A stretch of 64,000 nucleotides of DNA, taken from the NCBI GenBank assembly GCA_023150845.1, contig JAKLKD010000013.1:3896-67895 (forward strand), written 5' to 3'. This document shows positions 1 through 64,000 of the stretch, piece after piece; position 1 is the first letter of the stretch, and the number at the start of each line of letters is the position of its first letter. This DNA comes from Myxococcota bacterium. Lineage in GTDB: Bacteria > Myxococcota_A > UBA796 > CAJQPC01. A model generated the notes under the pieces. That model did no database searches. It was not told the origin of the DNA and saw only the letters and a program-made list of their open reading frames with translations. Both the position numbers and the translations under genes were made by a program.

Positions 1-422
1 TCGACATGTTCGACTGCGTCATCCAGACCCGCCACGCGCGCAGCGGCATGTTCTACACGCGTAAGGGCCGGATGCGCATCACCGACGCCCGCTTCCGCAA
101 GGACATGTACCCCCCCGACACCTCCTGCGGCTGCTACACCTGCCGCAACTTCACCCGGGCGTACATCCACCACCTCTTCCGCGTGGGTGAGGTGCTCGGC
201 GCCACCTTGGCGACCCTGCACAACATCCACTTCTTCGCCACCTTCATGGACGAGATGCGGCAGTCCATCGTCGAGGGGCGCTTCGAGGCCTTCCGGAAGG
301 AGGTCCACGCCACCTGGGAAGAGAAGCCCCAGGCGAACAGCGTGCGCCCGGCCAAGCCCGGCAAGCCCCACAAGCGGGCGAAGGGTGAGGCCATAGACGA
401 CGACGACAGCTTCGGCGGCTGA
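1..422 (+). CDS. tgt: queuine tRNA-ribosyltransferase (tRNA-guanine transglycosylase), C-terminal part; the 5' end lies outside the window
   Basis: The translation ...DCVIQTRHARSG...DTSCGCYTCRNFTRAYIHHLFRVGEVLGATLATLHNIHFF... carries the CxCxxC...H zinc motif and the Tgt C-terminal block. The frame is open to the window edge. Confidence 0.9.
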   Translation, partial: DMFDCVIQTRHARSGMFYTRKGRMRITDARFRKDMYPPDTSCGCYTCRNFTRAYIHHLFRVGEVLGATLATLHNIHFFATFMDEMRQSIVEGRFEAFRKEVHATWEEKPQANSVRPAKPGKPHKRAKGEAIDDDDSFGG

Positions 423-446
423 GGTCAGGCCCGCGAGGGTGGGGCA

Positions 447-463
447 TTGAAAGTGATTTTCAA
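447..463. promoter_or_regulatory. AT-rich inverted repeat TTGAAA-GTGAT-TTTCAA, candidate operator upstream of the rubrerythrin gene
   Basis: Two 6-nt arms are perfectly complementary with a 5-nt spacer. It sits in a short AT-rich patch of an otherwise ~70% GC intergenic region, ~110 bp upstream of the ATG at 575. Confidence 0.3.
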
Positions 464-574
464 GAAGACTCCCTCCCTTGCGGCGAGGGGGTCCGGGGTT
501 TAGAACGGATCTGAACGGCGCTCTGTGTTTACAGACCGTTCACAGTCTGTATATCCCCTGTGGAGATCGCACCC

Positions 575-991
<417 letters not shown>

Positions 992-1063
992 TCCGCTGAG
1001 CTGACCGCGAGGGCGTGGGTCGGCCATCGGCCCGCCCACGCCGCCTCTCCCGAAGGAGCCTGT

Positions 1064-1651
1064 ATGCGCCCGGTGACCCTCGACGAGCTCCTCCCCCGCG
1101 AACGATTCATCGACGCCCGCCCGGCGCTCCAGCAGCAGCTCATCCGGGTGAAGGCGAACCGCCGCGTCGTGCTCGGTGAGCACCTCACCTTGCTGTTCGA
1201 GAACCGCGAGACCGTGCGCTGGCAGGTCCAGGAGATGTGCCGGGTCGAGCACATCGTGAAGCCCGACGCCGTGCAGTCCGAGCTCGACGCCTACAACCCG
1301 CTCCTGCCTGGGCCCGACGAGCTGAGCGCCACCCTGCTCATCGAGTACCCCGACGCCGACGAGCGCAAAGAGATGCTCGTGCGTCTAAGCGGCCTGCACC
1401 GGCACCTCCACCTGGAGATCTCCGGCGCGGCGCCTTGTCCGGCGCGTTTTGAGGACGGCCGGGAGCGTGAGGACGGCAAGCTCAGCTCGGTGCAGTTCGT
1501 GCGATTCAGCCTCAACGCCGAGCAGCGCGCGGCCTTCATGGACCTCAGCCGCCCGGCGCGCCTCGTCGTCGATCACCCGGTCTACGCCGCGGCGACGGCC
1601 TTAGACGGCGGCCAGCGCGGCGCGATGATTGAGGATCTCCTCACGTCCTGA
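1064..1651 (+). CDS. DUF3501 family protein
   Basis: The 195-aa ORF reads ...[24 protein letters not shown]...[11 protein letters not shown]..., which matches the DUF3501 pattern. This family often follows rubrerythrin genes. Confidence 0.65.
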
Positions 1652-1656
1652 GGGGC

Positions 1657-2052
1657 TCAGCCCTCGTCCGGCTCGCCCTGGTTACGCATGTGGTTCGCCA
1701 CGTTGTAGAGGGCCTGGTCGAGCTGCGCGCGCAGCGTGTCGTCCTGGGCGACCTCGGCCAGGGCCTTGCGCATACAGCCCATCCAGGCGTCCCGGGCGGC
1801 GGCGTCAATCGCGAAGGGCAGGTGGCGCATACGCAGCCGGGGGTGGCCGTGGCGCTCCCAGTAGAGGTTCGGGCCGCCGAGCCAGCCGCTCAAGAACTCA
1901 AAGAGGCGCTGCTGGGCCCGGGCGAGGTCCTCGGGGTGCATCCGGCGGATCGTCGCCGCCTCGGCGTCCTCGTCCATGTGCTCGTAGAAGCGCTCGACGA
2001 GCTGCCGCACGGCCTCTTCGCCGCCGAGGGCCTCGTAGGGGGTGATCGACAT
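1657..2052 (-). CDS. group II truncated haemoglobin
   Basis: The translation is MSITPYEALGGEEAVRQLVERFYEHMD...FLSGWLGGPNLYWERHGHPRLRMRHLPFAIDAAARDAWMGCM, typical of GlbO-type trHb. I chose the start at the internal Met (2052); the ORF is open to 2100. Confidence 0.8.
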   Translation of the reverse strand: MSITPYEALGGEEAVRQLVERFYEHMDEDAEAATIRRMHPEDLARAQQRLFEFLSGWLGGPNLYWERHGHPRLRMRHLPFAIDAAARDAWMGCMRKALAEVAQDDTLRAQLDQALYNVANHMRNQGEPDEG

Positions 2053-2123
2053 CGGGACGCGCCTCCGGGTTGAGGGCCTTGTGCTATCCTGGGGGCGCAT
2101 CCCGCTCCATCCAGGAAGGACCC

Positions 2124-2336
2124 ATGAGCTCTGAAGAGCGCCCCGCCCAGCCGCCCGAGCCCTCCCTCAGCCAGCTCCCGCAGCAGCGTGGGCTGATGCG
2201 GGAGTTCATGGACTTCATCGTCCATGAGAAGGCGTGGTGGATGACGCCGATCATCGTCGTGCTCGTCGCCATGGTGGCCTTCATCCTCTGGGCCGAGGCG
2301 AGCCCCGTGCTGCCCTTCATCTACACCGTCTTCTGA
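2124..2336 (+). CDS. small membrane protein, DUF5989-like
   Basis: An AGGAAGGA RBS precedes the ATG at 2124. The C-terminus ...FIVHEKAWWMTPIIVVLVAMVAFILWAEASPVLPFIYTVF matches the DUF5989 signature (KKWWLLPII...APFIYTLF). Confidence 0.6.
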   Translation: MSSEERPAQPPEPSLSQLPQQRGLMREFMDFIVHEKAWWMTPIIVVLVAMVAFILWAEASPVLPFIYTVF

Positions 2337-2920
2337 GCCCGACGCGCGGGCGAAGGTGCGGTCCGACGCTGGCTCGGCTCGCCGACGAAGTGCCGGATGA
2401 CCCGCTGCTTGGCGCGGTTGAGGTACTCGCGGGGCACCTTGTGGCGCTCGGCGACCTCACCGTCGGTGCCGCCGCCGTGGAGCTGATCCAGGACGGCGGC
2501 GCTGATGCGGTCGGACTGGGGCGGGCTCGTCTCCTGAGCCGCCTCCCGCACGATGCGCTCGAGGTCGCGGCGCAGGGCCAAGGAGAGGGTCTGCGCGGCC
2601 TCCAGGCCGAGGCTCACGTCGTCCTCGTGCACAAAGCCGCGCTCGGCGCTGAACGAGCGGCGGCGCACGGTGCCGCGGGCGGCGCGCCAGGCCACACGCT
2701 TGAGGAGGCCGAAGAGCTTCTTCGGGTTCTTGGGGTCGTACACCAACAAGAAGGTCGTGGGGTTCATCACCATCGCGAGGCTCACCGCGCTCACCGCGTC
2801 CTCGGCGTGCCCGCAGCAGAGGCCGGGGAAGCTGCGCTGGACGTGGCGCAGCAGCTTGGGCTGGGCTACGATGAAGGCGTTGAGGACAGGGTTGAGGGCG
2901 GCGTTGAGGCTCGGGGGCAT
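2321..2920 (-). CDS. divergent sigma-70 family (ECF-like) sigma factor
   Basis: The 199-aa product has a region-2-like block (HAEDAVSAVSLAMV...LFGLLKRVAWRAARGTVRRR) and a region-4-like HTH (GEVAERHKVPREYLNRAKQRVIRH). A GGAG RBS is present. The match is weak and made by eye only. Confidence 0.5.
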   Translation of the reverse strand: MPPSLNAALNPVLNAFIVAQPKLLRHVQRSFPGLCCGHAEDAVSAVSLAMVMNPTTFLLVYDPKNPKKLFGLLKRVAWRAARGTVRRRSFSAERGFVHEDDVSLGLEAAQTLSLALRRDLERIVREAAQETSPPQSDRISAAVLDQLHGGGTDGEVAERHKVPREYLNRAKQRVIRHFVGEPSQRRTAPSPARRAQKTV

Positions 2921-2953
2921 GGTGGTCGCTCCGTGAGGTTCGCCACCCCAAAG

Positions 2954-2969
2954 AGCAAGGCCCGTGCCA
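2954..2969 (-). promoter_or_regulatory. sigma-54 (-24/-12) promoter TGGCACGGGCCTTGCT driving the ECF-like sigma gene
   Basis: The minus strand reads TGGCAC-GGGCC-TTGCT. This is an exact fit to TGGCAC-N5-TTGCW with 10 nt between GG and GC. The predicted TSS is near 2944, about 24 nt before the ATG at 2920. Confidence 0.7.
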
Positions 2970-3040
2970 TTCCCAACTCTCGCCTAAACCTCCTGGGAAG
3001 CTCATCCAGGGGGGTGAAGCGGCCCCCGCCGGAGCGTGCC

Positions 3041-3060
3041 CGTCGTACTTAAGTACGACG
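3041..3060. promoter_or_regulatory. perfect 20-bp palindrome CGTCGTACTTAAGTACGACG, candidate enhancer (UAS) site
   Basis: The sequence is a perfect reverse-complement of itself. A third half-site AAGTACGA recurs at 3070-3077. The centre lies ~83 bp upstream of the -24 element and overlaps the stop codon of the enhancer-binding protein gene. Confidence 0.45.
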
Positions 3061-4821
3061 ACCGTAAGTAAGTACGAGCTTGAGCTCCTTCGTCAGCTCG
3101 TCCACGAAGGTGGCGGCCGCCGCGAGGCGTTTGCTGTGGTTGCCCTGCAGGACCGCCTTGTCCTCTTTCAGGGCCCGGAAACCCTCGGCCTTCCCCAGCC
3201 GCGCCGTGGCCTCCAGCACGACCAGCTCTCGGAAGACCTTCGCGTGCTCCAAGGTGAGCCGCGGCTCCTCGCCGCGCCGCCAGCGGCCCTCGGCCTCATC
3301 CACGAAGGCCACGACGGCGCGCTGGAGCAGGCTCCACCAGTCCTCGGCCGCGGGGCTCGGCGCGGTGGGCAGGCGGCGGCGGCTGTCTTCGGCGATGGCG
3401 AGGCGCAGGTCCTCGGCCTCGACGACGAGGTCCGCGACCCCGCCCGGGGCGCGCGCCACGGCGCGGATACACGCCCGGCGCACGGTCTGGTCAAGCTGGC
3501 GCAGGTTGCCCGGCCAGTCGAGGCCCGCGAGCGCGGCGACGGCGTCGGGGTGGACGGTGATCGGCGGCAGGCCGTTCTGGCTGGCGAAGCGCCGCGCCAT
3601 GTACTCGGCCCAGCGGGGGAGCTCATCGCCGCGCTGGTCGAGGCCCGGCACGGCGACGGTGAGGCCGCTGAGGCGCTGGAAGAGGTCCCCGCGGAGCTTG
3701 CCCTGCTCAACGAGGGCCCAGAGATCGACGTGGGAGCCGAAGATGAACCGCACGTCGAGGGCGCGCTCGCTGCGGCCGTCGTCGCCGAGGCGGCGGTAGC
3801 TCTGGCGCTCCAAGACGCCCAGGAGCACGGTCTGGGCGCGGGGTGAGAGCGCGTCGATGTCGTCGATGAACAGGGTGCCGCCTTGGGCCCGGGCGAAGGC
3901 GCCGTCGCGGTCGCGGTCAGCCCCGGTGAAGGCGCCGCGGACGTGCCCGAGCAGGGTGGAGTCGAGGAGCTCGTCGGGCACCGCGAGCAAAGACAGGGCC
4001 TCAAAGGGCTGGGAGGAGCGCGGGGAGCGCTCGTGGGCCCAGCGCGCCAGGGTGGTCTTGCCGACCCCGGACGGCCCGGTGAGCAGGAGCGGCTCCTTGT
4101 ACCGGGCGAAGCTCAGGAGGCGGTTGGCGACGCCGCGCATGGTGTCGCCGAGCACGGGCAGCTCGACGCTGTGGCTCAGGCTCGGGTCGCCGAGCACCCG
4201 CAGCCGGAGGAGCCCCGGCGCGGCCTCGTCGATGAGGCGCTGCAGGCGCCGCGCCCAGGCGCCGAGGGGCTCGGCGGCGGTGTCGATGGCCTGGAGGCAG
4301 CGCAGCTCGACGGTGATCACGCCGAGCACCCGCCGCCCGGCCTCCCGGAGCGGGAACGCGAGCACGTGGGAGGCCTCACGCCCCTGGAGCAGCCGCCGGG
4401 ACATCGCCGGGAGCGCGCCGGTGGCCCGGAGGTTCACCCGCTCGCCGGGGCCGCCGACGAGCTCCAGGTGCCCGGCGGCGACGTCGACGAGCACCGGGAG
4501 CCCGGCGCGCTGCACGAGGGCCCGGGTGGTGCCCGAGGTGCTGAGGTTCGCCAGGGCCTCCCCGTCGGGGCGCTGGTTGGGCTCGTGCAAGAGCACCCCG
4601 CGGGCGTCCATGCCCTCGCCGAACTGGATCAGCGCGCGCAGGGCCTTGGCGCTGCTCAGGGGGCCGGTGGTCGCCTCGCTGACGCAGAGCTCGACGGTGA
4701 GGAGGAGGGTCTTGAGCAGGGCGTGGGCGCCTTGTTCGTAGTTCGTGGCGCGGTCTAGCTCATCATTCAGGGTCATCCAGCGGTCTCCGGCGAGGGTCTG
4801 CCAAGCAAGCTCAACGCTCAT
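3049..4821 (-). CDS. sigma-54-dependent transcriptional activator (bEBP) with an N-terminal GAF-like sensor
   Basis: The AAA+ sigma-54 interaction domain is present: LLLTGPSGVGKTTLARWAH (Walker A), HVRGAFTGA (GAFTGA loop), GGTLFIDDIDAL (Walker B). An AAGGAGG RBS lies 6 nt before the ATG at 4821; the ORF is open to 4905. Confidence 0.85.
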   Translation of the reverse strand: MSVELAWQTLAGDRWMTLNDELDRATNYEQGAHALLKTLLLTVELCVSEATTGPLSSAKALRALIQFGEGMDARGVLLHEPNQRPDGEALANLSTSGTTRALVQRAGLPVLVDVAAGHLELVGGPGERVNLRATGALPAMSRRLLQGREASHVLAFPLREAGRRVLGVITVELRCLQAIDTAAEPLGAWARRLQRLIDEAAPGLLRLRVLGDPSLSHSVELPVLGDTMRGVANRLLSFARYKEPLLLTGPSGVGKTTLARWAHERSPRSSQPFEALSLLAVPDELLDSTLLGHVRGAFTGADRDRDGAFARAQGGTLFIDDIDALSPRAQTVLLGVLERQSYRRLGDDGRSERALDVRFIFGSHVDLWALVEQGKLRGDLFQRLSGLTVAVPGLDQRGDELPRWAEYMARRFASQNGLPPITVHPDAVAALAGLDWPGNLRQLDQTVRRACIRAVARAPGGVADLVVEAEDLRLAIAEDSRRRLPTAPSPAAEDWWSLLQRAVVAFVDEAEGRWRRGEEPRLTLEHAKVFRELVVLEATARLGKAEGFRALKEDKAVLQGNHSKRLAAAATFVDELTKELKLVLTYGRRT

Positions 4822-4933
4822 CTCCAACCTCCTTACATCGCTCAATGGCGCGAGCCCACCGCCGTGTGATCCCAGACAGGCCACACACCCACGGGCCCCC
4901 GCCACCCGCGGCTATGCTCGGCGTGGAGGTTCT

Positions 4934-5260
4934 ATGCGCCACGCGCTCCCCATCGTTGTGCTCGTCTCCCTGCTCACCGCCGCCTGCGGCGAGAAGGAGC
5001 CCGACGACACCGCCGACACCACCACGCCGAGCCCCCTGGCCTGCGGCGAGCTGACCTGCGACGGCAACACCGAGTACTGCTACTCCTTCGTCGGCGGCCA
5101 GCCCGACACCGACGGCGAAGACCCGCCCACCTGCGAGCCATTGCCCGAGGCCTGCATCGGCGAGGTGACCTGCGCCTGCCTGGAGGCGGCGAACCCCGAC
5201 ACCTCCGGCTTCTGTGAGGAGGTTGAGGGGGGGCTCTGGGTGAGCATCGCGGCGCCTTAG
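4934..5260 (+). CDS. small Cys-rich lipoprotein
   Basis: A GGAGG RBS precedes the start. The signal plus lipobox is MRHALPIVVLVSLLTAAC. The mature part has 8 further Cys residues and an acidic linker. Confidence 0.6.
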   Translation: MRHALPIVVLVSLLTAACGEKEPDDTADTTTPSPLACGELTCDGNTEYCYSFVGGQPDTDGEDPPTCEPLPEACIGEVTCACLEAANPDTSGFCEEVEGGLWVSIAAP

Positions 5261-5751
5261 GGTTCGTGTGACCAACGCGCGTTGAACAGCGCGGCGCGAA
5301 GCCTCAGCCCGCCGAGGGGGCTGAGCAGGGCGTCGATCGTCAAGGGACGCCCCAACACCGTCAAGGGTGCGGGCGAGCGATCATCACTACAGTCCAATGA
5401 CAGCGTGCCCGCTTGGTCACCCGCGACCGTCATCAAGACGTACATCTCACACCCCAAGTTCACGATGCGCATCCCGTGGACGGCCGGACCCTCGGGTAGC
5501 TCATCCGGGTCGAGGTCCTCCTGCACGAGCGTGAGGTGACCGTCTTGGGTCACAAACTCCTCCGCGACGCAGGGTTGCTGCCAGCCCTCCAGCCAAGAGA
5601 GCGGCGGCACGGAGAGGCCGTCCCACATCGTGGCCCCCTCGCTGACGCCTTTGGAGATCAGCGCCTCCCGGTACGCCTTGGGGAGCGTCACCCCGTGGAG
5701 ACGCTCAAACAACACCAGGTGCTCCTGGGTATACCGATAGAGCGCGCTCAT
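5257..5751 (-). CDS. SMI1/KNR4 (SUKH-type) family protein
   Basis: The translation MSALYRYTQEHLVLFERLHGVTLPKAYREALISKG... has the SUKH N-terminal pattern (..LP..Y..FL). I chose the start at the internal Met; the ORF is open to 5838. Confidence 0.55.
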   Translation of the reverse strand: MSALYRYTQEHLVLFERLHGVTLPKAYREALISKGVSEGATMWDGLSVPPLSWLEGWQQPCVAEEFVTQDGHLTLVQEDLDPDELPEGPAVHGMRIVNLGCEMYVLMTVAGDQAGTLSLDCSDDRSPAPLTVLGRPLTIDALLSPLGGLRLRAALFNARWSHEP

Positions 5752-5865
5752 GCCGAGCCTCGCGGCGTTCTCGACGGGGGCACAACGTGGCTGAAGTAGA
5801 TGAGGGGGGATTGGCATAGCTTGTTGAGCGCGCCACACCGTGGGCGTCTGTATCAGATCGTTGGT

Positions 5866-6252
5866 TTATGGCCCGACTCTGTAGGTGTTGGTCTTGGCAT
5901 CATAGGTGATCTCCGGGTAGTTTGGCTCAGTCCTCGTGATCTCGGCGGCCACGCCGATGCCCACGAGGAAGAACACCTCAGGCTGGTAGTCCGTGAAGAC
6001 GGGCTCTACTTGTGAGATCTCCAAGCGGCCCAACATGGGGCCAGCGCGGAGAAACCCTCTCTCCAGGCGCGCTGGGCCGTCGTCAAAGCTTCGCGCTGTC
6101 CAGCAAAGCTCAAAGGCTGGGCCAGGCGTCCATCGATAGTGGACCCTCATGATTAGGCCCCAGGAGGTACGGCGGAGACGATAGGTGAAGCTTCCTTGAT
6201 TCATCTCGGCGCCTTCGTCGGGATGGTGCTCAGCCTTGTAGGCCAAGCTCAC
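5866..6252 (-). CDS. hypothetical protein
   Basis: This 128-aa ORF lies in a lower-GC stretch and has protein-like composition. I recognised no family. Confidence 0.4.
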   Translation of the reverse strand: MSLAYKAEHHPDEGAEMNQGSFTYRLRRTSWGLIMRVHYRWTPGPAFELCWTARSFDDGPARLERGFLRAGPMLGRLEISQVEPVFTDYQPEVFFLVGIGVAAEITRTEPNYPEITYDAKTNTYRVGP

Positions 6253-6348
6253 GGTCAGCTCGGCGAGGTCAGCCTCCGCGGACGCTCCGCAAGGTCAGTC
6301 AGACGCGGGATCGTAGCATGACGAGCGTGTCCTCGCGCCGCTGACATC

Positions 6349-6531
6349 TCACCGCCTCCCCTTCGGCCCTCGGCCCCGCGGCGCCGCCGTAACTCCCCTC
6401 GGAGTCACGCCCCCAACCCCCGTCGGCGGCGCCACCTCCCGCCACTCCCCCGGCGGGAGCTCGTCGAGGGTGTACGGCCCAATCGCCGCCCGGATGAGGC
6501 GCAGGGTGGGGTGCCCCACGGCCGCGGTCAT
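6349..6531 (-). pseudogene. duplicated 3' fragment of rluE (pseudouridine synthase C-terminus)
   Basis: The translation [38 protein letters not shown] is nearly identical to the C-terminus of the intact gene at 9430-9993. The nucleotide repeat 6420-6555 matches 9453-9588. Confidence 0.8.
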
Positions 6532-6842
6532 GCGGCGGACCTGGCGGTCGCGGCGCCTGCCGAGGGCGCGCTCGAAGAGGAGTTGTCTTCAGCCTCCGCA
6601 GAGCAGCTCACCAAGACCCTCGGGTTAAACTCGTCCGAGGCCGCGACCGGGCCGCCGAGAAGCGGCGCGGCGACCGCCAAGGCCAAGAGCGATCGGAGGG
6701 CGCAGGACTTCCCCTCACCGACGATCCCGGCGCCGCGCGTGGGCGAGCACACGCCAGGACGGATGTGACTCATCCTCGCCTCAAGATCTTTGGTTGAGTC
6801 TAGCTCAGACGTGCGGGGCAGCACACGTAGTACCGAGAACAT
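6528..6842 (-). pseudogene. truncated DUF4279-like gene remnant
   Basis: Only the first ~35 aa (MFSVLRVLPRTSELDSTKDLEARMSHIRPG) parallel the N-terminus of the neighbouring gene (MMSVLRVNSTTSDLDSLKVIREMLNDIRPD). The frame then runs into the rluE fragment. Confidence 0.5.
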
Positions 6843-6924
6843 GAAGGCCCCTTGGCTGTCGTGGGTTGTAGCGCGATGGCGCTGCGGCGCCGTCCAGGCC
6901 TCCCCGGAGCATGGGGCTCCGCGT

Positions 6925-7350
6925 TTATGGCGACCTCCGAGCCGACTTGGGCTTCTGTCGGCTGAAGCTCACCTTTGTTGGGCCGTAAAACGAGATCTCG
7001 AACTCGATGTTCATCTTCGATAGAACACCCATAAACTTGGGATCCGTAATCAAACACATCACCACGGCGTTCTCCCTCCAATCGTCATTCGTCACGCCCA
7101 CGTCAATCCTCGCCTCCATACCCTTCGCAGCAAATGTCTCTATCACGGGTGAAAACTCTTCCAGAAAACGTAGAATCTCGGTTTGCTGGTGATGCCATAG
7201 CCTTTCATCGCTGATACAGCAGGTGAGCCCTCTATGGAGGGGGCGCCCGGAAACACAAGCGTCAGGACGAATATCATTCAGCATCTCCCGAATCACCTTG
7301 AGGGAGTCCAAGTCGGACGTGGTGCTGTTCACTCGAAGAACGGACATCAT
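6925..7350 (-). CDS. DUF4279-like protein (family common in immunity-gene islands)
   Basis: An AAGGAGG RBS lies 5 nt before the ATG at 7350. The 141-aa product lies in locally low GC. The N-terminal LRV..t.sDLD...I pattern is typical of DUF4279. Confidence 0.55.
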   Translation of the reverse strand: MMSVLRVNSTTSDLDSLKVIREMLNDIRPDACVSGRPLHRGLTCCISDERLWHHQQTEILRFLEEFSPVIETFAAKGMEARIDVGVTNDDWRENAVVMCLITDPKFMGVLSKMNIEFEISFYGPTKVSFSRQKPKSARRSP

Positions 7351-7418
7351 TGATGCCTCCTTGACCGTCGTGGGTTGTAACGCGATGGCGCCGCGGCGCC
7401 GGGGGTGAAGTGGCTGGG

Positions 7419-8357
7419 CTACTGAACGAGCAGGATCCAGTTTCGCCCCTCTCCGACCACCTGGGCGATGATTCGGCCATCGTCGAGGGGGCATACGCGG
7501 CTAACCTGGGGCAGGGTCACATACATACACTGCTCATTCCCAAATCCCCAGGGGAAGCGGTTGGCCTCCCGGCATACTCCGAACGGATCGTAGTTGACCT
7601 CAAGGAGCTTCACATACCGCCAGCGGCTCTCCTCCAGAGGGAGCGTGGCGATCAAGAGGCCCGCCTCGGTGTCGTCTCGTTGCACCCCGAACACGACCTT
7701 GTCGGGCAGCGTGTGCGCTGTCTCTACGTAGGTGTCCCTCCAGAGCTGCTCATGCGCGGCCTTCACACGATATCGGCTCCGCTCGGGCGCCCCGGTCGCG
7801 AGGGCTTTCTTCAAGGAATCTACGTTAAAGTAGGGTGCGTACAGGACAGGGGCGGCCTCATCGCCCACCACGTCGGCCACGTCGGGCCAATGGCTTATCT
7901 CACAGCGGGTCCCCTCAGAATCACAGAGCACATAAACATTGTCACCGCTCAGGATCGGCGCGAGGTGGACGCTCGATACGCCGTTCTGCAGGGCGAAGAA
8001 CTTTCGCACATGGGATGCGTTCTCGATGGGGTATTCGGTCTTTACGTCGCCCCTGAGCACGACCATCCGTGAGTCGTAGACCATGTGGACCCCGTTGGGG
8101 TAGCGCTGCATGTAGGAGGGCTTCTCTGCGCTTGACTCCTGCGGCCACTCGGGGCTGAAGCCCATCCCTCTCGCGTGCGCGGTCGGCTCTCCGGGGTCGA
8201 GCTCGTACTCCCACATGTACCCGTCTACATTGTAGAGGGTGAAGCCGTTGGGGCTGCAAGAGATCGGCTCATAGCGGCGCGACTTGTAGAGCTGCACCAC
8301 ATCATCACCGCAGGCGCAGCACCACAACATCGTAAAGACGGCCAAGCGGCGGATCAT
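7419..8357 (-). CDS. hypothetical lipoprotein
   Basis: The signal plus lipobox is MIRRLAVFTMLWCCAC. The 312-aa product matches no family I recognise. Confidence 0.55.
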   Translation of the reverse strand: MIRRLAVFTMLWCCACGDDVVQLYKSRRYEPISCSPNGFTLYNVDGYMWEYELDPGEPTAHARGMGFSPEWPQESSAEKPSYMQRYPNGVHMVYDSRMVVLRGDVKTEYPIENASHVRKFFALQNGVSSVHLAPILSGDNVYVLCDSEGTRCEISHWPDVADVVGDEAAPVLYAPYFNVDSLKKALATGAPERSRYRVKAAHEQLWRDTYVETAHTLPDKVVFGVQRDDTEAGLLIATLPLEESRWRYVKLLEVNYDPFGVCREANRFPWGFGNEQCMYVTLPQVSRVCPLDDGRIIAQVVGEGRNWILLVQ

Positions 8358-8529
8358 CGCGGCACCTGCGGGGTTCTGCGGTCGGGGACGCGGAGCCCCG
8401 GCGCGGGTGGGGAGCGCGGCGTCGTGGAGCGGACGGAGGCAGTGGCCGCCGGAGCGCCAGGCGATGAGCGGGGTGGTGGTCATCGTCCGGTACAAGTCGG
8501 AGAGGAGGTTCACGGTTCAGCCTCCGGGC

Positions 8530-9345
8530 TCAGGGTTCTGAAGACTCCGTGGGGGGCGCTGCGGCGGTTGGTTCGGGGCGCGGCGCCCACTCCGCCAAGA
8601 ACTCGACCAGACACTCGAAGAGCAGCGCTTGTGGGTCTCTCCCCTGGCGCTGGGCGACCTCCAGTAACCGAGGCGGCCACCCCTCTCCTCCCCGCGGGAG
8701 CTTGTATCTCTCATTGATCCAATCAGTGAAGTCCTGGTTGACATCCTTCACCTCCCACGGCAGACCGAGCTCATGGAACGCAATAGCGTGACCAATGAGA
8801 ATAAACTGAACATCCTCGACAACAAAAAAATACATACGAGGGCGTGGCATCATGCTCCGCAGCAACGCCGCCACCGAAGACCGATATTTAGAAGCCGTAA
8901 TCGAGGGCATCAGCGCGAGCTCGTGGACCTTTGGTGAGTCCGTGGGGCGCGCCGCGAGGGTTGGTTCAGGGAGCGGCGCCCATTCCGCTAAGAACTCGAC
9001 CAGACACTCGAAGAGCAGCGCTTGCGGGTCTCTCCCCTGGCGCTGAGCGACCACCCGTAACCGAGGCGGCCACCCCTCTCCTCCCCGCGGGAGCTTGTAT
9101 CTCTCATTGATCCAATCCGTGAAGTCCTGGTTGACATCCTTCACCTCCCGCAGCAGGCCGAATTCATAGAACGCAGCAGCATGACCACCCATTATATGTG
9201 CAACATCCCTGACAACTAAAAAATACATACGAGGGCGTAGCATCATGTGCCGCAGCAGCGCCGCGACCGACGAGCGATACTGAGTAGCCGTAATCGAGGG
9301 CATCAGCGCGCTCCCGAAGAACCTTGGTGATTGACAGGCCGACAT
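8530..9345 (-). CDS. hypothetical protein made of two tandem ~131-aa repeats
   Basis: The two halves both read MPSITA.(Q/K)YRSSVAALLR.MM.RPRMYF.VV.DV...EVKDVNQDFTDWINERYKLPRGGEGWPPRL..VAQRQGRDPQALLFECLVEFLAEWAP. The nucleotide period is 393 bp. The start may be the Met at 9303. Confidence 0.55.
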   Translation of the reverse strand: MSACQSPRFFGSALMPSITATQYRSSVAALLRHMMLRPRMYFLVVRDVAHIMGGHAAAFYEFGLLREVKDVNQDFTDWINERYKLPRGGEGWPPRLRVVAQRQGRDPQALLFECLVEFLAEWAPLPEPTLAARPTDSPKVHELALMPSITASKYRSSVAALLRSMMPRPRMYFFVVEDVQFILIGHAIAFHELGLPWEVKDVNQDFTDWINERYKLPRGGEGWPPRLLEVAQRQGRDPQALLFECLVEFLAEWAPRPEPTAAAPPTESSEP

Positions 9346-9429
9346 CGCCTAGCCCCACATCCTACTCTCTCCGAGGTCTCCGCCCAACACCCCTCCGCGC
9401 GTCTGGCGAGCGCCGCCCCGCAGGGCCGC

Positions 9430-9993
9430 TCACCGCCCCCGCCCCTTCGGCCCCGTCGGCGGCGCCACCTCCCGCCACTCCCCCGGCTGGAGCCCGTCGA
9501 GGGTGTACGGCCCGATCGCCGCCCGGATGAGCCGCAGCGTCGGGTGCCCCACGGCGGCGGTCATGCGGCGGACCTGGCGGTTGCGGCCCTCACGCAGGCC
9601 GAGCTCGATCCAGGCCGTGGGCACGTTGAGGCGGTGGCGGATGGGCGGGTCGCGGGGCCAGAGGCCGGGGGGCTCGTCGATGAGCTGGGCGCGGGCGGGG
9701 CGGGTCAGGCCGTCGGAGAGCATCACGCCGCGCCGCAGGGCGTCCAGCGCGGCCTCGTCGGGGACACGCTCAACCTGGGCCCAGTAGACCTTCTCTTTGC
9801 CGAAGCGCGGATCGGACAAGGTGGCCTGGAGCGCGCCGTCGTCGGTGAGCGCGAGCAGGCCCTCGGAGTCCATGTCCAGGCGCCCGCAGGGGTAGACGTT
9901 CGGGACGGGGACGTGGTCCTTGAGGGTGGGGCGGCCCTCGCGGTCGGTGAACGTGCACATCACGTTGAACGGCTTGTTGAGCAGGATCAGCAT
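9430..9993 (-). CDS. rluE: rRNA large-subunit pseudouridine synthase, RluE-like
   Basis: The translation is [16 protein letters not shown]...[23 protein letters not shown]...[22 protein letters not shown], containing the RsuA/RluE catalytic GRLD motif. I chose the start at Met 9993. Confidence 0.85.
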
Positions 9994-10066
9994 GGCCCAA
10001 GGCTCTAATGCGTTGTGGCGCAGCGTCGAGGTCGGTGTACGATGCTCCTTCGCCTGAGGTGCCCTG

Positions 10067-11902
10067 ATGCCGCTCACCGCGCTGCTCGCCGCTCTGCTCT
10101 TGGCCTGCGCCCCGACGCCGGTCAACTTCTGTGAGGGTGGGGTTCGTTATGACTACGCGCCAGACCGCGCCTCGTCCTTCACCACCTTCCCCGACGACTT
10201 CTGGACCGAGCCCGACGCCTCAAGCCCCACGGGCCTGCGGGTGTCCATGGCCGTCGAGGACAACCCCGTCTTCGCCGACTACCCCGAGAACTACGCCGAC
10301 TGGTACACGCACCTCTCGACGCTGAGCGGCTTCGGGGTGAACAGCGGCATCTTCTTGCGCTTCACCGGGGATCTGCGGCCCGAGGACATCACACCGGCGC
10401 GGGTTTATGTCGTGAGCCTGGGGCCGGACGGGCCCACACGCCACGCCGTCGAGATCCTCACCACGGATCGGGAGGAGACCTTGCTCTTGCGCCCCTGGCG
10501 GGCGCTGCCTGAAGAGACGACAATCGCCGTGGTGTTAGAGACGGACCCGGCGGACCCGGCCTGCGTGGCGCCGTCGAAGACGCTCCGGGCGCTGTTGAGC
10601 CCCGAGACGGAGCTGGAGCGCGGGGAGGAGGCCCCGGCGCGCTCGGCGGCGTTCGTGGAGGCGCTCGCGGCGGTGGGCCTGCCCCCGGAGCGGGTCGGCG
10701 CCATGACCGTGTTCACCACACAGACCATCACCCGGGCCTCCTTGGCCGTCGCCGAGCACGTCGCCACGACGACCCCCACCGTAGACGGCGAGCGGGTCTG
10801 TGTGGAGGCGCTCGGCGGGCGGCGCTGTGACGTGCCGCTCACGGTGAACGACTACCGCGGCCCGGACCGCATCGTGCCCGACGAGTCCGGCGCGCCCCAG
10901 GCGAGCTACGCCTTGCCCGTGCGGGTGTGGATGCCCCTCACGGCGGGCCCGCACCCCGTCGTGCTCTGCGGCCACGGCCTCGGCGGCGGGGTGAACGACT
11001 GTGAGGTGCTCGTGCCGGAGGCCATGGCCGAGGGCCTCGCCGTGGTCGCCGTCGACGCCGTAGAGCACGGGGACCACCCCGCCCGGAGCGAGGCCGAGCT
11101 TGAGCTCATCGAGGACTTCATGATCTTCGCCCTGCGGGTCACGCCGCCGGGCATCCACGGCCTCGTGCTGCGCGACAACTTCCGGCAGTCGGCCTGGGAC
11201 AAGCTCCAGGTGGTGCGGGCGATTGAGCTGGGCCTCGACGTAGACGGCGACGGGGCCGTAGACTTAGACGCTGAGCGCCTCGTCTACGCCGGGGTGAGCC
11301 TGGGGGCGATCATGGCCCCGGAGCTCCTCGCGCTCACCGACGCGCCCGTCGCGGCCTGGACGGCGGTGGGCGGCGCGCGGCTCACCCAGATCATCCAGGA
11401 CTCTCCCTCGTTCTCGATCCTCGTGGACGTGATGCGGCCCGCGGACCTCGATGACGGCGATATCGACCGGGCGTTCCCGCTCCTGCAGACGATGGTGGAC
11501 CCCGGCGACCCCGCGTCCTGGGGGCCCCATGTGTTGGAGGATCGCCTGCTGGACGACGGGCCGCCGCCGCACCTCGCCTTGCTCGTCGCCGAGGACGACG
11601 AGGTGGTCCCCAACACGACGAACGACCTCCTCGCCTTGGCCTACGGCCTGCCCGGCGTCGGGACCGAGCGCTGGCCCGTGGAGGGGATCACCTTCACGCC
11701 GGGGGACGCCCAGGCGAACCTGCCGGGCGGGCTCACCGGGGGCCTCGTGCAGTACGGCCTCGTTCACCGCGCCGAGGGGGCCGAGCCGACCCCGGCGGAG
11801 CACTCCCACCTGCACGACAGCGTCGAGGGCTTTGAGAGCGTGCGGGCCTTCGTGTTGCCCGCGTTAAACGGCGAGATTCCGACCTTACTCGCCGCGCCGT
11901 GA
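10067..11902 (+). CDS. secreted alpha/beta-hydrolase-like lipoprotein
   Basis: The lipobox is LLLAC. It has HGLGGG and GVSLG (GxSxG) blocks and is 611 aa long. Confidence 0.55.
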
Positions 11903-11997
11903 GGGGCGTTGAAGCGCGCTGAAACGCGCCGAAATAGCCAAGAGGAGCGGTCTCCGGGCACCCTAGTCTCTCTTCGCCGAGCGAAGACAGCTCCGAG

Positions 11998-14900
11998 GTG
12001 CTTATGAAGACCAACCTGCCGCTGCTCACCCTGTTCGGGCTCTTGGCCTGCACCGGCGACGTGGGCGTCACGAAGTTCAACGCGGAGCCCGTCGCGACCA
12101 TCACCTCGCCCGGCGACGGCGACACCGTCGGCGCGGGGCAGGTCATCACCCTGCGGGGCATCGTCTCGGACCCCGACGACGCGGCGTCGAGCCTCGTGGC
12201 GACCTGGACGGCGGGAGAGCGCACCGTCTGCGAGCGCCTGCCGGTGGGCGAGGGCGGCGAGAGCTCCTGTGAGGTGACCCTCGTCGAGGGCGAAGAGGAG
12301 CTCACGCTCTTGGCCCAGGACCCGGCGAACGCCGTCGGCCTGGACTCCGTGACCGTCGTGATCACCACCCCGAGCGCGCCGAGCCTCACCTGGCTCTCCC
12401 CCGAGGACGGCGACACCCTCACCGCCGACGCGCCCGTAGAGCTCGCCGTGCGGGTCAACGACGACGCCGACGAGCCTTCAGCCCTCACCTTGGCCTGGAC
12501 CGACGCCAGCGGCGCGGCCTTGGACCTCAGCACCACCCCCGACGATGAGGGCGTCGTCTCCGACAGCGTGCTCCTCGACGCCGGGACCTACACCGTCACC
12601 CTCACCGCGACGGACAGCGACGGCCTGAGCGGCGTGGCCTCGACCACCTTCGTGGTGGAGGCGCCGAACAACCTCCCGAGCTGCGAGATCACCGCGCCTC
12701 TGAGCGGCGCGAGCGGCCCCGGCGGCGAGCCCGTGCTCCTCGCGGGCCTCGTCTCCGACCTCGACCAGGCCCCGGAGACCCTCACCGTGAGCTGGTCGAG
12801 CGACCTCGCGGGCCTCTTGGGCGAGAGCACCCCGGACAGCGCTGGCGAGGTGAGCCTCACCGTCGAGGAGCTCCCGGCGGGCACCCACAGCCTGACCCTC
12901 ACCGTGCTCGACGCCGTGGGCGCGTCCTGCGAGGCCCAGGCGCTCTACAGCGTCGGTGTGCCGCCGGAGCTTGAGCTCCTCGCGCCGCTTGACGGCGACC
13001 TGTTCAACGAGGGTGAGCTCGTGAGCTTCGTCGCCGCGGCGAGCGACGACACTACCTCCCCCGGCGACCTCCTCGTCGCCTGGGCCTCGGACCTCGACGG
13101 CCTGCTCGACGAGGCGAACGCCGCCGCCGACGGCTCGATCCTGTTTGAGACGACGTCACTGAGCCCCGGCGAGCACACCATCACCGTCACCGTCACCGAC
13201 GAGGACGGCCTGTACAGCGTCGCCGAGGTGCTGGTCTCGGTGAACGACCTGCCCGGCGCGCCCACGGTGAGCGTGAGCCCGGCGAGCCCCGGCACGAACG
13301 ACACCCTCACGGCGTCTGTGACTGGCGCCAGCGCCGACGCCGAGGGTGACCCCATCAGCTACACCTACGCCTGGACGAAGAACGGCGCGGCGACGGCCTA
13401 CACCTCGACGACGGTGCCCGCGACGGCGACGGCGAAGGGGGAACTCTGGGCGGTGACGGTCACCCCCGATGACGGCTGGGGCGAAGGGGACGCCGGGACA
13501 ACGAGCGTCACCATCCAGAACACCGCGCCTACGCTGACCAGCGTGAGCCTCACCCCGACCGCGCCCAGCGAGTCCGACACCTTGACCTGCACCCCTTCCG
13601 GGGCCTCGGACGCGGACGGCGACAGCGTCTCCTATGAGTACGCCTGGACGGTGAACGGCGTCTTGATCTCGACGACGACGAGCACCTTAGGCTCAAGCTT
13701 CTGGGAGAAGGGCGACACGGTCTCCTGCGCCGTGACCCCAACCGACGGCGTTGATGACGGCGCGGCGGTGTCCTCCTCGACGGTGACGGTGGGCAACGGC
13801 GCCCCGAGCATCACGGGCGTGACCATCTCCCCGACGACGGCCACGGTGAGCAGCACCTTGACCTGCGCGGTGACGGGCTTCTCCGACCCTGACGGCGACG
13901 CCGACGCCAGCACCTTCGCCTGGACGGTAGACGGCGTGAGCGCGGGCAGCGGCGCCACGCTCTCCGGGGCCTTCGTCGGCGGCGACGTGGTGGCCTGCAC
14001 GGCCACGCCCAGCGACGGCAGCGCCACGGGCGCCACAAAGTCCACCTCCATCACCATCAGCAACACCGCCCCAGTGCTCAGCTCCGTGAGCCTCACGCCC
14101 ACGAGCCCCAGCTCCGCCGACACCTTGACCTGCACCCCCGGGACCACCACCGACGCCGACGGCACGACCAGCTTCACCTACAGCTACGCCTGGACGGTGA
14201 ACGGCTCGACGATCTCGGCCACGGGCAGCACCCTGGCGCCCACTCTGCACAGCAAGTCCGACGTCATCCGCTGCTCGGTGACGCCCAACGACGGCACGTC
14301 GAGCGGCAGCGCCGTGTCGTCCTCCTCGGTGACCATCGGCAACAGCGCGCCGTCCTACACGAGCGTGAGCCTGAGCCCCACGTCCCCCACGGAGTCCGAC
14401 ACGCTCACCTGCACGCCGTCCGGAGCCTCGGACCCTGACGGTGACTCCGTGAGCGCCACCTACGCCTGGCGCGTGAACGGCTCGACGATCTCGGCGACGA
14501 GCGCCACGCTCTCGGGCACAAGCTTCTCCAAGGGCCAGAGCGTCGTCTGTGACGCGACACCGACGGACGGAACCTCCTCAGGAACGGCGGTCACCTCCAA
14601 CACGGTCACCGTGCTCAACAGCGCGCCGACGCTCTCCAGCGTGAGCATCAGCCCGTCGAGCCCCACGGCGTCGAGCACCTTGACCTGCACGCCCTCGGGC
14701 GGCGCCGACGCTGACGGTGACACGATCTCCTATACCTACGCCTGGACGGTGAACGGCACCTCTCGGGGCAGCACGAGCACGCTCAGCGGCCTGTTTGTGG
14801 GCGGCGACGCCGTGGTCTGCTCGGTGACGCCGAGCGATGGCAGCACCTCGGGCACGGCCAAGACGGCCACGGTGACCATCAGCAACAGCGCCCCGGTCTT

Positions 14901-17007
14901 GGCCTCGGTGAGCCTCACGCCCACGAGCCCCACCTCGGCGGACACCTTGACCTGCACGCCGGGCAGCACCACCGACGCCGACGGCACGACGTCTTTCACC
15001 TACAGCTATGCCTGGACGGTGAACGGCTCGACCATCTCCGCGACGAGCAGCACCTTGGGGCCGAGCCTGCACAGCAAAGGCGACGTGATCCGCTGCTCCG
15101 TGACGCCCAGCGACGGCAGCACCAGCGGCAGCGCCGTCTCGTCGTCGTCTGTGACCATCGCCAACAGCGCGCCGTCCTACACGAGCGTGAGCCTGAGCCC
15201 GACCTCCCCCACGGAGTCTGACACCCTCACCTGCACGCCGTCCGGGGCCTCGGACACCGACGGCGACACAGTGAGCGCGACCTACGCCTGGCGCGTGAAC
15301 GGCTCGACGGTCTCCCCGACGACGGCCACGCTCTCCGGCACCTACTTCTCCAAAGGACAGACGGTGGTGTGCCTGGCGACGCCGACGGACGGCACGTCCT
15401 CGGGCTCGGCGGTCACCTCCAACACGGTCACCGTGCTCAACACGGCGCCGACGCTCACGAGCGTCTCGGTCAGCCCGTCCAGCCCCACGGCGTCGAGCAC
15501 CTTGACCTGCACACCCTCGGGCGGCGCCGATGTGGACGGTGACACGGTCTCCTACACGTATGCCTGGACCGTGAACGGCGTGTCGAAGGGCAGCTCCAGC
15601 ACGCTCTCCGGCGTGTTTGTGGGCGGCAACACCGTGGTCTGCTCGGTGACGCCGACGGACGGAAGCGCCTCGGGCACGGCGAAGACGGCCACGGTGACCA
15701 TCAGCAACAGCGCCCCCGTGGTGTCCTCGGTGAGCCTCACGCCCACGAGCCCGACCTCGGCGGACACCTTGACCTGCACGCCGGGGACCACCACCGACGC
15801 GGACGGAACGACGTCCTTCACCTACACCTACGCCTGGACCATCGGCGGCTCGGCGATCTCCGCCACGACCAGCACGCTGGGGCCCAGCAGCCACAGCAAG
15901 GGCGACGTGGTGCGGTGCAGCGTCATCGCCAGCGACGGCAGCGCCTCGTCGAGCTCCGTGGCCTCGTCCTCGGTGACCATCGGCAACAGCGCGCCGAGCA
16001 TCTCCAGCGTGACCTTGAGCTCGTCGAGCCCCAAGACCAACGACACGCTCTCCGCGGCGATCACCTCCAGCGACACCGACGGCGACACGGTCAGCTACAC
16101 CTACGCCTGGTTCGTGAACGGCAGCGCGGCCGGCACGGGCTCGACCCTCAACGGCGCCACGGCCTTCTCCAAGGGCCAGTCGGTTTACGTCCGGGTGACG
16201 CCGACGGACGGCACGACCTCGGGCAGCGCCGTGAGCTCCTCGACGGCGACGGTGGCGAACTCGACGCCCGGCGCGCCAGGGGTCGAGCTGGATCCAGAGG
16301 TCCCTGAAGCGGGCGTGGACGATGTTTGGTGCGCGGTCACGACCCCGGCGAGTGATGATGACGGCGACACCCTGAGCTACACGATCACGTGGACCAAGAA
16401 CGGCTCCAGCTTCACCGGTACGACCACGACGGTCTACACGAACGACACCGTGCCTTACACGGCGACCTCGGCGAGCGACGTGTTCGCCTGCCGGGTGACG
16501 GCGACGGACGGCAGCGCCACGGGCGCGGCGGCGACGGACTCAGTGACGGTCTTGGGGGCCAGCTACACCATCGGCAACGCCACGGCCTACACGAGCTACC
16601 AGACCTTCGGCGCCAACACCTTCGTGGCCTTCCCCGTGACCGTGTCGTCGGCGGCGACCCTGTACAGCGTCGGCGCGATCCACAGCTACCCGTCCGGCGA
16701 CTTCAAGCTCGCGGTGTACACAAACTCCGGGAGCGCGCCGGGCACCTTGGTCGCCCAGACCGCCTCCACCACGATCACCGCCGGGACGCAGGAGCTCCCG
16801 ATCACCGCGGGGTCGGTCTCTTTGTCCGCGGGGACCTACTGGATCGCCGCGATCTACAGCGCCACCAGCTACCCGACCAGCCACTCGTCGAGCACGACGA
16901 CCTGGCGCTACGTCTCCTACACCTACAGCTCGGCGTTCCCCACGACGGCCCCGGCGACGACGGCGCTCTCGGTGAGGAGCGCCAACTACTACCTCGTCGT
17001 TCGTTGA
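11998..17007 (+). CDS. giant (1669-aa) surface lipoprotein built of ~15 Ig-like ~92-aa repeats plus a distinct C-terminal beta-sandwich-like domain
   Basis: The signal plus lipobox is MKTNLPLLTLFGLLAC. The repeat unit is P..S..SL.P..P...DTLTCTP.GA.D.DGD.VSY.YAW.VNG.....TL....F.KGD.V.C.VTP.DG...G......VTI.N.AP. The start may be the ATG at 12004. Confidence 0.85.
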   Translation: MLMKTNLPLLTLFGLLACTGDVGVTKFNAEPVATITSPGDGDTVGAGQVITLRGIVSDPDDAASSLVATWTAGERTVCERLPVGEGGESSCEVTLVEGEEELTLLAQDPANAVGLDSVTVVITTPSAPSLTWLSPEDGDTLTADAPVELAVRVNDDADEPSALTLAWTDASGAALDLSTTPDDEGVVSDSVLLDAGTYTVTLTATDSDGLSGVASTTFVVEAPNNLPSCEITAPLSGASGPGGEPVLLAGLVSDLDQAPETLTVSWSSDLAGLLGESTPDSAGEVSLTVEELPAGTHSLTLTVLDAVGASCEAQALYSVGVPPELELLAPLDGDLFNEGELVSFVAAASDDTTSPGDLLVAWASDLDGLLDEANAAADGSILFETTSLSPGEHTITVTVTDEDGLYSVAEVLVSVNDLPGAPTVSVSPASPGTNDTLTASVTGASADAEGDPISYTYAWTKNGAATAYTSTTVPATATAKGELWAVTVTPDDGWGEGDAGTTSVTIQNTAPTLTSVSLTPTAPSESDTLTCTPSGASDADGDSVSYEYAWTVNGVLISTTTSTLGSSFWEKGDTVSCAVTPTDGVDDGAAVSSSTVTVGNGAPSITGVTISPTTATVSSTLTCAVTGFSDPDGDADASTFAWTVDGVSAGSGATLSGAFVGGDVVACTATPSDGSATGATKSTSITISNTAPVLSSVSLTPTSPSSADTLTCTPGTTTDADGTTSFTYSYAWTVNGSTISATGSTLAPTLHSKSDVIRCSVTPNDGTSSGSAVSSSSVTIGNSAPSYTSVSLSPTSPTESDTLTCTPSGASDPDGDSVSATYAWRVNGSTISATSATLSGTSFSKGQSVVCDATPTDGTSSGTAVTSNTVTVLNSAPTLSSVSISPSSPTASSTLTCTPSGGADADGDTISYTYAWTVNGTSRGSTSTLSGLFVGGDAVVCSVTPSDGSTSGTAKTATVTISNSAPVLASVSLTPTSPTSADTLTCTPGSTTDADGTTSFTYSYAWTVNGSTISATSSTLGPSLHSKGDVIRCSVTPSDGSTSGSAVSSSSVTIANSAPSYTSVSLSPTSPTESDTLTCTPSGASDTDGDTVSATYAWRVNGSTVSPTTATLSGTYFSKGQTVVCLATPTDGTSSGSAVTSNTVTVLNTAPTLTSVSVSPSSPTASSTLTCTPSGGADVDGDTVSYTYAWTVNGVSKGSSSTLSGVFVGGNTVVCSVTPTDGSASGTAKTATVTISNSAPVVSSVSLTPTSPTSADTLTCTPGTTTDADGTTSFTYTYAWTIGGSAISATTSTLGPSSHSKGDVVRCSVIASDGSASSSSVASSSVTIGNSAPSISSVTLSSSSPKTNDTLSAAITSSDTDGDTVSYTYAWFVNGSAAGTGSTLNGATAFSKGQSVYVRVTPTDGTTSGSAVSSSTATVANSTPGAPGVELDPEVPEAGVDDVWCAVTTPASDDDGDTLSYTITWTKNGSSFTGTTTTVYTNDTVPYTATSASDVFACRVTATDGSATGAAATDSVTVLGASYTIGNATAYTSYQTFGANTFVAFPVTVSSAATLYSVGAIHSYPSGDFKLAVYTNSGSAPGTLVAQTASTTITAGTQELPITAGSVSLSAGTYWIAAIYSATSYPTSHSSSTTTWRYVSYTYSSAFPTTAPATTALSVRSANYYLVVR
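14062..15990. repeat. higher-order tandem repeat inside the giant gene: an 822-bp (274-aa, three-domain) unit present 2.3 times
   Basis: Units start in frame at 14062, 14884 and 15706 (N(T/S)APV(L/V)(S/A)SVSLTPTSP..ADTLTCTPG.TTDADGTTSFTY..). By eye they are about 85-90% identical at the protein level. Confidence 0.8.
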
Positions 17008-17059
17008 GCCCTCTCGCTGCTGCCCCCCCACGTCACCACGTCACAACGGAGTCAATCGA

Positions 17060-17587
17060 ATGGAACCACTGATGGGTCAGGTCATGCTCTTCGCGGGGAA
17101 TTTTGCCCCGGTGGGCTGGATGTTCTGCAACGGCCAGCTCCTCTCGATCGCGGAGTACTCGGCGCTCTTCTCGATCCTCGGCACCACCTACGGCGGTGAC
17201 GGCCAGACCACCTTCGCCCTGCCGAACCTCTCCGGTCGCCTGGCGGTGAGCGCGGGCAACGGCCCGGGGCTGCCGGGCTGGGCGCTTGGCCAGACCGGCG
17301 GGGCCGAGAGCGCGACCATGACCACCCAGAACATGCCCGCGCACATCCACCCGGTGCTCGCCGCGAACCAGCCCGGTGAGACGACCAATCCCCAAGGCGC
17401 CGTGCTCGCCGGTTTCGGCACCTCCTTGCCCCCGGCGGGCCCCTACAGCAGCTCGGCGCCCGACGTCTCGCTGAGCGCCCAGGCCGTCGGCGCCGCCGGC
17501 GGGAGCCAGCCCTTCTCCATCATCCAGCCCAGCCTCGCGCTCAACTTCATCATCGCCGTCGAGGGGATCTATCCCTCCCCGGCCTGA
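17060..17587 (+). CDS. phage tail-collar domain protein (MdpB-like), paralog 1
   Basis: The translation is GQVMLFAGNFAPVGWMFCNGQLLSIAEYSALFSILGTTYGGDGQTTFALPNLSGR...QPFSIIQPSLALNFIIAVEGIYPS, which is the tail-collar signature. A GGAG RBS is present. Confidence 0.85.
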   Translation: MEPLMGQVMLFAGNFAPVGWMFCNGQLLSIAEYSALFSILGTTYGGDGQTTFALPNLSGRLAVSAGNGPGLPGWALGQTGGAESATMTTQNMPAHIHPVLAANQPGETTNPQGAVLAGFGTSLPPAGPYSSSAPDVSLSAQAVGAAGGSQPFSIIQPSLALNFIIAVEGIYPSPA

Positions 17588-17629
17588 TCTTCGCGCCCCT
17601 TCACCTCATTCGTCTTCGGAGCGTCGAGT

Positions 17630-18160
17630 ATGGATCCCATCTACATCGGCTCAATCTTCTTGTTCGCGGGCAACTTCGAGCCCAAGAACTTCGCCTTCTG
17701 TGACGGTCGTCTTCTCTCCATCGCCCAGAACACCGCGCTGTTCTCGATCCTGGGCACGACCTATGGCGGCAACGGCACGACCACCTTCGCCCTGCCCGAC
17801 CTGCGCGGCCGCGTCGCGGTCGGCACCGGGACCCTCCCCGGCGGCCAGAACTGGCAGCTCGGTGAGGCCCAAGGCACCAACTCGGTCACCTTGACCACGC
17901 AGAACATGGCCTCCCACAACCACAGCCTTAACGCCAACAGCGCGCCCGGGGGCAGCGCCTCCCCAGATCAGGCTGTGCTGGCGGACTACGGGACGAGCCT
18001 GCCGCCCGCGGGCCCCTACACCCAGGGCGCGCCGAACACCACCCTGAGCGCCGCCAGCGTCGGGAGCGCGGGCCAGAACATGCCGGTCGGCATCATGCAG
18101 CCCTACACCGGCCTCAACTACATCATCGCGCTCTACGGCGTGTTCCCCCCTCGGTCCTGA
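17630..18160 (+). CDS. phage tail-collar domain protein (MdpB-like), paralog 2
   Basis: It has the same architecture: IFLFAGNFEPKNFAFCDGRLLSIAQNTALFSILGTTYGGNGTTTFALPDLRGR... Confidence 0.85.
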   Translation: MDPIYIGSIFLFAGNFEPKNFAFCDGRLLSIAQNTALFSILGTTYGGNGTTTFALPDLRGRVAVGTGTLPGGQNWQLGEAQGTNSVTLTTQNMASHNHSLNANSAPGGSASPDQAVLADYGTSLPPAGPYTQGAPNTTLSAASVGSAGQNMPVGIMQPYTGLNYIIALYGVFPPRS

Positions 18161-18193
18161 CACCGTTCACCCCAGCTTGTCTCGGAGTCAATC

Positions 18194-18721
18194 ATGGATC
18201 CCATCATGGGCAGCATCTTCTTGTTCGCGGGCACCACGGCCCCGCGGAACTGGGCGTTCTGCAACGGTCAGCTCCTCTCCATCGCCCAGAACCAGGCGCT
18301 CTTCGCGATCCTCGGCACGACGTATGGTGGCAACGGCATCACCACCTTCGCGCTCCCTGACCTGCGCGGTCGGGCCCCGGTGCACCAAGGCAGCGCTCCG
18401 GGCCTGCAGAGCGTGCAGCTCGGCGAGATGTCGGGCACGCCGACCACGACGCTGCTGAGCGTCAACCTGCCGTACCACAGCCACTCCATCAACGCCTCGA
18501 CCAACCCCGGCGACCAGGCCTCGCCGTCGGGCGCGGTGTTGGCGAGCTACGGCACCTCGCTCCCCCCGGAGGGCCCCTACCACAACGGGAACCCGACCAC
18601 CACCCTCGCCACGACGGCCCTCGGCGCGTCCGGCCAGAGCCAGCCGATCAACATCACCCAGCCGACCATCGCGCTGAACTACATCATCGCGACCCAAGGC
18701 ATCTTCCCCTCGCGCGGATGA
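18194..18721 (+). CDS. phage tail-collar domain protein (MdpB-like), paralog 3
   Basis: It has the same architecture: IFLFAGTTAPRNWAFCNGQLLSIAQNQALFAILGTTYGGNGITTFALPDLRGR... Confidence 0.85.
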   Translation: MDPIMGSIFLFAGTTAPRNWAFCNGQLLSIAQNQALFAILGTTYGGNGITTFALPDLRGRAPVHQGSAPGLQSVQLGEMSGTPTTTLLSVNLPYHSHSINASTNPGDQASPSGAVLASYGTSLPPEGPYHNGNPTTTLATTALGASGQSQPINITQPTIALNYIIATQGIFPSRG

Positions 18722-19162
18722 CGAGGCCGGGCCCGCTCCGCCGGGGTGACTCGGCGGGGTGGCGCCCTGCGTATCGATCCGCACAGGGCGGCGTTTGTGA
18801 TTGGCGTTGAGCGTCGCGGCGATGCGGGCTCCACGAGCGGCGGGTGGCTTCACGGGGCGTCTGTGGCGCCGGGAGTTTAGGCTCCCGGTGGTGCTTCGGG
18901 GCGTTGAGCGTCGTGCAGAGAACACGCGCCGAGGTCGGCCCCTGCTTCGTGGTGACTCGGGCCGTCTCTCGCGGGACCGCTCACTCCAGCCCGTCCGGGG
19001 CTGGAGCTCGCTGCGCTTGCGGCTCGCTCCTGCCATCCTGGCCTCTCGCGCGCCTCCAGAGCTCCCGCGAGAGACGACCCGAGCCCCCACGCGGGGCCGA
19101 CCCCGGCGCTGGTGTTGGTGATTCGGGCTCCAGGGGCGTCTCAGCGGGTGGTGGTGTCACCC

Positions 19163-20203
19163 TCAACGGACGGGCAGCGGCGGCTCCTCTGGGCTGAGTC
19201 TCCACCAGGTCACGGCCTCGCCCGAGCGCGTGAGGGCCCACACGGCGTCGTCGGCCTCCCAGAGGGCCTCCCCTTGGGCCTCCTCCCCGAACGGTCGTTG
19301 GGCGCCGCCGTGGTGCAGGTCCAAGAGCGCGCCGTCCCAGGTGAGGCGCTGGCCGCTCCGTGTCGTCACCCCCGAGGGCGGCGCGTGTGTACGCTGTCCT
19401 GTGCGTAGGCTCAGCGTAAGCTCCCCGCCGCGCCCCATGCAGGTGAGCAGCTCCGGCGCGACGAGGTCCAAGGCCCAGATTCGCGGCAGCCCGATGGGGG
19501 TGGGCGGCTCAAACGTCGCGACCGCGCGCACGGCGTCAGCGATGTGCTCCCGCACCGTGGTGGTTTGCCGCCCGCCCCAGATCGTCGAGATCGCTGAGAT
19601 CAGCCCGCCGGGGCAGGGGATGACCACAACGTCGAGCAGGGTCTCGCGGTGGGTGAGTCCGACCTGGTGTGTCCGCAGCGTCTCACCCGTGAGGGCGTCC
19701 ACCATCGTGAGCCGCACCCGCCGCCCCACGAGGGCGCCACGGGCGACGATCAGCGGATCCTGCGCGCCGCCCAGGCCACAGAGCGCGCGCACCTCGGCGT
19801 GCCGGTGCTGGGCCAAGACCTCCCCCGCCTCCAGATCCCACACGGTCACGCGGTCGTTTGTGCTCCAGGTGACCAGCCGTCGCCCCGGGAGGGTGTCCGC
19901 CCGAAAGATCAGGCCATCACGCTGGGTGAGGCGCCGAAGGGGCGTCAGGGTGCCGTGGTCAAACACCCGCAGCGTGGCGCCGTCCCACAACACCACGAGG
20001 CCGTCCACGACGGTGAGGCCCGCGTCCTCGCTGAGCGCACCCCAAGGCAAGGGCTCCACGGCGCCGTTTGAGCGTAAGAGCGAGGCCTGGGCGCCCAACC
20101 AGACGACCCGCGCGGCGTCGAGGGGCCTCAGCGCGCCGTCTCGGGGGAGCGGGGTGTGGAGAAGCGGGTGGGCCAGGAGCAGACCATCGTGGGGGCACCT
20201 CAA
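19163..20203 (-). CDS. hypothetical protein, possibly beta-propeller-like
   Basis: This 346-aa ORF has recurring ...VTVWDL.., ...LRVFD.., ..WAL.. strand-like motifs. It has protein-like composition, unlike the overlapping Ser/Arg/Pro-rich + strand ORF. It uses a TTG start. Confidence 0.4.
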   Translation of the reverse strand: MRCPHDGLLLAHPLLHTPLPRDGALRPLDAARVVWLGAQASLLRSNGAVEPLPWGALSEDAGLTVVDGLVVLWDGATLRVFDHGTLTPLRRLTQRDGLIFRADTLPGRRLVTWSTNDRVTVWDLEAGEVLAQHRHAEVRALCGLGGAQDPLIVARGALVGRRVRLTMVDALTGETLRTHQVGLTHRETLLDVVVIPCPGGLISAISTIWGGRQTTTVREHIADAVRAVATFEPPTPIGLPRIWALDLVAPELLTCMGRGGELTLSLRTGQRTHAPPSGVTTRSGQRLTWDGALLDLHHGGAQRPFGEEAQGEALWEADDAVWALTRSGEAVTWWRLSPEEPPLPVR

Positions 20204-20358
20204 GGCCCAGGGGACGAGGGCAGTCTACGACGAGACCGACAGAGGGACAAGCCGGTAAAAATCCGAGGAGCCCACTTGACCACCCCGCGCCGCCTTGGAT
20301 AGCCTGCTGCGCGGGATCATCGTGCTGTTCGTTCAACCCTCCTCTCCTGGAGTTTCTT

Positions 20359-20997
20359 ATGACTCGCACTCTCCTCCCCGTTGGCCGCGTACAGATCAGC
20401 TCCGCTGCCGAGGGCCTTCAGCTCGCCATCGCGGCCCCTGGCGCGAACGCGGTGCTCTTGGCTCGGGACGCGGCGATTATCGGCGACAAACGCGACCGTT
20501 ACCTCGACCTCCTCAGCCGCGCCCGGGCGAGCACGAGCAAGGTCGCCGAGGCCGTTGACGCGCTCAGCGCCGCCAACGAGCGCGCCGACGCCGCGATCTC
20601 GTCTTTCGTTACGGCCTGCAAGCTCAAGGGTGGCGCCGCGCTCGTCGCCGAGGTTCGCTCAATGTGGGGCGGCCTGACGGTGACCAAGCTCATCCAGAGC
20701 CCTTACAGCACGCAGCTCTACCTCATGGACAGCTTCTTAGAGCGCCTCGACGCCCGGACGACGCTCAAGCTGCCCGAGGATCGACTGGAGGAGATGCGCG
20801 CCGAGCACCAGACGATGAAGGCCTGCCACCTCACCCTGGAGCAGCTTCGCGGCGCCCACACCGCCCTGGTGGCCGAGCTGGAGGAGACCGAACGCGAGTT
20901 CTTGGAGGCTTACCGCCTGTTGATCCGCGACCTCCTCGTCAACTGGGACGAGGGCGAGCTGCGCGCCACCCTGCGCACCTTTGAGCGCGGCGCTTGA
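20359..20997 (+). CDS. hypothetical, predicted helical / coiled-coil protein
   Basis: The ATG at 20359 is preceded by CTGGAG. The 212-aa product matches no family I recognise. Confidence 0.45.
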   Translation: MTRTLLPVGRVQISSAAEGLQLAIAAPGANAVLLARDAAIIGDKRDRYLDLLSRARASTSKVAEAVDALSAANERADAAISSFVTACKLKGGAALVAEVRSMWGGLTVTKLIQSPYSTQLYLMDSFLERLDARTTLKLPEDRLEEMRAEHQTMKACHLTLEQLRGAHTALVAELEETEREFLEAYRLLIRDLLVNWDEGELRATLRTFERGA

Positions 20998-21006
20998 GCG
21001 GGCGGC

Positions 21007-21258
21007 GACTCCGCGCGCGTAGAAGGGGGTCTGAAGGCTGAGAGTCGTGATTCCGCGCGCGGAGAGGGCGCTCGAAAGGCTTGGACTGACGATTCCGCGC
21101 GCGGAGAGGGCGCTCTAAAGGCTTGGACCGACGATTCCGCGCGCGGGGAGGGTGGTTGAAGGGCTGAGAGTCGTGATTCCGCGCGCGGAGCGGGCGATCG
21201 AAGGGCTCAGACCGACGACTCCGCGCGCGGAGAGGGCGGCTGAAGGGCTGGGGTTGCA
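21007..21258. repeat. intergenic tandem repeat, 6 x 42 bp, each unit containing the 12-bp palindrome TCCGCGCGCGGA
   Basis: Units start at 21007, 21049, 21091, 21133, 21175 and 21217. The consensus is GA(T/C)TCCGCGCGCGGAGAGGGCG.T..AA(G/A)GGCT.....(C/G).. Confidence 0.9.
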
Positions 21259-21338
21259 CCCTCCTAGCGCTGGTGGGTTGGTGGACGAAGGGGCAGGGCG
21301 GCCATAGAGGAGGGCTTCCACCGCGAATGCGCTGAGGG

Positions 21339-23654
21339 TTGAGTATGTCGCCCGTGAGTCCGCCGAATAGGTCCTCCTCTGATCTCTTCCATGACCAGCC
21401 GATCCGCAGCGCGAAGGACGATCTCTTCGGCTGGGGTGATCTCGCGAAGCGGTTGGGTGACGCGCTGACCTTGACCTCAGAGGACCCTATCGTCATCGGG
21501 CTCTATGGCGCCTGGGGCTCAGGCAAGAGCAGCTTGATGAACATGGTGGAGGAGAGCTTGGAGGCAAAACAGCCCAAGTGGCGCCCTACCCCTGGGGTAA
21601 CGGTGCGCCAAGGCATCGACCCGGAGTTCCAAAAGGTTCTCGACAGCAAGATGAACGCCCCGATACCCCGCACGCCTGCAGCCGAGCCAGGCTGCATCAT
21701 CGTTCGGTTTAACCCTTGGTACTTCAAGGGGGAAGAGGCGCTGATCCTGGCGTTCTTTCAGGAGATGATGCTTGCCGTGAAGAGATCGCCCACGTCGAGA
21801 GCGCGAGAGCTTGTACAGGCCTTTGGCGGGTATGTGAGAACACTACTGGCCTTCGTGCCGGCGGCGGTGATGGCCGGCGTCCTCGATCCTGCATCTGTTG
21901 GGGGGGTGTTAGCCACTGCGACAAGCGAGGCGATGGCCAAGAGTGAGTCTTCGCTAGGAGAAAAACGCAGTTTTCTGATGGCCGCTCTGCGTGAGTTCAA
22001 GGTGCGGATCGTCGTGTTCATCGACGACATTGACCGTCTTTATCCCGACGATGTGTTGACGATGATGAAGCTCGTCCGCCTCGTTGGTGACCTGCCCTAT
22101 GTCTCTTACCTCTTGGGTTTTGATCAGGAGGTCGTCTCTGGGTGCTTGTCGAAGGCTGGACCGCAGACGAACGGCCGCGAGTTGGGCAAGGAGTACCTCG
22201 CGAAGATCGTACAACTTAGTGTTCAGGTTCCGACGCCTCGGGCTGACCAACTCTGCAGGTACGCGGTGGGGGAACTCGCGGCTTTGTTGCGTGACTATTA
22301 TCCATCTGAAGAGTCGGAACACTTCGCGCTTCGCCTACATAATGATTGGTCGAAGATTTTTGGGTATCGCCTACAAGACCTTCGGCAAGCCAAACGTATC
22401 GTGAACGCTATTCGGGTCGCTTTCCCGCTCACTAAGGGTAAGTTTGATCCGGTCGATGGAGTGATCTTTGAGACTCTCCGCGTGTATTCACCAGAGGCTC
22501 ACAGCTTACTCTTTGATCGCCCGGACTATCTATTTGAAGGTGAATATCCTTCCATTATTCGAGAGGGGGTTGGGACGACGAGTTCGCCGGGCCCTTTGAC
22601 TGATTTTTTGAGGTCCAACTCGAGCGCTGGTGCTGTGCTGAAAGACTTACTGCTGACTATGACTGCTAAATCCTCTCTTCCATCTCATCGTCGTGCCGGA
22701 AGAATCATGAATATGGACGATGTAAGTAAGGCGCTCAACCATGGTGTGAACCCAGCACGGGTACGGGATTGGCGTAAGGAAGCGCTGAGTAAACGTATCC
22801 AGGAACACTCGGGCGATACGTACGACATTCTGATGGCCTACAACAAGGATTGTGGTGGATGGAATGGCACGCTTAACCGCGTAAGGCATGAAGCTACGGG
22901 ATTGAATCGTGAGGTGGCCAGCGCGCTGCTCAGAATCTGCCTCGAGAAGGCGTCAGAGATCGTTCAAGAGCTCGGTTCACAGCCTTGCAGGGCTGAACTG
23001 CGTCTTGCGGAGACCTGTGCGCTCTTGATGGGCCAAGCATCATTTGGCTCAAACCCCCAAGAACAAGATTTTGTCGCTGTGTTGCGTGGGTTTCTGATGA
23101 AATCAAGCAATCTTACCGTGAGCTGGATGGTCTTTAGCTTTCTGGAGGATCTGTCTCAACGTAGTCTGCCGCAGAGCGCAGGAGGCGAGCAAGGGCCGAA
23201 GGGGAAGTCTCCATTTGAGTCTATTTTAGGTGTGTACTGTGACACGGTTCGCCATGCCGTTCGGCACTCAATGTTTCTCAAGAACTGGCTCAAAGAGCCT
23301 CCATGCGACGAGCTACGCACCGCGCTGCGCCTCATGGGCTGGCACACGCCCGCGATGGATGACGCCCGGAAAATCGACGTGCGAAGCACCATCGAGCAGT
23401 TCGATCCCAACGATTCTCGCGCTGGCTACCGTCGCATCCTCTACATTTTCTTCGCCGACGTACCTTGTAAGCCTATGGGGAAACATGGCCGCTACAGAGA
23501 CCTCGCCGAGTTCATCGACCCCAACCTCATCGCCGAGGCCCTCGGCCCTAACCCGCTCCCCGCGCCGCTCACCGCCGATCAGCTCGCCGCCCTCGCCAAC
23601 CTGCCCGACGACGAGCGCGCCCTCAAGCTCTTCTTCCACGCCCACTCGTCCTAA
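21339..23654 (+). CDS. KAP family P-loop NTPase
   Basis: The N-terminus reads DQPIRSAKDDLFGWGDLAKRLGDAL...PIVIGLYGAWGSGKSSLMNMV, with Walker B VVFIDDIDRL. The 771-aa gene has a marked GC trough in its middle (~22.3-23.3 kb). An ATG alternative start is at 21345. Confidence 0.8.
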   Translation: MSMSPVSPPNRSSSDLFHDQPIRSAKDDLFGWGDLAKRLGDALTLTSEDPIVIGLYGAWGSGKSSLMNMVEESLEAKQPKWRPTPGVTVRQGIDPEFQKVLDSKMNAPIPRTPAAEPGCIIVRFNPWYFKGEEALILAFFQEMMLAVKRSPTSRARELVQAFGGYVRTLLAFVPAAVMAGVLDPASVGGVLATATSEAMAKSESSLGEKRSFLMAALREFKVRIVVFIDDIDRLYPDDVLTMMKLVRLVGDLPYVSYLLGFDQEVVSGCLSKAGPQTNGRELGKEYLAKIVQLSVQVPTPRADQLCRYAVGELAALLRDYYPSEESEHFALRLHNDWSKIFGYRLQDLRQAKRIVNAIRVAFPLTKGKFDPVDGVIFETLRVYSPEAHSLLFDRPDYLFEGEYPSIIREGVGTTSSPGPLTDFLRSNSSAGAVLKDLLLTMTAKSSLPSHRRAGRIMNMDDVSKALNHGVNPARVRDWRKEALSKRIQEHSGDTYDILMAYNKDCGGWNGTLNRVRHEATGLNREVASALLRICLEKASEIVQELGSQPCRAELRLAETCALLMGQASFGSNPQEQDFVAVLRGFLMKSSNLTVSWMVFSFLEDLSQRSLPQSAGGEQGPKGKSPFESILGVYCDTVRHAVRHSMFLKNWLKEPPCDELRTALRLMGWHTPAMDDARKIDVRSTIEQFDPNDSRAGYRRILYIFFADVPCKPMGKHGRYRDLAEFIDPNLIAEALGPNPLPAPLTADQLAALANLPDDERALKLFFHAHSS

Positions 23655-23725
23655 CAGAGCGACAACCACCGCCACCCCCACCCAGCCCGGGTGACGGTGA
23701 CGGCGGCCGTCTCACACCACGAGGC

Positions 23726-25510
23726 TCACTCCGCGTAGAGCGCCTCGATCTCCTTCGACCAGTTCTCGTTCACCTTCTTGCGCTTGACCTTGAGCGTCGG
23801 GGTCAGCTCGTTGTCGGCGATGGTGAAGTTGCGGGGCAGGACCTTAAACTTCTTGATCTGCTCCACCTGGGCGAACTCGCGGTTCATCTCGTCGATGTGG
23901 CGCTGGATCTCCTTCTGGAGCGCCGGGCTCGTGGTGAGCTCCTCGGGCTTCACGCCGTTGGCCGCGGCCCAGGCCGGGCCCTTCTCGGGGTCGATGGTGA
24001 CCAAGGCGATGAGGAACTTGCGGCGGTCGCCGATGACGACGGCCTCGTTCACCAGCTCGTGCTGCTTGATGGCGGCCTCGAGGTTCTTCGGCGCGATGTT
24101 TTTGCCGCCCGCGGTGATGATGATCTCCTTCTTGCGGCCGGTGATGCTCAAGAACTGGTCGCTGTCAAACGCGCCCAGGTCGCCGGAGCACAGCCAGCCG
24201 TCCACCAGGGTCTCGGCGGTGGCCTGGGGCTCCTTGTAGTAGCCCAAGAAGATGTTCGGGCCCTTCACGAGGATCTCGCCGTCCTCAGCGATCTTCACCG
24301 TCACGCCGGGCAGGGCCGGGCCTACGGTGCCGAGCTTGGTGCGGCCGGGGCGGTTGATGGTCGTCGGGCCGGAGCCCTCGGACTGGCCGTAGACCTCCAG
24401 CACGATGAGGTCGAGGGAGGCGAAGAACTCCAGCACCTCTTTGCCGATGGGCGCGGCGCCGGAGACACAGACCCGGGCGCGGCCCAGGCCCACGGCGGGC
24501 TTGAGCTTCGAGTAGATGAGCTTGTTCGCCAGGGCGTACTGGAAGGCCAAGAAGCCCGAGGGCTTCTCGCCGCGCATGTTGAGCGCGTTGGCCTCGACCG
24601 CCACGCCCCGCGCCCACTCCACGAGCTTCGCCTTGACGCCCGTGGCCTCCTTGAGCTTGCCCGAGATGCCCGCGTGGAACTTCTCCCAGATGCGCGGCAC
24701 GCCGAAGAAGATCGTCGGCTGGACCTCCTTGAGGTTGTCGCCGAGCTTCTCGATGCCTTGGGCGAAGTAGACCGCGTAGCCCGAGCAGGCCGGGGCGTGG
24801 ATGGTGAACATCTGCTCGGCGATGTGCGAGAGCGGCAGGTAGCTCACCGAGCAGTCCTCAGGGCCCGCGCCGCCGACGATGTCGTTGATCGCGAGGCTCG
24901 CCGTCCAGGCGAGGTTCTCATGGGACAACATCACGCCCTTGGGCGGCCCCGTGGTGCCCGAGGTGTAGATGAAGGTGGCCAGGCCCTTGGGCTCCAGCTT
25001 GGCGATGCGGTCGTGGACCTCCTTCTCGGGGGTGCCCTCGGCCTTCGCCATGAACTGCTCCCAGGTGAGCACGAGGGGGTGCTCGACCTTCTCCGCGCCC
25101 TTCATCAAGATGACGTGCTTGAGCAGGGGCAGCTCCGAGAGCTTGGCGAGGATCTTCTCCCACTGCGCCTTGTTCTCGACGAGCACCACCGAGGACTCGG
25201 CGTGGTTCACGATGTACTGCACCTCGGTCGGGGAGCAGGTCGTGTAGATGCCCGCCGGGGCGCCGCCCGCGCACATCGCCGCCACGTCGAGGATCACCCA
25301 CTCCGGCCGGTTGAAGCCGAGGATCGACACCGTGCCGCCGGGCTGAAAGCCCAAGGAGATCAGCGCCCGGGCCGCCTGCACACACTCGGCGGCGTAGGTC
25401 TTCCAGCTTGTCGGCTCCCAGGTGGTCGCGCCACGGACGAAGTAGGCGGGCTTGTCGGCGAACTTCTGACCGTTCGAGATGATCTTGGACGGGATGCTGT
25501 CGTAGGCCAT
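23726..25510 (-). CDS. long-chain fatty-acid--CoA ligase (AMP-dependent synthetase)
   Basis: It has the AMP-binding motif YTSGTTGPPKGVMLSHENL, plus GYYKEP and SGDLG blocks. An AAGGAAG RBS precedes the ATG at 25510. Confidence 0.9.
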   Translation of the reverse strand: MAYDSIPSKIISNGQKFADKPAYFVRGATTWEPTSWKTYAAECVQAARALISLGFQPGGTVSILGFNRPEWVILDVAAMCAGGAPAGIYTTCSPTEVQYIVNHAESSVVLVENKAQWEKILAKLSELPLLKHVILMKGAEKVEHPLVLTWEQFMAKAEGTPEKEVHDRIAKLEPKGLATFIYTSGTTGPPKGVMLSHENLAWTASLAINDIVGGAGPEDCSVSYLPLSHIAEQMFTIHAPACSGYAVYFAQGIEKLGDNLKEVQPTIFFGVPRIWEKFHAGISGKLKEATGVKAKLVEWARGVAVEANALNMRGEKPSGFLAFQYALANKLIYSKLKPAVGLGRARVCVSGAAPIGKEVLEFFASLDLIVLEVYGQSEGSGPTTINRPGRTKLGTVGPALPGVTVKIAEDGEILVKGPNIFLGYYKEPQATAETLVDGWLCSGDLGAFDSDQFLSITGRKKEIIITAGGKNIAPKNLEAAIKQHELVNEAVVIGDRRKFLIALVTIDPEKGPAWAAANGVKPEELTTSPALQKEIQRHIDEMNREFAQVEQIKKFKVLPRNFTIADNELTPTLKVKRKKVNENWSKEIEALYAE

Positions 25511-25647
25511 GCATCTTCCTTGGTGGTGGAGGGGCTTGAAGTCTACATGAGAGGGGGGTGTGAGCGCAAGCGCGCCTCTGAGCTTTGGTTTCATCGGGGC
25601 TGAATGTTGCGCGGCCCGCGCGGCGGTTTTTTCGTTAGACTGCCGCC

Positions 25648-26493
25648 ATGCGCCCCTCCGCCCTCTCCCTGCTCGCCCTGCTCGCCCTCCTCACCCCCGT
25701 CGCCGCCTGCTCGGGCGGGAAGGACGACGGCGACGACACCGCGACGATCGCCGACGACACCCAGGACGACGACACCGGCGACACCAACGCCGACGACAGC
25801 GCTGAGGACAGCGGCGGCGGTGACAGCGGCGGCGACGACAGCGGTGATTCGGGCGACTCGGGCGACACCGGGGAGCCCAGCTTTGAGCCCCTCGACGGCC
25901 TCGGCGCGCTCAGCGGCGACTGCGGCGTGCTCACCGAGGCCCTGCTCACCGACCCGGCGCCGGGGCTCTACGTCAACACCTTAGACTTCGGCGCGGAGAC
26001 CTTCGATCCGAGCCTGCTCAGCGAGGGCGGCCAGGTGATCTACGAGGCGGGGAACCTCGGCGGCTCAAGCCTGCTCTCCGAGGTCTTCGCCTATGAGGTG
26101 CTCTACCGCTGCGAGCTCGCGGCCCTGCTCAAGACCGAGGCCGAGATCGTCTACACCGACAGCGGCGGCAAAAAGACCGACCTGCTCGTGGAGATCGACG
26201 GCCTCAAGCTCGGCGTGAGCGTCACCCGGGCCTACCACTACCCGCCGGATGACCCCTACACCCTTGAGCTGGCCACGGAGCTGCTCACGAAGAAGCTCGG
26301 CGACCTGCCGCTCTCTACGGCGAACGTCGCCCCTGAAGACGCCTGGGTGAAGCAGCTCCTCTCGATCCTCGCCTACACCCCGGAGCACGCCGCGCTCATC
26401 GAGGAGAGCTGGCTTGGCCTCGACGACAGCCTCCGCGGCGACGCGATCCTCATCGTCACCGTCACCGAGGGCGACGACGAGGAGCTTTACTGA
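25648..26493 (+). CDS. hypothetical lipoprotein with an Asp/Gly/Ser-rich linker
   Basis: The signal plus lipobox is LLALLTPVAAC. It is followed by ~60 aa of an acidic low-complexity linker and a ~190-aa globular part. Confidence 0.6.
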   Translation: MRPSALSLLALLALLTPVAACSGGKDDGDDTATIADDTQDDDTGDTNADDSAEDSGGGDSGGDDSGDSGDSGDTGEPSFEPLDGLGALSGDCGVLTEALLTDPAPGLYVNTLDFGAETFDPSLLSEGGQVIYEAGNLGGSSLLSEVFAYEVLYRCELAALLKTEAEIVYTDSGGKKTDLLVEIDGLKLGVSVTRAYHYPPDDPYTLELATELLTKKLGDLPLSTANVAPEDAWVKQLLSILAYTPEHAALIEESWLGLDDSLRGDAILIVTVTEGDDEELY

Positions 26494-26500
26494 CCGACGG

Positions 26501-27502
26501 TCAGATGTGCGGGACCTGGCAAGGCCGGGCCGGGGCCGCCCCGGTGAGCAGGTCGGCCAAGGACTCGACGATGGGCAGCCCGGCGTGGTTCATCCAGGCC
26601 CACTCCCCGGCGGGGTTGACCTCCAAGAACCACAGGCGGCCCTCCTCGTCCTCCAGGATGTCGGCGGCGCCGTAGTTGAGCCCGAGGCGGTCCATGAGCC
26701 GCAGCATCGCCTGGCAGACGGGCTCGGGCAGGCTCGCCTGCTTCCAGGCGTGGACCACGCCCTTGTCGCGCAGGCTCGCGAGGCGCCAGTCGGTGCCGTA
26801 GTCCCCGGCGCTGTAGTCCAAGGCGCCGACCATCACCCGCTCGCCGACGATGGTGATCCGGTACTCCCGGCGGGTGCGCACCCGGGGCTGGAAGATCATC
26901 GGGCAGGCGGTGAGGCCGTCTAAGGCGTCGAGGTCCTCCTCCTTCACCACGGAGGTGTGCACGGCGCCGGTGCCGGCCTCCATCTGGAGGGAGAAGGCGT
27001 GCTCCATCTTGGTGATGACCTCGCCCTTGTGCTCGTGGAAGAAGGCCCGGGCGGACTCGGGGTCGTTCGTCACGAGCGTCGGCAGCACGTCGAGGCCCAC
27101 CTGGGCGGCGATGCCGAGCTGCAGGGCCTTGTCGCCGACGAGGCGGATGTGGTGGGGCCGGTCCACGACGAGGCCGGCGTGGGCGCTGGCGAGGCCGCGC
27201 AGGGTCACCCGGGACTCCTCCACCGCCGCGGCGTGGGCGTCTTGGCCCATCGAAGGATCGATCTTGGAGGAGAGGTTCACCCGGCGCCACCAGATGGACG
27301 CGCTGGCGTCGAGGGGCACCCACACGCCGTCCACCTGGATCGCGGCGCTGAGCTCGGCCCCCCGCTGGGCGCGGCGCACCATCGGCGCGTTGGGGAAGAG
27401 GTCGGTGTCGAGGCGGATCAGCCGGTGGCCCCGGCGCTTCACGGCCTCGGCGACCCAGGCCGCGCTGGGCTCTTGGGTGTGGGTGACGGCGAGCACGTCC
27501 AT
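26501..27502 (-). CDS. microviridin-type (MdnB/MdnC, MvdC/MvdD family) ATP-grasp ligase, remote copy
   Basis: The blocks RLDTDLFP, SIWWRR, GDKALQLGIAAQVGLDVLPTLVTNDPE, VITKM, CPMIFQ, EYRITIVGERV, DWR, GLNYGAADI and WFLEVNPAGEW follow the graspetide-ligase pattern. Confidence 0.8.
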   Translation of the reverse strand: MDVLAVTHTQEPSAAWVAEAVKRRGHRLIRLDTDLFPNAPMVRRAQRGAELSAAIQVDGVWVPLDASASIWWRRVNLSSKIDPSMGQDAHAAAVEESRVTLRGLASAHAGLVVDRPHHIRLVGDKALQLGIAAQVGLDVLPTLVTNDPESARAFFHEHKGEVITKMEHAFSLQMEAGTGAVHTSVVKEEDLDALDGLTACPMIFQPRVRTRREYRITIVGERVMVGALDYSAGDYGTDWRLASLRDKGVVHAWKQASLPEPVCQAMLRLMDRLGLNYGAADILEDEEGRLWFLEVNPAGEWAWMNHAGLPIVESLADLLTGAAPARPCQVPHI

Positions 27503-27588
27503 GGGGGCCTCCGGCGACGGACCTTCGCGGGTGGCTATCCCTACGGGCGCCCCCTGGCCAGGGCCAGGAAGGGTTGAAGGAGGGCCGC

Positions 27589-29028
27589 TTACTCGACCTC
27601 CAGCTCCAGGAGGTTGAGGTAAGCGAAGTCGCCCTGGGCGCGGTCTACGTCGAGGTGCAGGCGGCCATAGGCGTCGGGCAGAAGCCCGGTGAACACCACG
27701 AGCGTGCCGTCGTTGCCGTCATAGCCGTCGGCGCCGATGTCGGGGCCGGTGGTGGTGACCTCGGCGGACACGGGGGCCTCGCCGCCCTCGACGGTGAAGC
27801 GGGTGATGCGGGTCTGCTCGTCGGTGGCGCGGCTGGCGAAGAGGCGCAGGGTGTGGCGGGCGTCGGGGGAGAGGCCGCTGAGCATGATCCCGCCGGGGTC
27901 GTCGGGGTCGCCGGTGTAGAAGAAGTCGGCGGTGGCCTCCCAGACGGCCAAGGTGCCGAGCTTGTCGCCGGAGGGGCTCGTGAGGCCGCCGTTGCGCAGG
28001 CCGTTGGCGCGGAAGCCGCCGGAGAGCACGAGGTCCACCTCCGTGGCCGCCCCGGTGGTGGTGACGAGGCCGCGCAGGGCCTCCCCGGCGAGGGCCTGCG
28101 CGCCGCCTTGCAGGCTGTGCCAGGTGTTCCAGCGGATGCCGAAGCCGTCTAGGGCGGGGGCCTGGGCGCCGTCCTCGGGGTTGGAGGGGCCGAGGTCCAC
28201 CCGCAGGTAGCTGCCTGAAGGCGGGCCTACGGGGGCGGCGAGGGTGAAGTCGGGCATGTTGGCGCGAACGGTCGCGATCACCGCGGCGTCCCAGAGCGCG
28301 TAGCCCGCGGCGTTGAGGTGCAGGCCGTCCACGAAGTAGGCCTCGTCGGGCGGGCTGCCCGTGGCCAAGAGCGCGCTCACCGTGTCGATGTAGACGATGG
28401 AGGGGTGCTGGGCGGCGAGGCTCTGGACGGCCTGGTTCACGGCGTCTTGATCGGCCCAGATCGACCAGCGCGACGGCGTCGGCGTGATGCCCGCGAAGAA
28501 GAGCTTGGTGCCGGGCTGGGCGTCGTGGAGCTGCTGGGCGACGCAGCGCACGTTGTCCACCACGGACTGCACGCTGCGGCCGTCGGCGATGTCGTTCGTC
28601 CCGGCGAACATGAGCACCGCTGAAGGCGCGTGGCGCAAGGCCAAGGCGGGGAGGTGTTTGGCGATGTCCGCCGAGCGCGCCCCGCCCACGCCGCGCTGTA
28701 AGGGCGCGTAGCCCCCCAAGGTCCGCTGGGCCGTGCGCCAGCGGCGGATCGTCGAGGAGCCCACGAGCACCAGCCCACCCTTGGGCGGCGGCGCGGCGTC
28801 GTCCTGGGCGGTCCACACGGCGATCTGGGCGGCGAAGGGGTCGTCGCCGACGTCCACGAGCGCGCAGGGGTCATCCGTCCAGGGCAGGTCGGGCACGCCG
28901 CTGTCGGCGCTGTCGTCGGGGCGGGACTCTCTGGGGGCGCTGTCCTCGGCGCGGCTCTCCGCGGGGGTGTCTTCGCCGGGGGCTTTGTCGCCTCCAGCGC
29001 AGGACAGGAGCGTGAGGGTGAGGATCAT
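27589..29028 (-). CDS. SGNH/GDSL-family hydrolase lipoprotein with a C-terminal beta-sandwich-like domain
   Basis: The lipobox is LTLLSC. The SGNH blocks are LVGSST, GTND and DGLHLN. The ATG at 29028 overlaps the upstream stop (ATGA). The 700-aa ORF in the track has an Arg/Pro-rich, wrong-frame-looking N-terminal extension. Confidence 0.7.
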   Translation of the reverse strand: MILTLTLLSCAGGDKAPGEDTPAESRAEDSAPRESRPDDSADSGVPDLPWTDDPCALVDVGDDPFAAQIAVWTAQDDAAPPPKGGLVLVGSSTIRRWRTAQRTLGGYAPLQRGVGGARSADIAKHLPALALRHAPSAVLMFAGTNDIADGRSVQSVVDNVRCVAQQLHDAQPGTKLFFAGITPTPSRWSIWADQDAVNQAVQSLAAQHPSIVYIDTVSALLATGSPPDEAYFVDGLHLNAAGYALWDAAVIATVRANMPDFTLAAPVGPPSGSYLRVDLGPSNPEDGAQAPALDGFGIRWNTWHSLQGGAQALAGEALRGLVTTTGAATEVDLVLSGGFRANGLRNGGLTSPSGDKLGTLAVWEATADFFYTGDPDDPGGIMLSGLSPDARHTLRLFASRATDEQTRITRFTVEGGEAPVSAEVTTTGPDIGADGYDGNDGTLVVFTGLLPDAYGRLHLDVDRAQGDFAYLNLLELEVE

Positions 29029-31151
29029 CGGGCCTCCGGTGGCGTCGCATAACGCGCCGCCGCGCGGTCGAGGGTGTCCGAGAGCGCGGCCTGGGCCCCT
29101 CGGATGAGCGCGACGGCGCCGATCACGAGGGCGAAGGCCAGGGGGTCCGGGGAGATGGTGAAGCGCCGCAGGGCCCCGCCGAGGGCCAAGAACAAGGCGA
29201 CGTAGGGCAAGAGGCCGAGCCAGGAGCCCAAGAGCATCCCCGAGAGCGGCGCCCCGGCCGCGCCGCCGACGACGCCGACTAGGGCGAAGGGGGCCACGGG
29301 CAAGATGCGTAAGGAGAAGAACGCGACCCGCCCGCGGCGCAGGATGGCGTGCACGATGGGGTTCACGGCGCTGCCGACGAGGCGCTGCACCCGGCGGCGG
29401 CCCAAGGCGTAACCCGCCGCCCAGGTCCAGATCATCGCCAGGGTGAGGCTCACCGCGGCCAAGGCGCCGCCGCCGCGCGCGCCGAGCTCGACGGCGCAGA
29501 GGGTGACCACGAGGGCCACGGGCACACCGACGCTCAGGGCGAGGCCCGCGGCCAAGGCGAGGGTGAGCCAGCCGTCCCAGGTGACGGCGACGGCCTCGAC
29601 GGTGGCCCCGGCGAGGCGGAGGGTGTCGTCGGGGCGCACGACCCCGGCGCGCCACAGCCCGAAGGCGACGCTCAGGGCGAGCACCGACCACAGGCCTTGG
29701 GGGAGCCGGGCGGTGAGGCGCTCCCGGGCGCCACGCCCCAGGACGGCCTCGATCAAGGCGGGGAGCTGGAAGGGCTCCGGCGGGTCGTAGAGCAGCTCGG
29801 CCTCTTCAGCGAAGCTGCCCCGCAGCACGTCGGGGGCGACGCCGAAGGGGACGAGGGTGCGGTCCCCGCCGACGAGGGCGTCGACGGCGCGCAGCATCGA
29901 GCCCAGGCGGCCCTCGGCCTCCTCAAGCTGGGCCTCAGGCACGTTGAGGTGCTCGGCGATGAGCCGCCGCCGCAGGGCCGTGGCCAAGGTGCGGTCCTCA
30001 GGCCGGGTGAGCTCCAGGCAGAGATCGGCCTCGGTGTCGGCGCTCAGGCTGCGGGCGGCGAGGTTCGCCGATCCCACACGGACAAAGCGGTCATCGACGA
30101 TCATCACCTTGCTGTGTACGTAGAGCGCGACGCCCCGGGCGCGGGAGACGACAGGCCACATCAGGCGCAGGCGGCCGTGGCGGTCGGCGCGGCGGAGGCC
30201 GTCAAACAGGCGCCAGCGGGCGAGGCCGACGGTGACCCCGGCGAGAGGGCCCCGGGGGTGCTCCGGGCCGACGATGAGCAGCTCCGGCCCGGTGCCCTCC
30301 TTGAGGCGGCGCTCTAGCTCCTTCGCGAGCCCCCGGGCGGTGAGGTACTGGTTCTCGATGTACAGACGGCGCTCGGCGGCGTGGATGAGGTCCACAAAGA
30401 GCGCCTGGGCCTGGCGCCGGGGCGGGTCGGACCTGGGGTCGGTCAAGGTGACGCCGACGCGCACGTCGGCCCACTCCACGCCGTCGCCGTCCGGCCAGAG
30501 CGGCGCCCGTGGGCTGGGCGGGGTCACGGCCTCCCCCGTCGCGCGCCACCAGCGCTCCCGGGCGAGCTGGCCCAAGGCGGCGGCGGCCTCGCCGTCCACC
30601 ATCATCATGACGTCGTGAAAGGGAGGCATCGGCCCGCCCCGGGCGTTGACCCGGCGGCTGTCGACGACGCGGTGCGCGGGGGTGTCGAAGCGCCCGGCGG
30701 CGAGGTCGATGCCGCCGCAGAAGGCCAAGGTGTCGTCGATGATGACGAGCTTCTGGTGGTGGCTGCCGCCGAGGGGGGTGTGGCCGTCGTAGACCACCCG
30801 CAGGCGCCCGGCGAGGCGGGGATCGTCCAAGGCCAGCGCGCCGCCTTGGCCCCAGGCCATCGTGCGGGCCTTGTCCCAGGCCAAGACGCAGATGCGCAGG
30901 CGCGGCTGCAGCTCCAGCACCCGGGCGAAGAGGTCCACGACCCGCACCGGCCCGGCGGCGTCAAAGGTGATCGGCGCGTCGGGGTCGAGGGCCCAAGCCG
31001 TGACGAGGAGCTGCTCCTCGGCGGCGGCGGCGGCCCGGGCCAAGGTCTGAAAGTAGGCCTCCCCGTCGATGATCACCCGCGCCCGCACGCCCTCGGCGAC
31101 CCGCTCGACGTTTATGCCAGGGCGAAAGAGGCTCATCGCGCCAAGGTTCAC
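29025..31151 (-). CDS. phospholipase D-family protein (two HKD motifs) fused to a C-terminal VTT/DedA-like membrane domain
   Basis: The HKD motifs are HHQKLVIIDD...GGIDL and VHSKVMIVDD...GSANL. The last ~230 aa are polytopic and hydrophobic (...RILPVAPFALVGVVGGAAG...). The start is GTG at 31151 or ATG at 31136. Confidence 0.75.
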   Translation of the reverse strand: MNLGAMSLFRPGINVERVAEGVRARVIIDGEAYFQTLARAAAAAEEQLLVTAWALDPDAPITFDAAGPVRVVDLFARVLELQPRLRICVLAWDKARTMAWGQGGALALDDPRLAGRLRVVYDGHTPLGGSHHQKLVIIDDTLAFCGGIDLAAGRFDTPAHRVVDSRRVNARGGPMPPFHDVMMMVDGEAAAALGQLARERWWRATGEAVTPPSPRAPLWPDGDGVEWADVRVGVTLTDPRSDPPRRQAQALFVDLIHAAERRLYIENQYLTARGLAKELERRLKEGTGPELLIVGPEHPRGPLAGVTVGLARWRLFDGLRRADRHGRLRLMWPVVSRARGVALYVHSKVMIVDDRFVRVGSANLAARSLSADTEADLCLELTRPEDRTLATALRRRLIAEHLNVPEAQLEEAEGRLGSMLRAVDALVGGDRTLVPFGVAPDVLRGSFAEEAELLYDPPEPFQLPALIEAVLGRGARERLTARLPQGLWSVLALSVAFGLWRAGVVRPDDTLRLAGATVEAVAVTWDGWLTLALAAGLALSVGVPVALVVTLCAVELGARGGGALAAVSLTLAMIWTWAAGYALGRRRVQRLVGSAVNPIVHAILRRGRVAFFSLRILPVAPFALVGVVGGAAGAPLSGMLLGSWLGLLPYVALFLALGGALRRFTISPDPLAFALVIGAVALIRGAQAALSDTLDRAAARYATPPEAR

Positions 31152-31203
31152 ACCTCAGGGGGCGCGGGGAAGGGGGTGGGCGCCGGAGACGCCCCCTCGG
31201 GGC

Positions 31204-31869
31204 TCACCCCCGCGCCGGGCTCCACTGGACCTCACGCAAGAAGTTGCCGGTGAGGTACTCACGCTCGATGACCTGGGCCATCTCTTGAACGTCGCGGAAG
31301 GAGTCCCAGTCCACGCGGATCACGGGGATGGTGCGGCTGATCTCGCCGATGAAGCGCTCGTACTCGGCGTGCAGGGCGGTGAGGTACTCCAAGGTGAGGC
31401 CGCTCTCGACCTCACGGTTCCGCATGCGCACCCGCTCCATGGAGCGCTCGGGCTTCACGTCGAGGTAGATGATCACGTTGGGGCGGCACATGAAGTTCGA
31501 CATGTGCCGGAAGAGCTGGAGGTAGGTGCGGTAGTCCCGGGCGTCCATGAGCCCGGACTCGCTGAGCATCTTCGCGAAGACCGCGTCCTCGTAGATGGTG
31601 CGGTCCTGCACGCCGCCGCCGCCGCGCCAGATGATCTCTTGGTGCTGGGCGAAGCGCCGGTTGAGCAGGTAGATCTGCGTCGCGAAGGAGTAACGGGCGG
31701 TGTCGCGGTAGAAGTCGGCGAGGTACTCGTTGTCGGCGACGGGCTCGTAGTAGACCGGCAGGCCGAGGTGCTCACCGAGCGCCGTGGCGAGGGTGGACTT
31801 GCCGGCGCCGATGAGCCCGGCGATGCCGATGAAGAGCTCGGAGAGGCGCGTCTCGGAGGGGGTGCGCAT
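31204..31869 (-). CDS. deoxynucleoside kinase
   Basis: The translation is IGIAGLIGAGKSTLATALGEHLGLPVYYEPV.DNEYL.DFY.D..RYSF..QIYLLNRRF...DRTIYED, the dNK family pattern. Confidence 0.8.
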   Translation of the reverse strand: MRTPSETRLSELFIGIAGLIGAGKSTLATALGEHLGLPVYYEPVADNEYLADFYRDTARYSFATQIYLLNRRFAQHQEIIWRGGGGVQDRTIYEDAVFAKMLSESGLMDARDYRTYLQLFRHMSNFMCRPNVIIYLDVKPERSMERVRMRNREVESGLTLEYLTALHAEYERFIGEISRTIPVIRVDWDSFRDVQEMAQVIEREYLTGNFLREVQWSPARG

Positions 31870-31959
31870 GAGGCGTTCGTCCAGGCGAGGATGGGGTTCA
31901 GCGAGAGGTCAGAGACGTAACCTGCGAGCGCCGCGCGGGCGCACAAGGTAGAAGAGGCC

Positions 31960-32643
31960 ATGCGCACGGACCTCTCGCCCTTTCCCGTCGATCCCGCGGT
32001 CCTCGCCGCGATCCGCCCGATGCAGAACCGCGACGCCGAGCCCGTCGCCGCGCTCCACGAGGCCGCCATGGGCAGCTCGCTCTGGGCGCAGCTCGGCCGG
32101 CGCTTCTTGGTCGAGCTCTACCGCGGCCTCGTGGACAGCCCCTACTTCTTGGGCTTCGTGTACGAGGAGGACGGCGTGGTCAAGGGCTTCATCGCCGGGT
32201 CCATCGACGCCGAGGCCATGATGAGCACGCTCCTGCGCTCCCGGGCCCTCGTCATGGGCGCGGCGGCGGCGGCGGGCGTGGTCAAGCGCCCCCAGGTGCT
32301 CGGGCGGCTCTCCCAGACGCTCCGCTACTTTAAGGTGAGCGACGCCGGCCAAGACCCGGTCCCGGCGGAGTCGTTGTTCTGCTCCTTCGCGCCGGAGCTG
32401 CGCGGCAAGCGGGTGTCGGGCCACATCAACAAGGTGCTCTTTGACGACCTCCTCGCCCGGGGCCACGACCGCGTGAAGATCACCACCGAGGTCGACAACG
32501 AGGGCGCCAACCGCCAGCTCCGCTCCTGGGGCTTTGAGCCGCAGGGTGAGTTCACGTTTTATGGCAAGAAGATGGTGCGCTACGTGCTCGACCTGCGGGA
32601 CCACCCCCGCGTGCAGCCCGTGAGCCGTCACCCCTTGGTATGA
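31960..32643 (+). CDS. GNAT-family N-acetyltransferase
   Basis: The 227-aa product has an acetyl-CoA-binding-like segment (LRGKRVSGHINKVLFDDLLARGHDRVKITTEVDNEGANRQLRSWGF). Confidence 0.6.
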   Translation: MRTDLSPFPVDPAVLAAIRPMQNRDAEPVAALHEAAMGSSLWAQLGRRFLVELYRGLVDSPYFLGFVYEEDGVVKGFIAGSIDAEAMMSTLLRSRALVMGAAAAAGVVKRPQVLGRLSQTLRYFKVSDAGQDPVPAESLFCSFAPELRGKRVSGHINKVLFDDLLARGHDRVKITTEVDNEGANRQLRSWGFEPQGEFTFYGKKMVRYVLDLRDHPRVQPVSRHPLV

Positions 32644-32646
32644 GCC

Positions 32647-35058
<2,412 letters not shown>

Positions 35059-35143
35059 CAGCTCGTCACAGCCGCGTGAGCCGGGGCCGCCGGGGCCCTA
35101 AGGGGTCGGCAGGGTCGATGCCTGACCCTCCCTGGAGGCTCCA

Positions 35144-35623
35144 ATGCTCACGCTCCTCATCGCCGCGTCCCTCGCCCTCACCCCCGTCGCCTCGGCGGGG
35201 GGCAAGGGCGGCCACAAAGGCGGCGCCAAGGGCTGCGACACCGACGCGCTCTTGGACGACTACCTCGACCTGTTCAACGATCGCCAGGCTGACTGGACCC
35301 ACGTCCTGCACCCCGACTACGCCGTCGAGAGCCCCTATGGCGCCTATGACCTCGCGGGCTGGCAGGCGCTCACCGCCGGGGCCTGGACGGCGATGCCCGA
35401 CGTTCAGTGGGCGTCGGAGCGGGTGGTCGTCGATGGCGATAAGATCGCGCTGGAGTACAGCTTCACCGGCACCTTTCAGCAGGACTTCATGGGCTACGTC
35501 GCGAAGGGGCAGGCCATCGTGGGCCGGGGCATGGAGCTGCACGAGCTCGACCTCAGCGAGTGCCGCATCACCCGCACCTGGAACTACTCCGACGCCTTCG
35601 GCTTCTTCGCGCAGCTCCAGTGA
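35144..35623 (+). CDS. secreted SnoaL-like / ester-cyclase family protein
   Basis: It has a signal peptide (MLTLLIAASLALTPVASA) and an NTF2-like fold pattern (...VVVDGDKIALEYSFTGT......G..I...GMEL.ELD...I.R.WNYSD). Confidence 0.55.
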   Translation: MLTLLIAASLALTPVASAGGKGGHKGGAKGCDTDALLDDYLDLFNDRQADWTHVLHPDYAVESPYGAYDLAGWQALTAGAWTAMPDVQWASERVVVDGDKIALEYSFTGTFQQDFMGYVAKGQAIVGRGMELHELDLSECRITRTWNYSDAFGFFAQLQ

Positions 35624-35659
35624 GCCGCTGACCCTCCGCGCTGAGGTAAACTCCCCCCG

Positions 35660-36766
35660 ATGACCTCCGCCCCGCTGCTGCGCCTGGCGACAGGCACCGC
35701 GAACCTCGTGCGCCACAGCTTCGTGCGCGCCGAGGGCGGGACGGTTCACCTCACCACCCAAGAGGCGCGGCTCCTGGCGTACCTCGGCGCGCGGCCCGGC
35801 GAAGACATCGACCGCGACCGCCTGCTCGTCGAGGTCTGGGGGCACCACCGCGCCAGCCTCTCTCGGGCCGTCGACGCCACGGTGCGGCGGCTGCGGCGCA
35901 AGATCGAGCTCGACCCCGCCGCGCCGCGCATCCTGCTCACGGTTCACGGCGCGGGGTATCGCCTCGTGCCGGACGCCCAGGTGGACGAGGCCGCCCTCGC
36001 CGAGGCCGCGGCCCCCGCCCGGCCCCGGCTGACCCTTGGATCACGCACGGTGGACCTCGCCACGGGCGCGCTCGACGACGGCGCCCAGCTCACGGCGAAG
36101 GAGCGTCTGGTGTTGGAGCGGCTCTTGCGGGCCGAGGGGGGCTGGGTGAGCGCCGAGCGCCTCGGCGTGGCCGTGGGCCTCCGCCAGCGCCCGGGCGCGC
36201 TGCACAACCTCATCTACCGGCTGCGCCTGAAGCTTGAGCCCGACCCCGCGCGCCCCCAGCTCTTGGAGTCCAAGCGCGCGCTGGGCTATCGCCTCACCGC
36301 CCGGCCGCCGCCGAGCCCGCCCGGCGCCCACGTCGAGGCCTTGGGCTCTGTGGCGCGTCACCTCGGCCTCGCCGGGGGCGTGAGCGACTGTGTGGTGTAC
36401 CTGCGCGACGGCGACTCCCTCATGCAGGTGGCGGCGTTTGGCCCCAAGCTCGGCCCCGACGGCGCCGTGCGCGCGCCGCTGCGCCAGCGGATGGGCGAGG
36501 GCCTCGTCGGCGTCGCCGCGGCCACGGGCCGCCCGGTGCGGGTGGCCGACGTTCAAGAAGACCCCCGTTACCTTCCAGACCTCACCCCCGCCCGCTCCGA
36601 GCTCGCCGTGCCCATCTGCGCGTTCGGGCGGGTGGTCGGGGTCATCGACAGCGAGGACCCCACGCCGGGCCACCACGGCCCGCGCCACGAGGCCGTCTTC
36701 GTCTCCTTGGCCGCTATCGCGGCCGCCGCGTTCCCCGCGCCAACCGCGTCCCGAGGAAGCCCATGA
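35660..36766 (+). CDS. transcriptional regulator: two tandem OmpR/PhoB-type winged-helix domains plus a C-terminal GAF domain, with no receiver domain
   Basis: wHTH 1 reads LTTQEARLLAYL...RAVDATVRRLRRKIE...TVHGAGYRL. wHTH 2 reads LTAKERLVLERLL...LHNLIYRLRLKLE...SKRALGYRL. The GAF-like part reads GEGLVGVAAATGRPVRVADVQEDPRY...ELAVPI...GRVVGVIDSE. Confidence 0.65.
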   Translation: MTSAPLLRLATGTANLVRHSFVRAEGGTVHLTTQEARLLAYLGARPGEDIDRDRLLVEVWGHHRASLSRAVDATVRRLRRKIELDPAAPRILLTVHGAGYRLVPDAQVDEAALAEAAAPARPRLTLGSRTVDLATGALDDGAQLTAKERLVLERLLRAEGGWVSAERLGVAVGLRQRPGALHNLIYRLRLKLEPDPARPQLLESKRALGYRLTARPPPSPPGAHVEALGSVARHLGLAGGVSDCVVYLRDGDSLMQVAAFGPKLGPDGAVRAPLRQRMGEGLVGVAAATGRPVRVADVQEDPRYLPDLTPARSELAVPICAFGRVVGVIDSEDPTPGHHGPRHEAVFVSLAAIAAAAFPAPTASRGSP

Positions 36767-37194
36767 GCGATCCCGTCGCCGAGGCCCGCCGCCTCGCCCA
36801 GACCTATGTGGAGCTGCTCAACGAGCGCCGCCTGCCGGAGCTCGGCGCCGTGCTCGCCCCGACCCTCGTGAGCCACCTGCGCGTGGGCGACATCGTCGGC
36901 GTCGAGGCCTTCCGAGGCGTGATGCAGATGGCCTATGAGGCCTTCCCCGGCGTGGTATGGGTGATCGACGAGCTCATCGCGACCCCCGACCGCGCCGTGG
37001 TTCGTTACCACTTCGACGCCGTGCAGCGCGGCCCCTTCTTGGGCATCCCCGCGAGCCACCGCATGGTGCACTTGGAGGGCGTCGAGCTCCTGCACATCGC
37101 GGACGGCAAGATCCACACCATCTGGAACTACGCCGACATCATGGGCCTCGCCGCCCAGCTCGGCGCCGAGGCGCCTTTGGCGGTGGAGATCTGA
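36763..37194 (+). CDS. SnoaL-like / ester-cyclase family protein
   Basis: The ATGA start overlaps the regulator's stop. The pattern is ...AFPGVVWVIDELIATPDRAVVRYHFDAVQRGPFLGIPASHRMVHLEGVELLHIADGKIHTIWNYAD. Confidence 0.6.
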   Translation: MSDPVAEARRLAQTYVELLNERRLPELGAVLAPTLVSHLRVGDIVGVEAFRGVMQMAYEAFPGVVWVIDELIATPDRAVVRYHFDAVQRGPFLGIPASHRMVHLEGVELLHIADGKIHTIWNYADIMGLAAQLGAEAPLAVEI

Positions 37195-37219
37195 GGGGGC
37201 TCAGGCTCGTCCGCCCGGC

Positions 37220-38560
37220 TCAACCCCCCTCACACACCGAGCGCGTCACCTCCAGGGCGTCGATGAGGTGGGAGTTCGTCAGCGCCCCGGTGCTCGCCGA
37301 GAAGCCCACATAAGCCGGGAAGGCCGTGATGCCCGACACGGTGCCGTTGATGTAGTTGACGCCGTCCACGTCTACGACGACGGTGGTGCCCGAGACGCTC
37401 ACCGACATCTCGTGCCACTTGCCGTCCTCCATCTCGGGCAAGGTCGCCCAGAGGATGGGGTTGTAGACGTCACCGTCGAGGTGGAAGGAGACGTGGTCCA
37501 CGGGCGTGGGGTCGTTGTACTCGCCGTTGTAGTAGGTGTCGATCTCGACGCTCCAGCCGGGGAGGCCCTTGTAGCCGAGGCCGCCGCCGAGCTCGCCGAC
37601 GAAGCCGGTCATGCGGGAGGAGTCGAGCGCGGTCAAGGAGAGGCCGTCGGCGCCGCTGCCGCCGCTGGCGAAGAAGCTGAACTGGATGACGACGTTGTCG
37701 CCGCTCGCGGTGCTCGCCGTCTGGAAGGCCGTGCCGGACTGGCTGGTGAGGGGCTTGGTGAGCTCAACCCAGCTGTTGGTGCTGTCGTAGCTGGCGTTGC
37801 CCGCGAAGTACCAGGTCGCGAGGTCCAAGGAGTCGGCGGTGTAGCCCGCGTCTTGGCAGAAGCTGACCTGCACCTCGCTTGAGGCGCCGCAGGAGTCGGT
37901 GCCGGTCAAGGTGACGAGGTGGGTGCCGCTCAGCCGCGCCGCGGCGTCCCACTCGTAGCGGACGAGGCCGGAGCTGCTCGCCGGGTCGGTGGAGAGCACC
38001 CCCTCCACGTCGCTCGTCCAGGTGATGCCGATGGACTCCGGGGCGTCGCGGTCGTCCTCTAAGGTGGCCACGAGCTCGGTCACCACGCTCACCGGGAGCA
38101 CGTCGCCGTCGCCCGGCGCCAAGAAGGTGAGCACCGGCGGGGCGTTCGCGTCCGACGCCAGGGGCACGGTGAGGGTCGGGGCGCTGGGGTCGTCGCTCTC
38201 GATGGTCAGGGCGCCCGAGCCCGGGCCGCCGGTCACGGTGAGGGTGTGCTGCTCGCCTTGGTTGAGCACCAGGGGCAGGCTCGGCGGGGTGAAGGTCCAG
38301 GCGCCGCTGGGCGTGAGCGCGGTGATCGTCAAGGCGCCCTCCCCGGCGTTGGTCAGGGTGACCTCGACGGACTCTTCGCCGCAGACCGGGCCCAAGGCGA
38401 CGGCGGTGGGGCTCACCTGGAGCTCGGGCGTCTGGATCGGCGGATCGACGACAGGGTCGGAGTCCTCGACGGCGCCGTTGTCGTCCTTCTCGACGAGCTC
38501 GTAGTCAGTGCAGGAGGCGAGGGCGATGACGGCGATCAGGGCCAGAGAGGGCGTGCGCAT
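37220..38560 (-). CDS. lipoprotein with Ig-like N-terminal domains and a C-terminal legume-lectin-like (ConA-like) domain
   Basis: The lipobox is VIALASC. The C-terminal part reads ...SQSGTAFQT......V.IQFSF.....GADGLS...LD......GGGLGY.GLPGWSVEIDTY.N....DP...HVS... Confidence 0.6.
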   Translation of the reverse strand: MRTPSLALIAVIALASCTDYELVEKDDNGAVEDSDPVVDPPIQTPELQVSPTAVALGPVCGEESVEVTLTNAGEGALTITALTPSGAWTFTPPSLPLVLNQGEQHTLTVTGGPGSGALTIESDDPSAPTLTVPLASDANAPPVLTFLAPGDGDVLPVSVVTELVATLEDDRDAPESIGITWTSDVEGVLSTDPASSSGLVRYEWDAAARLSGTHLVTLTGTDSCGASSEVQVSFCQDAGYTADSLDLATWYFAGNASYDSTNSWVELTKPLTSQSGTAFQTASTASGDNVVIQFSFFASGGSGADGLSLTALDSSRMTGFVGELGGGLGYKGLPGWSVEIDTYYNGEYNDPTPVDHVSFHLDGDVYNPILWATLPEMEDGKWHEMSVSVSGTTVVVDVDGVNYINGTVSGITAFPAYVGFSASTGALTNSHLIDALEVTRSVCEGG

Positions 38561-38614
38561 GGCGCCAGTGTGCCACCTGCGCGGCGTGGCGGCTCAAAAA
38601 AAACGCCCAGCGGA

Positions 38615-39400
38615 TCAGCCGACGATGGACTCGCCGCCGTCGATCTGCAGGACGTTGCCCGTGAGCCAGTAGAGCCCCGGCCGCGCCAGCTCGACCAAGG
38701 CCGCGGCGACGTCTTCAGGGGTGGTGAGCCGCCCGTGGGGGTTGCCCGCCAGGGCGCGCTCGATGAGGCGCTCGTGGCCGGGGATGCGCCGCAGGGCCGG
38801 GGTGTCGGTGACCCCGGCGAGGATCGCGTTGGCGGTGACGCCGACAGGGGCGAGCTCGACGGCGAGCTGCCGGACGTGGCTCTCTAAGGCCGCCTTCGCC
38901 GCGCTCACCGCGCCGTAAGACGGCAAGACCGAGCGGCTGCCCGCCGAGGTCATCGCGAAGATGCGCCCGCCGCGCCCCATGAGGCCCCGCTGCACGAGGC
39001 CGCGGGACCACCACACGAGGCTGTGCGCCATCACCTCCATCGTCATCTGGAGCTGGTTCTGGCGGAGCTGGCGCTCGGGGGGCCAGGCCAAGGGCTGCAG
39101 GGTGCCGAAGGCCAAGGAGTGTAAGAGCAGCTCCACCTGGCCACCTTCGGCCTGGAGGAGCGCGGCCAGCTCGTCGAGGGTGGCGTTGAGGGCCTCCTCG
39201 TCGGCGGCGTTGCGGTTCACGAGCACACAGCGCCGACCAGCGGCCTCGACGTCGCGGGCGACCGCTTCAGCGAGGGGGAGGGTCGCGCGGCGGTCGAGGT
39301 GGACGCCGACCACGTCGTAGCCCGCCTGGGCCAAGGCGCGGCAGGCCGCCGCGCCGAAGCCCGAGGAGGCGCCGAGGATGAGCGCCCACCTGCGGCTCAT
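38615..39400 (-). CDS. SDR-family oxidoreductase (enoyl-ACP-reductase-like)
   Basis: It has an ILGASSGFG Rossmann motif and a YGAVSAAK catalytic YxxxK motif. Confidence 0.75.
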   Translation of the reverse strand: MSRRWALILGASSGFGAAACRALAQAGYDVVGVHLDRRATLPLAEAVARDVEAAGRRCVLVNRNAADEEALNATLDELAALLQAEGGQVELLLHSLAFGTLQPLAWPPERQLRQNQLQMTMEVMAHSLVWWSRGLVQRGLMGRGGRIFAMTSAGSRSVLPSYGAVSAAKAALESHVRQLAVELAPVGVTANAILAGVTDTPALRRIPGHERLIERALAGNPHGRLTTPEDVAAALVELARPGLYWLTGNVLQIDGGESIVG

Positions 39401-39401
39401 C

Positions 39402-40289
39402 TCAGTGGGCCGGGGTCGTCGGGGCCGCGGGAGCCGCGGGAGCCGCCGGGGCCGCCGCGCCGTCCGCCGCCGGGGTCACCGTCGCGCCAGCCGGGGCCTT
39501 GGACTTCTCGACAATCTCTTTGACGTAAGCCTCGGCGATCTCGGACTGCATCTTGCCCTTGATCTGGTCCTTGGTCTCCTCGAAGGGGACGACCTCACGC
39601 TTGTCCATCACCTTGAAGACGTGCCAGCCCGAGGGCGACTGGATGGGGTCGAGCACGGCGCCCTTCTCGGCGGCGTAGAGCGGCTGAGAGAGGGTGGGGG
39701 GCAGCTCACGCTTGCCGAGCCAGCCGATGACGCCGCCGGTGGGGGCGGTCTTGGTGTCCTGGGACTTCGCGGCGGCGACGGCGCCGAAGTCAGCCCCGCC
39801 GTCGAGCTCGGCCTTCACGGCCTTGGCCTCCTCCTCGGTCTTGAGGAGGATGTGGGCGGCCTGGACCTGCTCGTTGCGGAACTGGACGAGGTGCTCGTCG
39901 TACCACTTCTTCATGGCCTCGTCCGTCGTGCGGGCCTCGACCTCGGTGCGGACGAGGTGGTTCACGAGCACGGTGCGCTCGGCCATGAGGAGCTGGGTCT
40001 GGACCTTGGCGTCCTTGTGGAGGTTCTTGGCGAGGGCCTCCTGGTAGAGCGCGTCGGTGGTGATCAGCTCCTCCTTGACGCGATCGATCTGCCCGGCCTC
40101 TTCGAGCTGCTTGCGGGTGGCCTCGGGGATGGTGCCGAGCAGGGCGTCGAGCATGCCCTGGGTCACGGGCTTGCCGTTGACGGTCTCCAAGGGGGCGCCA
40201 TCGCGGGGCATGTCGCCGGGGATACGCTCGGGGGCGGCGGGCTGGCAAGCGGCGAAGGTCAGCGCGAGCAGCATGGGGAGGGTGCGCAT
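39402..40289 (-). CDS. parvulin-type peptidyl-prolyl cis-trans isomerase lipoprotein (SurA/PrsA-like)
   Basis: The lipobox is LTFAAC. The parvulin block reads VQAAHILLKTEEEA...GG.IGW......P.L.......KG....PI.S..GWHVFKV. Confidence 0.8.
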   Translation of the reverse strand: MRTLPMLLALTFAACQPAAPERIPGDMPRDGAPLETVNGKPVTQGMLDALLGTIPEATRKQLEEAGQIDRVKEELITTDALYQEALAKNLHKDAKVQTQLLMAERTVLVNHLVRTEVEARTTDEAMKKWYDEHLVQFRNEQVQAAHILLKTEEEAKAVKAELDGGADFGAVAAAKSQDTKTAPTGGVIGWLGKRELPPTLSQPLYAAEKGAVLDPIQSPSGWHVFKVMDKREVVPFEETKDQIKGKMQSEIAEAYVKEIVEKSKAPAGATVTPAADGAAAPAAPAAPAAPTTPAH

Positions 40290-40504
40290 GGGATTCTCTC
40301 GGACAGGGTTCGCGGCGCTGGATCGCGCGAGGGAAGGGGCGGACCCGAGGTCCCACGCACCCTATCCACCTCCCCCGTCAGGATCAAATTGTTGGGGGGA
40401 GGATCTCGAAGGGGATCTCCTCGACGACGGGGGGCAGACGCCGACCCGGAGGGCGGGCCCCGGGTCATCGGGAGAAACGGCGATTGGTGGTAAACTAAGG
40501 GGCG

Positions 40505-42157
40505 ATGACAACCGAACTTGACGCCTTTGGCCCTGGTCTTCCCCTAGAACCCGAGCGACCGCTGCCGCCGCTGCTCACCCGCGTCGGCCTCGTGCCGGGG
40601 GACCTGCGCGGCCGTCGGGCGCTGATCACCGGGGGCGCCCGCGGGATCGGCGCGGCGACGGCGGAGGCCCTGGCGGCCTTGGGCGCGCAGCTCGTCGTCT
40701 TCGATCGCCTGCCGGTGGACGAGCTCGCCGGGAGGGTCACCGAGGCGGGCGGGCACCTCCGCGGGGTCAACGTGGATCTCGCCGATCCCGAGGCGACCCT
40801 CGCCGCGACGACGCGTGTGCTCGCCGAGGAGGGTGAGTTTGACCTCTTCGTGCACAGCCCGGCCTTCGTGGGGCTCGGCCCGGTCACGCACCTCGCCTTG
40901 GCGGACTGGCGGCGCTCGTTCACGACGAACCTCGACTCGGCCTTCGTGATCACCCAGGCGCTGCTGCCGCGGATGTTGGCCGCGGGCCGCGGGGCGATCA
41001 CCTACCTGCTCTCGGCGGAGGGCACGCCGCTCAACTCGGGCTATGGCGCGAGCAAGGCGGCGTTACGGTCCCTGCTCCAGTCCTTGAGCGCGGAGCTGGG
41101 GCCCCAGTCGCCGGTCCACATCTTCGGCTTCGCGCCGGGCGTCGTCGACACGCCCCTCGTGCGGGAGCTGGTGCCGCGGCTCGCGGCGATGGTCGGCGCC
41201 CCGGTCGAGGCCATCCTCACGCAGATCGCGCAGAACCCGGGCTACCCGGGCCTCGTGCCCGTAGAGCATGTGGGCGCCGCCCTCGCCGCGCACCTCGTGC
41301 ACGCCCATGAGCTGCACGGTCAGGTCGCGGACTCCTTCTCCGTGCTCCGCCGGTTTGGGGTCGCGCCCTTGCCCGCGGCCCCCCTCGCCCCGGCGCCGCC
41401 CAGCGTGGTGATGCCCGAGGCCGAGAGCGACCGGGTGGTGGCGCAGATGATGAGTGAGCTGCGCACGGTCACCGACACCAACCAGAACCTTGAGCTGCGC
41501 ATCGAGCGCCGCACCCAAGAGCTCGCCCAGGAGCGGGCCCGCAGCGAGGCGCTCCTCCACGCGCTCTTGCCCCAGCCCATCGTGCCGCGGCTGCGGGAAG
41601 GGGAGGTCATCGCGGATCTGCTCCCCGAGGCCAGCGTGCTCTTCGCGGACATGCGCGGCTTCACGCCCCTGGCCGCGCGGCTCTCGCCGAGGGTCCTGCT
41701 CACGACGCTCACCCAGCTCTTTGGCGCCTTCGACGCCTTGGCCGACGAGCACCACGTCGAGAAGATCAAGACCATCGGCGACTGCTACATGGCGGCCACG
41801 GGCCTCTTCGCGGGTCGGGAGCGGCCGGTGGATGACCTCCTGCGCTTCGCTTTGGCCATTCAGCGGGCGCTCGCGGCGGTGCCGTACCCCGAGGAGGGCG
41901 GGCGTTGGGCCCTGCGTGTGGGCGTACACACCGGCCCCGCCGTCGCCGGGGTCATCGGCAACCGCCGCACGCTCTACGACCTCTGGGGCGACACGGTGAA
42001 CATCGCCAGCCGCATGGAGTCCCACGGCCTGCCCGATCGGGTGCAGGTGACCGACGCGGTGAAGGCCGCGGCCTCCCCCAGCTTTCAGTGGGAGGAGCGC
42101 CCCGGCGTCGTGGTCAAGGGCCTCGGCGAGATGCGGACCTGGTTATTGGTTGGTTGA
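40505..42157 (+). CDS. fusion protein: N-terminal SDR domain plus C-terminal class III adenylate/guanylate cyclase
   Basis: The SDR part reads RRALITGGARGIGAATAEAL...YGASKAAL. The cyclase part reads VLFADMRGFTPLAARL...VEKIKTIGDCYMAATGL...LRVGVHTGPAVAGVIG.RR..YDLWGDTVN.ASRMES. Confidence 0.8.
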   Translation: MTTELDAFGPGLPLEPERPLPPLLTRVGLVPGDLRGRRALITGGARGIGAATAEALAALGAQLVVFDRLPVDELAGRVTEAGGHLRGVNVDLADPEATLAATTRVLAEEGEFDLFVHSPAFVGLGPVTHLALADWRRSFTTNLDSAFVITQALLPRMLAAGRGAITYLLSAEGTPLNSGYGASKAALRSLLQSLSAELGPQSPVHIFGFAPGVVDTPLVRELVPRLAAMVGAPVEAILTQIAQNPGYPGLVPVEHVGAALAAHLVHAHELHGQVADSFSVLRRFGVAPLPAAPLAPAPPSVVMPEAESDRVVAQMMSELRTVTDTNQNLELRIERRTQELAQERARSEALLHALLPQPIVPRLREGEVIADLLPEASVLFADMRGFTPLAARLSPRVLLTTLTQLFGAFDALADEHHVEKIKTIGDCYMAATGLFAGRERPVDDLLRFALAIQRALAAVPYPEEGGRWALRVGVHTGPAVAGVIGNRRTLYDLWGDTVNIASRMESHGLPDRVQVTDAVKAAASPSFQWEERPGVVVKGLGEMRTWLLVG

Positions 42158-42166
42158 CCAACTAAC

Positions 42167-43141
42167 TCACCTCCTTGCCGCCCACATCGCCCCCGGGCGG
42201 CCCCGCGCCGCCGGGTTGAGGAGCAGCTCGGCGATGGCGCCGGAGGCGTCGAGGCCGATCTCGTCGAGCCAGAAGCACTCGCCGACGGGGTTCAGCTCCA
42301 AGAACACCCACTCGCCGTCCTCGGTGACGATGAAGTCGTAGGCGGCGTACTGCAGGCCGTAGGCGTCCGCCATCTTCACGCAGCTCTGCACGATGGCCTC
42401 GGGGGGCTCCAGCACCTTCCAGTCTTGGTCAAAGGTGCGGCGGAAGTCGGGCTTGTCCTTGGTGATCACCGCGTCGAGCGCTACGGGGATCACCCGGTCG
42501 CCGATGAGGGTCACCCGGGCCTCCCAGCGCCGCCCGATCACCTCGCCCTGGAAGATCATCGGGCAGGTGTCCAAGGTGTCGATGGCCTCGATGTCGTCTT
42601 GGGAGAGCCGGTTGGCGAACACCGCGCCGTCCGGGGCCGAGGCCGGGGTGAAGGGCTTGGCGATGACGGCGCCGGGCTGGGACTGGATGAAGGCCCGGGC
42701 CTCCTCGGGGTCGTTGCCGAGCCAGGTGGGCCGCAGGGTGAAGCCGAAGCCGGGGGCGTCGCGGAGCTGCCGGGGCTTGTTCGCCGCGACCCGGGCCACG
42801 AAGTTGTCATCGACGTGAGGCACATGCAGGGCGGCGAGCCAGTCCATCACCGCGCGCTCACACTCGGCGAGCATGAACCGGCGGGTGAGCTCGGGGAGGT
42901 CCTCGGGGATGGCCCGGGGGAGGTCGGGGCGGCGACCCCAGACCGCGCTGAGCTCGTCCTCACGCCACAGCCGCCCGTCGATGCGGATCGTCGCCCCCGC
43001 CGCGCCGAGGCCGAGCTGGAAGGCCTCGGGGTAACGGTCGAGGTTCAGGGTGAGGGGCGTGCCGCCGCGGGCGGTGATGGCGCGGGCGACCCAAGCGGTC
43101 CAGGGGTCCGTCGTGTTGCTGATGAGGAGGGCTGCGGGCAT
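42167..43141 (-). CDS. microviridin-type ATP-grasp ligase (graspetide maturase), precursor-adjacent copy
   Basis: The 324-aa product has the blocks LNLDRYP, SAVWGRR, NKPRQL, CPMIFQGEV, ARVTLIGDRV, GLQYAAYDFIVTEDGEWVFLELNPVGE.FW. I chose the start at Met 43141. It is transcribed divergently from the precursor genes. Confidence 0.8.
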   Translation of the reverse strand: MPAALLISNTTDPWTAWVARAITARGGTPLTLNLDRYPEAFQLGLGAAGATIRIDGRLWREDELSAVWGRRPDLPRAIPEDLPELTRRFMLAECERAVMDWLAALHVPHVDDNFVARVAANKPRQLRDAPGFGFTLRPTWLGNDPEEARAFIQSQPGAVIAKPFTPASAPDGAVFANRLSQDDIEAIDTLDTCPMIFQGEVIGRRWEARVTLIGDRVIPVALDAVITKDKPDFRRTFDQDWKVLEPPEAIVQSCVKMADAYGLQYAAYDFIVTEDGEWVFLELNPVGECFWLDEIGLDASGAIAELLLNPAARGRPGAMWAARR

Positions 43142-43305
43142 CGGCGGCTCCACGGTGGGGGCTCCCCTTATCTCGCGCGGATCCCCGCCGCCGCGCTCGG
43201 CGGTCAGGCGCGGGGCGCTGTGAAGGGTTGGCGCAGGGCGGCCCTTAACAGCCGTCGCCGACGAGGCACGCTCTGGGTGGCCTCCCAAAAACCCAGGAGC
43301 GAACT

Positions 43306-43506
43306 ATGAAACCTCCCACCCGTGTCCCCTTCTTCGCGCGCTTCGTTCAGCAGGCGCCGCCCACACTCTCCACCGAGGTCCGCGCGGGCTGGGGCCTCCC
43401 CGGCCAGAGGTTCGAGACGATGAAGCACCCCTCGGACAGCGACGAGGGTGGTCTCGTCGAGCGTGTGCGTGTGACGCTGAAGCCGACGGGCGACCGCGAC
43501 GAGTGA
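43306..43506 (+). CDS. microviridin-like graspetide precursor peptide, divergent copy (66 aa)
   Basis: The sequence is MKPPTRVPFFARFVQQAPP...ETMKHPSDSDEGG...TLKPTGDRDE. It has the PFFARF leader motif and a TxK.PSDxDE core. An AGGAG RBS is present. Confidence 0.7.
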   Translation: MKPPTRVPFFARFVQQAPPTLSTEVRAGWGLPGQRFETMKHPSDSDEGGLVERVRVTLKPTGDRDE

Positions 43507-43616
43507 CCGGCGCCCGTGAAGGGTTGGCGTAGGGTTCGGGCGAAGAGGCCCCTGGCTAAGCTGACGGGCGAGTCGAGCGCATGAAGCGCCCGATGAACCT
43601 CAGAGAGGCCACCACC

Positions 43617-43811
43617 ATGAGCAAGTCCACCCGCGTCCCGTTCTTCGCCCGCTTCATCGAGACCGAGGCCCCCAAGCTCGACACCGACGTCCGCGCTGGC
43701 GCCGACGGCGGCGGCACGACCTGGCCTCCCCAGACCATGAAGTACCCCTCCGACGCGGATGACACTTACAGCACCTTCAAGGGCGGCACGGATTACGACG
43801 AGAAGTGGTGA
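43617..43811 (+). CDS. microviridin-like graspetide precursor peptide (64 aa)
   Basis: The sequence is MSKSTRVPFFARFIETEAPKLDTDVRAGADGGGTTWPPQTMKYPSDADDTYSTFKGGTDYDEKW. A GAGAGG RBS is present. The start is chosen by homology with copies 3 and 4. Confidence 0.85.
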   Translation: MSKSTRVPFFARFIETEAPKLDTDVRAGADGGGTTWPPQTMKYPSDADDTYSTFKGGTDYDEKW

Positions 43812-43847
43812 TCCCGAGCCGCCTCGTCAGGCGGTGAAGGAGCCCAG

Positions 43848-43876
43848 GCGCCCCCGGTGAGACCCACCGGGGGCGC
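43848..43876 (+). terminator. terminator-like hairpin after precursor copy 2
   Basis: The hairpin is GCGCCCCCGGTG-AGACC-CACCGGGGGCGC, a perfect 12-bp stem, followed by TCGTCTCT. Confidence 0.55.
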
Positions 43877-44008
43877 TCGTCTCTGGGCCCCCGCGGGCTG
43901 CTCCGTGAAGGGTCCGTGAAGGGTCACAGCGCGGGACCGGGCGGCTATCCTGCTCATGTTGAGCGACGCTGACCCGCTTCGTCAGACCCACTCCGAGAGG
44001 CCACCACC

Positions 44009-44203
44009 ATGAGCAAGTCCACCCGCGTCCCGTTCTTCGCCCGTTTCATCGAGACCGAGGCCCCCAAGCTCGACACCGCCGTGCGCGCTGGCGCCGACGG
44101 CGGCGGCACGACCTGGCCCCCCCAGACCATGAAGTACCCCTCCGACGGAGAGGACACCTACGGCACCTTCAAGGGCGGCACCGAGTACGACGAGAAGTGG
44201 TAA
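44009..44203 (+). CDS. microviridin-like graspetide precursor peptide (64 aa)
   Basis: The sequence is MSKSTRVPFFARFIETEAPKLDTAVRAGADGGGTTWPPQTMKYPSDGEDTYGTFKGGTEYDEKW. Confidence 0.85.
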   Translation: MSKSTRVPFFARFIETEAPKLDTAVRAGADGGGTTWPPQTMKYPSDGEDTYGTFKGGTEYDEKW

Positions 44204-44239
44204 GCCCCAGCCGCCTCGTCAGGCGGTGAAGGAGCCCAG

Positions 44240-44268
44240 GCGCCCCCGGTGAGACCCACCGGGGGCGC
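44240..44268 (+). terminator. terminator-like hairpin after precursor copy 3
   Basis: It is the identical 12-bp-stem hairpin seen at 43848. Confidence 0.55.
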
Positions 44269-44401
44269 TCGTCTCTGGGCCCCCCGCGGGCGGCTCCGTG
44301 AAGGGTCCGTGCAGGGTCACAGCGCGGGATCGGGCGGCTACCTTGATGAGCGTTGAGCGGCGTTATCAGCTCAGCATGACTCACAAAACGAGGTCACCAC
44401 C

Positions 44402-44596
44402 ATGAGCAAGTCCACCCGCGTCCCGTTCTTCGCCCGCTTCATCGAGACCGAGGCCCCCAAGCTCGACACCGCCGTGCGCGCTGGCGCCGACGGCGGCGGC
44501 ACGACCTGGCCTCCCCAGACCCTGAAGTACCCCTCGGATGGGGATGACACCTACGGCACCTTCAAGGGCGGCACGGAGTACGACGAGAAGTGGTGA
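44402..44596 (+). CDS. microviridin-like graspetide precursor peptide (64 aa)
   Basis: The sequence is MSKSTRVPFFARFIETEAPKLDTAVRAGADGGGTTWPPQTLKYPSDGDDTYGTFKGGTEYDEKW. Confidence 0.85.
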   Translation: MSKSTRVPFFARFIETEAPKLDTAVRAGADGGGTTWPPQTLKYPSDGDDTYGTFKGGTEYDEKW

Positions 44597-44632
44597 TCCC
44601 GAGCCGCCTCGTCAGGCGGTGAAGGAGCCCAG

Positions 44633-44661
44633 GCGCCCCCGGTGAGACCCACCGGGGGCGC
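44633..44661 (+). terminator. terminator-like hairpin after precursor copy 4
   Basis: It is the identical 12-bp-stem hairpin, followed by TCGTCGTTT. Confidence 0.55.
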
Positions 44662-44668
44662 TCGTCGT

Positions 44669-44965
44669 TTAGGCCGCCGCCTGGCGCTCGGCGACGCCGC
44701 GGTGGATGAGGTAGGCGAGCAGGGCGATGGAGCCCACGAGCCCCGCGCTGATGACGTAGGGCCAGGGGTTGATGCCGCGCTGCCGAGCCTCGGGGACGAT
44801 GTAGGTGAGGCTGATGGTCGCCGAGATCACGAGGTCGAGGAAGACCTGGAGCCCCCAGCCGCTCTGGATCGACTCGACCAGCGCCCAGAGGCCGTGATCG
44901 ACGGTGATGAACACCGAGAAGATCGTGAAGGGGATGAACACCACGAGCGGGACGATGAGTCGCAT
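44669..44965 (-). CDS. small 3-TM membrane protein (DUF2834-like; family uncertain)
   Basis: An AGGAGG RBS precedes the ATG at 44965. The 98-aa product is hydrophobic (MRLIVPLVVFIPFTIFSVFITVDHGLWAL...). Confidence 0.6.
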   Translation of the reverse strand: MRLIVPLVVFIPFTIFSVFITVDHGLWALVESIQSGWGLQVFLDLVISATISLTYIVPEARQRGINPWPYVISAGLVGSIALLAYLIHRGVAERQAAA

Positions 44966-45065
44966 GATGCAGTTACCTCCTGGGCTCTTGTGCCTCGGCG
45001 GACCTGACCTCACCATGACCTCGGAGGTAATGTCGAGCGCGTGGGCCTCGGGGTAGGATCTGGGC

Positions 45066-45863
45066 ATGACCAGCTTCCCTACGCTCCTTCGCCGCTGGCG
45101 CAGCGCCCGCGCCGCGACCCAGGCCCGGCTCGCCGCCGACGCCGAGATCTCCACCCGGCACCTGAGCTTCTTAGAGGCGGGCAAGGCCCGGCCCAGCCGC
45201 CAGATGGTGCTCTTGCTCTCCAGCGCCTTGGACCTGGAGCTGCGCGACCGCAACGCCATGCTGCTCAGCGCGGGCTTCGCGCCGATCTACAGCGAGACGC
45301 CCCTGGACGACCAGGCGATGAGCCCCGTGCGCCGGGCGATGGCCCTCGTGCTGCAGCAGCAGGAGCCCTACGGGGCGATCGCGGTGAACCGGCGCTGGGA
45401 GGTGATTCAGCTCAACCAGGGCGCGGCGCGGCTGTTCACGGCGTTTATGCCCGACCCCATCCCCGATCCCATCATCGCCCAGAACCTCGTCCACGCGATG
45501 TTCCACCCCGCGGGCCTGCGCCCGGTGATCGTCAACTGGGAGGAGCTGTGCTGGAGCTTCATCGCCCGGCTGCACCGGGAGACGGAGCTGGCCCCGGAGG
45601 GGCGAGGCCACGCCGCGCTCCTCGCCGAGCTCTCGCGGTACCCCGACGTGCCGAGCCGGGCGAGCCTCCGGGAGCTCGCGCCCCAGCCCTTCTTGACCGT
45701 TCACCTGCGGCGCCCGCCTTACGACCTGCGGCTGTTCACCGTGCTCACGGCGTTCGGCACGCCCCTGGACGTGACCGCCCAGGAGCTCACCATCGAGACC
45801 TTCTTCCCCGCGGACGAAGAGAGCGACGCCCAGCTCCGACAGATGGCGGAGGCGCTACACTGA
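45066..45863 (+). CDS. XRE-family HTH regulator with an MmyB-like ligand-binding domain
   Basis: The HTH reads LLRRWRSARAATQARLAADAEISTRHLSFLEAGKARPSRQMVLLLSSAL. It is followed by an MmyB-like C-terminal part (...PYGAIAVNRRWEVIQLNQGAARLF...). Confidence 0.7.
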   Translation: MTSFPTLLRRWRSARAATQARLAADAEISTRHLSFLEAGKARPSRQMVLLLSSALDLELRDRNAMLLSAGFAPIYSETPLDDQAMSPVRRAMALVLQQQEPYGAIAVNRRWEVIQLNQGAARLFTAFMPDPIPDPIIAQNLVHAMFHPAGLRPVIVNWEELCWSFIARLHRETELAPEGRGHAALLAELSRYPDVPSRASLRELAPQPFLTVHLRRPPYDLRLFTVLTAFGTPLDVTAQELTIETFFPADEESDAQLRQMAEALH

Positions 45864-45872
45864 GCGGCGGAG

Positions 45873-46421
45873 GTGCCTCTGTCCGCTCCGATGACCCTCA
45901 AGGACCGCGTGTTTGGCTGGCTCTCCGGGAGCTGGCGCCCGCCTTGGGCCCTGCCTGCGGCCGCCGTCGCCGCGCTCGGGCTCAGCGTCGCGCTCAACGG
46001 GATCGTCGTCGGGGTCTACGGCGTCGAGCCCGTCCCCGACCTGCTCCACCCCGCCACGCCGGAGACCCTCGTCGCCGCCCTGGACGCCTTGGGGCCGACG
46101 CTGCGCGCGGCGTACGTCAAGACGGCCTTCCTCGACGTGTTTTACCCCCTCGCGTATGGGGTCGCCATCTCCGGGGCCTTGGCCCGGCTGGCGCCCCCGG
46201 CCCTGCGCTGGCTGCCCTACCTGCTGCCGCTGACCGTCGCCGCGGACCTCACGGAGAACCTCTTTTTTGTCGGCCTCGCCGCTGAGGTCTGGCCCCGGGA
46301 CCCCGTCGTGCTGACCCTGGCCTGCGCGGCGAACGCGGTGAAGTGGCTCACCGCGGACGTCGCGATCCTGAGCATGGTCCTCCTCGGGCTCTGGCGCGCG
46401 GCGCGCTGGGCCCGGGGCTAA
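45873..46421 (+). CDS. hypothetical membrane protein
   Basis: The 182-aa product has 4-5 hydrophobic segments. I recognised no family. Confidence 0.45.
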   Translation: MPLSAPMTLKDRVFGWLSGSWRPPWALPAAAVAALGLSVALNGIVVGVYGVEPVPDLLHPATPETLVAALDALGPTLRAAYVKTAFLDVFYPLAYGVAISGALARLAPPALRWLPYLLPLTVAADLTENLFFVGLAAEVWPRDPVVLTLACAANAVKWLTADVAILSMVLLGLWRAARWARG

Positions 46422-48430
46422 CGCACCCAGAGCTCGATGGCGCCGACGCCGACGTCCTCGCTGTAGGTGAGCGAGGAGGCCTCCTCGTCGGCCATGAGGC
46501 GCACCTCGATGGCGTCGTCCGTCGAGGCGCTCAGGGTGCGCTGGAAGCTGTCCCCGGAGAAGGCCGGGGTGCTGTACCACTGGTAGCCCCAGGTCGTCGT
46601 GCTGGTGTTCCCGGTGTCGCAGGAGTAGCTCGCGCCGACGAAGCTCGGGGCGGCGTTCCCGCCGCGGTCGGGGCAGTCATAGGCGTAGCGGCCGTTGAGG
46701 GTCATGCCGACGGCGTAGGTCCAGATGTGGGTGCGGGCGCCGCTGACGCCGTGGGTGATGGAGATGCCGTCGACGTAGAGGTCCTCGACGGTGCGGCCGC
46801 TTGCGTACCAGAAGGCGTTCATGCTCGCGTACTGGTAGGCCGTGAGCGCGCCGCGCACCTCGCCGTAGGTGACGCCGAGGCTGTCAAACTCGGCGGCCGG
46901 GGCGCTCCCCCGGGCGGTGTAGCGGCGGCAGATCGCCAGGGTGCTGTCCTTCACCCAGGCGCCGGGGCAGGTGTCAACGCTGTAGTCCTCATCGGCGAGC
47001 TGGGTCCAGCCGCCGCCGTCCGTGGTCATGTCACACACCACGTCAAAGGGCGAGACGCCGACCCCGGCGCCGTCGGGGTCGATGGTGTAGACGCCGTCGC
47101 CCGTCGAGCGCCCGGCGTTGAGCACGGAGAGGCAGTCCACGCCCAGGGCGCAGGCGCCGTCGGACTCCGGGGTGACCGCGCCGTCGTCGTCGTCGCAGTC
47201 GTCGCCGCCGCAGGCCTCGTCGGAGTAGCCGTCGAGGTCGTCGTCGTTGTCGATGGCGCCGTCGCAGTCGTGGTCGAGGCCGTCACAGCCCAGGGCCGCG
47301 CCGGGGTAGACGTCGTCGGCGCCGTCCTCACAGTCCCCGCCCGCGGCGACGTAGAGGCTCGTGGGGGCCGCGCAGGCCATGAGCGCCGTGGCGTCTTGGC
47401 CGTAGCCGTCGCCGTCGAGGTCGGCGTACCAGGCGGTCTGCACGTCCTCGTCGATCTCGCCGTCACAGTCGTTGTCCACCTCGTCACAGACCTCGGCGGC
47501 GCCGGGGTAGGCGGAGTCGTCGCCGTCGTCGCAGTCTTCAGTGGTGGCGACGAAGCCGTCCGGGGCCACGCAGGCCTGCACCGCGAGGCGGGTGACGCCG
47601 ACACCGTCGCCGTCGCCATCGCCGTACCAGGTCTGGGCGTCGGCGGCGCTGGAGGGGTCCACCTCGCCGTCACAGTCGTTGTCGAGCTCATCGCAGAGCT
47701 CCAGCGCGTCGGGGTTCACCGCGCTGCGGCTGTCGTCGCAGTCGCCGTCGTCTTGGGTGTAGCCCTCGGGCGCCGCGCAGGCGTCGGTGTAAAAGTCGGG
47801 GTCGCCGAAGCCGTCGCCGTCTACGTCCTGGTGATAACGCTCGGCGTCTAAGGCGTCGGCGTCGACGCGCCCGTCGCAGTCGTTGTCGATCTCATCACAG
47901 ACCTCGGCGGCCAAGGGGTTCACCGCCCGCGCGCCGTCATCGCACTCCAGGCAGGCGGGGAAGCCGTCGGCGTCGTTGTCCTCAAAGCCTACGCTGCCGT
48001 CGCAGTTGTAGTCGTTGGGATCCGCGCAGTCGGTCTCCGTGGCGCCGGGGAAGAACGCGGCGTCCTCGTCGTCACAGTCGCCGTCTTGGGTGACCATGCT
48101 GTCGGGCAGCTCACAGGCCAAGGTGGGCGCCCCGGCGCCGTAGCCGTCCCCGTCGCCGTCGGTGTAGGCGGCGGTGGCGTCTACCGCGTCCTGATCCACC
48201 TCGCCGTCACAGTCGTTGTCGAGGCCGTCGCAGCGCTCCTCCACGCCGGGGTTCACCGCGGCGTCGTTGTCGTCGCAGTCCTCGTCGTCGGCGAAGCCGT
48301 CACCGTCCTCGTCGCTGAGCCCAGGCAAGAGGCCGGTCTCGGTGGCGGCGTCTTTGGTGTCGTCGCAGGCGTAGGCGAAGAGGGCGACGAGGGGGGCGAG
48401 CAGGCGAGCGGGGCGCAGCACGAGGGCCAT
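46418..48430 (-). CDS. lipoprotein with Cys-rich 'putative metal-binding motif' repeats and a C-terminal fibrinogen-like YCDxxxxGGGW domain
   Basis: The lipobox is LFAYAC. The repeats read CDD.DA.V.PGA.E.CD..DNDCDG.VD. The C-terminal part reads GVYTIDPDGAGVGVSPFDVVCDMTTDGGGWTQL. Confidence 0.75.
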   Translation of the reverse strand: MALVLRPARLLAPLVALFAYACDDTKDAATETGLLPGLSDEDGDGFADDEDCDDNDAAVNPGVEERCDGLDNDCDGEVDQDAVDATAAYTDGDGDGYGAGAPTLACELPDSMVTQDGDCDDEDAAFFPGATETDCADPNDYNCDGSVGFEDNDADGFPACLECDDGARAVNPLAAEVCDEIDNDCDGRVDADALDAERYHQDVDGDGFGDPDFYTDACAAPEGYTQDDGDCDDSRSAVNPDALELCDELDNDCDGEVDPSSAADAQTWYGDGDGDGVGVTRLAVQACVAPDGFVATTEDCDDGDDSAYPGAAEVCDEVDNDCDGEIDEDVQTAWYADLDGDGYGQDATALMACAAPTSLYVAAGGDCEDGADDVYPGAALGCDGLDHDCDGAIDNDDDLDGYSDEACGGDDCDDDDGAVTPESDGACALGVDCLSVLNAGRSTGDGVYTIDPDGAGVGVSPFDVVCDMTTDGGGWTQLADEDYSVDTCPGAWVKDSTLAICRRYTARGSAPAAEFDSLGVTYGEVRGALTAYQYASMNAFWYASGRTVEDLYVDGISITHGVSGARTHIWTYAVGMTLNGRYAYDCPDRGGNAAPSFVGASYSCDTGNTSTTTWGYQWYSTPAFSGDSFQRTLSASTDDAIEVRLMADEEASSLTYSEDVGVGAIELWVR

Positions 48431-48497
48431 CCTGGCAGGGGTGAGCCCCCAGGATGGCCGAGGAACCGACCGTTGTAAAGCGTGTCCTAGGCGGCGC

Positions 48498-50576
48498 TCA
48501 ACGCAGGTAAGCCGGGTAGGACATCAGCGGGCTGCCGAACTTCTCCGGGGTCGCGTCGCCGCAGTCCCGGCACTGCACGTTCACCACGGGCACCTTGACG
48601 CTGTTGATCTCAAACAGCGTGGCCTTGGAGAGCGCGCCGCCCTCGCCGCCGTTCACCGCGCAGCCGTCGGAGGTCACCTTGATGTCGTAGGGGCTGTAGC
48701 TGGAGGTGCCGTAGGACGTCTCCGTGCCGTCGAAGAAGCGGAAGCCGAAGGAGTAGTCGTAGCCGCCGCCCGCGGTGTAGTAGTAGTGGATGACGTGCTC
48801 ACAGAGGCCGACGTAGGTCTGGTTGCCCTCGGAGGAGAGCGACTGAATCGCGGTGATCTGGGCGTCGGAGAGCTCCAGGGTGAAGTCCGAGCCCAAGAAG
48901 CGGTAACGGTCGCCCCCGGTGAACTGCTGCTGGAAGGTGAGGTCGGCGGAGTACTCCACGACCGTCCAGCCGCCGCCGTCGGTGGTCATGTCGCACTCGA
49001 CGTCAAAGGGGTCGAGGCCGACGCCGAAGCCGTCGGGGTCGATGGTGTAGATGCCGTCCCCGGCGCTGTAGCCGTTCGCGAGCACGTCGAGGCAGGTCGC
49101 CCCCAAGGCGCAGCCGCCGCCGAGCTCCGGCAAGACCACGGCGTCGGTGTCGTCGCAGTCGTCGCCGCCGCAGGTCGCGTCGGCGTACCCATCGCCGTCA
49201 GCGTCGTTGTCGACGGCGCCGTCACAGTCGTAGTCGCCGCCATCACAGCCCAAGCTGGCGCCGGGGAAAGCGTCGTCGTCGCCGTCGTCACAGTCGCCAT
49301 CGGCGGCGACGTAGTCGCTCGTGGGCGGGGTGCAGGCGTCGGTGGAGCGGCTGCCGCCGTACCCGTCGCCGTCTACGTCGAGGTACCAGGTGCTCTTGAC
49401 GCCCTCATCGACGCTGCCGTCGCAGTTGTTATCGACGCCGTCGCAGGTCTCTGAGGCGCCGGTCCAGGCGGCCTCCTCGGTGTCGTCACAGTCGCCGCTG
49501 TTGTCGACGTAGCCGTCCGGCGCGCTGCACGCGGTCGTCGAGCGTTTGGGGTTGCCGTAGCCGTCCTCGTCGCTGTCGAGGTAGTAGGTGCTCGTGAGGC
49601 CCTCATCGACGGCGCCGTCGCAGTTGTTGTCGACCTCATCACAGACCTCGGTGGCGCCGTCCCAGGCCAGAGCCTCCTTGTCGTTGCAGTCGCCGTCGTT
49701 CTCGACGGTGCCCGCGGGCTGCTCACAGCTCGCCTTGCCCGTGGCGGGGTCCCCGTAGCTGTCGCCGTCGCGGTCGGAGTAATAGGTCACGGCGTCGATG
49801 GGGTCGTCGTCCGCGGCGCCGTCACAGTCGTTGTCGACGCTGTCGCAGAGCTCATCGGCGCCGGGGTTGGTGGTCGCGGTCGCGTCGTCGCAGTCCCCGT
49901 CCTCGGCGGCGTAACCCTCCGGGGTGTCGCAGGACTCCTGGGCGAAGTCCGTGTCGCCGTAGCCGTCGGCGTCGGCGTCTTGGTACCAGGTCCCGGCGTC
50001 TACGGCGCCGACGTCGGCCTCGCCGTCACAGTTGTTGTCGACGTCATCGCAGATCTCCGTCGCCGAGGGGTTCACCGCCCGGCTGCCGTCGTCACACTCC
50101 TCACAGGCGGCGAAGCCGTCGCCGTCCGCGTCGGTGAGGCCGGAGGAGCCGTCACAGTTGTAGTCCGTGGGGTCGAGGCAGTCGTCCTCGGGGGCGTCGG
50201 GGTAGATCGTGGCGTCTTGGTCATCACAGTCGCCGAACGCGCTCGCGTAGCCCTCGGGGGCCTCGCAAGCGGTCTCGGTGTAGCTCTCGACGCCGTACCC
50301 GTCGCCGTCGGCGTCGGCGTAGAAGGTCGCCGCGTCGGTGGCGTCCTCGTCGGCGTCGCCGTCGCAGTCGTTGTCGAGGCCGTCGCAGGTCTCGGCGGCG
50401 CCGCTGTTCACCGCGGCGTTGGTGTCGTCACAGTCGTCCTCCCCGGTGAAGCCGTCGCCGTCCTCATCGACGGTCTGGGGCTCGGTATCGACGTTGGTGT
50501 CGATGACCACGTCCTTGTCGTCGGATCGACAGCCGAGGGCGAACAAGGTGAGGACGAAGAGAGCGGTCGTGCGCAT
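48498..50576 (-). CDS. paralogous lipoprotein with metal-binding-motif repeats and a fibrinogen-like YCDxxxxGGGW domain
   Basis: The lipobox is LFALGC. It has the same repeat type. The C-terminal part reads GIYTIDPDGFGVGLDPFDVECDMTTDGGGWTVV. Confidence 0.75.
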   Translation of the reverse strand: MRTTALFVLTLFALGCRSDDKDVVIDTNVDTEPQTVDEDGDGFTGEDDCDDTNAAVNSGAAETCDGLDNDCDGDADEDATDAATFYADADGDGYGVESYTETACEAPEGYASAFGDCDDQDATIYPDAPEDDCLDPTDYNCDGSSGLTDADGDGFAACEECDDGSRAVNPSATEICDDVDNNCDGEADVGAVDAGTWYQDADADGYGDTDFAQESCDTPEGYAAEDGDCDDATATTNPGADELCDSVDNDCDGAADDDPIDAVTYYSDRDGDSYGDPATGKASCEQPAGTVENDGDCNDKEALAWDGATEVCDEVDNNCDGAVDEGLTSTYYLDSDEDGYGNPKRSTTACSAPDGYVDNSGDCDDTEEAAWTGASETCDGVDNNCDGSVDEGVKSTWYLDVDGDGYGGSRSTDACTPPTSDYVAADGDCDDGDDDAFPGASLGCDGGDYDCDGAVDNDADGDGYADATCGGDDCDDTDAVVLPELGGGCALGATCLDVLANGYSAGDGIYTIDPDGFGVGLDPFDVECDMTTDGGGWTVVEYSADLTFQQQFTGGDRYRFLGSDFTLELSDAQITAIQSLSSEGNQTYVGLCEHVIHYYYTAGGGYDYSFGFRFFDGTETSYGTSSYSPYDIKVTSDGCAVNGGEGGALSKATLFEINSVKVPVVNVQCRDCGDATPEKFGSPLMSYPAYLR

Positions 50577-50639
50577 GGGGCCATCCTTGGCGTAGGGTGC
50601 TGAAGCTACGCTCAGGATGGCGCAAGGACCAGGGCTTGT

Positions 50640-51161
50640 CTACCCTGTAGACCACCAGACGGCGGCCCAGATGGTCAGCGAGATGAGCGCGGTCGGCGCC
50701 GTGATCTGGAGGGCCTGGGTGGCGGCGCGGGGGCGGCGATCGCGGAGGCTCCACCAGGTGACGAAGCCGATGAGCGGGCTCAGCGCGACGTTCCCGAGGC
50801 CCAAGAGCACCTGGGTCTCGCCGTCGAGGGGCTGGTCGAGGAAGAGGGGGTCGGGATCCTCCGGGGCGGCGGGCCTCGGGGCGGCGCGCCCGGCGGGGTA
50901 GAGGTTTCGTTCGGCGAGCTCCAGGAGCTCCGGCGGCGGGCGCAGCTCCTCCCCGGCGCCGATGCGCTCGGCGGCGGCGGTCATCTCGTCGTCGCTGAGG
51001 TGGTGGCGGCTCACGAGCCAGGCGTGGAGGCGCTCGTCCCCCTCCGGGCGGTGGCCGCAGGCCGGGCAGGAGCCCATGGCGCGGTCCTTAAACGAGCCGC
51101 AGCGCAGGCAGACCCCGCGGGCGGGGCGCAGGCTCGGCGGCTCGGGCCTCACCGGGCCCAC
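50640..51161 (-). CDS. zinc-ribbon protein with a C-terminal membrane anchor
   Basis: It has CLRCGS...CPACGH (CxxC-N13-CxxC) and two C-terminal hydrophobic helices. The GTG start overlaps the end of the upstream gene. Confidence 0.5.
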   Translation of the reverse strand: MGPVRPEPPSLRPARGVCLRCGSFKDRAMGSCPACGHRPEGDERLHAWLVSRHHLSDDEMTAAAERIGAGEELRPPPELLELAERNLYPAGRAAPRPAAPEDPDPLFLDQPLDGETQVLLGLGNVALSPLIGFVTWWSLRDRRPRAATQALQITAPTALISLTIWAAVWWSTG

Positions 51162-52062
51162 CGCAAGGCACGATCCGCGGCGGGGCTAGGCGGGCCGACG
51201 AGGAGGGTGGGCTCGGGGCTGCCGATCAAGAAGAGCTGCTCGACCCCTCCGGCGCCCTCGGCCTGGGCGCGCAGCCAGGTGAGCAGGGCGGCGGGGTCCG
51301 CGGCGAGGGCCTCGGGGCGGCGCAGCAGGAGGATCTCCGCGGGGTCCACGAGCAAGGCGGCGGCGAGGCCCACGGCGTCGATCGCGCCGGGACCGTGGGC
51401 CTCGATGGGGCAGAGCGTCGGGCCAAAGCCCGCCCAGAGGCGGTCGTTCTGGGCGATGAGGGCGAGCTCACCGAGAGGTCGAGCTCCAGGGGGCCACGGG
51501 CGCGGGCGCGGCCCCGGAGCGCGCGGAGCAAGGCGTCGAAGGCGGGGCTCTTGTCTTCTGCGGGGCGTAGGCTCAGCTCGCCGAGGTGCACGGAGAACAA
51601 GGCCGGGCTCACCGAGGCTAAGTCGGCGGAGAAGGCGTAGCCGACGCGCAGGGTGAGGCGGGCGTCCTCATCGGCGATGGCCGCGACGAGGCGGGGGTCA
51701 CGCGCGGCGAGCTCCCGCAGGAGGCCGAACAGCGGGGGATCCACGGAGAGCGTGAGGGTGATCTTGAGGGTCGCCTGGCCGTGGTGCGGGGCGAGGAGCG
51801 GCCGGAGGCGGTCGGGCTCGCCGAGGGTCACGGCGCTCGGGGCGCCCAAGGCGTCGGGCTCGACGACGGGGGCGAGGCCGAGGCGGGCGAAGGCGGCGCG
51901 GCAGACCTCGGCGTCTAAGGCGCCTAAGCCCAGCTCGATCGCCAAGGCCAGGGCCTCCTGGGCCCGGGGCGGCCCGCCGACGGTGACCACGCGGCCGAGC
52001 CCGGTGAGCGGCGTCGGGGCGAGCTCAGCGAAGCCCTCGGCGGTGACGGAGAGGATGACCAT
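51149..52062 (-). pseudogene. degenerate SMC/ABC-like ATPase-fold gene interrupted by a frameshift near 51471-51473
   Basis: The upstream frame (from ATG 52062) reads ...RGPLELDLSV and then turns Ser/Pro/Arg-rich. Hand translation of the other frame continues GELALIAQNDRLW...AALLVDPAEILLL... down to the stop at 51149. Adding one G would give DLSGELALIA. Confidence 0.5.
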
Positions 52063-52128
52063 ACGCGCCTCACTTTGTGGCAATGTAGCCCGCCGCGCTT
52101 CGGCGTCCTCGTCAGGCTATGATGCCCT

Positions 52129-52836
52129 ATGCTCTTCGCCGCCGTGTCCTCCGTCGCCCTCGGGCTGGTCACCCCCGCCCTCGCCGCTGATCCTGCCGCT
52201 GCGCCTCCCGCGCCCGCCGCCCCCGAGGCGCCCGCGGATCGCCACTACGTCCTCGGCGTAGACTGGGTGCCCGCCTCCCGGGCCGACCTCGTGTGGATCG
52301 CCGAGGACCAGCTCACGGGCACCCTCGCCGGGGAGTTCGACGGGGCCGTGCGCCCGGCGCTCTCGGCCTACGGCGGTCTCCAGGGCGACAAGACCGCCTG
52401 GCTCGTCTCCCTCGGCGCCGCGCGCTCCACCTCGGTGAGCTGGACCTTGGAGTCCCGGGAGACGACGGCGATGGGCGGGGTGCGCCCGGCGCTCGACATG
52501 CAGCGTTACCTCCTGCCCCGGCAGACCGGCGCGACGACGGCCTGGTGGGGCGTCGGCGTCTCCGGCGTCATCCCCATGGCGAGCGTACGCAGCGCCTCCT
52601 ACGGCGAACAAGAGGTCGAGGACGCCGCAGAGGAGGCCCGGGCCACCCGCAGCCGCATCGGCGGGGTCGGCGGCCGCGTGGGGCTCGGCGGCGAGGTGCT
52701 CCTGAGCCCGGGGATCACCCTCGGCGTGCGCACCCACCTCAACGCCCACCGGGGCCAGACCCTCAACGAGGACGCGCTGCGCGTGGCCACCTGGATCTGG
52801 GCCGACGCCGCGCTCCGGCTTCAGATCGAGCTGTAA
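52129..52836 (+). CDS. hypothetical secreted / outer-membrane beta-barrel-like protein
   Basis: It has a signal peptide (...LVTPALAADP), alternating beta-strand-like segments and a terminal ...LRLQIEL. Confidence 0.5.
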   Translation: MLFAAVSSVALGLVTPALAADPAAAPPAPAAPEAPADRHYVLGVDWVPASRADLVWIAEDQLTGTLAGEFDGAVRPALSAYGGLQGDKTAWLVSLGAARSTSVSWTLESRETTAMGGVRPALDMQRYLLPRQTGATTAWWGVGVSGVIPMASVRSASYGEQEVEDAAEEARATRSRIGGVGGRVGLGGEVLLSPGITLGVRTHLNAHRGQTLNEDALRVATWIWADAALRLQIEL

Positions 52837-53016
52837 AAAGATCACCCCCCTGCCAACGGTTGCCTCAGGGGAGGGGGTGGGTTACAACCGCCGCCCCTCG
52901 GAATCTTCGCTCAGGTGGCCCGACGAGCCCGCTCTCCTCACAGCTCTTGTGAGGGGTAAAGCCGAGCCCCACGCTGAGCTTGCCCAGCGAAGTCTGCCCC
53001 CCTCCACGAGCGCAGC

Positions 53017-53505
53017 ATGACCTTGGCTCTTCTGCTCATCGTCCCCGCGGCCCACGCCGCTAGCGGGATGTCCCTCACCCCCGACCCCTACCTCATCCTC
53101 ATCCAGCTCGTGCCCTTCTTGGCCACGATGGCGATGCTGAATGTGCTGCTCTTCAAGCCGATGTTGGCCTACCTTGAGGACCGGCATCAGGCGACGGTCG
53201 GCGCTAAGCAGCAGGCCGTGGCCCTGGTGCAGAGCGCCGAGCGCGCCGCCCAGGAGGTCGAGGCCCGGCTCAACGTCGCCCGCGGCGAGCTCGCCGACGT
53301 GCGCGCCACCCGCCGCAAGGCCGCCTTGACCGACCGCGAGGAGCGCATCGCCCAGGCGCGCAAAGAGAACGACAAGCGCCTGCACGACGCCGTTGAGGTG
53401 ATCTCCGGCGAGTCCGAGCTCGCCAGCCAAGAGCTGGAGCGCCTCTCCCGCATGATCGCGAACGACGCGGCGAGCAAGGTGCTCGGCCGCCCCATCTCGG
53501 CTTGA
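53017..53505 (+). CDS. F0F1 ATP synthase subunit b' (b-type paralog)
   Basis: It has a single N-terminal TM helix (LIQLVPFLATMAMLNVLLFKPM) and a long charged helix. It is the first gene of the atp block. Confidence 0.75.
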   Translation: MTLALLLIVPAAHAASGMSLTPDPYLILIQLVPFLATMAMLNVLLFKPMLAYLEDRHQATVGAKQQAVALVQSAERAAQEVEARLNVARGELADVRATRRKAALTDREERIAQARKENDKRLHDAVEVISGESELASQELERLSRMIANDAASKVLGRPISA

Positions 53506-53514
53506 GGAGGAACC

Positions 53515-54102
53515 ATGAACCGCCTCGCCAGCGCCCTCATCTGCTCGCTCCTGCTCCCCTCCGTGGCCCTCGCGGCCGGCGGTGAGCACGGCGGCGGCAT
53601 CCCCTTCGACAAGATCGCCCTGCACGCCGTCAACTTCGTCATCCTCGTCGGCGGCCTCTTCTTCGTCGCCCGCACGGCGATCAACGACGCCGTCCGCAAC
53701 CGCACCCTCGCCATCCGCGCCGAGCTCGATGACGCGGTGCGGGCGAAGGCCGAGGCCCAGGCCCAGTACGACGTGCTCAAGGCCCGCCTCGACGGCTTCG
53801 AGGCCGAGCTCGCCACCCTGCGCGCCGAGGGCGTCGCCGAGTCCGAGCGTGAGGCCCAGTACATCGCCGAGCGCACCGAGCGCGACGTCACCCTCCTCGC
53901 GAGCAACACCGAGCGCATCATCCGCGACGAGACGGCCCGGGCCCGGGTTCGCCTCCAGCAGGACGCCGCCGAGCTCTCCGTGCGCATCGCCGAGGAGCTG
54001 CTCCAGGCCCGCATGACCGGCGACGACCAGTCCCGTCTCGCCCGCGAGTTCCTCGACGTCGTCAACCAGGACGCGAACAAGGAGACCGTCGCCCATGGCT
54101 GA
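53515..54102 (+). CDS. atpF: F0F1 ATP synthase subunit b
   Basis: It has a TM segment (LHAVNFVILVGGLFFV) and a long coiled helix. It overlaps the atpH start. Confidence 0.8.
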   Translation: MNRLASALICSLLLPSVALAAGGEHGGGIPFDKIALHAVNFVILVGGLFFVARTAINDAVRNRTLAIRAELDDAVRAKAEAQAQYDVLKARLDGFEAELATLRAEGVAESEREAQYIAERTERDVTLLASNTERIIRDETARARVRLQQDAAELSVRIAEELLQARMTGDDQSRLAREFLDVVNQDANKETVAHG

Positions 54103-54664
54103 CATCACCACCGCCGAGCGTTACGCCCGGGCCCTCGTTGAGCTGGCCGCTGAAGAGGGCGCCTTGGAGGCCACCTCCTCCGACGTGCTCCGCGTCTACT
54201 CCTTGCTCACCGACCGCGAGAGCCCCCTGCTCCCCGCCTTGGCCCACCCCGGCTTCTCCCCCGAGGAGCGGATGGCGGTGCTCAACGAGGTGCTCAAGCT
54301 CCTCAACCTGCGGATCACCGTCGCCAACTTCCTCCGGGTCGTCCTGGAGAAGGGCCGCGCCGGGATGCTGCCGATGGTGCTCGACGCGTACCTTCGCCTC
54401 GCCGACGCCCAGGCGGGCCGGGTGCGGGCGAAGGTCACCACCGCGATGCCGCTCTCCGCGGCCCTCAAAGAGTCCGTGCGCCAGGCGCTCTCCGCGTCTG
54501 TGGGCAAGGACGTCATCATCACGGAGCGCATCGACGCCTCGATCCTCGGCGGCGTGATCGCCGAGGTTGAGGGCCGCGTCTTTGATGGCTCCGTCCGCTC
54601 TCGCCTCGACGCGCTCCGGCAAGAGCTCCTCTCCGCCAACCTCTCTCTCGGTGGCGAGGCCTGA
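54095..54664 (+). CDS. atpH: F0F1 ATP synthase subunit delta (OSCP)
   Basis: It reads ...AERYARALVELAAEEG...ILGGVIAEVEGRVFDGSVRSRL. Its position lies between b and alpha. Confidence 0.85.
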   Translation: MADITTAERYARALVELAAEEGALEATSSDVLRVYSLLTDRESPLLPALAHPGFSPEERMAVLNEVLKLLNLRITVANFLRVVLEKGRAGMLPMVLDAYLRLADAQAGRVRAKVTTAMPLSAALKESVRQALSASVGKDVIITERIDASILGGVIAEVEGRVFDGSVRSRLDALRQELLSANLSLGGEA

Positions 54665-54721
54665 GCCGCGAAGCGGCCGCCCGCCCGATCCCCTCTCTCC
54701 GACCTTCCTGGAGCCTCGCTC

Positions 54722-56296
<1,575 letters not shown>

Positions 56297-56331
56297 TCCT
56301 CCCCTCGGGACACTCGCTTTAGGAGCCCGCT

Positions 56332-57207
56332 GTGGCCTCTCTCCGCGACATCAAGCGCCGGATCCAGTCGGTCAAGAACACCCGACAGATCACCAAGGCC
56401 ATGAAGATGGTCTCCGGCGCCAAGCTCAAGCGCGCGACGGATCGTGCCGTCGCCGCGCGGCCCTATCAGGAGTCGCTCTCCCGGGTGCTCGGTCGTGTGG
56501 CCGCCGCGGCTGGGGATGAGATCTCCCACCCTCTGCTCGCGCAGCACGAGCAGGTCGAGAAGGTGCTCGTCGTCGTGATGGGCTCCGACCGCGGCCTCTG
56601 CGGCTCCTTCAACGGCAACGTGTTCCGTCGCCTGGAGCGCCACGTCGAGAAGGAGCGTGAGGCGGGCAAGGCCGTCAGCCTGCGCACCTTCGGCAAGAAG
56701 GCCCGCGGGCACTTCGGCCGCCGCAACTACAACATCGTCAACTCGGTGATCGACCTCACCTCGGCGAAGTACGCCGACGCCGCCTCGGCCTTGGCCGACC
56801 AGCTCTCCGCGGAGTTCTCCGCCGGGGACGTGCACGAGGTGTGGCTGGCCTACAACTACTTCAAGTCTGCGGGCACGCAGATCCCGACCATCACCCGCAT
56901 CTTGCCTCTGTCCGTCTCGGCCGGCGGCAAAGAGAGCGCGGCGGCGAGCAGCGTCGAGTACAAGTACGAGCCCGATGGGCAGCGTCTCCTCGACATCTTG
57001 CTCCCGATGCAGCTCCGCACCATCCTCCTCCAGGCGCTCCTCGACACCGAGGCCGGTGAGCACGCGGCGCGTATGGCCGCGATGGACAACGCCACCCGCA
57101 ACGCGGGTGAGCTGATCAGCTCCTTGACCCTCGAGTACAACCGAGGCCGTCAGGCGGCGATCACCAAAGAGCTCATCGAGATCGTCTCCGGCGCCGAAGC
57201 CATCTGA
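56332..57207 (+). CDS. atpG: F0F1 ATP synthase subunit gamma
   Basis: It reads MASLRDIKRRIQSVKNTRQITKAMKMVSGAKL...ITKELIEIVSGAEA. It uses a GTG start. Confidence 0.95.
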   Translation: MASLRDIKRRIQSVKNTRQITKAMKMVSGAKLKRATDRAVAARPYQESLSRVLGRVAAAAGDEISHPLLAQHEQVEKVLVVVMGSDRGLCGSFNGNVFRRLERHVEKEREAGKAVSLRTFGKKARGHFGRRNYNIVNSVIDLTSAKYADAASALADQLSAEFSAGDVHEVWLAYNYFKSAGTQIPTITRILPLSVSAGGKESAAASSVEYKYEPDGQRLLDILLPMQLRTILLQALLDTEAGEHAARMAAMDNATRNAGELISSLTLEYNRGRQAAITKELIEIVSGAEAI

Positions 57208-58689
<1,482 letters not shown>

Positions 58690-58720
58690 GCAGAAGCCCA
58701 GGCGCTTCTTCGAGGACCCG

Positions 58721-59113
58721 ATGCCTATCGCCGTTGAGATCGTCACGCCGACCCAGGTCGCGCACAAGTCCGTCGCCAAGGAGGTCCGCGCCCCGGGCTT
58801 CTTCGGTGAGTTCGGCGTGCTGCCCGACCACGTCCCCTTCCTCACCGTCGTCGAGCCGGGGCTGGTGGTCGTCACCAGCGACGCTGGCGACCGCGCGGTC
58901 TTCGTCGTGGGTGAGGGCTTCGCCGAGGCGGGCCCGGATCGCCTCGTGCTGCTCACCTCCTCCTGTGAGGAGGCCAGCGGCGTAGACAAGGCCGCCGCCC
59001 GCGCCGCCCTGGACGTCGCCGAGAAGGAGCTCGTCACCCTCGATCCGAACAGCGGCGAGTGGAAGACGGCGGAGCGGAAGGCCAAGCTCGCCCGGGCGCG
59101 CCTGCTCGCCTGA
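58721..59113 (+). CDS. atpC: F0F1 ATP synthase subunit epsilon
   Basis: It is 130 aa, reads ...VEIVTP.......V..V.APG..GEFGVLP.H.P.L..., and is the last gene of the block. Confidence 0.9.
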   Translation: MPIAVEIVTPTQVAHKSVAKEVRAPGFFGEFGVLPDHVPFLTVVEPGLVVVTSDAGDRAVFVVGEGFAEAGPDRLVLLTSSCEEASGVDKAAARAALDVAEKELVTLDPNSGEWKTAERKAKLARARLLA

Positions 59114-59133
59114 GCCTGACCGGACGACTGAAG

Positions 59134-59170
59134 AGACCGCCCAGGGGCCTCCCCTCGGCGGTCTTCTTCG
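59134..59170 (+). terminator. terminator-like hairpin after atpC
   Basis: The outer stem is AGACCGCC...GGCGGTCT. It encloses an inner AGGGG-CCT-CCCCT stem and is followed by TCTTCG. Confidence 0.5.
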
Positions 59171-59212
59171 CTCTGGGGGTCGCGGGGCGAGGCGGGGTGT
59201 TACCCTGAGCCC

Positions 59213-60112
59213 ATGAGAGCGCTGCTCGTCGGGCTGTGGTTCACCACGGCACAACATCGTGTGCCAGAGCGCGCTTCAGCGGCGGCGTACTACCTGCTGT
59301 TCGCGGGGCTGCCCTTCGTCGTGGCGCTGCTTGACCTGCTCACGCTCTTACACCTCGACGCCCAGCTCCGCACCCTGCAGCTCGTCATCGAGGAGGCCTT
59401 CCCGCCGGACATCGCGGCCCTGTTCTTGGCGGAGCTGGGCCGGATCGTCGAGGCGCGCTCGGCCCCCCGCGCGCTCTTGGCGTTCGCCCTCGCGGTCTAC
59501 AGCGGGGAGAAGGCGGTCAACAGCCTCATCCAGGGCGTGAACGTGGCCTACGCCGCCCACACGCCGCGCAACATGCTCCTCGACCGGCTCATGGCGGCGG
59601 TCATGACCGGCCTCGGCCTCTTGGTGAGCCTGCTCGTGCTGTTTCTGCTCGCCGGGGGCGCCTGGGCGTTCACGATGTTGGCCGAGCGGGGCCTGATCTC
59701 CACGGGCACGCTCTCGACCTTGACCGTGCTGCGCCTGCCCGTCGTGCTGCTCACCCTGCACCTCCTGGTGAACGTGCTCTACCGCGTCGCGGCCGACACG
59801 CCGCTGCCGTGGCGCTGGGCGAGCTGGGGGAGCGTGATCGCGACGGCGGGGTTTGTGGGCGTGGCCGAGGGTTTCCAGCTCTACGTCACCCGGGTGACGG
59901 ACCTCGGCGCGACCTACGGCTCCTTGGGCGCGGCGATCGGCCTGCTCCTGTTCTTGCAGCTCACGGCGACCTGTGTGCTCTTCGGCGCCGAGCTCGACGC
60001 GGCCCTGCTCAAGCGCGCGGGCGGCAAGACCACACGCCCGACGCCGCGCTGGAAACGGCGCCTGGTCTCGGCGCCGCCGACGGATCCGCCTGTGCGCCGG
60101 GACGAGGGCTGA
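59213..60112 (+). CDS. YihY/BrkB-family inner-membrane protein
   Basis: The 299-aa polytopic product reads ...AAAYYLLFAGLPF...TYGSLGAAIGLLLFLQLTATCVLFGAELDAAL, which is the YihY pattern. Confidence 0.7.
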   Translation: MRALLVGLWFTTAQHRVPERASAAAYYLLFAGLPFVVALLDLLTLLHLDAQLRTLQLVIEEAFPPDIAALFLAELGRIVEARSAPRALLAFALAVYSGEKAVNSLIQGVNVAYAAHTPRNMLLDRLMAAVMTGLGLLVSLLVLFLLAGGAWAFTMLAERGLISTGTLSTLTVLRLPVVLLTLHLLVNVLYRVAADTPLPWRWASWGSVIATAGFVGVAEGFQLYVTRVTDLGATYGSLGAAIGLLLFLQLTATCVLFGAELDAALLKRAGGKTTRPTPRWKRRLVSAPPTDPPVRRDEG

Positions 60113-60123
60113 GCGACGGCGCC

Positions 60124-60870
60124 TCAGTCCTTCCCGGCCTCTTTCAAGAAGGCCTTCGTGGTGGCGTGCTGAGGGTCGCCGAAGACCTGGTCCGGCGGTC
60201 CGAACTCGACGTCGTAGCCCCCGGCGAAGACGTGGACGTGGTCGCTCACCTGCCGGGCGAAACGCATGGAGTGGGTCACGACGATCATCGTCTGGTCGGC
60301 CTTGGCGAGATCGGTGATCACGCCGAGCACCTCGTTGGCCATGACCGGGTCGAGCGCCGAGGTGGGCTCGTCGAAGAGGATGGCCTCGGGGCGCATCATC
60401 AGGGTGCGGGCGATGGCCACCCGCTGCTGCTGGCCGCCGGAGAGGTCCCGGGGGAAGGCCTCGGCCTTGGCGAGCAGGCCTACGCGGTCCAAGAGCGCGA
60501 CGGCCCGGGAGACGGCGGACTCCTTGGGCTCTTTGTCGACGAGCATCGGGGCCTCGATGAGGTTGCCGACGACGCTCAGGTGCGGGAAGAGGTTGAACTG
60601 CTGGAAGACGAAGCCGACGACCTTCCGCACCTTCTGGAGCTGGGCGGCGTCTTTTCGGGGGTGAAGGTTCGCCGAGAGCACGTGGGGCCCGACGCGCACC
60701 GCGCCGCCTTGGAAGGTCTCCAGGCCGTTGATGCAGCGTAAGAACGTGGACTTCCCGCCGCCGGAGGGCCCGATGATCGCCGCGACCTCACCCCGGTTGA
60801 CCGTGAGCGAGATGCCCTTGAGGATCTCCAGCTCGCCGTGGCGCTTCACCAGAGAGTCTACGTGGATCAT
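60124..60870 (-). CDS. amino-acid ABC transporter ATP-binding protein
   Basis: It has GPSGGGKSTFLRCIN, LSGGQQQRVAIARTL and ILFDEPTSALDP. Confidence 0.92.
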   Translation of the reverse strand: MIHVDSLVKRHGELEILKGISLTVNRGEVAAIIGPSGGGKSTFLRCINGLETFQGGAVRVGPHVLSANLHPRKDAAQLQKVRKVVGFVFQQFNLFPHLSVVGNLIEAPMLVDKEPKESAVSRAVALLDRVGLLAKAEAFPRDLSGGQQQRVAIARTLMMRPEAILFDEPTSALDPVMANEVLGVITDLAKADQTMIVVTHSMRFARQVSDHVHVFAGGYDVEFGPPDQVFGDPQHATTKAFLKEAGKD

Positions 60871-62492
60871 ACGCCCACCCCCGAGCCGCCGAGGCGCTTC
60901 TCGATGTTCCGGGCGAGCAGCGACATGGGGTAGCTCATCACGAGGTACAAGAACGCGGTCATGAGCATCATCTCCACGACGGCTTGGGTGCTCATGGACA
61001 AGACGGTGAACCGTTTGGTCAGCTCGATGAGCGTGACGACGGAGCAGACCGAGGTGTCCTTAAACAGGGCGATGAAGTCGTTCACCACGGGCGGGATGAC
61101 GATACGCACGGCCTGGGGCACGATCACCCGGAAGATCGCCTGGGTGGGGGACATGCCCAAGGAGAGCGCCGCCTCTATCTGCCCGCCGGGGATGGCCTGG
61201 ATGCCCGCGCGGTAGATCTCCGACTCATACGCCGAGTAGTTGATCGCGAGGCCCAAGATCGCGGTGGTGAACGCCGGGATGTTTACGCCCAGCTCAGGCA
61301 ACAAGAAGAAGATGAAGTAGAGCTGGAGCATGAGCGGCGTGCCGCGCAAGAACTCGACGTAGGCCGTGAGCGGCAGGCGCACCCAGGCCGGGCCGTAGAG
61401 CCGACCGACGGCGATGAGGATGCCCGCGAGCACGGCCAAGGGGAAAGACAGCCCCGCGAGCACGACGGTGAGCCCGGCGGACTTGATGAGCACGGGGAAG
61501 TAGTCCTGGACGACGACCCAGCCGCGCTTGCGGGTGCTCGTCTGGGCGACGGCCTCCTGGGTGAGCGGCGCGTCCTCGGTGTTCACCGCGACCTGGGCGG
61601 CCTTCTCGTAGCCGAAGAACTTGGCGTGCTCGGCGAGGGTGAAGAGCTGCTGCTGCTGCTTGTCCCAGATGCCGTAGCGGCTGTAGATGCGCTCCAGCTC
61701 GCCGTTGCGGAGCATGAGGATGAGCGCCTCGTTCACGGCCTGGATGAGCTGCTTCTCCCCTTTGCGGGCGTAGATGACGTAGTAGCCTGGCGCCACGGGC
61801 TCGCCGATGGGGCGCAGGGCGGGGAAGCTGGGCGCGTAGTAGGACGCGATAGGCGTGTCCTGCAGGGTGGCGTCGAGCTTGCCCGTCTCGACCTCGCGCA
61901 TGGCGTCGGTGTTGCCGTCGTAGCCGATCACCTCACAGAGCTCGCCGCAGTGCTCCTCCATGACCTCTTGGGAGGCCGAGCCGGTGAGCACGCCGATCTT
62001 CATCAAGGCGCCGTCGGGGCGGGGCCGCTTGAGGTCGTCCCAAGAGCTGACCCCGGCGTCGTCGCTCCGCGCCATGAGCTGAAGGGCGTAGACGTAGTAG
62101 GGCATCGAGGCCTCGAAGAGCTCGGCGCGCTCCGGGGACCACTCGTAGCCGTTGATGACGAGCTGCACCTTCTCGGCGCGCAGGAGGTCGAGGAGCTTGT
62201 CCCACTGGCCTTGGGAGAACTCCGGCGTCACCTGGAGGTACTCGCCGAGCTTCGCGGCGAGGTCCACCTCAAAGCCGGTGACCTGCTCGGGGTCGTCCTC
62301 GCGGGGGAAGATGAAGGGGCCGCCGCCCTCCATGTCCGAGCCCCAGACGAGGCGTTTGTCCTTCTGAATCGCCGCCCAGGTCTCCCCGCCGCTCGTGGGG
62401 GAGGCGCCTTGGATTGGGGTCTCTTGCGCGGCGGCGGGCCGCGGCAGGAGCATCATGACCAGGACCCACATCAGCCCGAGCAGTCGGCGCAT
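60867..62492 (-). CDS. fused amino-acid ABC transporter substrate-binding (family 3) and permease protein
   Basis: It has an N-terminal signal peptide, a periplasmic-binding-like ~300 aa, and a C-terminal His/Glu/Gln/Arg-type permease segment (...LRGTPLMLQLYFIFF...). I chose the start at Met 62492. Confidence 0.8.
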   Translation of the reverse strand: MRRLLGLMWVLVMMLLPRPAAAQETPIQGASPTSGGETWAAIQKDKRLVWGSDMEGGGPFIFPREDDPEQVTGFEVDLAAKLGEYLQVTPEFSQGQWDKLLDLLRAEKVQLVINGYEWSPERAELFEASMPYYVYALQLMARSDDAGVSSWDDLKRPRPDGALMKIGVLTGSASQEVMEEHCGELCEVIGYDGNTDAMREVETGKLDATLQDTPIASYYAPSFPALRPIGEPVAPGYYVIYARKGEKQLIQAVNEALILMLRNGELERIYSRYGIWDKQQQQLFTLAEHAKFFGYEKAAQVAVNTEDAPLTQEAVAQTSTRKRGWVVVQDYFPVLIKSAGLTVVLAGLSFPLAVLAGILIAVGRLYGPAWVRLPLTAYVEFLRGTPLMLQLYFIFFLLPELGVNIPAFTTAILGLAINYSAYESEIYRAGIQAIPGGQIEAALSLGMSPTQAIFRVIVPQAVRIVIPPVVNDFIALFKDTSVCSVVTLIELTKRFTVLSMSTQAVVEMMLMTAFLYLVMSYPMSLLARNIEKRLGGSGVGV

Positions 62493-62497
62493 CGTGC

Positions 62498-63454
62498 TCA
62501 CTCCTCGTCGTAGACGGCGGTGTAGTAGCCAGGCTCGGGGCGGAACACGTTCAACGCCACGAACACGCCTGGGGACATCTGGGCCTCTTTGGCCGACCAC
62601 ATGAGCTTGCCTTCAGCCATGACCTGCAGCCAGTCGCGGATGGCGACCTTACCTCCGGCGCTCAGCGCGCTGCGGTAGACCCCGGTGTCGGCGTAGGAGC
62701 CAAGCGCGAGGTCGGGGTCGAAGTTCACCTCGCCGCGCACCGTCGGGTTCACCGAGGCCTCGGGCATGCCGACGACGACGAGCTGGCCGCCGCCGAAGGG
62801 GCTCCCCGCGGAGACGCCCGCGCCGCCGTCTACGGCGACGGTGACGAGGCGGTGGGGGTAGACCTCGCCGGAGTAGAACAGCGCGTAGAAGCCGTCCTGG
62901 GGGTAGGTCACGAAGCCGGTCCAGGTGGACCAGAGGTCCGCCTCGGCGGAGACGCCGACGCCGGCCGTCCAGTAGGGCTCAGGGAGTACCTCCCCCTCGG
63001 CCCAGCCGAAGTCCATGTCCGAGCCACCCCACACGAACACCTCGGCGTCGTTGTCGAAGTGCCAGGCAAACTCCGCGCCGAGCAGGCGGCCCGGGCTCGC
63101 GCCGTTGAAGTAGTTCGAGTAGGTCGGCATGTAGTTGTTGCGGTAGTCCCAGTCCTCAAGCCCGATGTTCGGGTTGTGGATACCGGCGCGCACGATGGGG
63201 CCCTCGGTGCCGACCTGCACCATGGCCCACTCCGGCGGGTAAGGCTGGAGCAGGCTCGGCGAGGCGAGGTCGGTCCAGAGGTCCACGTCGACCCGCACGA
63301 AGACCTTTCCTTGTTGCATCCGGAAGTCCACCTCACCCATGGTGGGCGCGGAGACGCTGCCGGGGCTGAGGTCCAGCGCGGCGTCGATGGAGCCCCCGAA
63401 CCAGAGGTCAGCGGCCTCTGCGGGGGCGTGGAGCAGGATCAGGGTGAGGAGCAT
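62498..63454 (-). CDS. hypothetical secreted, porin-like beta-barrel protein
   Basis: It has a signal peptide (MLLTLILLHAPAEA) and an aromatic-rich alternating pattern. It lies directly upstream of the ABC genes on the same strand. Confidence 0.5.
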   Translation of the reverse strand: MLLTLILLHAPAEAADLWFGGSIDAALDLSPGSVSAPTMGEVDFRMQQGKVFVRVDVDLWTDLASPSLLQPYPPEWAMVQVGTEGPIVRAGIHNPNIGLEDWDYRNNYMPTYSNYFNGASPGRLLGAEFAWHFDNDAEVFVWGGSDMDFGWAEGEVLPEPYWTAGVGVSAEADLWSTWTGFVTYPQDGFYALFYSGEVYPHRLVTVAVDGGAGVSAGSPFGGGQLVVVGMPEASVNPTVRGEVNFDPDLALGSYADTGVYRSALSAGGKVAIRDWLQVMAEGKLMWSAKEAQMSPGVFVALNVFRPEPGYYTAVYDEE

Positions 63455-63546
63455 GGGCGGTGGACCTCGGGGGAGCCGAGGACGTTACCACAGCTTGACC
63501 GCCCAGATCGAGAGAAAGCTCCGCGGAGGCGCAGGAGGCCCTGGAG

Positions 63547-64000
63547 CTAGGTCGCCGAGTCCAGGGATCGGATGAGCGCGGGGAGCTCCGCGAGAGAAGG
63601 GAGCGTCACCAAGGGGCGGCGGAGCGCCGTGAGCTGCGCGGCGGTCAGGCCGCTGAGCTTGGCGTAAAGCTCGCTGGAGGGCTCGCCAAAGCGCGCGGAG
63701 AGGATGTCCAAGACGGTGTGGAGCGCGATCTCGTGCTCAGCCTGGGCGAGCTTTGTCGCGACGGCCCTGGGTAGCTCTGCGGCGACGGCCTTGGGTAGCT
63801 CTGCGGCGACGGCCTTGGGTAGCTCTGCGGCGACGGCTTTGGGTAGCTCGGCCTCGACCCCCTTCGCGATGCCTCGGCTGAGGTACTCCTCTCGCTCCCG
63901 CACCAGCCACTTCACGTACTCGGTCTGGGGGTTGAAGCTCTTGAGGAACATCGTCTTCTCCAGGAGCGCCCTGGCGCTCAGCGAGAGGGCAGAGAGGACC
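63547..64000 (-). CDS. C-terminal part of an Rpn-family (PD-(D/E)XK nuclease / putative transposase, DUF4351-type tail) protein; the 5' end lies outside the window
   Basis: The frame is open to the window edge. The tail reads ...ILSARFGEPSSELYAKLSGLTAAQLTALRRPLVTLPSLAEL, which resembles the DUF4351 C-terminus. The assignment is tentative. Confidence 0.4.
   Translation of the reverse strand, partial: VLSALSLSARALLEKTMFLKSFNPQTEYVKWLVREREEYLSRGIAKGVEAELPKAVAAELPKAVAAELPKAVAAELPRAVATKLAQAEHEIALHTVLDILSARFGEPSSELYAKLSGLTAAQLTALRRPLVTLPSLAELPALIRSLDSAT
63758..63853. repeat. in-frame 24-bp tandem repeat x4 encoding (AELPKAVA)n
   Basis: Units GCGACGGCC(C/T)TGGGTAGCTCTGCG start at 63758, 63782, 63806 and 63830. 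Confidence 0.85.

Follow-up and report, generated by a model that had tools for sequence, protein, structure and literature searches.

Closest described systems

Microviridins are encoded by the mdnA-E/mvdA-F clusters of Microcystis and Planktothrix and are matured by the ATP-grasp ligases MdnC/MvdD and MdnB/MvdC. The family signature consists of a PFFxRFx leader helix and a TxKxPSDx(D/E)(D/E) core (PMC12848669). Marinostatin, from marine Alteromonas/Algicola, is bicyclic, with two esters and no lactam, and the NCBIfam model NF033738 covers precursors of both types. Absence of MdnB is common and likely gives bicyclic marinostatin-type products (PMC7823629). In class II multi-core microviridins (classification of Ahmed et al. 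2017), such as AMdnA of Anabaena PCC 7120 and chryseoviridin CdnA of Chryseobacterium, tandem cores share a single leader (PMC7823629). Microviridin-type clusters have also been published for Myxococcota (PMC12848669, PMC12766979), among them the myx cluster of a deep-sea metagenome-assembled genome (MAG), whose products, the myxomiditides, are cross-linked at Thr9-Glu15, Ser14-Asp17 and Lys11-Glu18 (PMC12848669).

Overview of the locus

We analysed a 64-kb stretch of DNA (the window) from an uncultured member of the Myxococcota, in which four small genes on the forward strand (pre1-pre4; 66, 64, 64 and 64 aa) lie divergent from an ATP-grasp gene on the reverse strand (lig1, 324 aa), with an intergenic gap of 164 bp between lig1 and pre1 (Table 1). 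The coordinates of these ORFs, their motifs, the ATP-grasp gene and the gap, as given in a first-pass annotation, were all exact on re-check; its description of a GC-rich myxobacterial genome in which an ATP-grasp maturase gene is divergently oriented to four precursor genes in tandem held, and its assignment to the microviridin-class graspetides was borne out by profile, structure and synteny evidence. We interpret the locus as a biosynthetic locus for group-1 graspetides (microviridin/marinostatin family) with two-core precursors and two ligases (probability roughly 0.85). Membership in this family, with lig1 as the maturase, is highly probable. The peptide class itself is well known; what is new is that the ring-forming motif recurs in altered form in each peptide. 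By analogy with known members, the products are probably serine-protease inhibitors.

At least 8 metagenomic contigs or MAGs of relatives carry orthologous arrays; closely related genomes show 83-98% nucleotide identity. In these relatives, lig1 and the precursors stay linked while the left flank is exchanged (SDR-cyclase versus TPP enzyme plus KASIII).

Table 1. Features of the locus and its surroundings, in window coordinates
Feature	Coordinates	Strand	Remarks
lig2	26501..27502	-	333-aa MvdD-like ATP-grasp, candidate partner ligase; no adjacent precursor
lig1	42167..43141	-	324-aa predicted ATP-grasp peptide macrocyclase, MvdD/MdnC side, divergent clade; PF21068, MdnC match
Upstream element, copy 1	43220..43238	+	GTGAAGGGTNNGNGNAGGG; 86 nt before pre1 ATG
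pre1	43306..43506	+	type A, 66 aa; RVPFFARFV, core 1 TMKHPSDSDE, GG spacer, C-terminal core-2-like TLKPTGDRDE
Upstream element, copy 2	43516..43534	+	before pre2
pre2	43617..43811	+	type B, 64 aa; core 1 TMKYPSDADD, spacer TYS, core 2 TFKGGTDYDE, tail KW
Stem-loop after pre2	43847..43877	+	13-bp G+C stem; MFE -50 kcal/mol, z = -4.4 vs shuffles
Upstream element, copy 3	43905..43923	+	exact tandem, GTGAAGGGT x2; before pre3
pre3	44009..44203	+	type B, 64 aa; core 1 TMKYPSDGED, core 2 TFKGGTEYDE, tail KW
Stem-loop after pre3	44239..44269	+	13-bp G+C stem; MFE -48.5 kcal/mol, z = -4.8
Upstream element, copy 4	44298..44316	+	before pre4
pre4	44402..44596	+	type B, 64 aa; core 1 TLKYPSDGDD, core 2 TFKGGTEYDE, tail KW
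Stem-loop between pre4 and convergent 97-aa gene	44632..44662	.	13-bp G+C stem; MFE -50 kcal/mol, z = -4.6
97-aa predicted membrane protein	44669..44962	-	right-hand neighbour; system membership uncertain
MmyB-like transcription regulator	45066..45863	+	HTH_31 + MLTR_LBD; PF17765 7.6e-30, PF13560 1e-6

Comparison with known systems

The locus shares with the microviridins the PFFARF leader helix, the TxKxPSDx(D/E)(D/E) core, the MvdD pre-ATP-grasp domain, an MdnC-like fold and, as a prediction, serine-protease inhibition. In contrast to microviridin clusters, the window contains no MdnB/MvdC-type ligase, GNAT or ABC transporter; its ligases are only ~30-34% identical to MdnB/MdnC, score below the equivalog cut-offs and are 14.7 kb apart; and there are four, apparently separately transcribed, precursors with a second, non-canonical core. 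Marinostatin is approached in the Asp residues at acid positions, the small residue in place of Trp and the lack of an MdnB-type ligase in the window. The marinostatin core, ...TMRYPSDSDE, which also has Asp at the acid positions, is nearly identical to TMKHPSDSDE of pre1. However, marinostatin has Arg after P1, whereas the Lys found here is invariant, so that a lactam is still possible, and the present system differs further in the second ligase in the region and the two-core precursors.

Class II precursors of 55-70 aa with two cores have the same layout and are more frequent than any other type in the set of the best 150 relatives. All of their cores are canonical (TxKYPSD...), whereas core 2 here reads KGGTE or KPxGD and is nevertheless conserved, and the C39 peptidase normally encoded in class II clusters is missing nearby. 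With the myxomiditides, from the same phylum, our system has in common the PFFxRFx leader, the tricyclic-cage motif, a follower peptide and, as proposed below, cooperation between multiple MvdD-branch ATP-grasp ligases. Differences include the number and arrangement of ligases (two, non-adjacent, compared to four in the myx cluster) and the position of the extra conserved motif, which is C-terminal and cage-like here and an N-terminal lactam pair there. Unlike class 3 microviridins (myxomiditide type), all four peptides lack (KxxE)n between leader and core, and no MyxF-/MyxC-type ligase was identified in a comparison made without MyxF sequences.

Precursor peptides

As first annotated, a leader and a core were found in each of the four ORFs: the leader occupies residues 6-14 (RVPFFARFV in pre1, RVPFFARFI in pre2-pre4), and core 1 has the form T(M/L)K(H/Y)PSDx(D/E)(D/E), in agreement with both published motifs. 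Each gene also has its own purine-rich RBS, of the GGAG/GAGG type, 7-10 nt before the ATG. Searches with microviridin precursor models gave E-values of 5e-4 to 3e-8 for PF12559 (Pfam; curated cut-off 21 bits) and 2e-5 to 4e-9 for NF033738 (cut-off 26 bits). Both cut-offs were exceeded by pre2 (34.4 and 34.2 bits, respectively), pre3 (34.2 and 37.1 bits) and pre4 (30.1 and 36.3 bits), but narrowly missed by pre1 (20.6 and 25.6 bits, less than 0.5 bit short of each). Two traits that had been listed as non-canonical, the replacement of Trp by A/G/S and the use of Asp for Glu, turned out to be ordinary, since the former lies within the published TxKxPSDx(D/E)(D/E) motif and the signature allows D/E (PMC12848669).

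The leader and core 1 had pN/pS values of 0.23 and 0.27, respectively, compared to about 1.07 for the linker. All cores of all paralogues had Lys at position 3, with no case of Arg. An 872-kb metagenomic contig encodes P0008, which shares 95% identity with pre3, and pre2 makes up one 392-393-bp unit of a tandem repeat. Relatives additionally have type C paralogues, with a single core and a short (V)KW tail.

A probable diverged second core

The peptides do carry the 14-20-aa C-terminal extension described in the first-pass annotation, but alignment and motif pattern indicate a diverged second core rather than an arbitrary tail. Judged from the sequences, this segment (core 2) corresponds by homology to the second core found in common two-core precursors, whose motifs it matches column for column in the alignment. 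Its consensus is T(F/L)KGGTEYDE, and TLKPxGDxDE in pre1. When the window was translated in all six frames (128,000 aa), the pattern [ST].K...[DE].[DE][DE] matched only 8 times, each time within pre1-pre4 (four cores and four follower motifs), and the five-position pattern arose in 1e-4 to 5e-4 of composition-preserving shuffles. In pre1, a 31-nt DNA repeat (68% identity) links core 1 (43415-43445) with the C-terminal motif (43472-43502), which is kept as T(L/I)KPxGDxD(E/D) in the orthologues of L009, L012, L013 and L015.

Core 2 is under purifying selection (pN/pS 0.46, below the linker value), and in the alignment its non-synonymous changes are concentrated on x, the P1 residue, a distribution that an inhibitor loop would be expected to show. 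Residues with compatible chemistry occupy 6/6 cage cross-linking positions in type B and 5/6 in type A, and outside these positions the two types are strongly diverged. The ring spacings and acids of the myxomiditides (E7/D9/E10) correspond to core 2 positions 1/7, 6/9 and 3/10, which supports core 2 as a cage. Core 2 does not have the Tyr-Pro-Ser-Asp turn, and in pre1 the conserved second hydroxyl residue is also absent; MvdD/MdnC accept little change at conserved cyclisation positions (PMC7823629). We consider the chances that core 2 is actually cross-linked to be about even. Among the best 150 family representatives, 59 were two-core precursors, and a canonical core 1 combined with a non-canonical core 2 occurred only in this lineage.

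ATP-grasp ligases

The lig1 protein contains CPMIFQ, LIGDRV and FLELNPVGE blocks. A longer ORF, reaching back to a TTG at 43288, was called mechanically; the 324-aa form from the ATG is favoured by both the orthologues and the alignment with MdnC. A profile check suggested in the first-pass annotation succeeded in part: lig1 matched PF21068, the MvdD pre-ATP-grasp domain (E = 1.5e-10, 41.7 bits, cut-off 27), and MdnC (5IG9, E = 2e-35), but stayed below the equivalog cut-offs of TIGR04184 (MvdD; 175.6 of 475 bits) and TIGR04185 (MvdC; 150.3 of 425 bits). The top Foldseek match of its AF2 model (pLDDT 89.1) was the MdnC+MdnA complex (5IG9 chains, TM 0.82-0.90). Neighbor-joining placed it on the MdnC side in 79/100 bootstraps, a moderate support, and with MdnB in 0/100; the C-terminal motif ...GE(C/F)FWL... 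is likewise MdnC-like in alignments, as opposed to the MdnB-like ...GEWGML.... Invariant columns in an alignment of 22 ligases included K122, K162, Q198, E207, R209, E282 and N284. The Q/E positions mutated in Myx ligases appear conserved in this alignment, and E-x-N, the metal-binding motif of ATP-grasp enzymes, is invariant. MdnC E191/D192, residues of leader recognition (PMC12848669), align with an acidic pair that is D-D in lig1 and E-D in lig2.

The earlier statement that only one ligase is present is true for the immediate vicinity of the precursors. However, a second MvdD-like ligase gene, lig2, with conserved synteny, was found 14.7 kb away, and tblastn detected only these two ATP-grasp genes of this family in the window. 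lig2 is 34% identical to lig1, matched 5IG8 (1e-48) and 5IG9 (2.8e-47), and also scored below cut-off with TIGR04184 (268.5 of 475 bits) and TIGR04185 (231.5 of 425 bits). It grouped on the MdnC side in 95/100 bootstraps and with MdnB in 1/100. By these profile and tree comparisons, both proteins are MdnC-side homologues and not equivalogs of cyanobacterial MvdD, and neither tree grouping nor the TIGR04185 cut-off revealed an MdnB-type lactam ligase in the window. Clade is an unreliable predictor of bond type: MyxD1, a member of the MvdD branch, forms lactams (PMC12848669).

Beside lig2, no small precursor-like ORF was found, and the gene appears to be co-transcribed with a PLD-like and a GDSL-lipase gene. 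In relatives, its orthologues share a contig with lig1 at distances of 17.4 and 18.3 kb; this conserved spacing could simply reflect colinearity of closely related genomes. The nearest non-orthologous homologue (58%) adjoins a type-B peptide gene, and homologues with 53-55% identity cluster with lig1-like genes in L001-L004. On balance, we slightly favour a role of lig2 in acting on the pre1-pre4 peptides.

Proposed maturation and alternative explanations

In the maturation scheme that we propose, pre1-pre4 would be transcribed separately, each peptide consisting of the PFFARF(I/V) helix as leader, the canonical core and the diverged second core. By homology, lig1 would dock the leader helix, convert Asp/Glu side-chain carboxylates to acyl phosphates with ATP, and close the core 1 omega-esters, Thr1-Asp7 and then Ser6-(Asp/Glu)9. 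Since core 2 of pre2-pre4 is chemically matched (Thr1/Lys3/Thr6/Glu7/Asp9/Glu10), it would probably be cyclised as well, giving a two-headed peptide. lig2, which is likewise of the lactone-forming type, lies 14.7 kb off and lacks a substrate gene, is the likely second maturase; it may serve one of the cores or install the Lys3-(Asp/Glu)10 lactam, whose formation is about as likely as not. P1 would be the x of TxK, i.e., Met/Leu in core 1 and Phe/Leu in core 2, and leader removal, any N-acetylation and export would be supplied from elsewhere in the genome.

It is possible, although we doubt it, that lig1 alone cyclises core 1, yielding a marinostatin-like bicyclic or microviridin-like tricyclic product, with the C-terminal segment serving as a follower (for recognition, solubility or processing) or persisting as a core relic, and with lig2 unrelated. 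Marinostatin-type clusters with one ligase are common (PMC7823629), Myxococcota precursors have followers, which are dispensable for modification in the myx system, and a single core plus (V)KW tail is what the type C paralogues contain; the missing P-S-D of core 2, the hydroxyl residue lost from pre1 and the apparent PLD-GDSL operon of lig2 fit the same explanation. It does not account for the retention of cage positions despite strong divergence elsewhere, for the focus of core 2 change on P1, or for the type-B peptide gene that adjoins a lig2-clade ligase in another lineage. A reversal or split of ligase roles, with lig2 making the lactones and lig1 forming lactams or being non-catalytic or activating, as MyxD1 is for MyxD2, appears unlikely: lig1 matches the lactone-forming MdnC best in both structure and sequence, and both its C-terminal motif and the bootstraps separate it from MdnB. 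What speaks for such a reversal is the invariant Lys3, which suggests a lactam even though the window has no MdnB-type ligase, together with the clustering of lig1-like, lig2-like and third ligases in L001-L005 and the precedent of the myx system, where one MvdD-branch ligase makes lactams and another needs partner ligases (PMC12848669).

That the small ORFs are decaying duplicates or chance ORFs of GC-rich DNA, leaving the ligase an orphan, is very improbable. Frameshifted copies do occur in L014 and L015 and leaderless fragments in L003 and L064, and accessory genes are absent nearby; however, the frameshifts were seen in a long-read MAG, where assembly error is a plausible cause. HMM scores above curated cut-offs, the RBS before each gene, region-specific purifying selection, intact arrays in at least 8 related contigs, and the conserved upstream element and downstream hairpins that flank the genes all argue for functional precursors.

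Regulatory elements and neighbouring genes

The upstream element had four matches in the window compared to 0 expected, each 5' of a precursor gene, and was the best-conserved block of the upstream regions (window, L006, L012). It is a candidate promoter or activator site. A smaller hairpin (43818-43835) precedes the stem-loop after pre2, which was not detected by a T-run terminator scan; this stem-loop is possibly terminator-like or mRNA-stabilising, and the one after pre4 possibly a bidirectional terminator.

No GNAT, C39 peptidase, exporter or leader peptidase was present in the scanned genes or synteny tables for the 64-kb window, so the first-pass observation that the precursors have no adjacent GNAT, exporter or protease stands for the parts thus covered. 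Among the clusters compared, a C39_2 peptidase occurred only in the distant three-ligase cluster L001. The 97-aa protein had no Pfam match, and a longer ORF form matched DUF2834 weakly (E = 0.04); a 97-99-aa gene occupies the same position in L006, L007, L009, L010 and L011. The MmyB-like gene is kept in L006, L007, L009 and L010, and its product is a possible regulator.

Precursor genes and a proposed second core

The four small ORFs (pre1-pre4) and the ATP-grasp gene divergent from them (lig1) lie exactly where the first-pass annotation had placed them, and each of the four is preceded, as claimed, by its own purine-rich RBS. The genes pre2, pre3 and pre4 are copies of a tandem unit of 392-393 bp, with pairwise identities of 92-97%. 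Profile searches bore out the proposed microviridin class: pre2-4 scored above the cut-offs of PF12559 (Inhibitor_I10) and NF033738 (microviridin/marinostatin family tricyclic proteinase inhibitor), and pre1 fell less than 0.5 bit short of each. The locus belongs to graspetide group 1. Loss of Trp and use of Asp, previously listed as non-canonical traits, are both inside the published consensus. Membership of pre1-4 in myxomiditide class 3 was ruled out by the absence of a (KxxE)n motif. In tblastn searches of the window, no precursor or ATP-grasp genes were found beyond the four peptides, lig1 and a second ligase gene, lig2. Coordinates of all features are collected in the table.

Precursor types were defined from an alignment of 18 homologues and an alignment of all paralogues in related loci. 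Type A (pre1-like, 66 aa) has the C-terminal part GGxVxRxxxT(L/I)KPxGDxD(E/D); type B (pre2-4-like, 64 aa) ends in T(Y/A)(G/S)T(F/L/Y)KGGTEYDE(K)W; and type C, which is absent from the window, has 57-61 aa with one core plus (V)KW. The C-terminal part had been described as an extension. Judged from sequence, it is instead a second core (core 2), diverged but conserved, as indicated by its cage register and by its alignment with two-core homologues. The type-B follower keeps 6 of 6 cross-linking positions and type A keeps 5 of 6. The pattern [ST].K...[DE].[DE][DE] matched eight times in the six-frame translation of the window, once in every core and once in every follower, and occurred in composition-preserving shuffles of the followers at a frequency of 1e-4 to 5e-4. 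When 1.84 billion representative proteins were searched by profile, just 167 relatives emerged; among the best 150 of these 167, one canonical core was present in 39, two in 59, at least three in 44 and none in 8. Column for column, the followers of pre3 and pre1 align with the second canonical core of two-core homologues, and among the same best 150 of 167 this lineage alone has a non-canonical core 2 behind a canonical core 1. A 31-nt DNA repeat joins the core of pre1 with its C-terminal motif. Pooled pN/pS was 0.23 for the leader, 1.07 for the linker, 0.27 for core 1 and 0.46 for core 2, purely descriptive values, since the pairs lack independence.

We also considered the follower as a Thr...Glu hairpin of the thuringinin/plesiocin kind. 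This reading was dropped because the follower matches the microviridin cage register and aligns with two-core homologues. In myxomiditide, an experimentally solved Myxococcota peptide, the rings are Thr9-Glu15, Ser14-Asp17 and Lys11-Glu18 (PMC12848669); their spacings and acid residues recur in core 2 here, at positions 1/7, 6/9 and 3/10.

In several orthologous type-B precursors KYPCD replaces KYPSD, with Cys at the ester-forming Ser position; the ring formed there might then be a thioester, or it might be lost. In the long-read MAG Rand_18-Q3-R56-63_MAXAC.001, which carries the whole locus twice, two contigs each have one frameshifted precursor copy. On the 81-kb contig of this MAG, which also holds one of the frameshifted precursors, lig2 is split into two proteins (P0111/P0113). 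The frameshifts and the split lig2 are probably assembly indels, not real pseudogenes.

Features in the window and in related or homologous loci from other contigs
Feature	Locus	Position	Strand	Description
pre1	window	43306-43506	+	MKPPTRVPFFARFVQQAPPTLSTEVRAGWGLPGQRFETMKHPSDSDEGGLVERVRVTLKPTGDRDE
pre2	window	43617-43811	+	MSKSTRVPFFARFIETEAPKLDT(D)VRAGADGGGTTWPPQT(M)KYPSD(ADD)TY(S)TFKGGT(D)YDEKW
pre3	window	44009-44203	+	like pre2 with A24 and spacer TYG; positions 1-10 of core 1 TMKYPSDGED, of core 2 TFKGGTEYDE
pre4	window	44402-44596	+	like pre3 with core 1 TLKYPSDGDD
lig1	window	42167-43141	-	324 aa; starts 164 bp from pre1
lig2	window	26501-27502	-	333 aa; 34% identity to lig1 (tblastn with lig1)
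GDSL lipase	window	about 27589-29000	-	three-gene run with lig2, 26501-31151
PLD-like/VTT protein	window	29025-31151	-	same run
Upstream element	window	43220-43238, 43516-43534, 43905-43923, 44298-44316		one before each precursor gene
GAF/Trans_reg_C protein	window	35660-36766		
Dehydrogenase-cyclase fusion	window	40505-42157	+	directly downstream of lig1
Repeat proteins	window	46418-48430, 48498-50576	-	CxxDxDCDD-type repeats
771-aa ORF	window	21339-23654	+	
Adjacent ligases	L001	8000-12973		lig2-like, third ligase, lig1-like
Adjacent ligases	L003	202-3274		same
Adjacent ligases	L005	2-1932		same
Leaderless peptide	L003	1259-1384	-	41 aa; MGRSLTASRAGAGGGRTGWLFDADEPQPTKKYPSDDDEPRY; good RBS
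Leaderless peptide	L004	1215-1340	-	
Leaderless peptide	L064	1463-1585	-	40 aa; MTAGAGGTPTPWPPQTLKYPSDGDDTYGTFKGGTEYDEKW
Leaderless peptide	L063	1468-1590	-	
KYPCD precursors	L010	4428-4625, 5176-5370		type B
KYPCD precursors	L011			type B
KYPCD precursors	L013	4361-4555, 5107-5304		type B
Frameshifted precursor	L014	1582-2142		
Frameshifted precursor	L015	9239-9490		

Two MvdD-like ligases

All sequence blocks quoted earlier for the ATP-grasp gene were recovered in lig1, and its comparison with microviridin ligase models agreed with the proposed function: the MvdD pre-ATP-grasp domain PF21068 is present, and the best profile was TIGR04184 MvdD (175.6 bits), followed by SAV_5884 (156.4) and MvdC (150.3), all far under the equivalog cut-offs. 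Among solved structures, the best sequence match was MdnC (5IG9, 2e-35), then MdnB, AMdnB and CdnC. An AlphaFold2 model of lig1 (pLDDT 89.1, pTM 0.87) superposed best on MdnC bound to MdnA (TM 0.82-0.90). An alignment of 22 ligases contained the invariant ATP-grasp residues, namely two Lys, Q198, E207, R209 and the metal motif E282-x-N284. Leader recognition by MdnC involves the acidic pair E191/D192 (PMC12848669), with which D-D of lig1 is aligned.

Among 185,579 species genomes, ligases 91-94% identical to lig1 were confined to three MAGs of uncultured organisms, which carry the labels Myxococcota, "Deltaproteobacteria" and "Pseudomonadota"; no other ligase in these genomes exceeded 34% identity, short partial matches aside. 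The clade is at most about 36% identical to anything outside it. Related metagenomic contigs were 83-98% identical to the window at the nucleotide level. Distant homologues in Nocardiopsis, Pseudonocardiaceae and Myxococcaceae (L016-L058) were rejected as the same system: because they show no more than 34% identity, short partial matches aside, and no PFFxRF peptides, they represent other graspetide groups.

The first-pass annotation had noted a single ligase beside the precursors. This holds for the adjacency of lig1, but a second MvdD-like gene, lig2, is present elsewhere in the window. It is the more conventional of the two (TIGR04184, 268.5 bits; MdnB, 1e-48; MdnC, 2.8e-47), and its orthologue MCK6514461.1 is named "MvdD family ATP-grasp ribosomal peptide maturase" by NCBI. 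No precursor-like gene was found beside it among all ORFs of at least 30 aa at 23.6-29.8 kb. Three observations connect lig2 with the peptides. In two relatives, lig2 orthologues occur on the same contigs as lig1, 17.4 and 18.3 kb away, and in a more distant lineage (L001-L005) a lig2-like ligase (53-55% identity), a third ligase and a lig1-like ligase (59-60%) are adjacent. Orthologues aside, the nearest relative of lig2 (58%, L063/L064) is convergent to a gene whose peptide ends in ...TLKYPSDGDDTYGTFKGGTEYDEKW.

In a neighbor-joining distance tree of 93 ligases (100 bootstraps), lig2 fell on the MdnC/CdnC (lactone) side in 95 of 100 replicates and lig1 in 79, with MdnB/AMdnB groupings in 1 and 0 replicates, respectively; these placements are indicative only because the tree is distance-based with few reference sequences. 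The third ligase of L001-L005, which has an MdnB-like ...GEWWML motif, grouped with MdnB in 23/100 and with MdnC in 8/100 replicates and had no confident placement. L001 also contains a Peptidase_C39_2 protein.

Within its three-gene run, lig2 is apparently last, and the genes overlap by 4 bp or are separated by 87 bp. The run is kept in L059-L062; for a RiPP maturase this is an unusual operon setting. Leaderless microviridin-type peptide genes were observed in L003, L004, L063 and L064. The L003 and L064 peptides start near a conserved RAG motif, have no PFFARF helix and adjoin lig2-like ligases. Such peptides could be remnants, or else the substrates of ligases that need no leader or are activated in trans.

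Proposed pathway and significance

Direct evidence from this analysis covers the homology of lig1 and its fold, the signatures that place the peptides in the family, and gene linkage as well as conservation; the mechanism is modelled on the established microviridin pathway (PMC7823629, PMC12848669). A ligase would bind the PFFARF helix and activate Asp/Glu side chains at the expense of ATP, and esters would close from Thr1 to acid 7 and from Ser/Thr6 to acid 9, possibly with a further Lys3 to acid 10 lactam. Many clusters lack MdnB, which probably leads to marinostatin-type bicyclic products (review, PMC7823629). That the lactam is still made may be argued because Lys is invariant, never Arg, in every core. 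Such a ring is possible without an MdnB-type ligase, since MyxD1, an MvdD-branch enzyme, makes lactams (PMC12848669).

We tentatively propose, with a probability of roughly one in four, that each precursor matures to a double-headed inhibitor, a short peptide bearing two cages independent of each other, the second formed on TxKGGTEYDE without the Tyr-Pro-Ser-Asp turn, and that two lactone-clade ligases about 15 kb apart share the work, either one per core or with one adding the lactam without an MdnB-type enzyme. In the microviridin J-trypsin complex and in marinostatin, P1 is the x of TxK. By analogy, P1 in the paralogues and relatives would be Met/Leu/Lys in core 1 and Phe/Leu/Tyr in core 2, a variety that fits diversification of protease specificity.

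Trp loss and Asp use, multi-core precursors and microviridin-type clusters in Myxococcota are already known. In the classification reported by Ahmed et al., multi-core precursors are class II. Conserved clusters of the microviridin type are on record for Archangium, Cystobacter and Sorangium (PMC12766979), and a cluster in a MAG of this phylum has been characterised (PMC12848669). New here are a second core that is conserved yet non-canonical, the strong divergence of the lig1 clade, an apparently split pair of lactone-type ligases and the absence of any accessory gene nearby. Microviridin-type peptides are potent, tunable serine-protease inhibitors, and their ATP-grasp ligases serve as macrocyclisation tools. 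Core 2, which keeps all six cross-linking positions and has no supposedly essential Y-P-S-D turn, offers a natural experiment in substrate tolerance. Partner ligases are possibly encoded apart, cases that cluster-based genome miners would miss. If the double-headed reading is true, the accepted substrate rule for microviridin ligases would be wider, and a minimal two-ligase, two-core system would be available from Myxococcota. Cyclisation of core 2 would mean relaxing the rule that TxKxPSD is required and would make small bivalent inhibitors accessible; if core 2 is not cyclised, this is simply another microviridin/marinostatin cluster of an uncultured myxobacterium.

Transcription signals and gene neighborhood

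A 19-nt element, GTGAAGGGTNNGNGNAGGG, has four copies in the window (0 expected), none away from the precursor genes, each starting 86-104 nt upstream of a precursor ATG. It is direct-repeat-like in form, GTGAAGGGT-NN-G(C/T)G(A/C/T)AGGG, and no other block is conserved as well when the upstream regions of the window, L006 and L012 are compared. Candidates for its binding factor are the neighboring MmyB-like regulator and the GAF/Trans_reg_C protein. A 13-bp G+C stem-loop follows each of pre2, pre3 and pre4 (-48 to -50 kcal/mol, z about -4.5). An intrinsic-terminator scan found nothing because these hairpins have no T-runs; folding gives strong stems. Given the upstream element and the downstream stem-loops, every precursor appears to form a separate transcription unit. 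A sigma-70 promoter scan gave one uninformative match, within lig1.

The precursors and lig1 are kept together among relatives, with a constant right-hand side (a 97-aa membrane protein and the MmyB-like regulator) and a variable left flank (SDR-cyclase, or TPP enzyme plus KASIII). In the window the left position holds a fusion of an N-terminal short-chain dehydrogenase with a C-terminal adenylate/guanylate cyclase; in L006, L007 and L009 it holds the TPP enzyme and KASIII-like gene. Consistent with the earlier statement that no GNAT, exporter or protease is adjacent, neither a GNAT, a C39 peptidase nor a peptidase-ABC exporter was found in the scanned window genes or synteny tables. tRNA and Rfam scans of the window gave no matches. 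Two large paralogous secreted proteins carry CxxDxDCDD-type repeats (Pfam Cu-binding_MopE in orthologues), the second with a faint-to-weak fibrinogen-C match. The sole low-GC stretch of the window, at 22-24 kb (0.57 vs about 0.70), may be an acquired island; it contains an ORF of 771 aa, and the gene in the corresponding position of L061 is annotated KAP_NTPase.

Follow-up and report, generated by a model that had tools for sequence, protein, structure and literature searches.

A conserved cage-spaced tail motif in microviridin-class precursors of a Myxococcota bacterium: a candidate diverged second core

Four microviridin-family precursor genes (43306-44596, + strand) lie divergent from one gene for an MvdD-like ATP-grasp ligase in the 64 kb stretch of Myxococcota DNA analysed here (the window). 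Each precursor has only one canonical KYPSD-type core, and behind it a second unit that fits the spacing of the ring-forming residues but not the KYPSD spelling. We consider it probable, with modest confidence, that this tail is a diverged second core, which would make it a full-length 'quasi core' in a graspetide precursor of the microviridin class. Established here are the pattern itself, the fact that it is not random, its conservation, its confinement to one clade, and which ligases accompany it. The genes are of two types: type B (c2-c4) ends in TxKYPSDx(D/E)D-xxx-TFKGGT(E/D)YDE-KW, and type A (c1) ends in a 9-aa linker and TLKPTGDRDE. The features of the window are as follows.

26501..27502, - strand: second, distal ATP-grasp ligase (333 aa), found by tblastn, 34% identical to the adjacent ligase
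42167..43141, - strand: adjacent ligase (ATP-grasp, MvdD/MdnC-like), ~324 aa with start MPAALLISN; the longest ORF runs to 43288
43306..43506, + strand: precursor c1 (type A, 66 aa), PFFARF leader, PF12559 at 20.6 bits
43417-43446, + strand: c1 canonical core TMKHPSDSDE, preceding residue E (ETMKHPSDSDE)
43474-43503, + strand: c1 tail motif TLKPTGDRDE, after the linker GGLVERVRV (9 aa)
43604..44666, + strand: tandem array, 393-bp unit, 2.7 copies, 92% matches (Tandem Repeats Finder)
43617..43811, + strand: precursor c2 (type B, 64 aa from MSKST), PF12559 at 34.4 bits
43734-43763, + strand: c2 core TMKYPSDADD, then linker TYS
43773-43802, + strand: c2 tail motif TFKGGTDYDE, then KW
44009..44203, + strand: precursor c3 (type B, 64 aa), PF12559 at 34.2 bits
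44126-44155, + strand: c3 core TMKYPSDGED, then linker TYG
44165-44194, + strand: c3 tail motif TFKGGTEYDE, then KW
44402..44596, + strand: precursor c4 (type B, 64 aa), PF12559 at 30.1 bits
44519-44548, + strand: c4 core TLKYPSDGDD, then linker TYG
44558-44587, + strand: c4 tail motif TFKGGTEYDE, then KW
45066..45863, + strand: MmyB-like HTH regulator, Pfam PF17765 at 7.6e-30, plus HTH_31

Judged by their sequences, the precursors are of the microviridin-class (group 1) graspetide type, PF12559 (Inhibitor_I10). The leader helix motif VPFFARF(I/V) (PFFARFx) is present in all four ORFs, and the first motif of all four matches the core motif TxKxPSDx(D/E)(D/E). Against the PF12559 gathering threshold of 21 bits, c2, c3 and c4 score above and c1 marginally below; the model stops at residue 49 (c2), and the tail therefore lies outside it. 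The tail motifs depart from the core motif: they have no P5, carry T or G at position 6 and, in type B, have E at position 7. Loss of the KYPSD identity from the tail, as stated in a preliminary description of this DNA, is thus confirmed, and the precursor ends quoted there are present in all four genes.

Each 393-bp unit of the array consists of one type B gene and a kept pair of GC-rich hairpins directly after the stop codon, with folds of -46 to -53 kcal/mol and z-scores of -4.0 to -4.8. A consensus promoter and terminator scan of the precursor array gave no match; for terminators this is because the hairpins carry no T-run. A Shine-Dalgarno-like site, GAGAGG, precedes the c2 ATG at 43617. 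With Shine-Dalgarno-like sites and orthologues for all four ORFs, a frame or annotation artefact is ruled out. The MmyB-like regulator is syntenic with the precursor array and holds the equal position in two related loci (L001 and L002).

To locate the cage pattern we scanned the six-frame translation of the whole window with T.K..[ST][DE].[DE][DE] and with a relaxed [ST].[KR] version. The pattern has seven matches, all inside the four precursor genes (four canonical cores and three tails), and none elsewhere in the six-frame translation of the 64 kb. All six cross-linking positions are thus reproduced in three of three type B tails, as had been proposed. Composition-preserving shuffling of the 15-aa type B tail yielded the full pattern in 46 of 400,000 trials (1.15e-4), and for type A tails the shuffles reached the 5-position pattern at rates of 3.4e-4 and 6.5e-5. 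The window scan and the shuffles together rule out a chance origin of the tail pattern. The A and B tails align in register, and what they have in common is limited to T1, K3, acidic 7, D9, acidic 10 and a hydrophobic position 2; positions 4, 5, 6 and 8 differ, as do fillers and linkers. At the DNA level, core 1 and tail match at 17 of 30 bases, 14 of them forced by the shared residues, so by our own count there is no independent signal of duplication. A full-text literature search for tail strings (KGGTEYDE and others) found no paper.

We compared the tail across at least seven related Myxococcota-type loci, whose orthologues amount to 28 unique type B and 7 unique type A proteins, and surveyed the family through ~150 representatives drawn from 1.84 billion proteins. 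T1, K3, acidic 7, D9 and acidic 10 are kept in 35/35 unique proteins, and all tail ring positions in 28/28 of type B; among the ~150 representatives, only two clusters, types A and B, have such a tail. The preliminary description had held that absence or random spacing of the tail motif in related precursors would count against it; the motif is neither absent nor randomly spaced, being kept in every orthologue found. In type A (L004, L006, L007, L010, L013, plus P0020 and P0034) the five positions claimed for copy 1 (T1, K3, D7, D9, E10) are likewise borne out, with D or E at position 10. Position 5, however, to which the second hydroxyl had been thought to shift, is T, G, R or A across these orthologues and position 6 is an invariant Gly; there is therefore no conserved shifted hydroxyl. 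Positions 2, 5 and 8 vary in type A, and G6 is held through three synonymous codons.

Type B is more difficult to read. Its ring residues are no more invariant than the non-ring tail residues G4, G5, Y8 and W, and its conservation thus does not single out ring positions. The argument that the spacing is kept while fillers differ, and hence is functional, is supported by the A-B comparison, where the tails share only ring positions and a hydrophobic position 2, but not within type B, where the fillers are equally invariant. Type B tail DNA is nearly free of synonymous change (pS 0.068, versus 0.355 in core 1), so the amino-acid invariance cannot be credited to selection at the protein level; shallow divergence, codon bias or gene conversion inside the 393-bp array may account for it. 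A codon-level test had usable signal only in the small type A set (5 genes). By comparison, the segment preceding core 1 and the linker evolve fast (pN/pS 1.3 and 3.7). The only type B tail position with more than one substitution is position 2 (F16, L8, Y3, V1), the P1-equivalent, and its residue recombines freely with the P1 of core 1. Core 1 itself has Ser replaced by Cys in three type B variants.

Multi-core precursors make up 147 of 198 sampled family members, and of the linkers in these 147 relatives 34% are 2-4 aa and 17% are 8-10 aa. The inter-core linkers here, 3 aa in type B and 9 aa in type A, fall within the populated range of true inter-core linkers, which we count in favour of a second core. 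A Thr and an acidic residue at i/i+6 in a non-KYPSD segment of a PFFARF-led precursor, the hallmark of the published quasi core (PMC5934393), are found in 35/35 unique proteins, as T1/E7 in type B and T1/D7 in type A. The preliminary description had assumed that multi-core precursors repeat only near-identical KYPSD units. This needs correcting: a non-KYPSD AMdnA quasi core with a lactone has been published (PMC5934393), which gives the idea of a non-KYPSD site a precedent.

The adjacent ligase scores 41.3 bits against Pfam PF21068 (cut-off 27), and its orthologues (89-97% identity) adjoin precursors in six related loci (L001, L002, L004, L005, L006 and L007). The best PDB match of the adjacent ligase is MdnC 5IG9 (125.9 bits; MdnB 5IG8, 113.2 bits) and the distal ligase matches MdnB at 169.6 and MdnC at 164.9 bits, scores that are too close to split ester from amide type. 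The NCBIfam lean toward MvdD is consistent for both: 175.5 versus 150.2 for MvdC in the adjacent ligase, both under curated cut-offs (MvdD equivalog cut-off 475), and 268.5 versus 231.5 in the distal one, far under them; as a typing control, locus L008 gives clean MvdC (511) and MvdD (544) calls. The acidic pair aligned to MdnC E191/D192 is DD in the adjacent and ED in the distal ligase. These two, both MvdD-leaning (ester type), are the only ATP-grasp ligases in the 64 kb window, from which an MvdC/MdnB-type amide ligase is absent.

No precursor gene stands beside the distal ligase, and it is possible that it serves as a trans-acting partner. Its relatives (53-58% identity) occur in three-ligase clusters with adjacent-type and MvdC-leaning ligases; such clusters also hold a C39 peptidase (L067) and a KYPSD precursor (L065). 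A search for a close orthologue on a long contig, made for the closest relative (L001, 872 kb contig), returned none. Up to six macrocycles had been envisaged. Since the window holds no MvdC-type amide ligase, four (type B) or three (type A) lactones are better supported than six rings, type A having no second hydroxyl in its tail, and a lactam does not, on the evidence so far, account for the invariant Lys. However, in the myx system the MvdD-like enzyme MyxD1 makes lactams, so ligase typing does not settle the chemistry.

How might such precursors have arisen and be processed? In what follows, we infer from the sequences all cross-links, an origin by duplication and a role as inhibitor. Type C precursors of sister loci correspond to type B with exactly 12 residues removed and the terminal KW retained. 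An ancestral single-core precursor ending ...TxKYPSDxDD-(x)KW, like the type C genes surviving in sister clusters, may have gained its second core by internal duplication of ~12 residues, one copy then dropping the KYPSD spelling and retaining the ring-forming residues; the family often shows intragenic duplication of lactone-forming fragments 6-10 aa long (PMC8939145). The single PFFARF leader would dock the adjacent MvdD-like ligase, which would act distributively on both motifs. Core 1 would receive two lactones (T1-D7, S6-D/E9), the type B tail up to two (T1-E7, T6-D9) and the type A tail, with Gly at position 6, one (T1-D7). K3-acidic 10 lactams would require one of the two MvdD-like ligases to form amides as well; some graspetide synthetases form esters, amides and thioesters (PMC13097080). 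The tail has neither Y4 nor P5, and type A lacks the second hydroxyl, both observations against a second core; MdnC has been described as KYPSD-motif-dependent (PMC7823629).

The product could be one tandem two-cage, double-headed serine-protease inhibitor, or two cages after proteolysis. In microviridins the P1 specificity residue is that between T and K (PMC7823629); here it would be K/M/L in cage 1 and F/L/Y/V in cage 2. The fully specified version is rather doubtful: a tandem two-cage graspetide with a canonical KYPSD cage and, 3 or 9 residues on, a KYPSD-less cage (KGGTE/KPxGD), made by one divergent MvdD-like ligase, possibly with the distal paralogue in trans, and acting as a double-headed inhibitor with independently evolving P1s.

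Could the tail instead be a conserved follower that carries no cross-links, its cage spacing inherited from an old core duplication whose rings are no longer made? We regard this as somewhat unlikely, if a serious contender. Such a follower could provide a second contact surface for the target protease, help the ligase on core 1, apparently the role of the AMdnA quasi core, or signal processing or export. Followers of 4-10 aa, often aromatic-rich, are the rule in the family and short ones without cross-links are common, and both the missing KYPSD and the invariance of the entire type B tail, beyond its ring positions, fit this reading. So does the abolition of AMdnA processing, 'in an unclear manner', on removal of its quasi core (PMC5934393), which shows that a segment of this kind can be important even if it is not itself a product. 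In the myx system the follower CYIW is dispensable, having proved removable in the myxomiditide work (PMC12848669). However, a follower leaves unexplained why two unlike tail families keep the same ring positions (T1, K3, acidic 7, D9, acidic 10) and why the type B tail varies substantially only at the P1-equivalent position, and no other follower among the ~150 family representatives has the pattern.

It is improbable that the tail residues are cross-linked other than as an independent cage, through rings between the motifs or some other connectivity that would make a new topology. The type B motifs are just 3 residues apart, graspetide topologies are very diverse with some ligases taking several nucleophile types (PMC13097080), and the Ser to Cys replacement in core 1 hints at flexible residue use. 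Yet the AMdnA cores are processed independently, the authors seeing no inter-core lactones (PMC5934393), and what is conserved here is the exact i/i+6, i+5/i+8, i+2/i+9 spacing inside the tail, of which an intra-motif cage is the simplest reading. We consider it highly improbable that the tail is a duplicated core decaying without function: other multi-core precursors do contain decayed units (such as TNKFRDKHDW in L021 and L057), but these have lost the ring pattern. Here all 35 unique proteins retain it, whereas linker and pre-core segments vary freely, and the fixed Gly of the type A tail shows synonymous change. A diverged second core thus remains our preferred account.

Microviridin-type cages are compact, potent serine-protease inhibitors and common engineering scaffolds, and genome mining for them rests on the TxKxPSDx(D/E)(D/E) pattern. 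Were the tail cross-linked, ring-forming ligases would be independent of the KYPSD spelling, widening both mining rules and design space; nature would have produced a tandem two-specificity inhibitor on a ~30-residue peptide; and one ligase with a 64-aa precursor would make a minimal system for one leader serving two unlike motifs. If it is not cross-linked, the tail is still a conserved follower element in one uncultured Myxococcota clade. A functional analogy, with no sequence relation to the precursors here, is offered by the Bowman-Birk inhibitors, which are double-headed: a single small, cross-linked polypeptide bears two reactive loops that are independent of each other and differ in P1 residue. 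Bowman-Birk inhibitors are disulfide-stabilised and not RiPPs.

Marinostatin has one core and is not known to carry a second motif. The marinostatin-type systems (bicyclic, ester-only) likewise have an MvdD-like ligase with no MvdC/MdnB partner near the precursors, and share the PFFARF leader and the TxK/RxPSDxDE core; the precursors here differ in retaining Lys 3 and acidic 10 in both motifs. Absence of MdnB is common and likely gives marinostatin-type, amide-free products (review, PMC7823629). In chryseoviridin (class 2) a single TxxxxD ring, made by the dual-function CdnC, precedes the TxKxPSDx(D/E)(D/E) cage (PMC12848669), and one ligase is reported to ring two differently spelled motifs (Zhao et al. 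2021, as cited in PMC8939145). Its extra motif, however, is N-terminal to each cage and forms one small ring, not a second whole-cage pattern.

Myxomiditides (class 3 microviridins; Li et al. 2026, PMC12848669), from a deep-sea Myxococcota MAG, share the Myxococcota origin, the combination of a microviridin cage with extra ring-forming residues in one precursor, and the presence of several MvdD-like ligases. Their large ring is Thr-Glu and their small ring Ser-Asp (PMC12848669), which matches the E7/D9 arrangement of the type B tail. Their extra rings, in contrast, are N-terminal KxxE lactams formed by a dedicated ligase subclade (MyxF), whereas the extra motif here is C-terminal and cage-spaced, and their cluster has four ligases including an MvdC-type against one adjacent ligase here.

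The closest parallel is AMdnA/AMdnC of Anabaena PCC 7120 (Zhang et al. 2018, PMC5934393), in which one PFFARF leader likewise serves several ring-forming motifs and an MdnC-type ligase acts distributively, as proposed here: AMdnC processes three cores from one leader, and the quasi core TGKLRDE is also lactonised, Thr to Glu (PMC5934393). The AMdnA quasi core is non-KYPSD and has the T1...acidic 7 spacing common to the tails here, with a reported lactone. It comprises 7 residues, lies between canonical cores and can form one ring at most, whereas the type B tail has the full 10-residue cage pattern; the tail here is C-terminal, the sole second unit, accompanied by no MdnB/MvdC partner, and conserved across types A and B.

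Four small open reading frames on the forward strand (43306-44596), all preceded by Shine-Dalgarno-like sites, encode the precursors, and exactly two ATP-grasp ligases of the microviridin-type family are found in the window:

43306-43506 (+): precursor copy 1, type A, 66 aa; PF12559 20.6 bits
43617-43811 (+): precursor copy 2, type B, 64 aa from MSKST; PF12559 above threshold
44009-44203 (+): precursor copy 3, type B; PF12559 above threshold
44402-44596 (+): precursor copy 4, type B; PF12559 above threshold
42167-43141 (-): adjacent ligase; MdnC (5IG9) 125.9 bits, MdnB (5IG8) 113.2, NCBIfam MvdD 175.5, MvdC 150.2
26501-27502 (-): distal ligase; MdnC (5IG9) 164.9 bits, MdnB (5IG8) 169.6, NCBIfam MvdD 268.5, MvdC 231.5

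PF12559 (Inhibitor_I10) is the Pfam microviridin/marinostatin precursor family, with a cut-off of 21 bits that copy 1 misses marginally. The model stops at residue 49, so the final 15-19 precursor residues lie outside the known family model. Copies 2-4 form a tandem array with a 393-bp unit. Directly 3' of each type B stop codon there is a conserved pair of strong GC-rich hairpins (43812-43877, 44204-44280 and 44597-44662; -46 to -53 kcal/mol, z about -4 to -5), which is not present 3' of copy 1 and was missed by the terminator scan because it has no T-run. They probably terminate transcription or stabilise the mRNA of small genes that are expressed at very high levels.

The precursors end in a canonical cage motif (core 1), a linker and a second ten-residue motif (the tail). 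Copies 2-4 read T(M/L)KYPSD(G/A)(E/D)D, TY(G/S), TFKGGT(E/D)YDE and a terminal KW; copy 1 reads TMKHPSDSDE, GGLVERVRV and TLKPTGDRDE. The endings quoted in the preliminary description match the sequence exactly, and its argument that the tail pattern is no accident holds up. The pattern T.K..[ST][DE].[DE][DE] has seven matches in the six-frame translation of the 64 kb window, four canonical cores and three tails, with no match outside the four precursor genes. The full pattern of the type B tail appeared in 1.15e-4 of composition-preserving shuffles, and the five-position pattern of two type A tails in 3.4e-4 and 6.5e-5. Rare in shuffles and confined in the window to precursor genes, the tail cage pattern is not due to chance.

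A word-indexed protein search returned 15 type B homologues of full length, 75-95% identical and every one of metagenomic or MAG origin, and a single non-self homologue of copy 1. Genome and metagenome scans added the related loci L001-L003, L004, L005, L006, L007, L009, L010, L011 and L013; L001 is part of an 872 kb contig, L004 is labelled as a Myxococcota MAG, and L005 and L006 as a Deltaproteobacteria MAG. Every locus spanning the ligase side (L001, L002, L004, L005, L006 and L007) has a single adjacent ligase (89-97% identity) and then three or four precursors, followed also in L001 and L002 by the same MmyB-type regulator as in the window. Precursors across the loci fall into three subtypes. 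Type A precursors place 9 aa between core and tail, the tail reading T-[LI]-K-P-x-G-D-x-D-[DE]; in type B the linker is 3 aa long and the tail follows the consensus T-[FLYV]-K-G-G-T-[ED]-Y-D-E-[KRT]-W; type C has one core, ends in ...TKKYPSDQDD(E)VKW and carries no tail. Cluster make-up differs between genomes, the window lacking type C and L001 lacking type A. Type B-like genes in a long-read MAG (L005 9257-9508, L006 9129-9380) are frameshifted past the leader, reflecting either assembly indel errors or true pseudogenes.

Searching 1.84 billion representative proteins with a profile gave 176 family members (E <= 1e-3); among the best 150 of these 176, only the clusters P0004 (type B) and P0034 (type A) have a second motif that keeps the cage spacing without the KYPSD spelling. 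Most of the family members sampled (147 of 198) are multi-core precursors, with units that all repeat KYPSD, and a few hold relic units without the ring pattern. Decayed units TNKFRDKHDW and TNKFRDKYDW in two loci of other lineages (L021 and L057, about 5974-6294) contrast with the intact tails.

Across 28 unique type B proteins the tail is invariant at T1, K3, G4, G5, T6, Y8, D9 and E10; position 7 is E in 27 proteins and D in the remaining one, and position 2 (F16, L8, Y3, V1) is the sole site with more than one substitution. In the seven unique type A proteins T1, K3, P4, G6, D7 and D9 never change, E or D occupies position 10, and positions 2, 5 and 8 vary. MAFFT places the two kinds of tail in register: T1, K3, acidic 7, D9 and acidic 10, five of the six canonical ring positions, are common to both, and positions 4, 5, 6 and 8 differ. 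The proposed retention of ring spacing between paralogues with differing fillers is thereby confirmed and extends to orthologues, with type A lacking the position-6 hydroxyl. A shift of that hydroxyl to position 5, suggested for copy 1, did not survive the comparison: orthologues carry G, R or A in place of this Thr, so the shifted hydroxyl is not conserved.

The type B tail is almost frozen at synonymous sites too (pS 0.068 vs 0.355 in core 1), so its invariance may have much to do with causes besides protein-level constraint: shallow divergence, biased codon use or gene conversion within the array. The type B linker (pN/pS 3.7) and the ten residues preceding core 1 (pN/pS 1.3) change freely. 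The type A tail has a pS of 0.30, with replacements confined to positions 2, 5, 8 and 10 and three synonymous codons at G6.

Judged from sequence, the tail is best read as a diverged second core. That it is a decaying relic, contradicted by the intact pattern beside fast-evolving flanks, seems very unlikely. It could instead be a follower without cross-links that serves as a protease exosite, ligase helper or processing signal; followers are common in the precursor family and the entire type B tail is invariant, and we consider this plausible but less likely. Cross-links between the two motifs would create a new topology, which appears improbable, the results with AMdnA having suggested no lactones between cores (PMC5934393).

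For a diverged second core, a single leader would recruit the adjacent ligase, which would work distributively on both motifs, forming two lactones in core 1, two in the type B tail (T1-E7 and T6-D9) and one in the type A tail (T1-D7). Where up to six macrocycles had been envisaged, present evidence points to 2 + 2 lactones (type B) or 2 + 1 (type A), with no amide-type ligase recognised. Lactams via the invariant Lys would need amide-forming activity, which is not evident in the window but is conceivable: some graspetide synthetases form esters, amides and thioesters (PMC13097080), and the MvdD-like MyxD1 forms lactams (PMC12848669). As a supporting precedent for the second core, AMdnC processes three cores from one leader and also forms a Thr-Glu lactone in TGKLRDE, a non-canonical quasi core without which processing was abolished (PMC5934393). 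Three type B variants (P0010, P0015; L007 1453-1650, 2202-2396) have Cys for Ser in core 1 (KYPCD) and an unchanged tail; they could form a thioester ring or have lost the small lactone of cage 1.

The P1 specificity residue of microviridins lies between T and K (PMC7823629). Core 1 has K, M or L at this site and the tail F, L, Y or V; seven pairings occur, which is the picture expected of a two-headed inhibitor under pressure to diversify. We infer both the inhibitor function and every cross-link.

The adjacent ligase, its start set from orthologue comparison, is an ATP-grasp protein with an MvdD pre-ATP-grasp domain, encoded divergently from the precursors. NCBIfam scores of both window ligases are far under the curated equivalog cut-offs; L008, a cyanobacterial control locus, was cleanly typed (MvdC 511, MvdD 544). 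By PDB matches and NCBIfam models, the window therefore holds no recognisable MvdC/MdnB-type amide ligase. Both ligases retain the acidic pair aligned to MdnC E191/D192, which reportedly binds the leader Arg (Li et al. 2016). In the myxomiditide system, MyxD2 has substitutions at a Glu and an Asp that mediate leader binding, and MyxD2 alone is inactive (PMC12848669). Proteins related to the distal ligase at 53-58% identity are encoded in microviridin-type clusters that have three ligases (L065, L067) and include a homologue of the adjacent ligase, a ligase leaning towards MvdC, a C39 peptidase (L067) and a KYPSD precursor (L065). The two lineages thus cooperate in other clusters, and the distal ligase could act in trans on the window precursors. 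It lies ~15 kb from the array without a neighbouring precursor, flanked by a lipoprotein gene and an SGNH-like lipoprotein gene.

Among the genes called around the syntenic cluster, none for an exporter, a C39 peptidase or a GNAT protein was seen. The slot at the 3' end of the ligase gene is variable: in the window it is occupied by a short-chain dehydrogenase carrying a fused adenylate/guanylate cyclase domain (40505-42157, +), and L001 (6109-8841) and L002 a TPP enzyme and a KAS III-like gene, with syntenic outer flanks. The MmyB-type regulator is flanked by two small proteins without Pfam matches, 44669-44965 (-; about 98 aa, hydrophobic-looking) and 45873-46421 (+), with similarly sized genes (97 and 180 aa) at these positions in L001 and L002. 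Downstream, with conserved synteny, are two large secreted-looking proteins rich in D-x-D-G-D / C-D-D repeats (46418-48430 and 48498-50576, both -), whose L001 orthologues match Cu-binding_MopE. G+C falls to 0.57 at 22001-24000, against about 0.70 elsewhere, overlapping the 3' part of an acyl-CoA synthetase-like gene (23726-25594, -).

As to the origin of the tail, type C differs from type B by the absence of exactly 12 residues, the ten of the tail motif and two of the linker, with the terminal KW retained; this fits internal duplication, or loss, of a core-sized block. A manual base count found no residual similarity between core 1 and tail DNA past that forced by shared residues. In this family, duplication or loss of lactone-forming fragments (6-10 aa) within a gene is among the most frequent events (Makarova et al., PMC8939145).

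Given known ligase flexibility the tail motif is no great surprise, yet it is specific and conserved. What is new is a non-KYPSD ten-residue C-terminal cage pattern kept in two sub-families of one Myxococcota clade, and its precursors being served by one adjacent, divergent MvdD-like ligase; the tail sequences were not found in print in the literature searched. Published microviridin classes place extra rings N-terminal to the cage, TxxxxD in class 2 and (KxxE)n in class 3, or else repeat the canonical unit (PMC12848669). Myxomiditides, with Thr-Glu and Ser-Asp rings, match the type B tail in their E7/D9 arrangement (PMC12848669). The nearest precedent, the AMdnA quasi core, has seven residues, lies between canonical cores and allows one ring, whereas the tails described here carry a complete ten-residue cage pattern in a different spelling, at the C-terminus and as the sole second unit.
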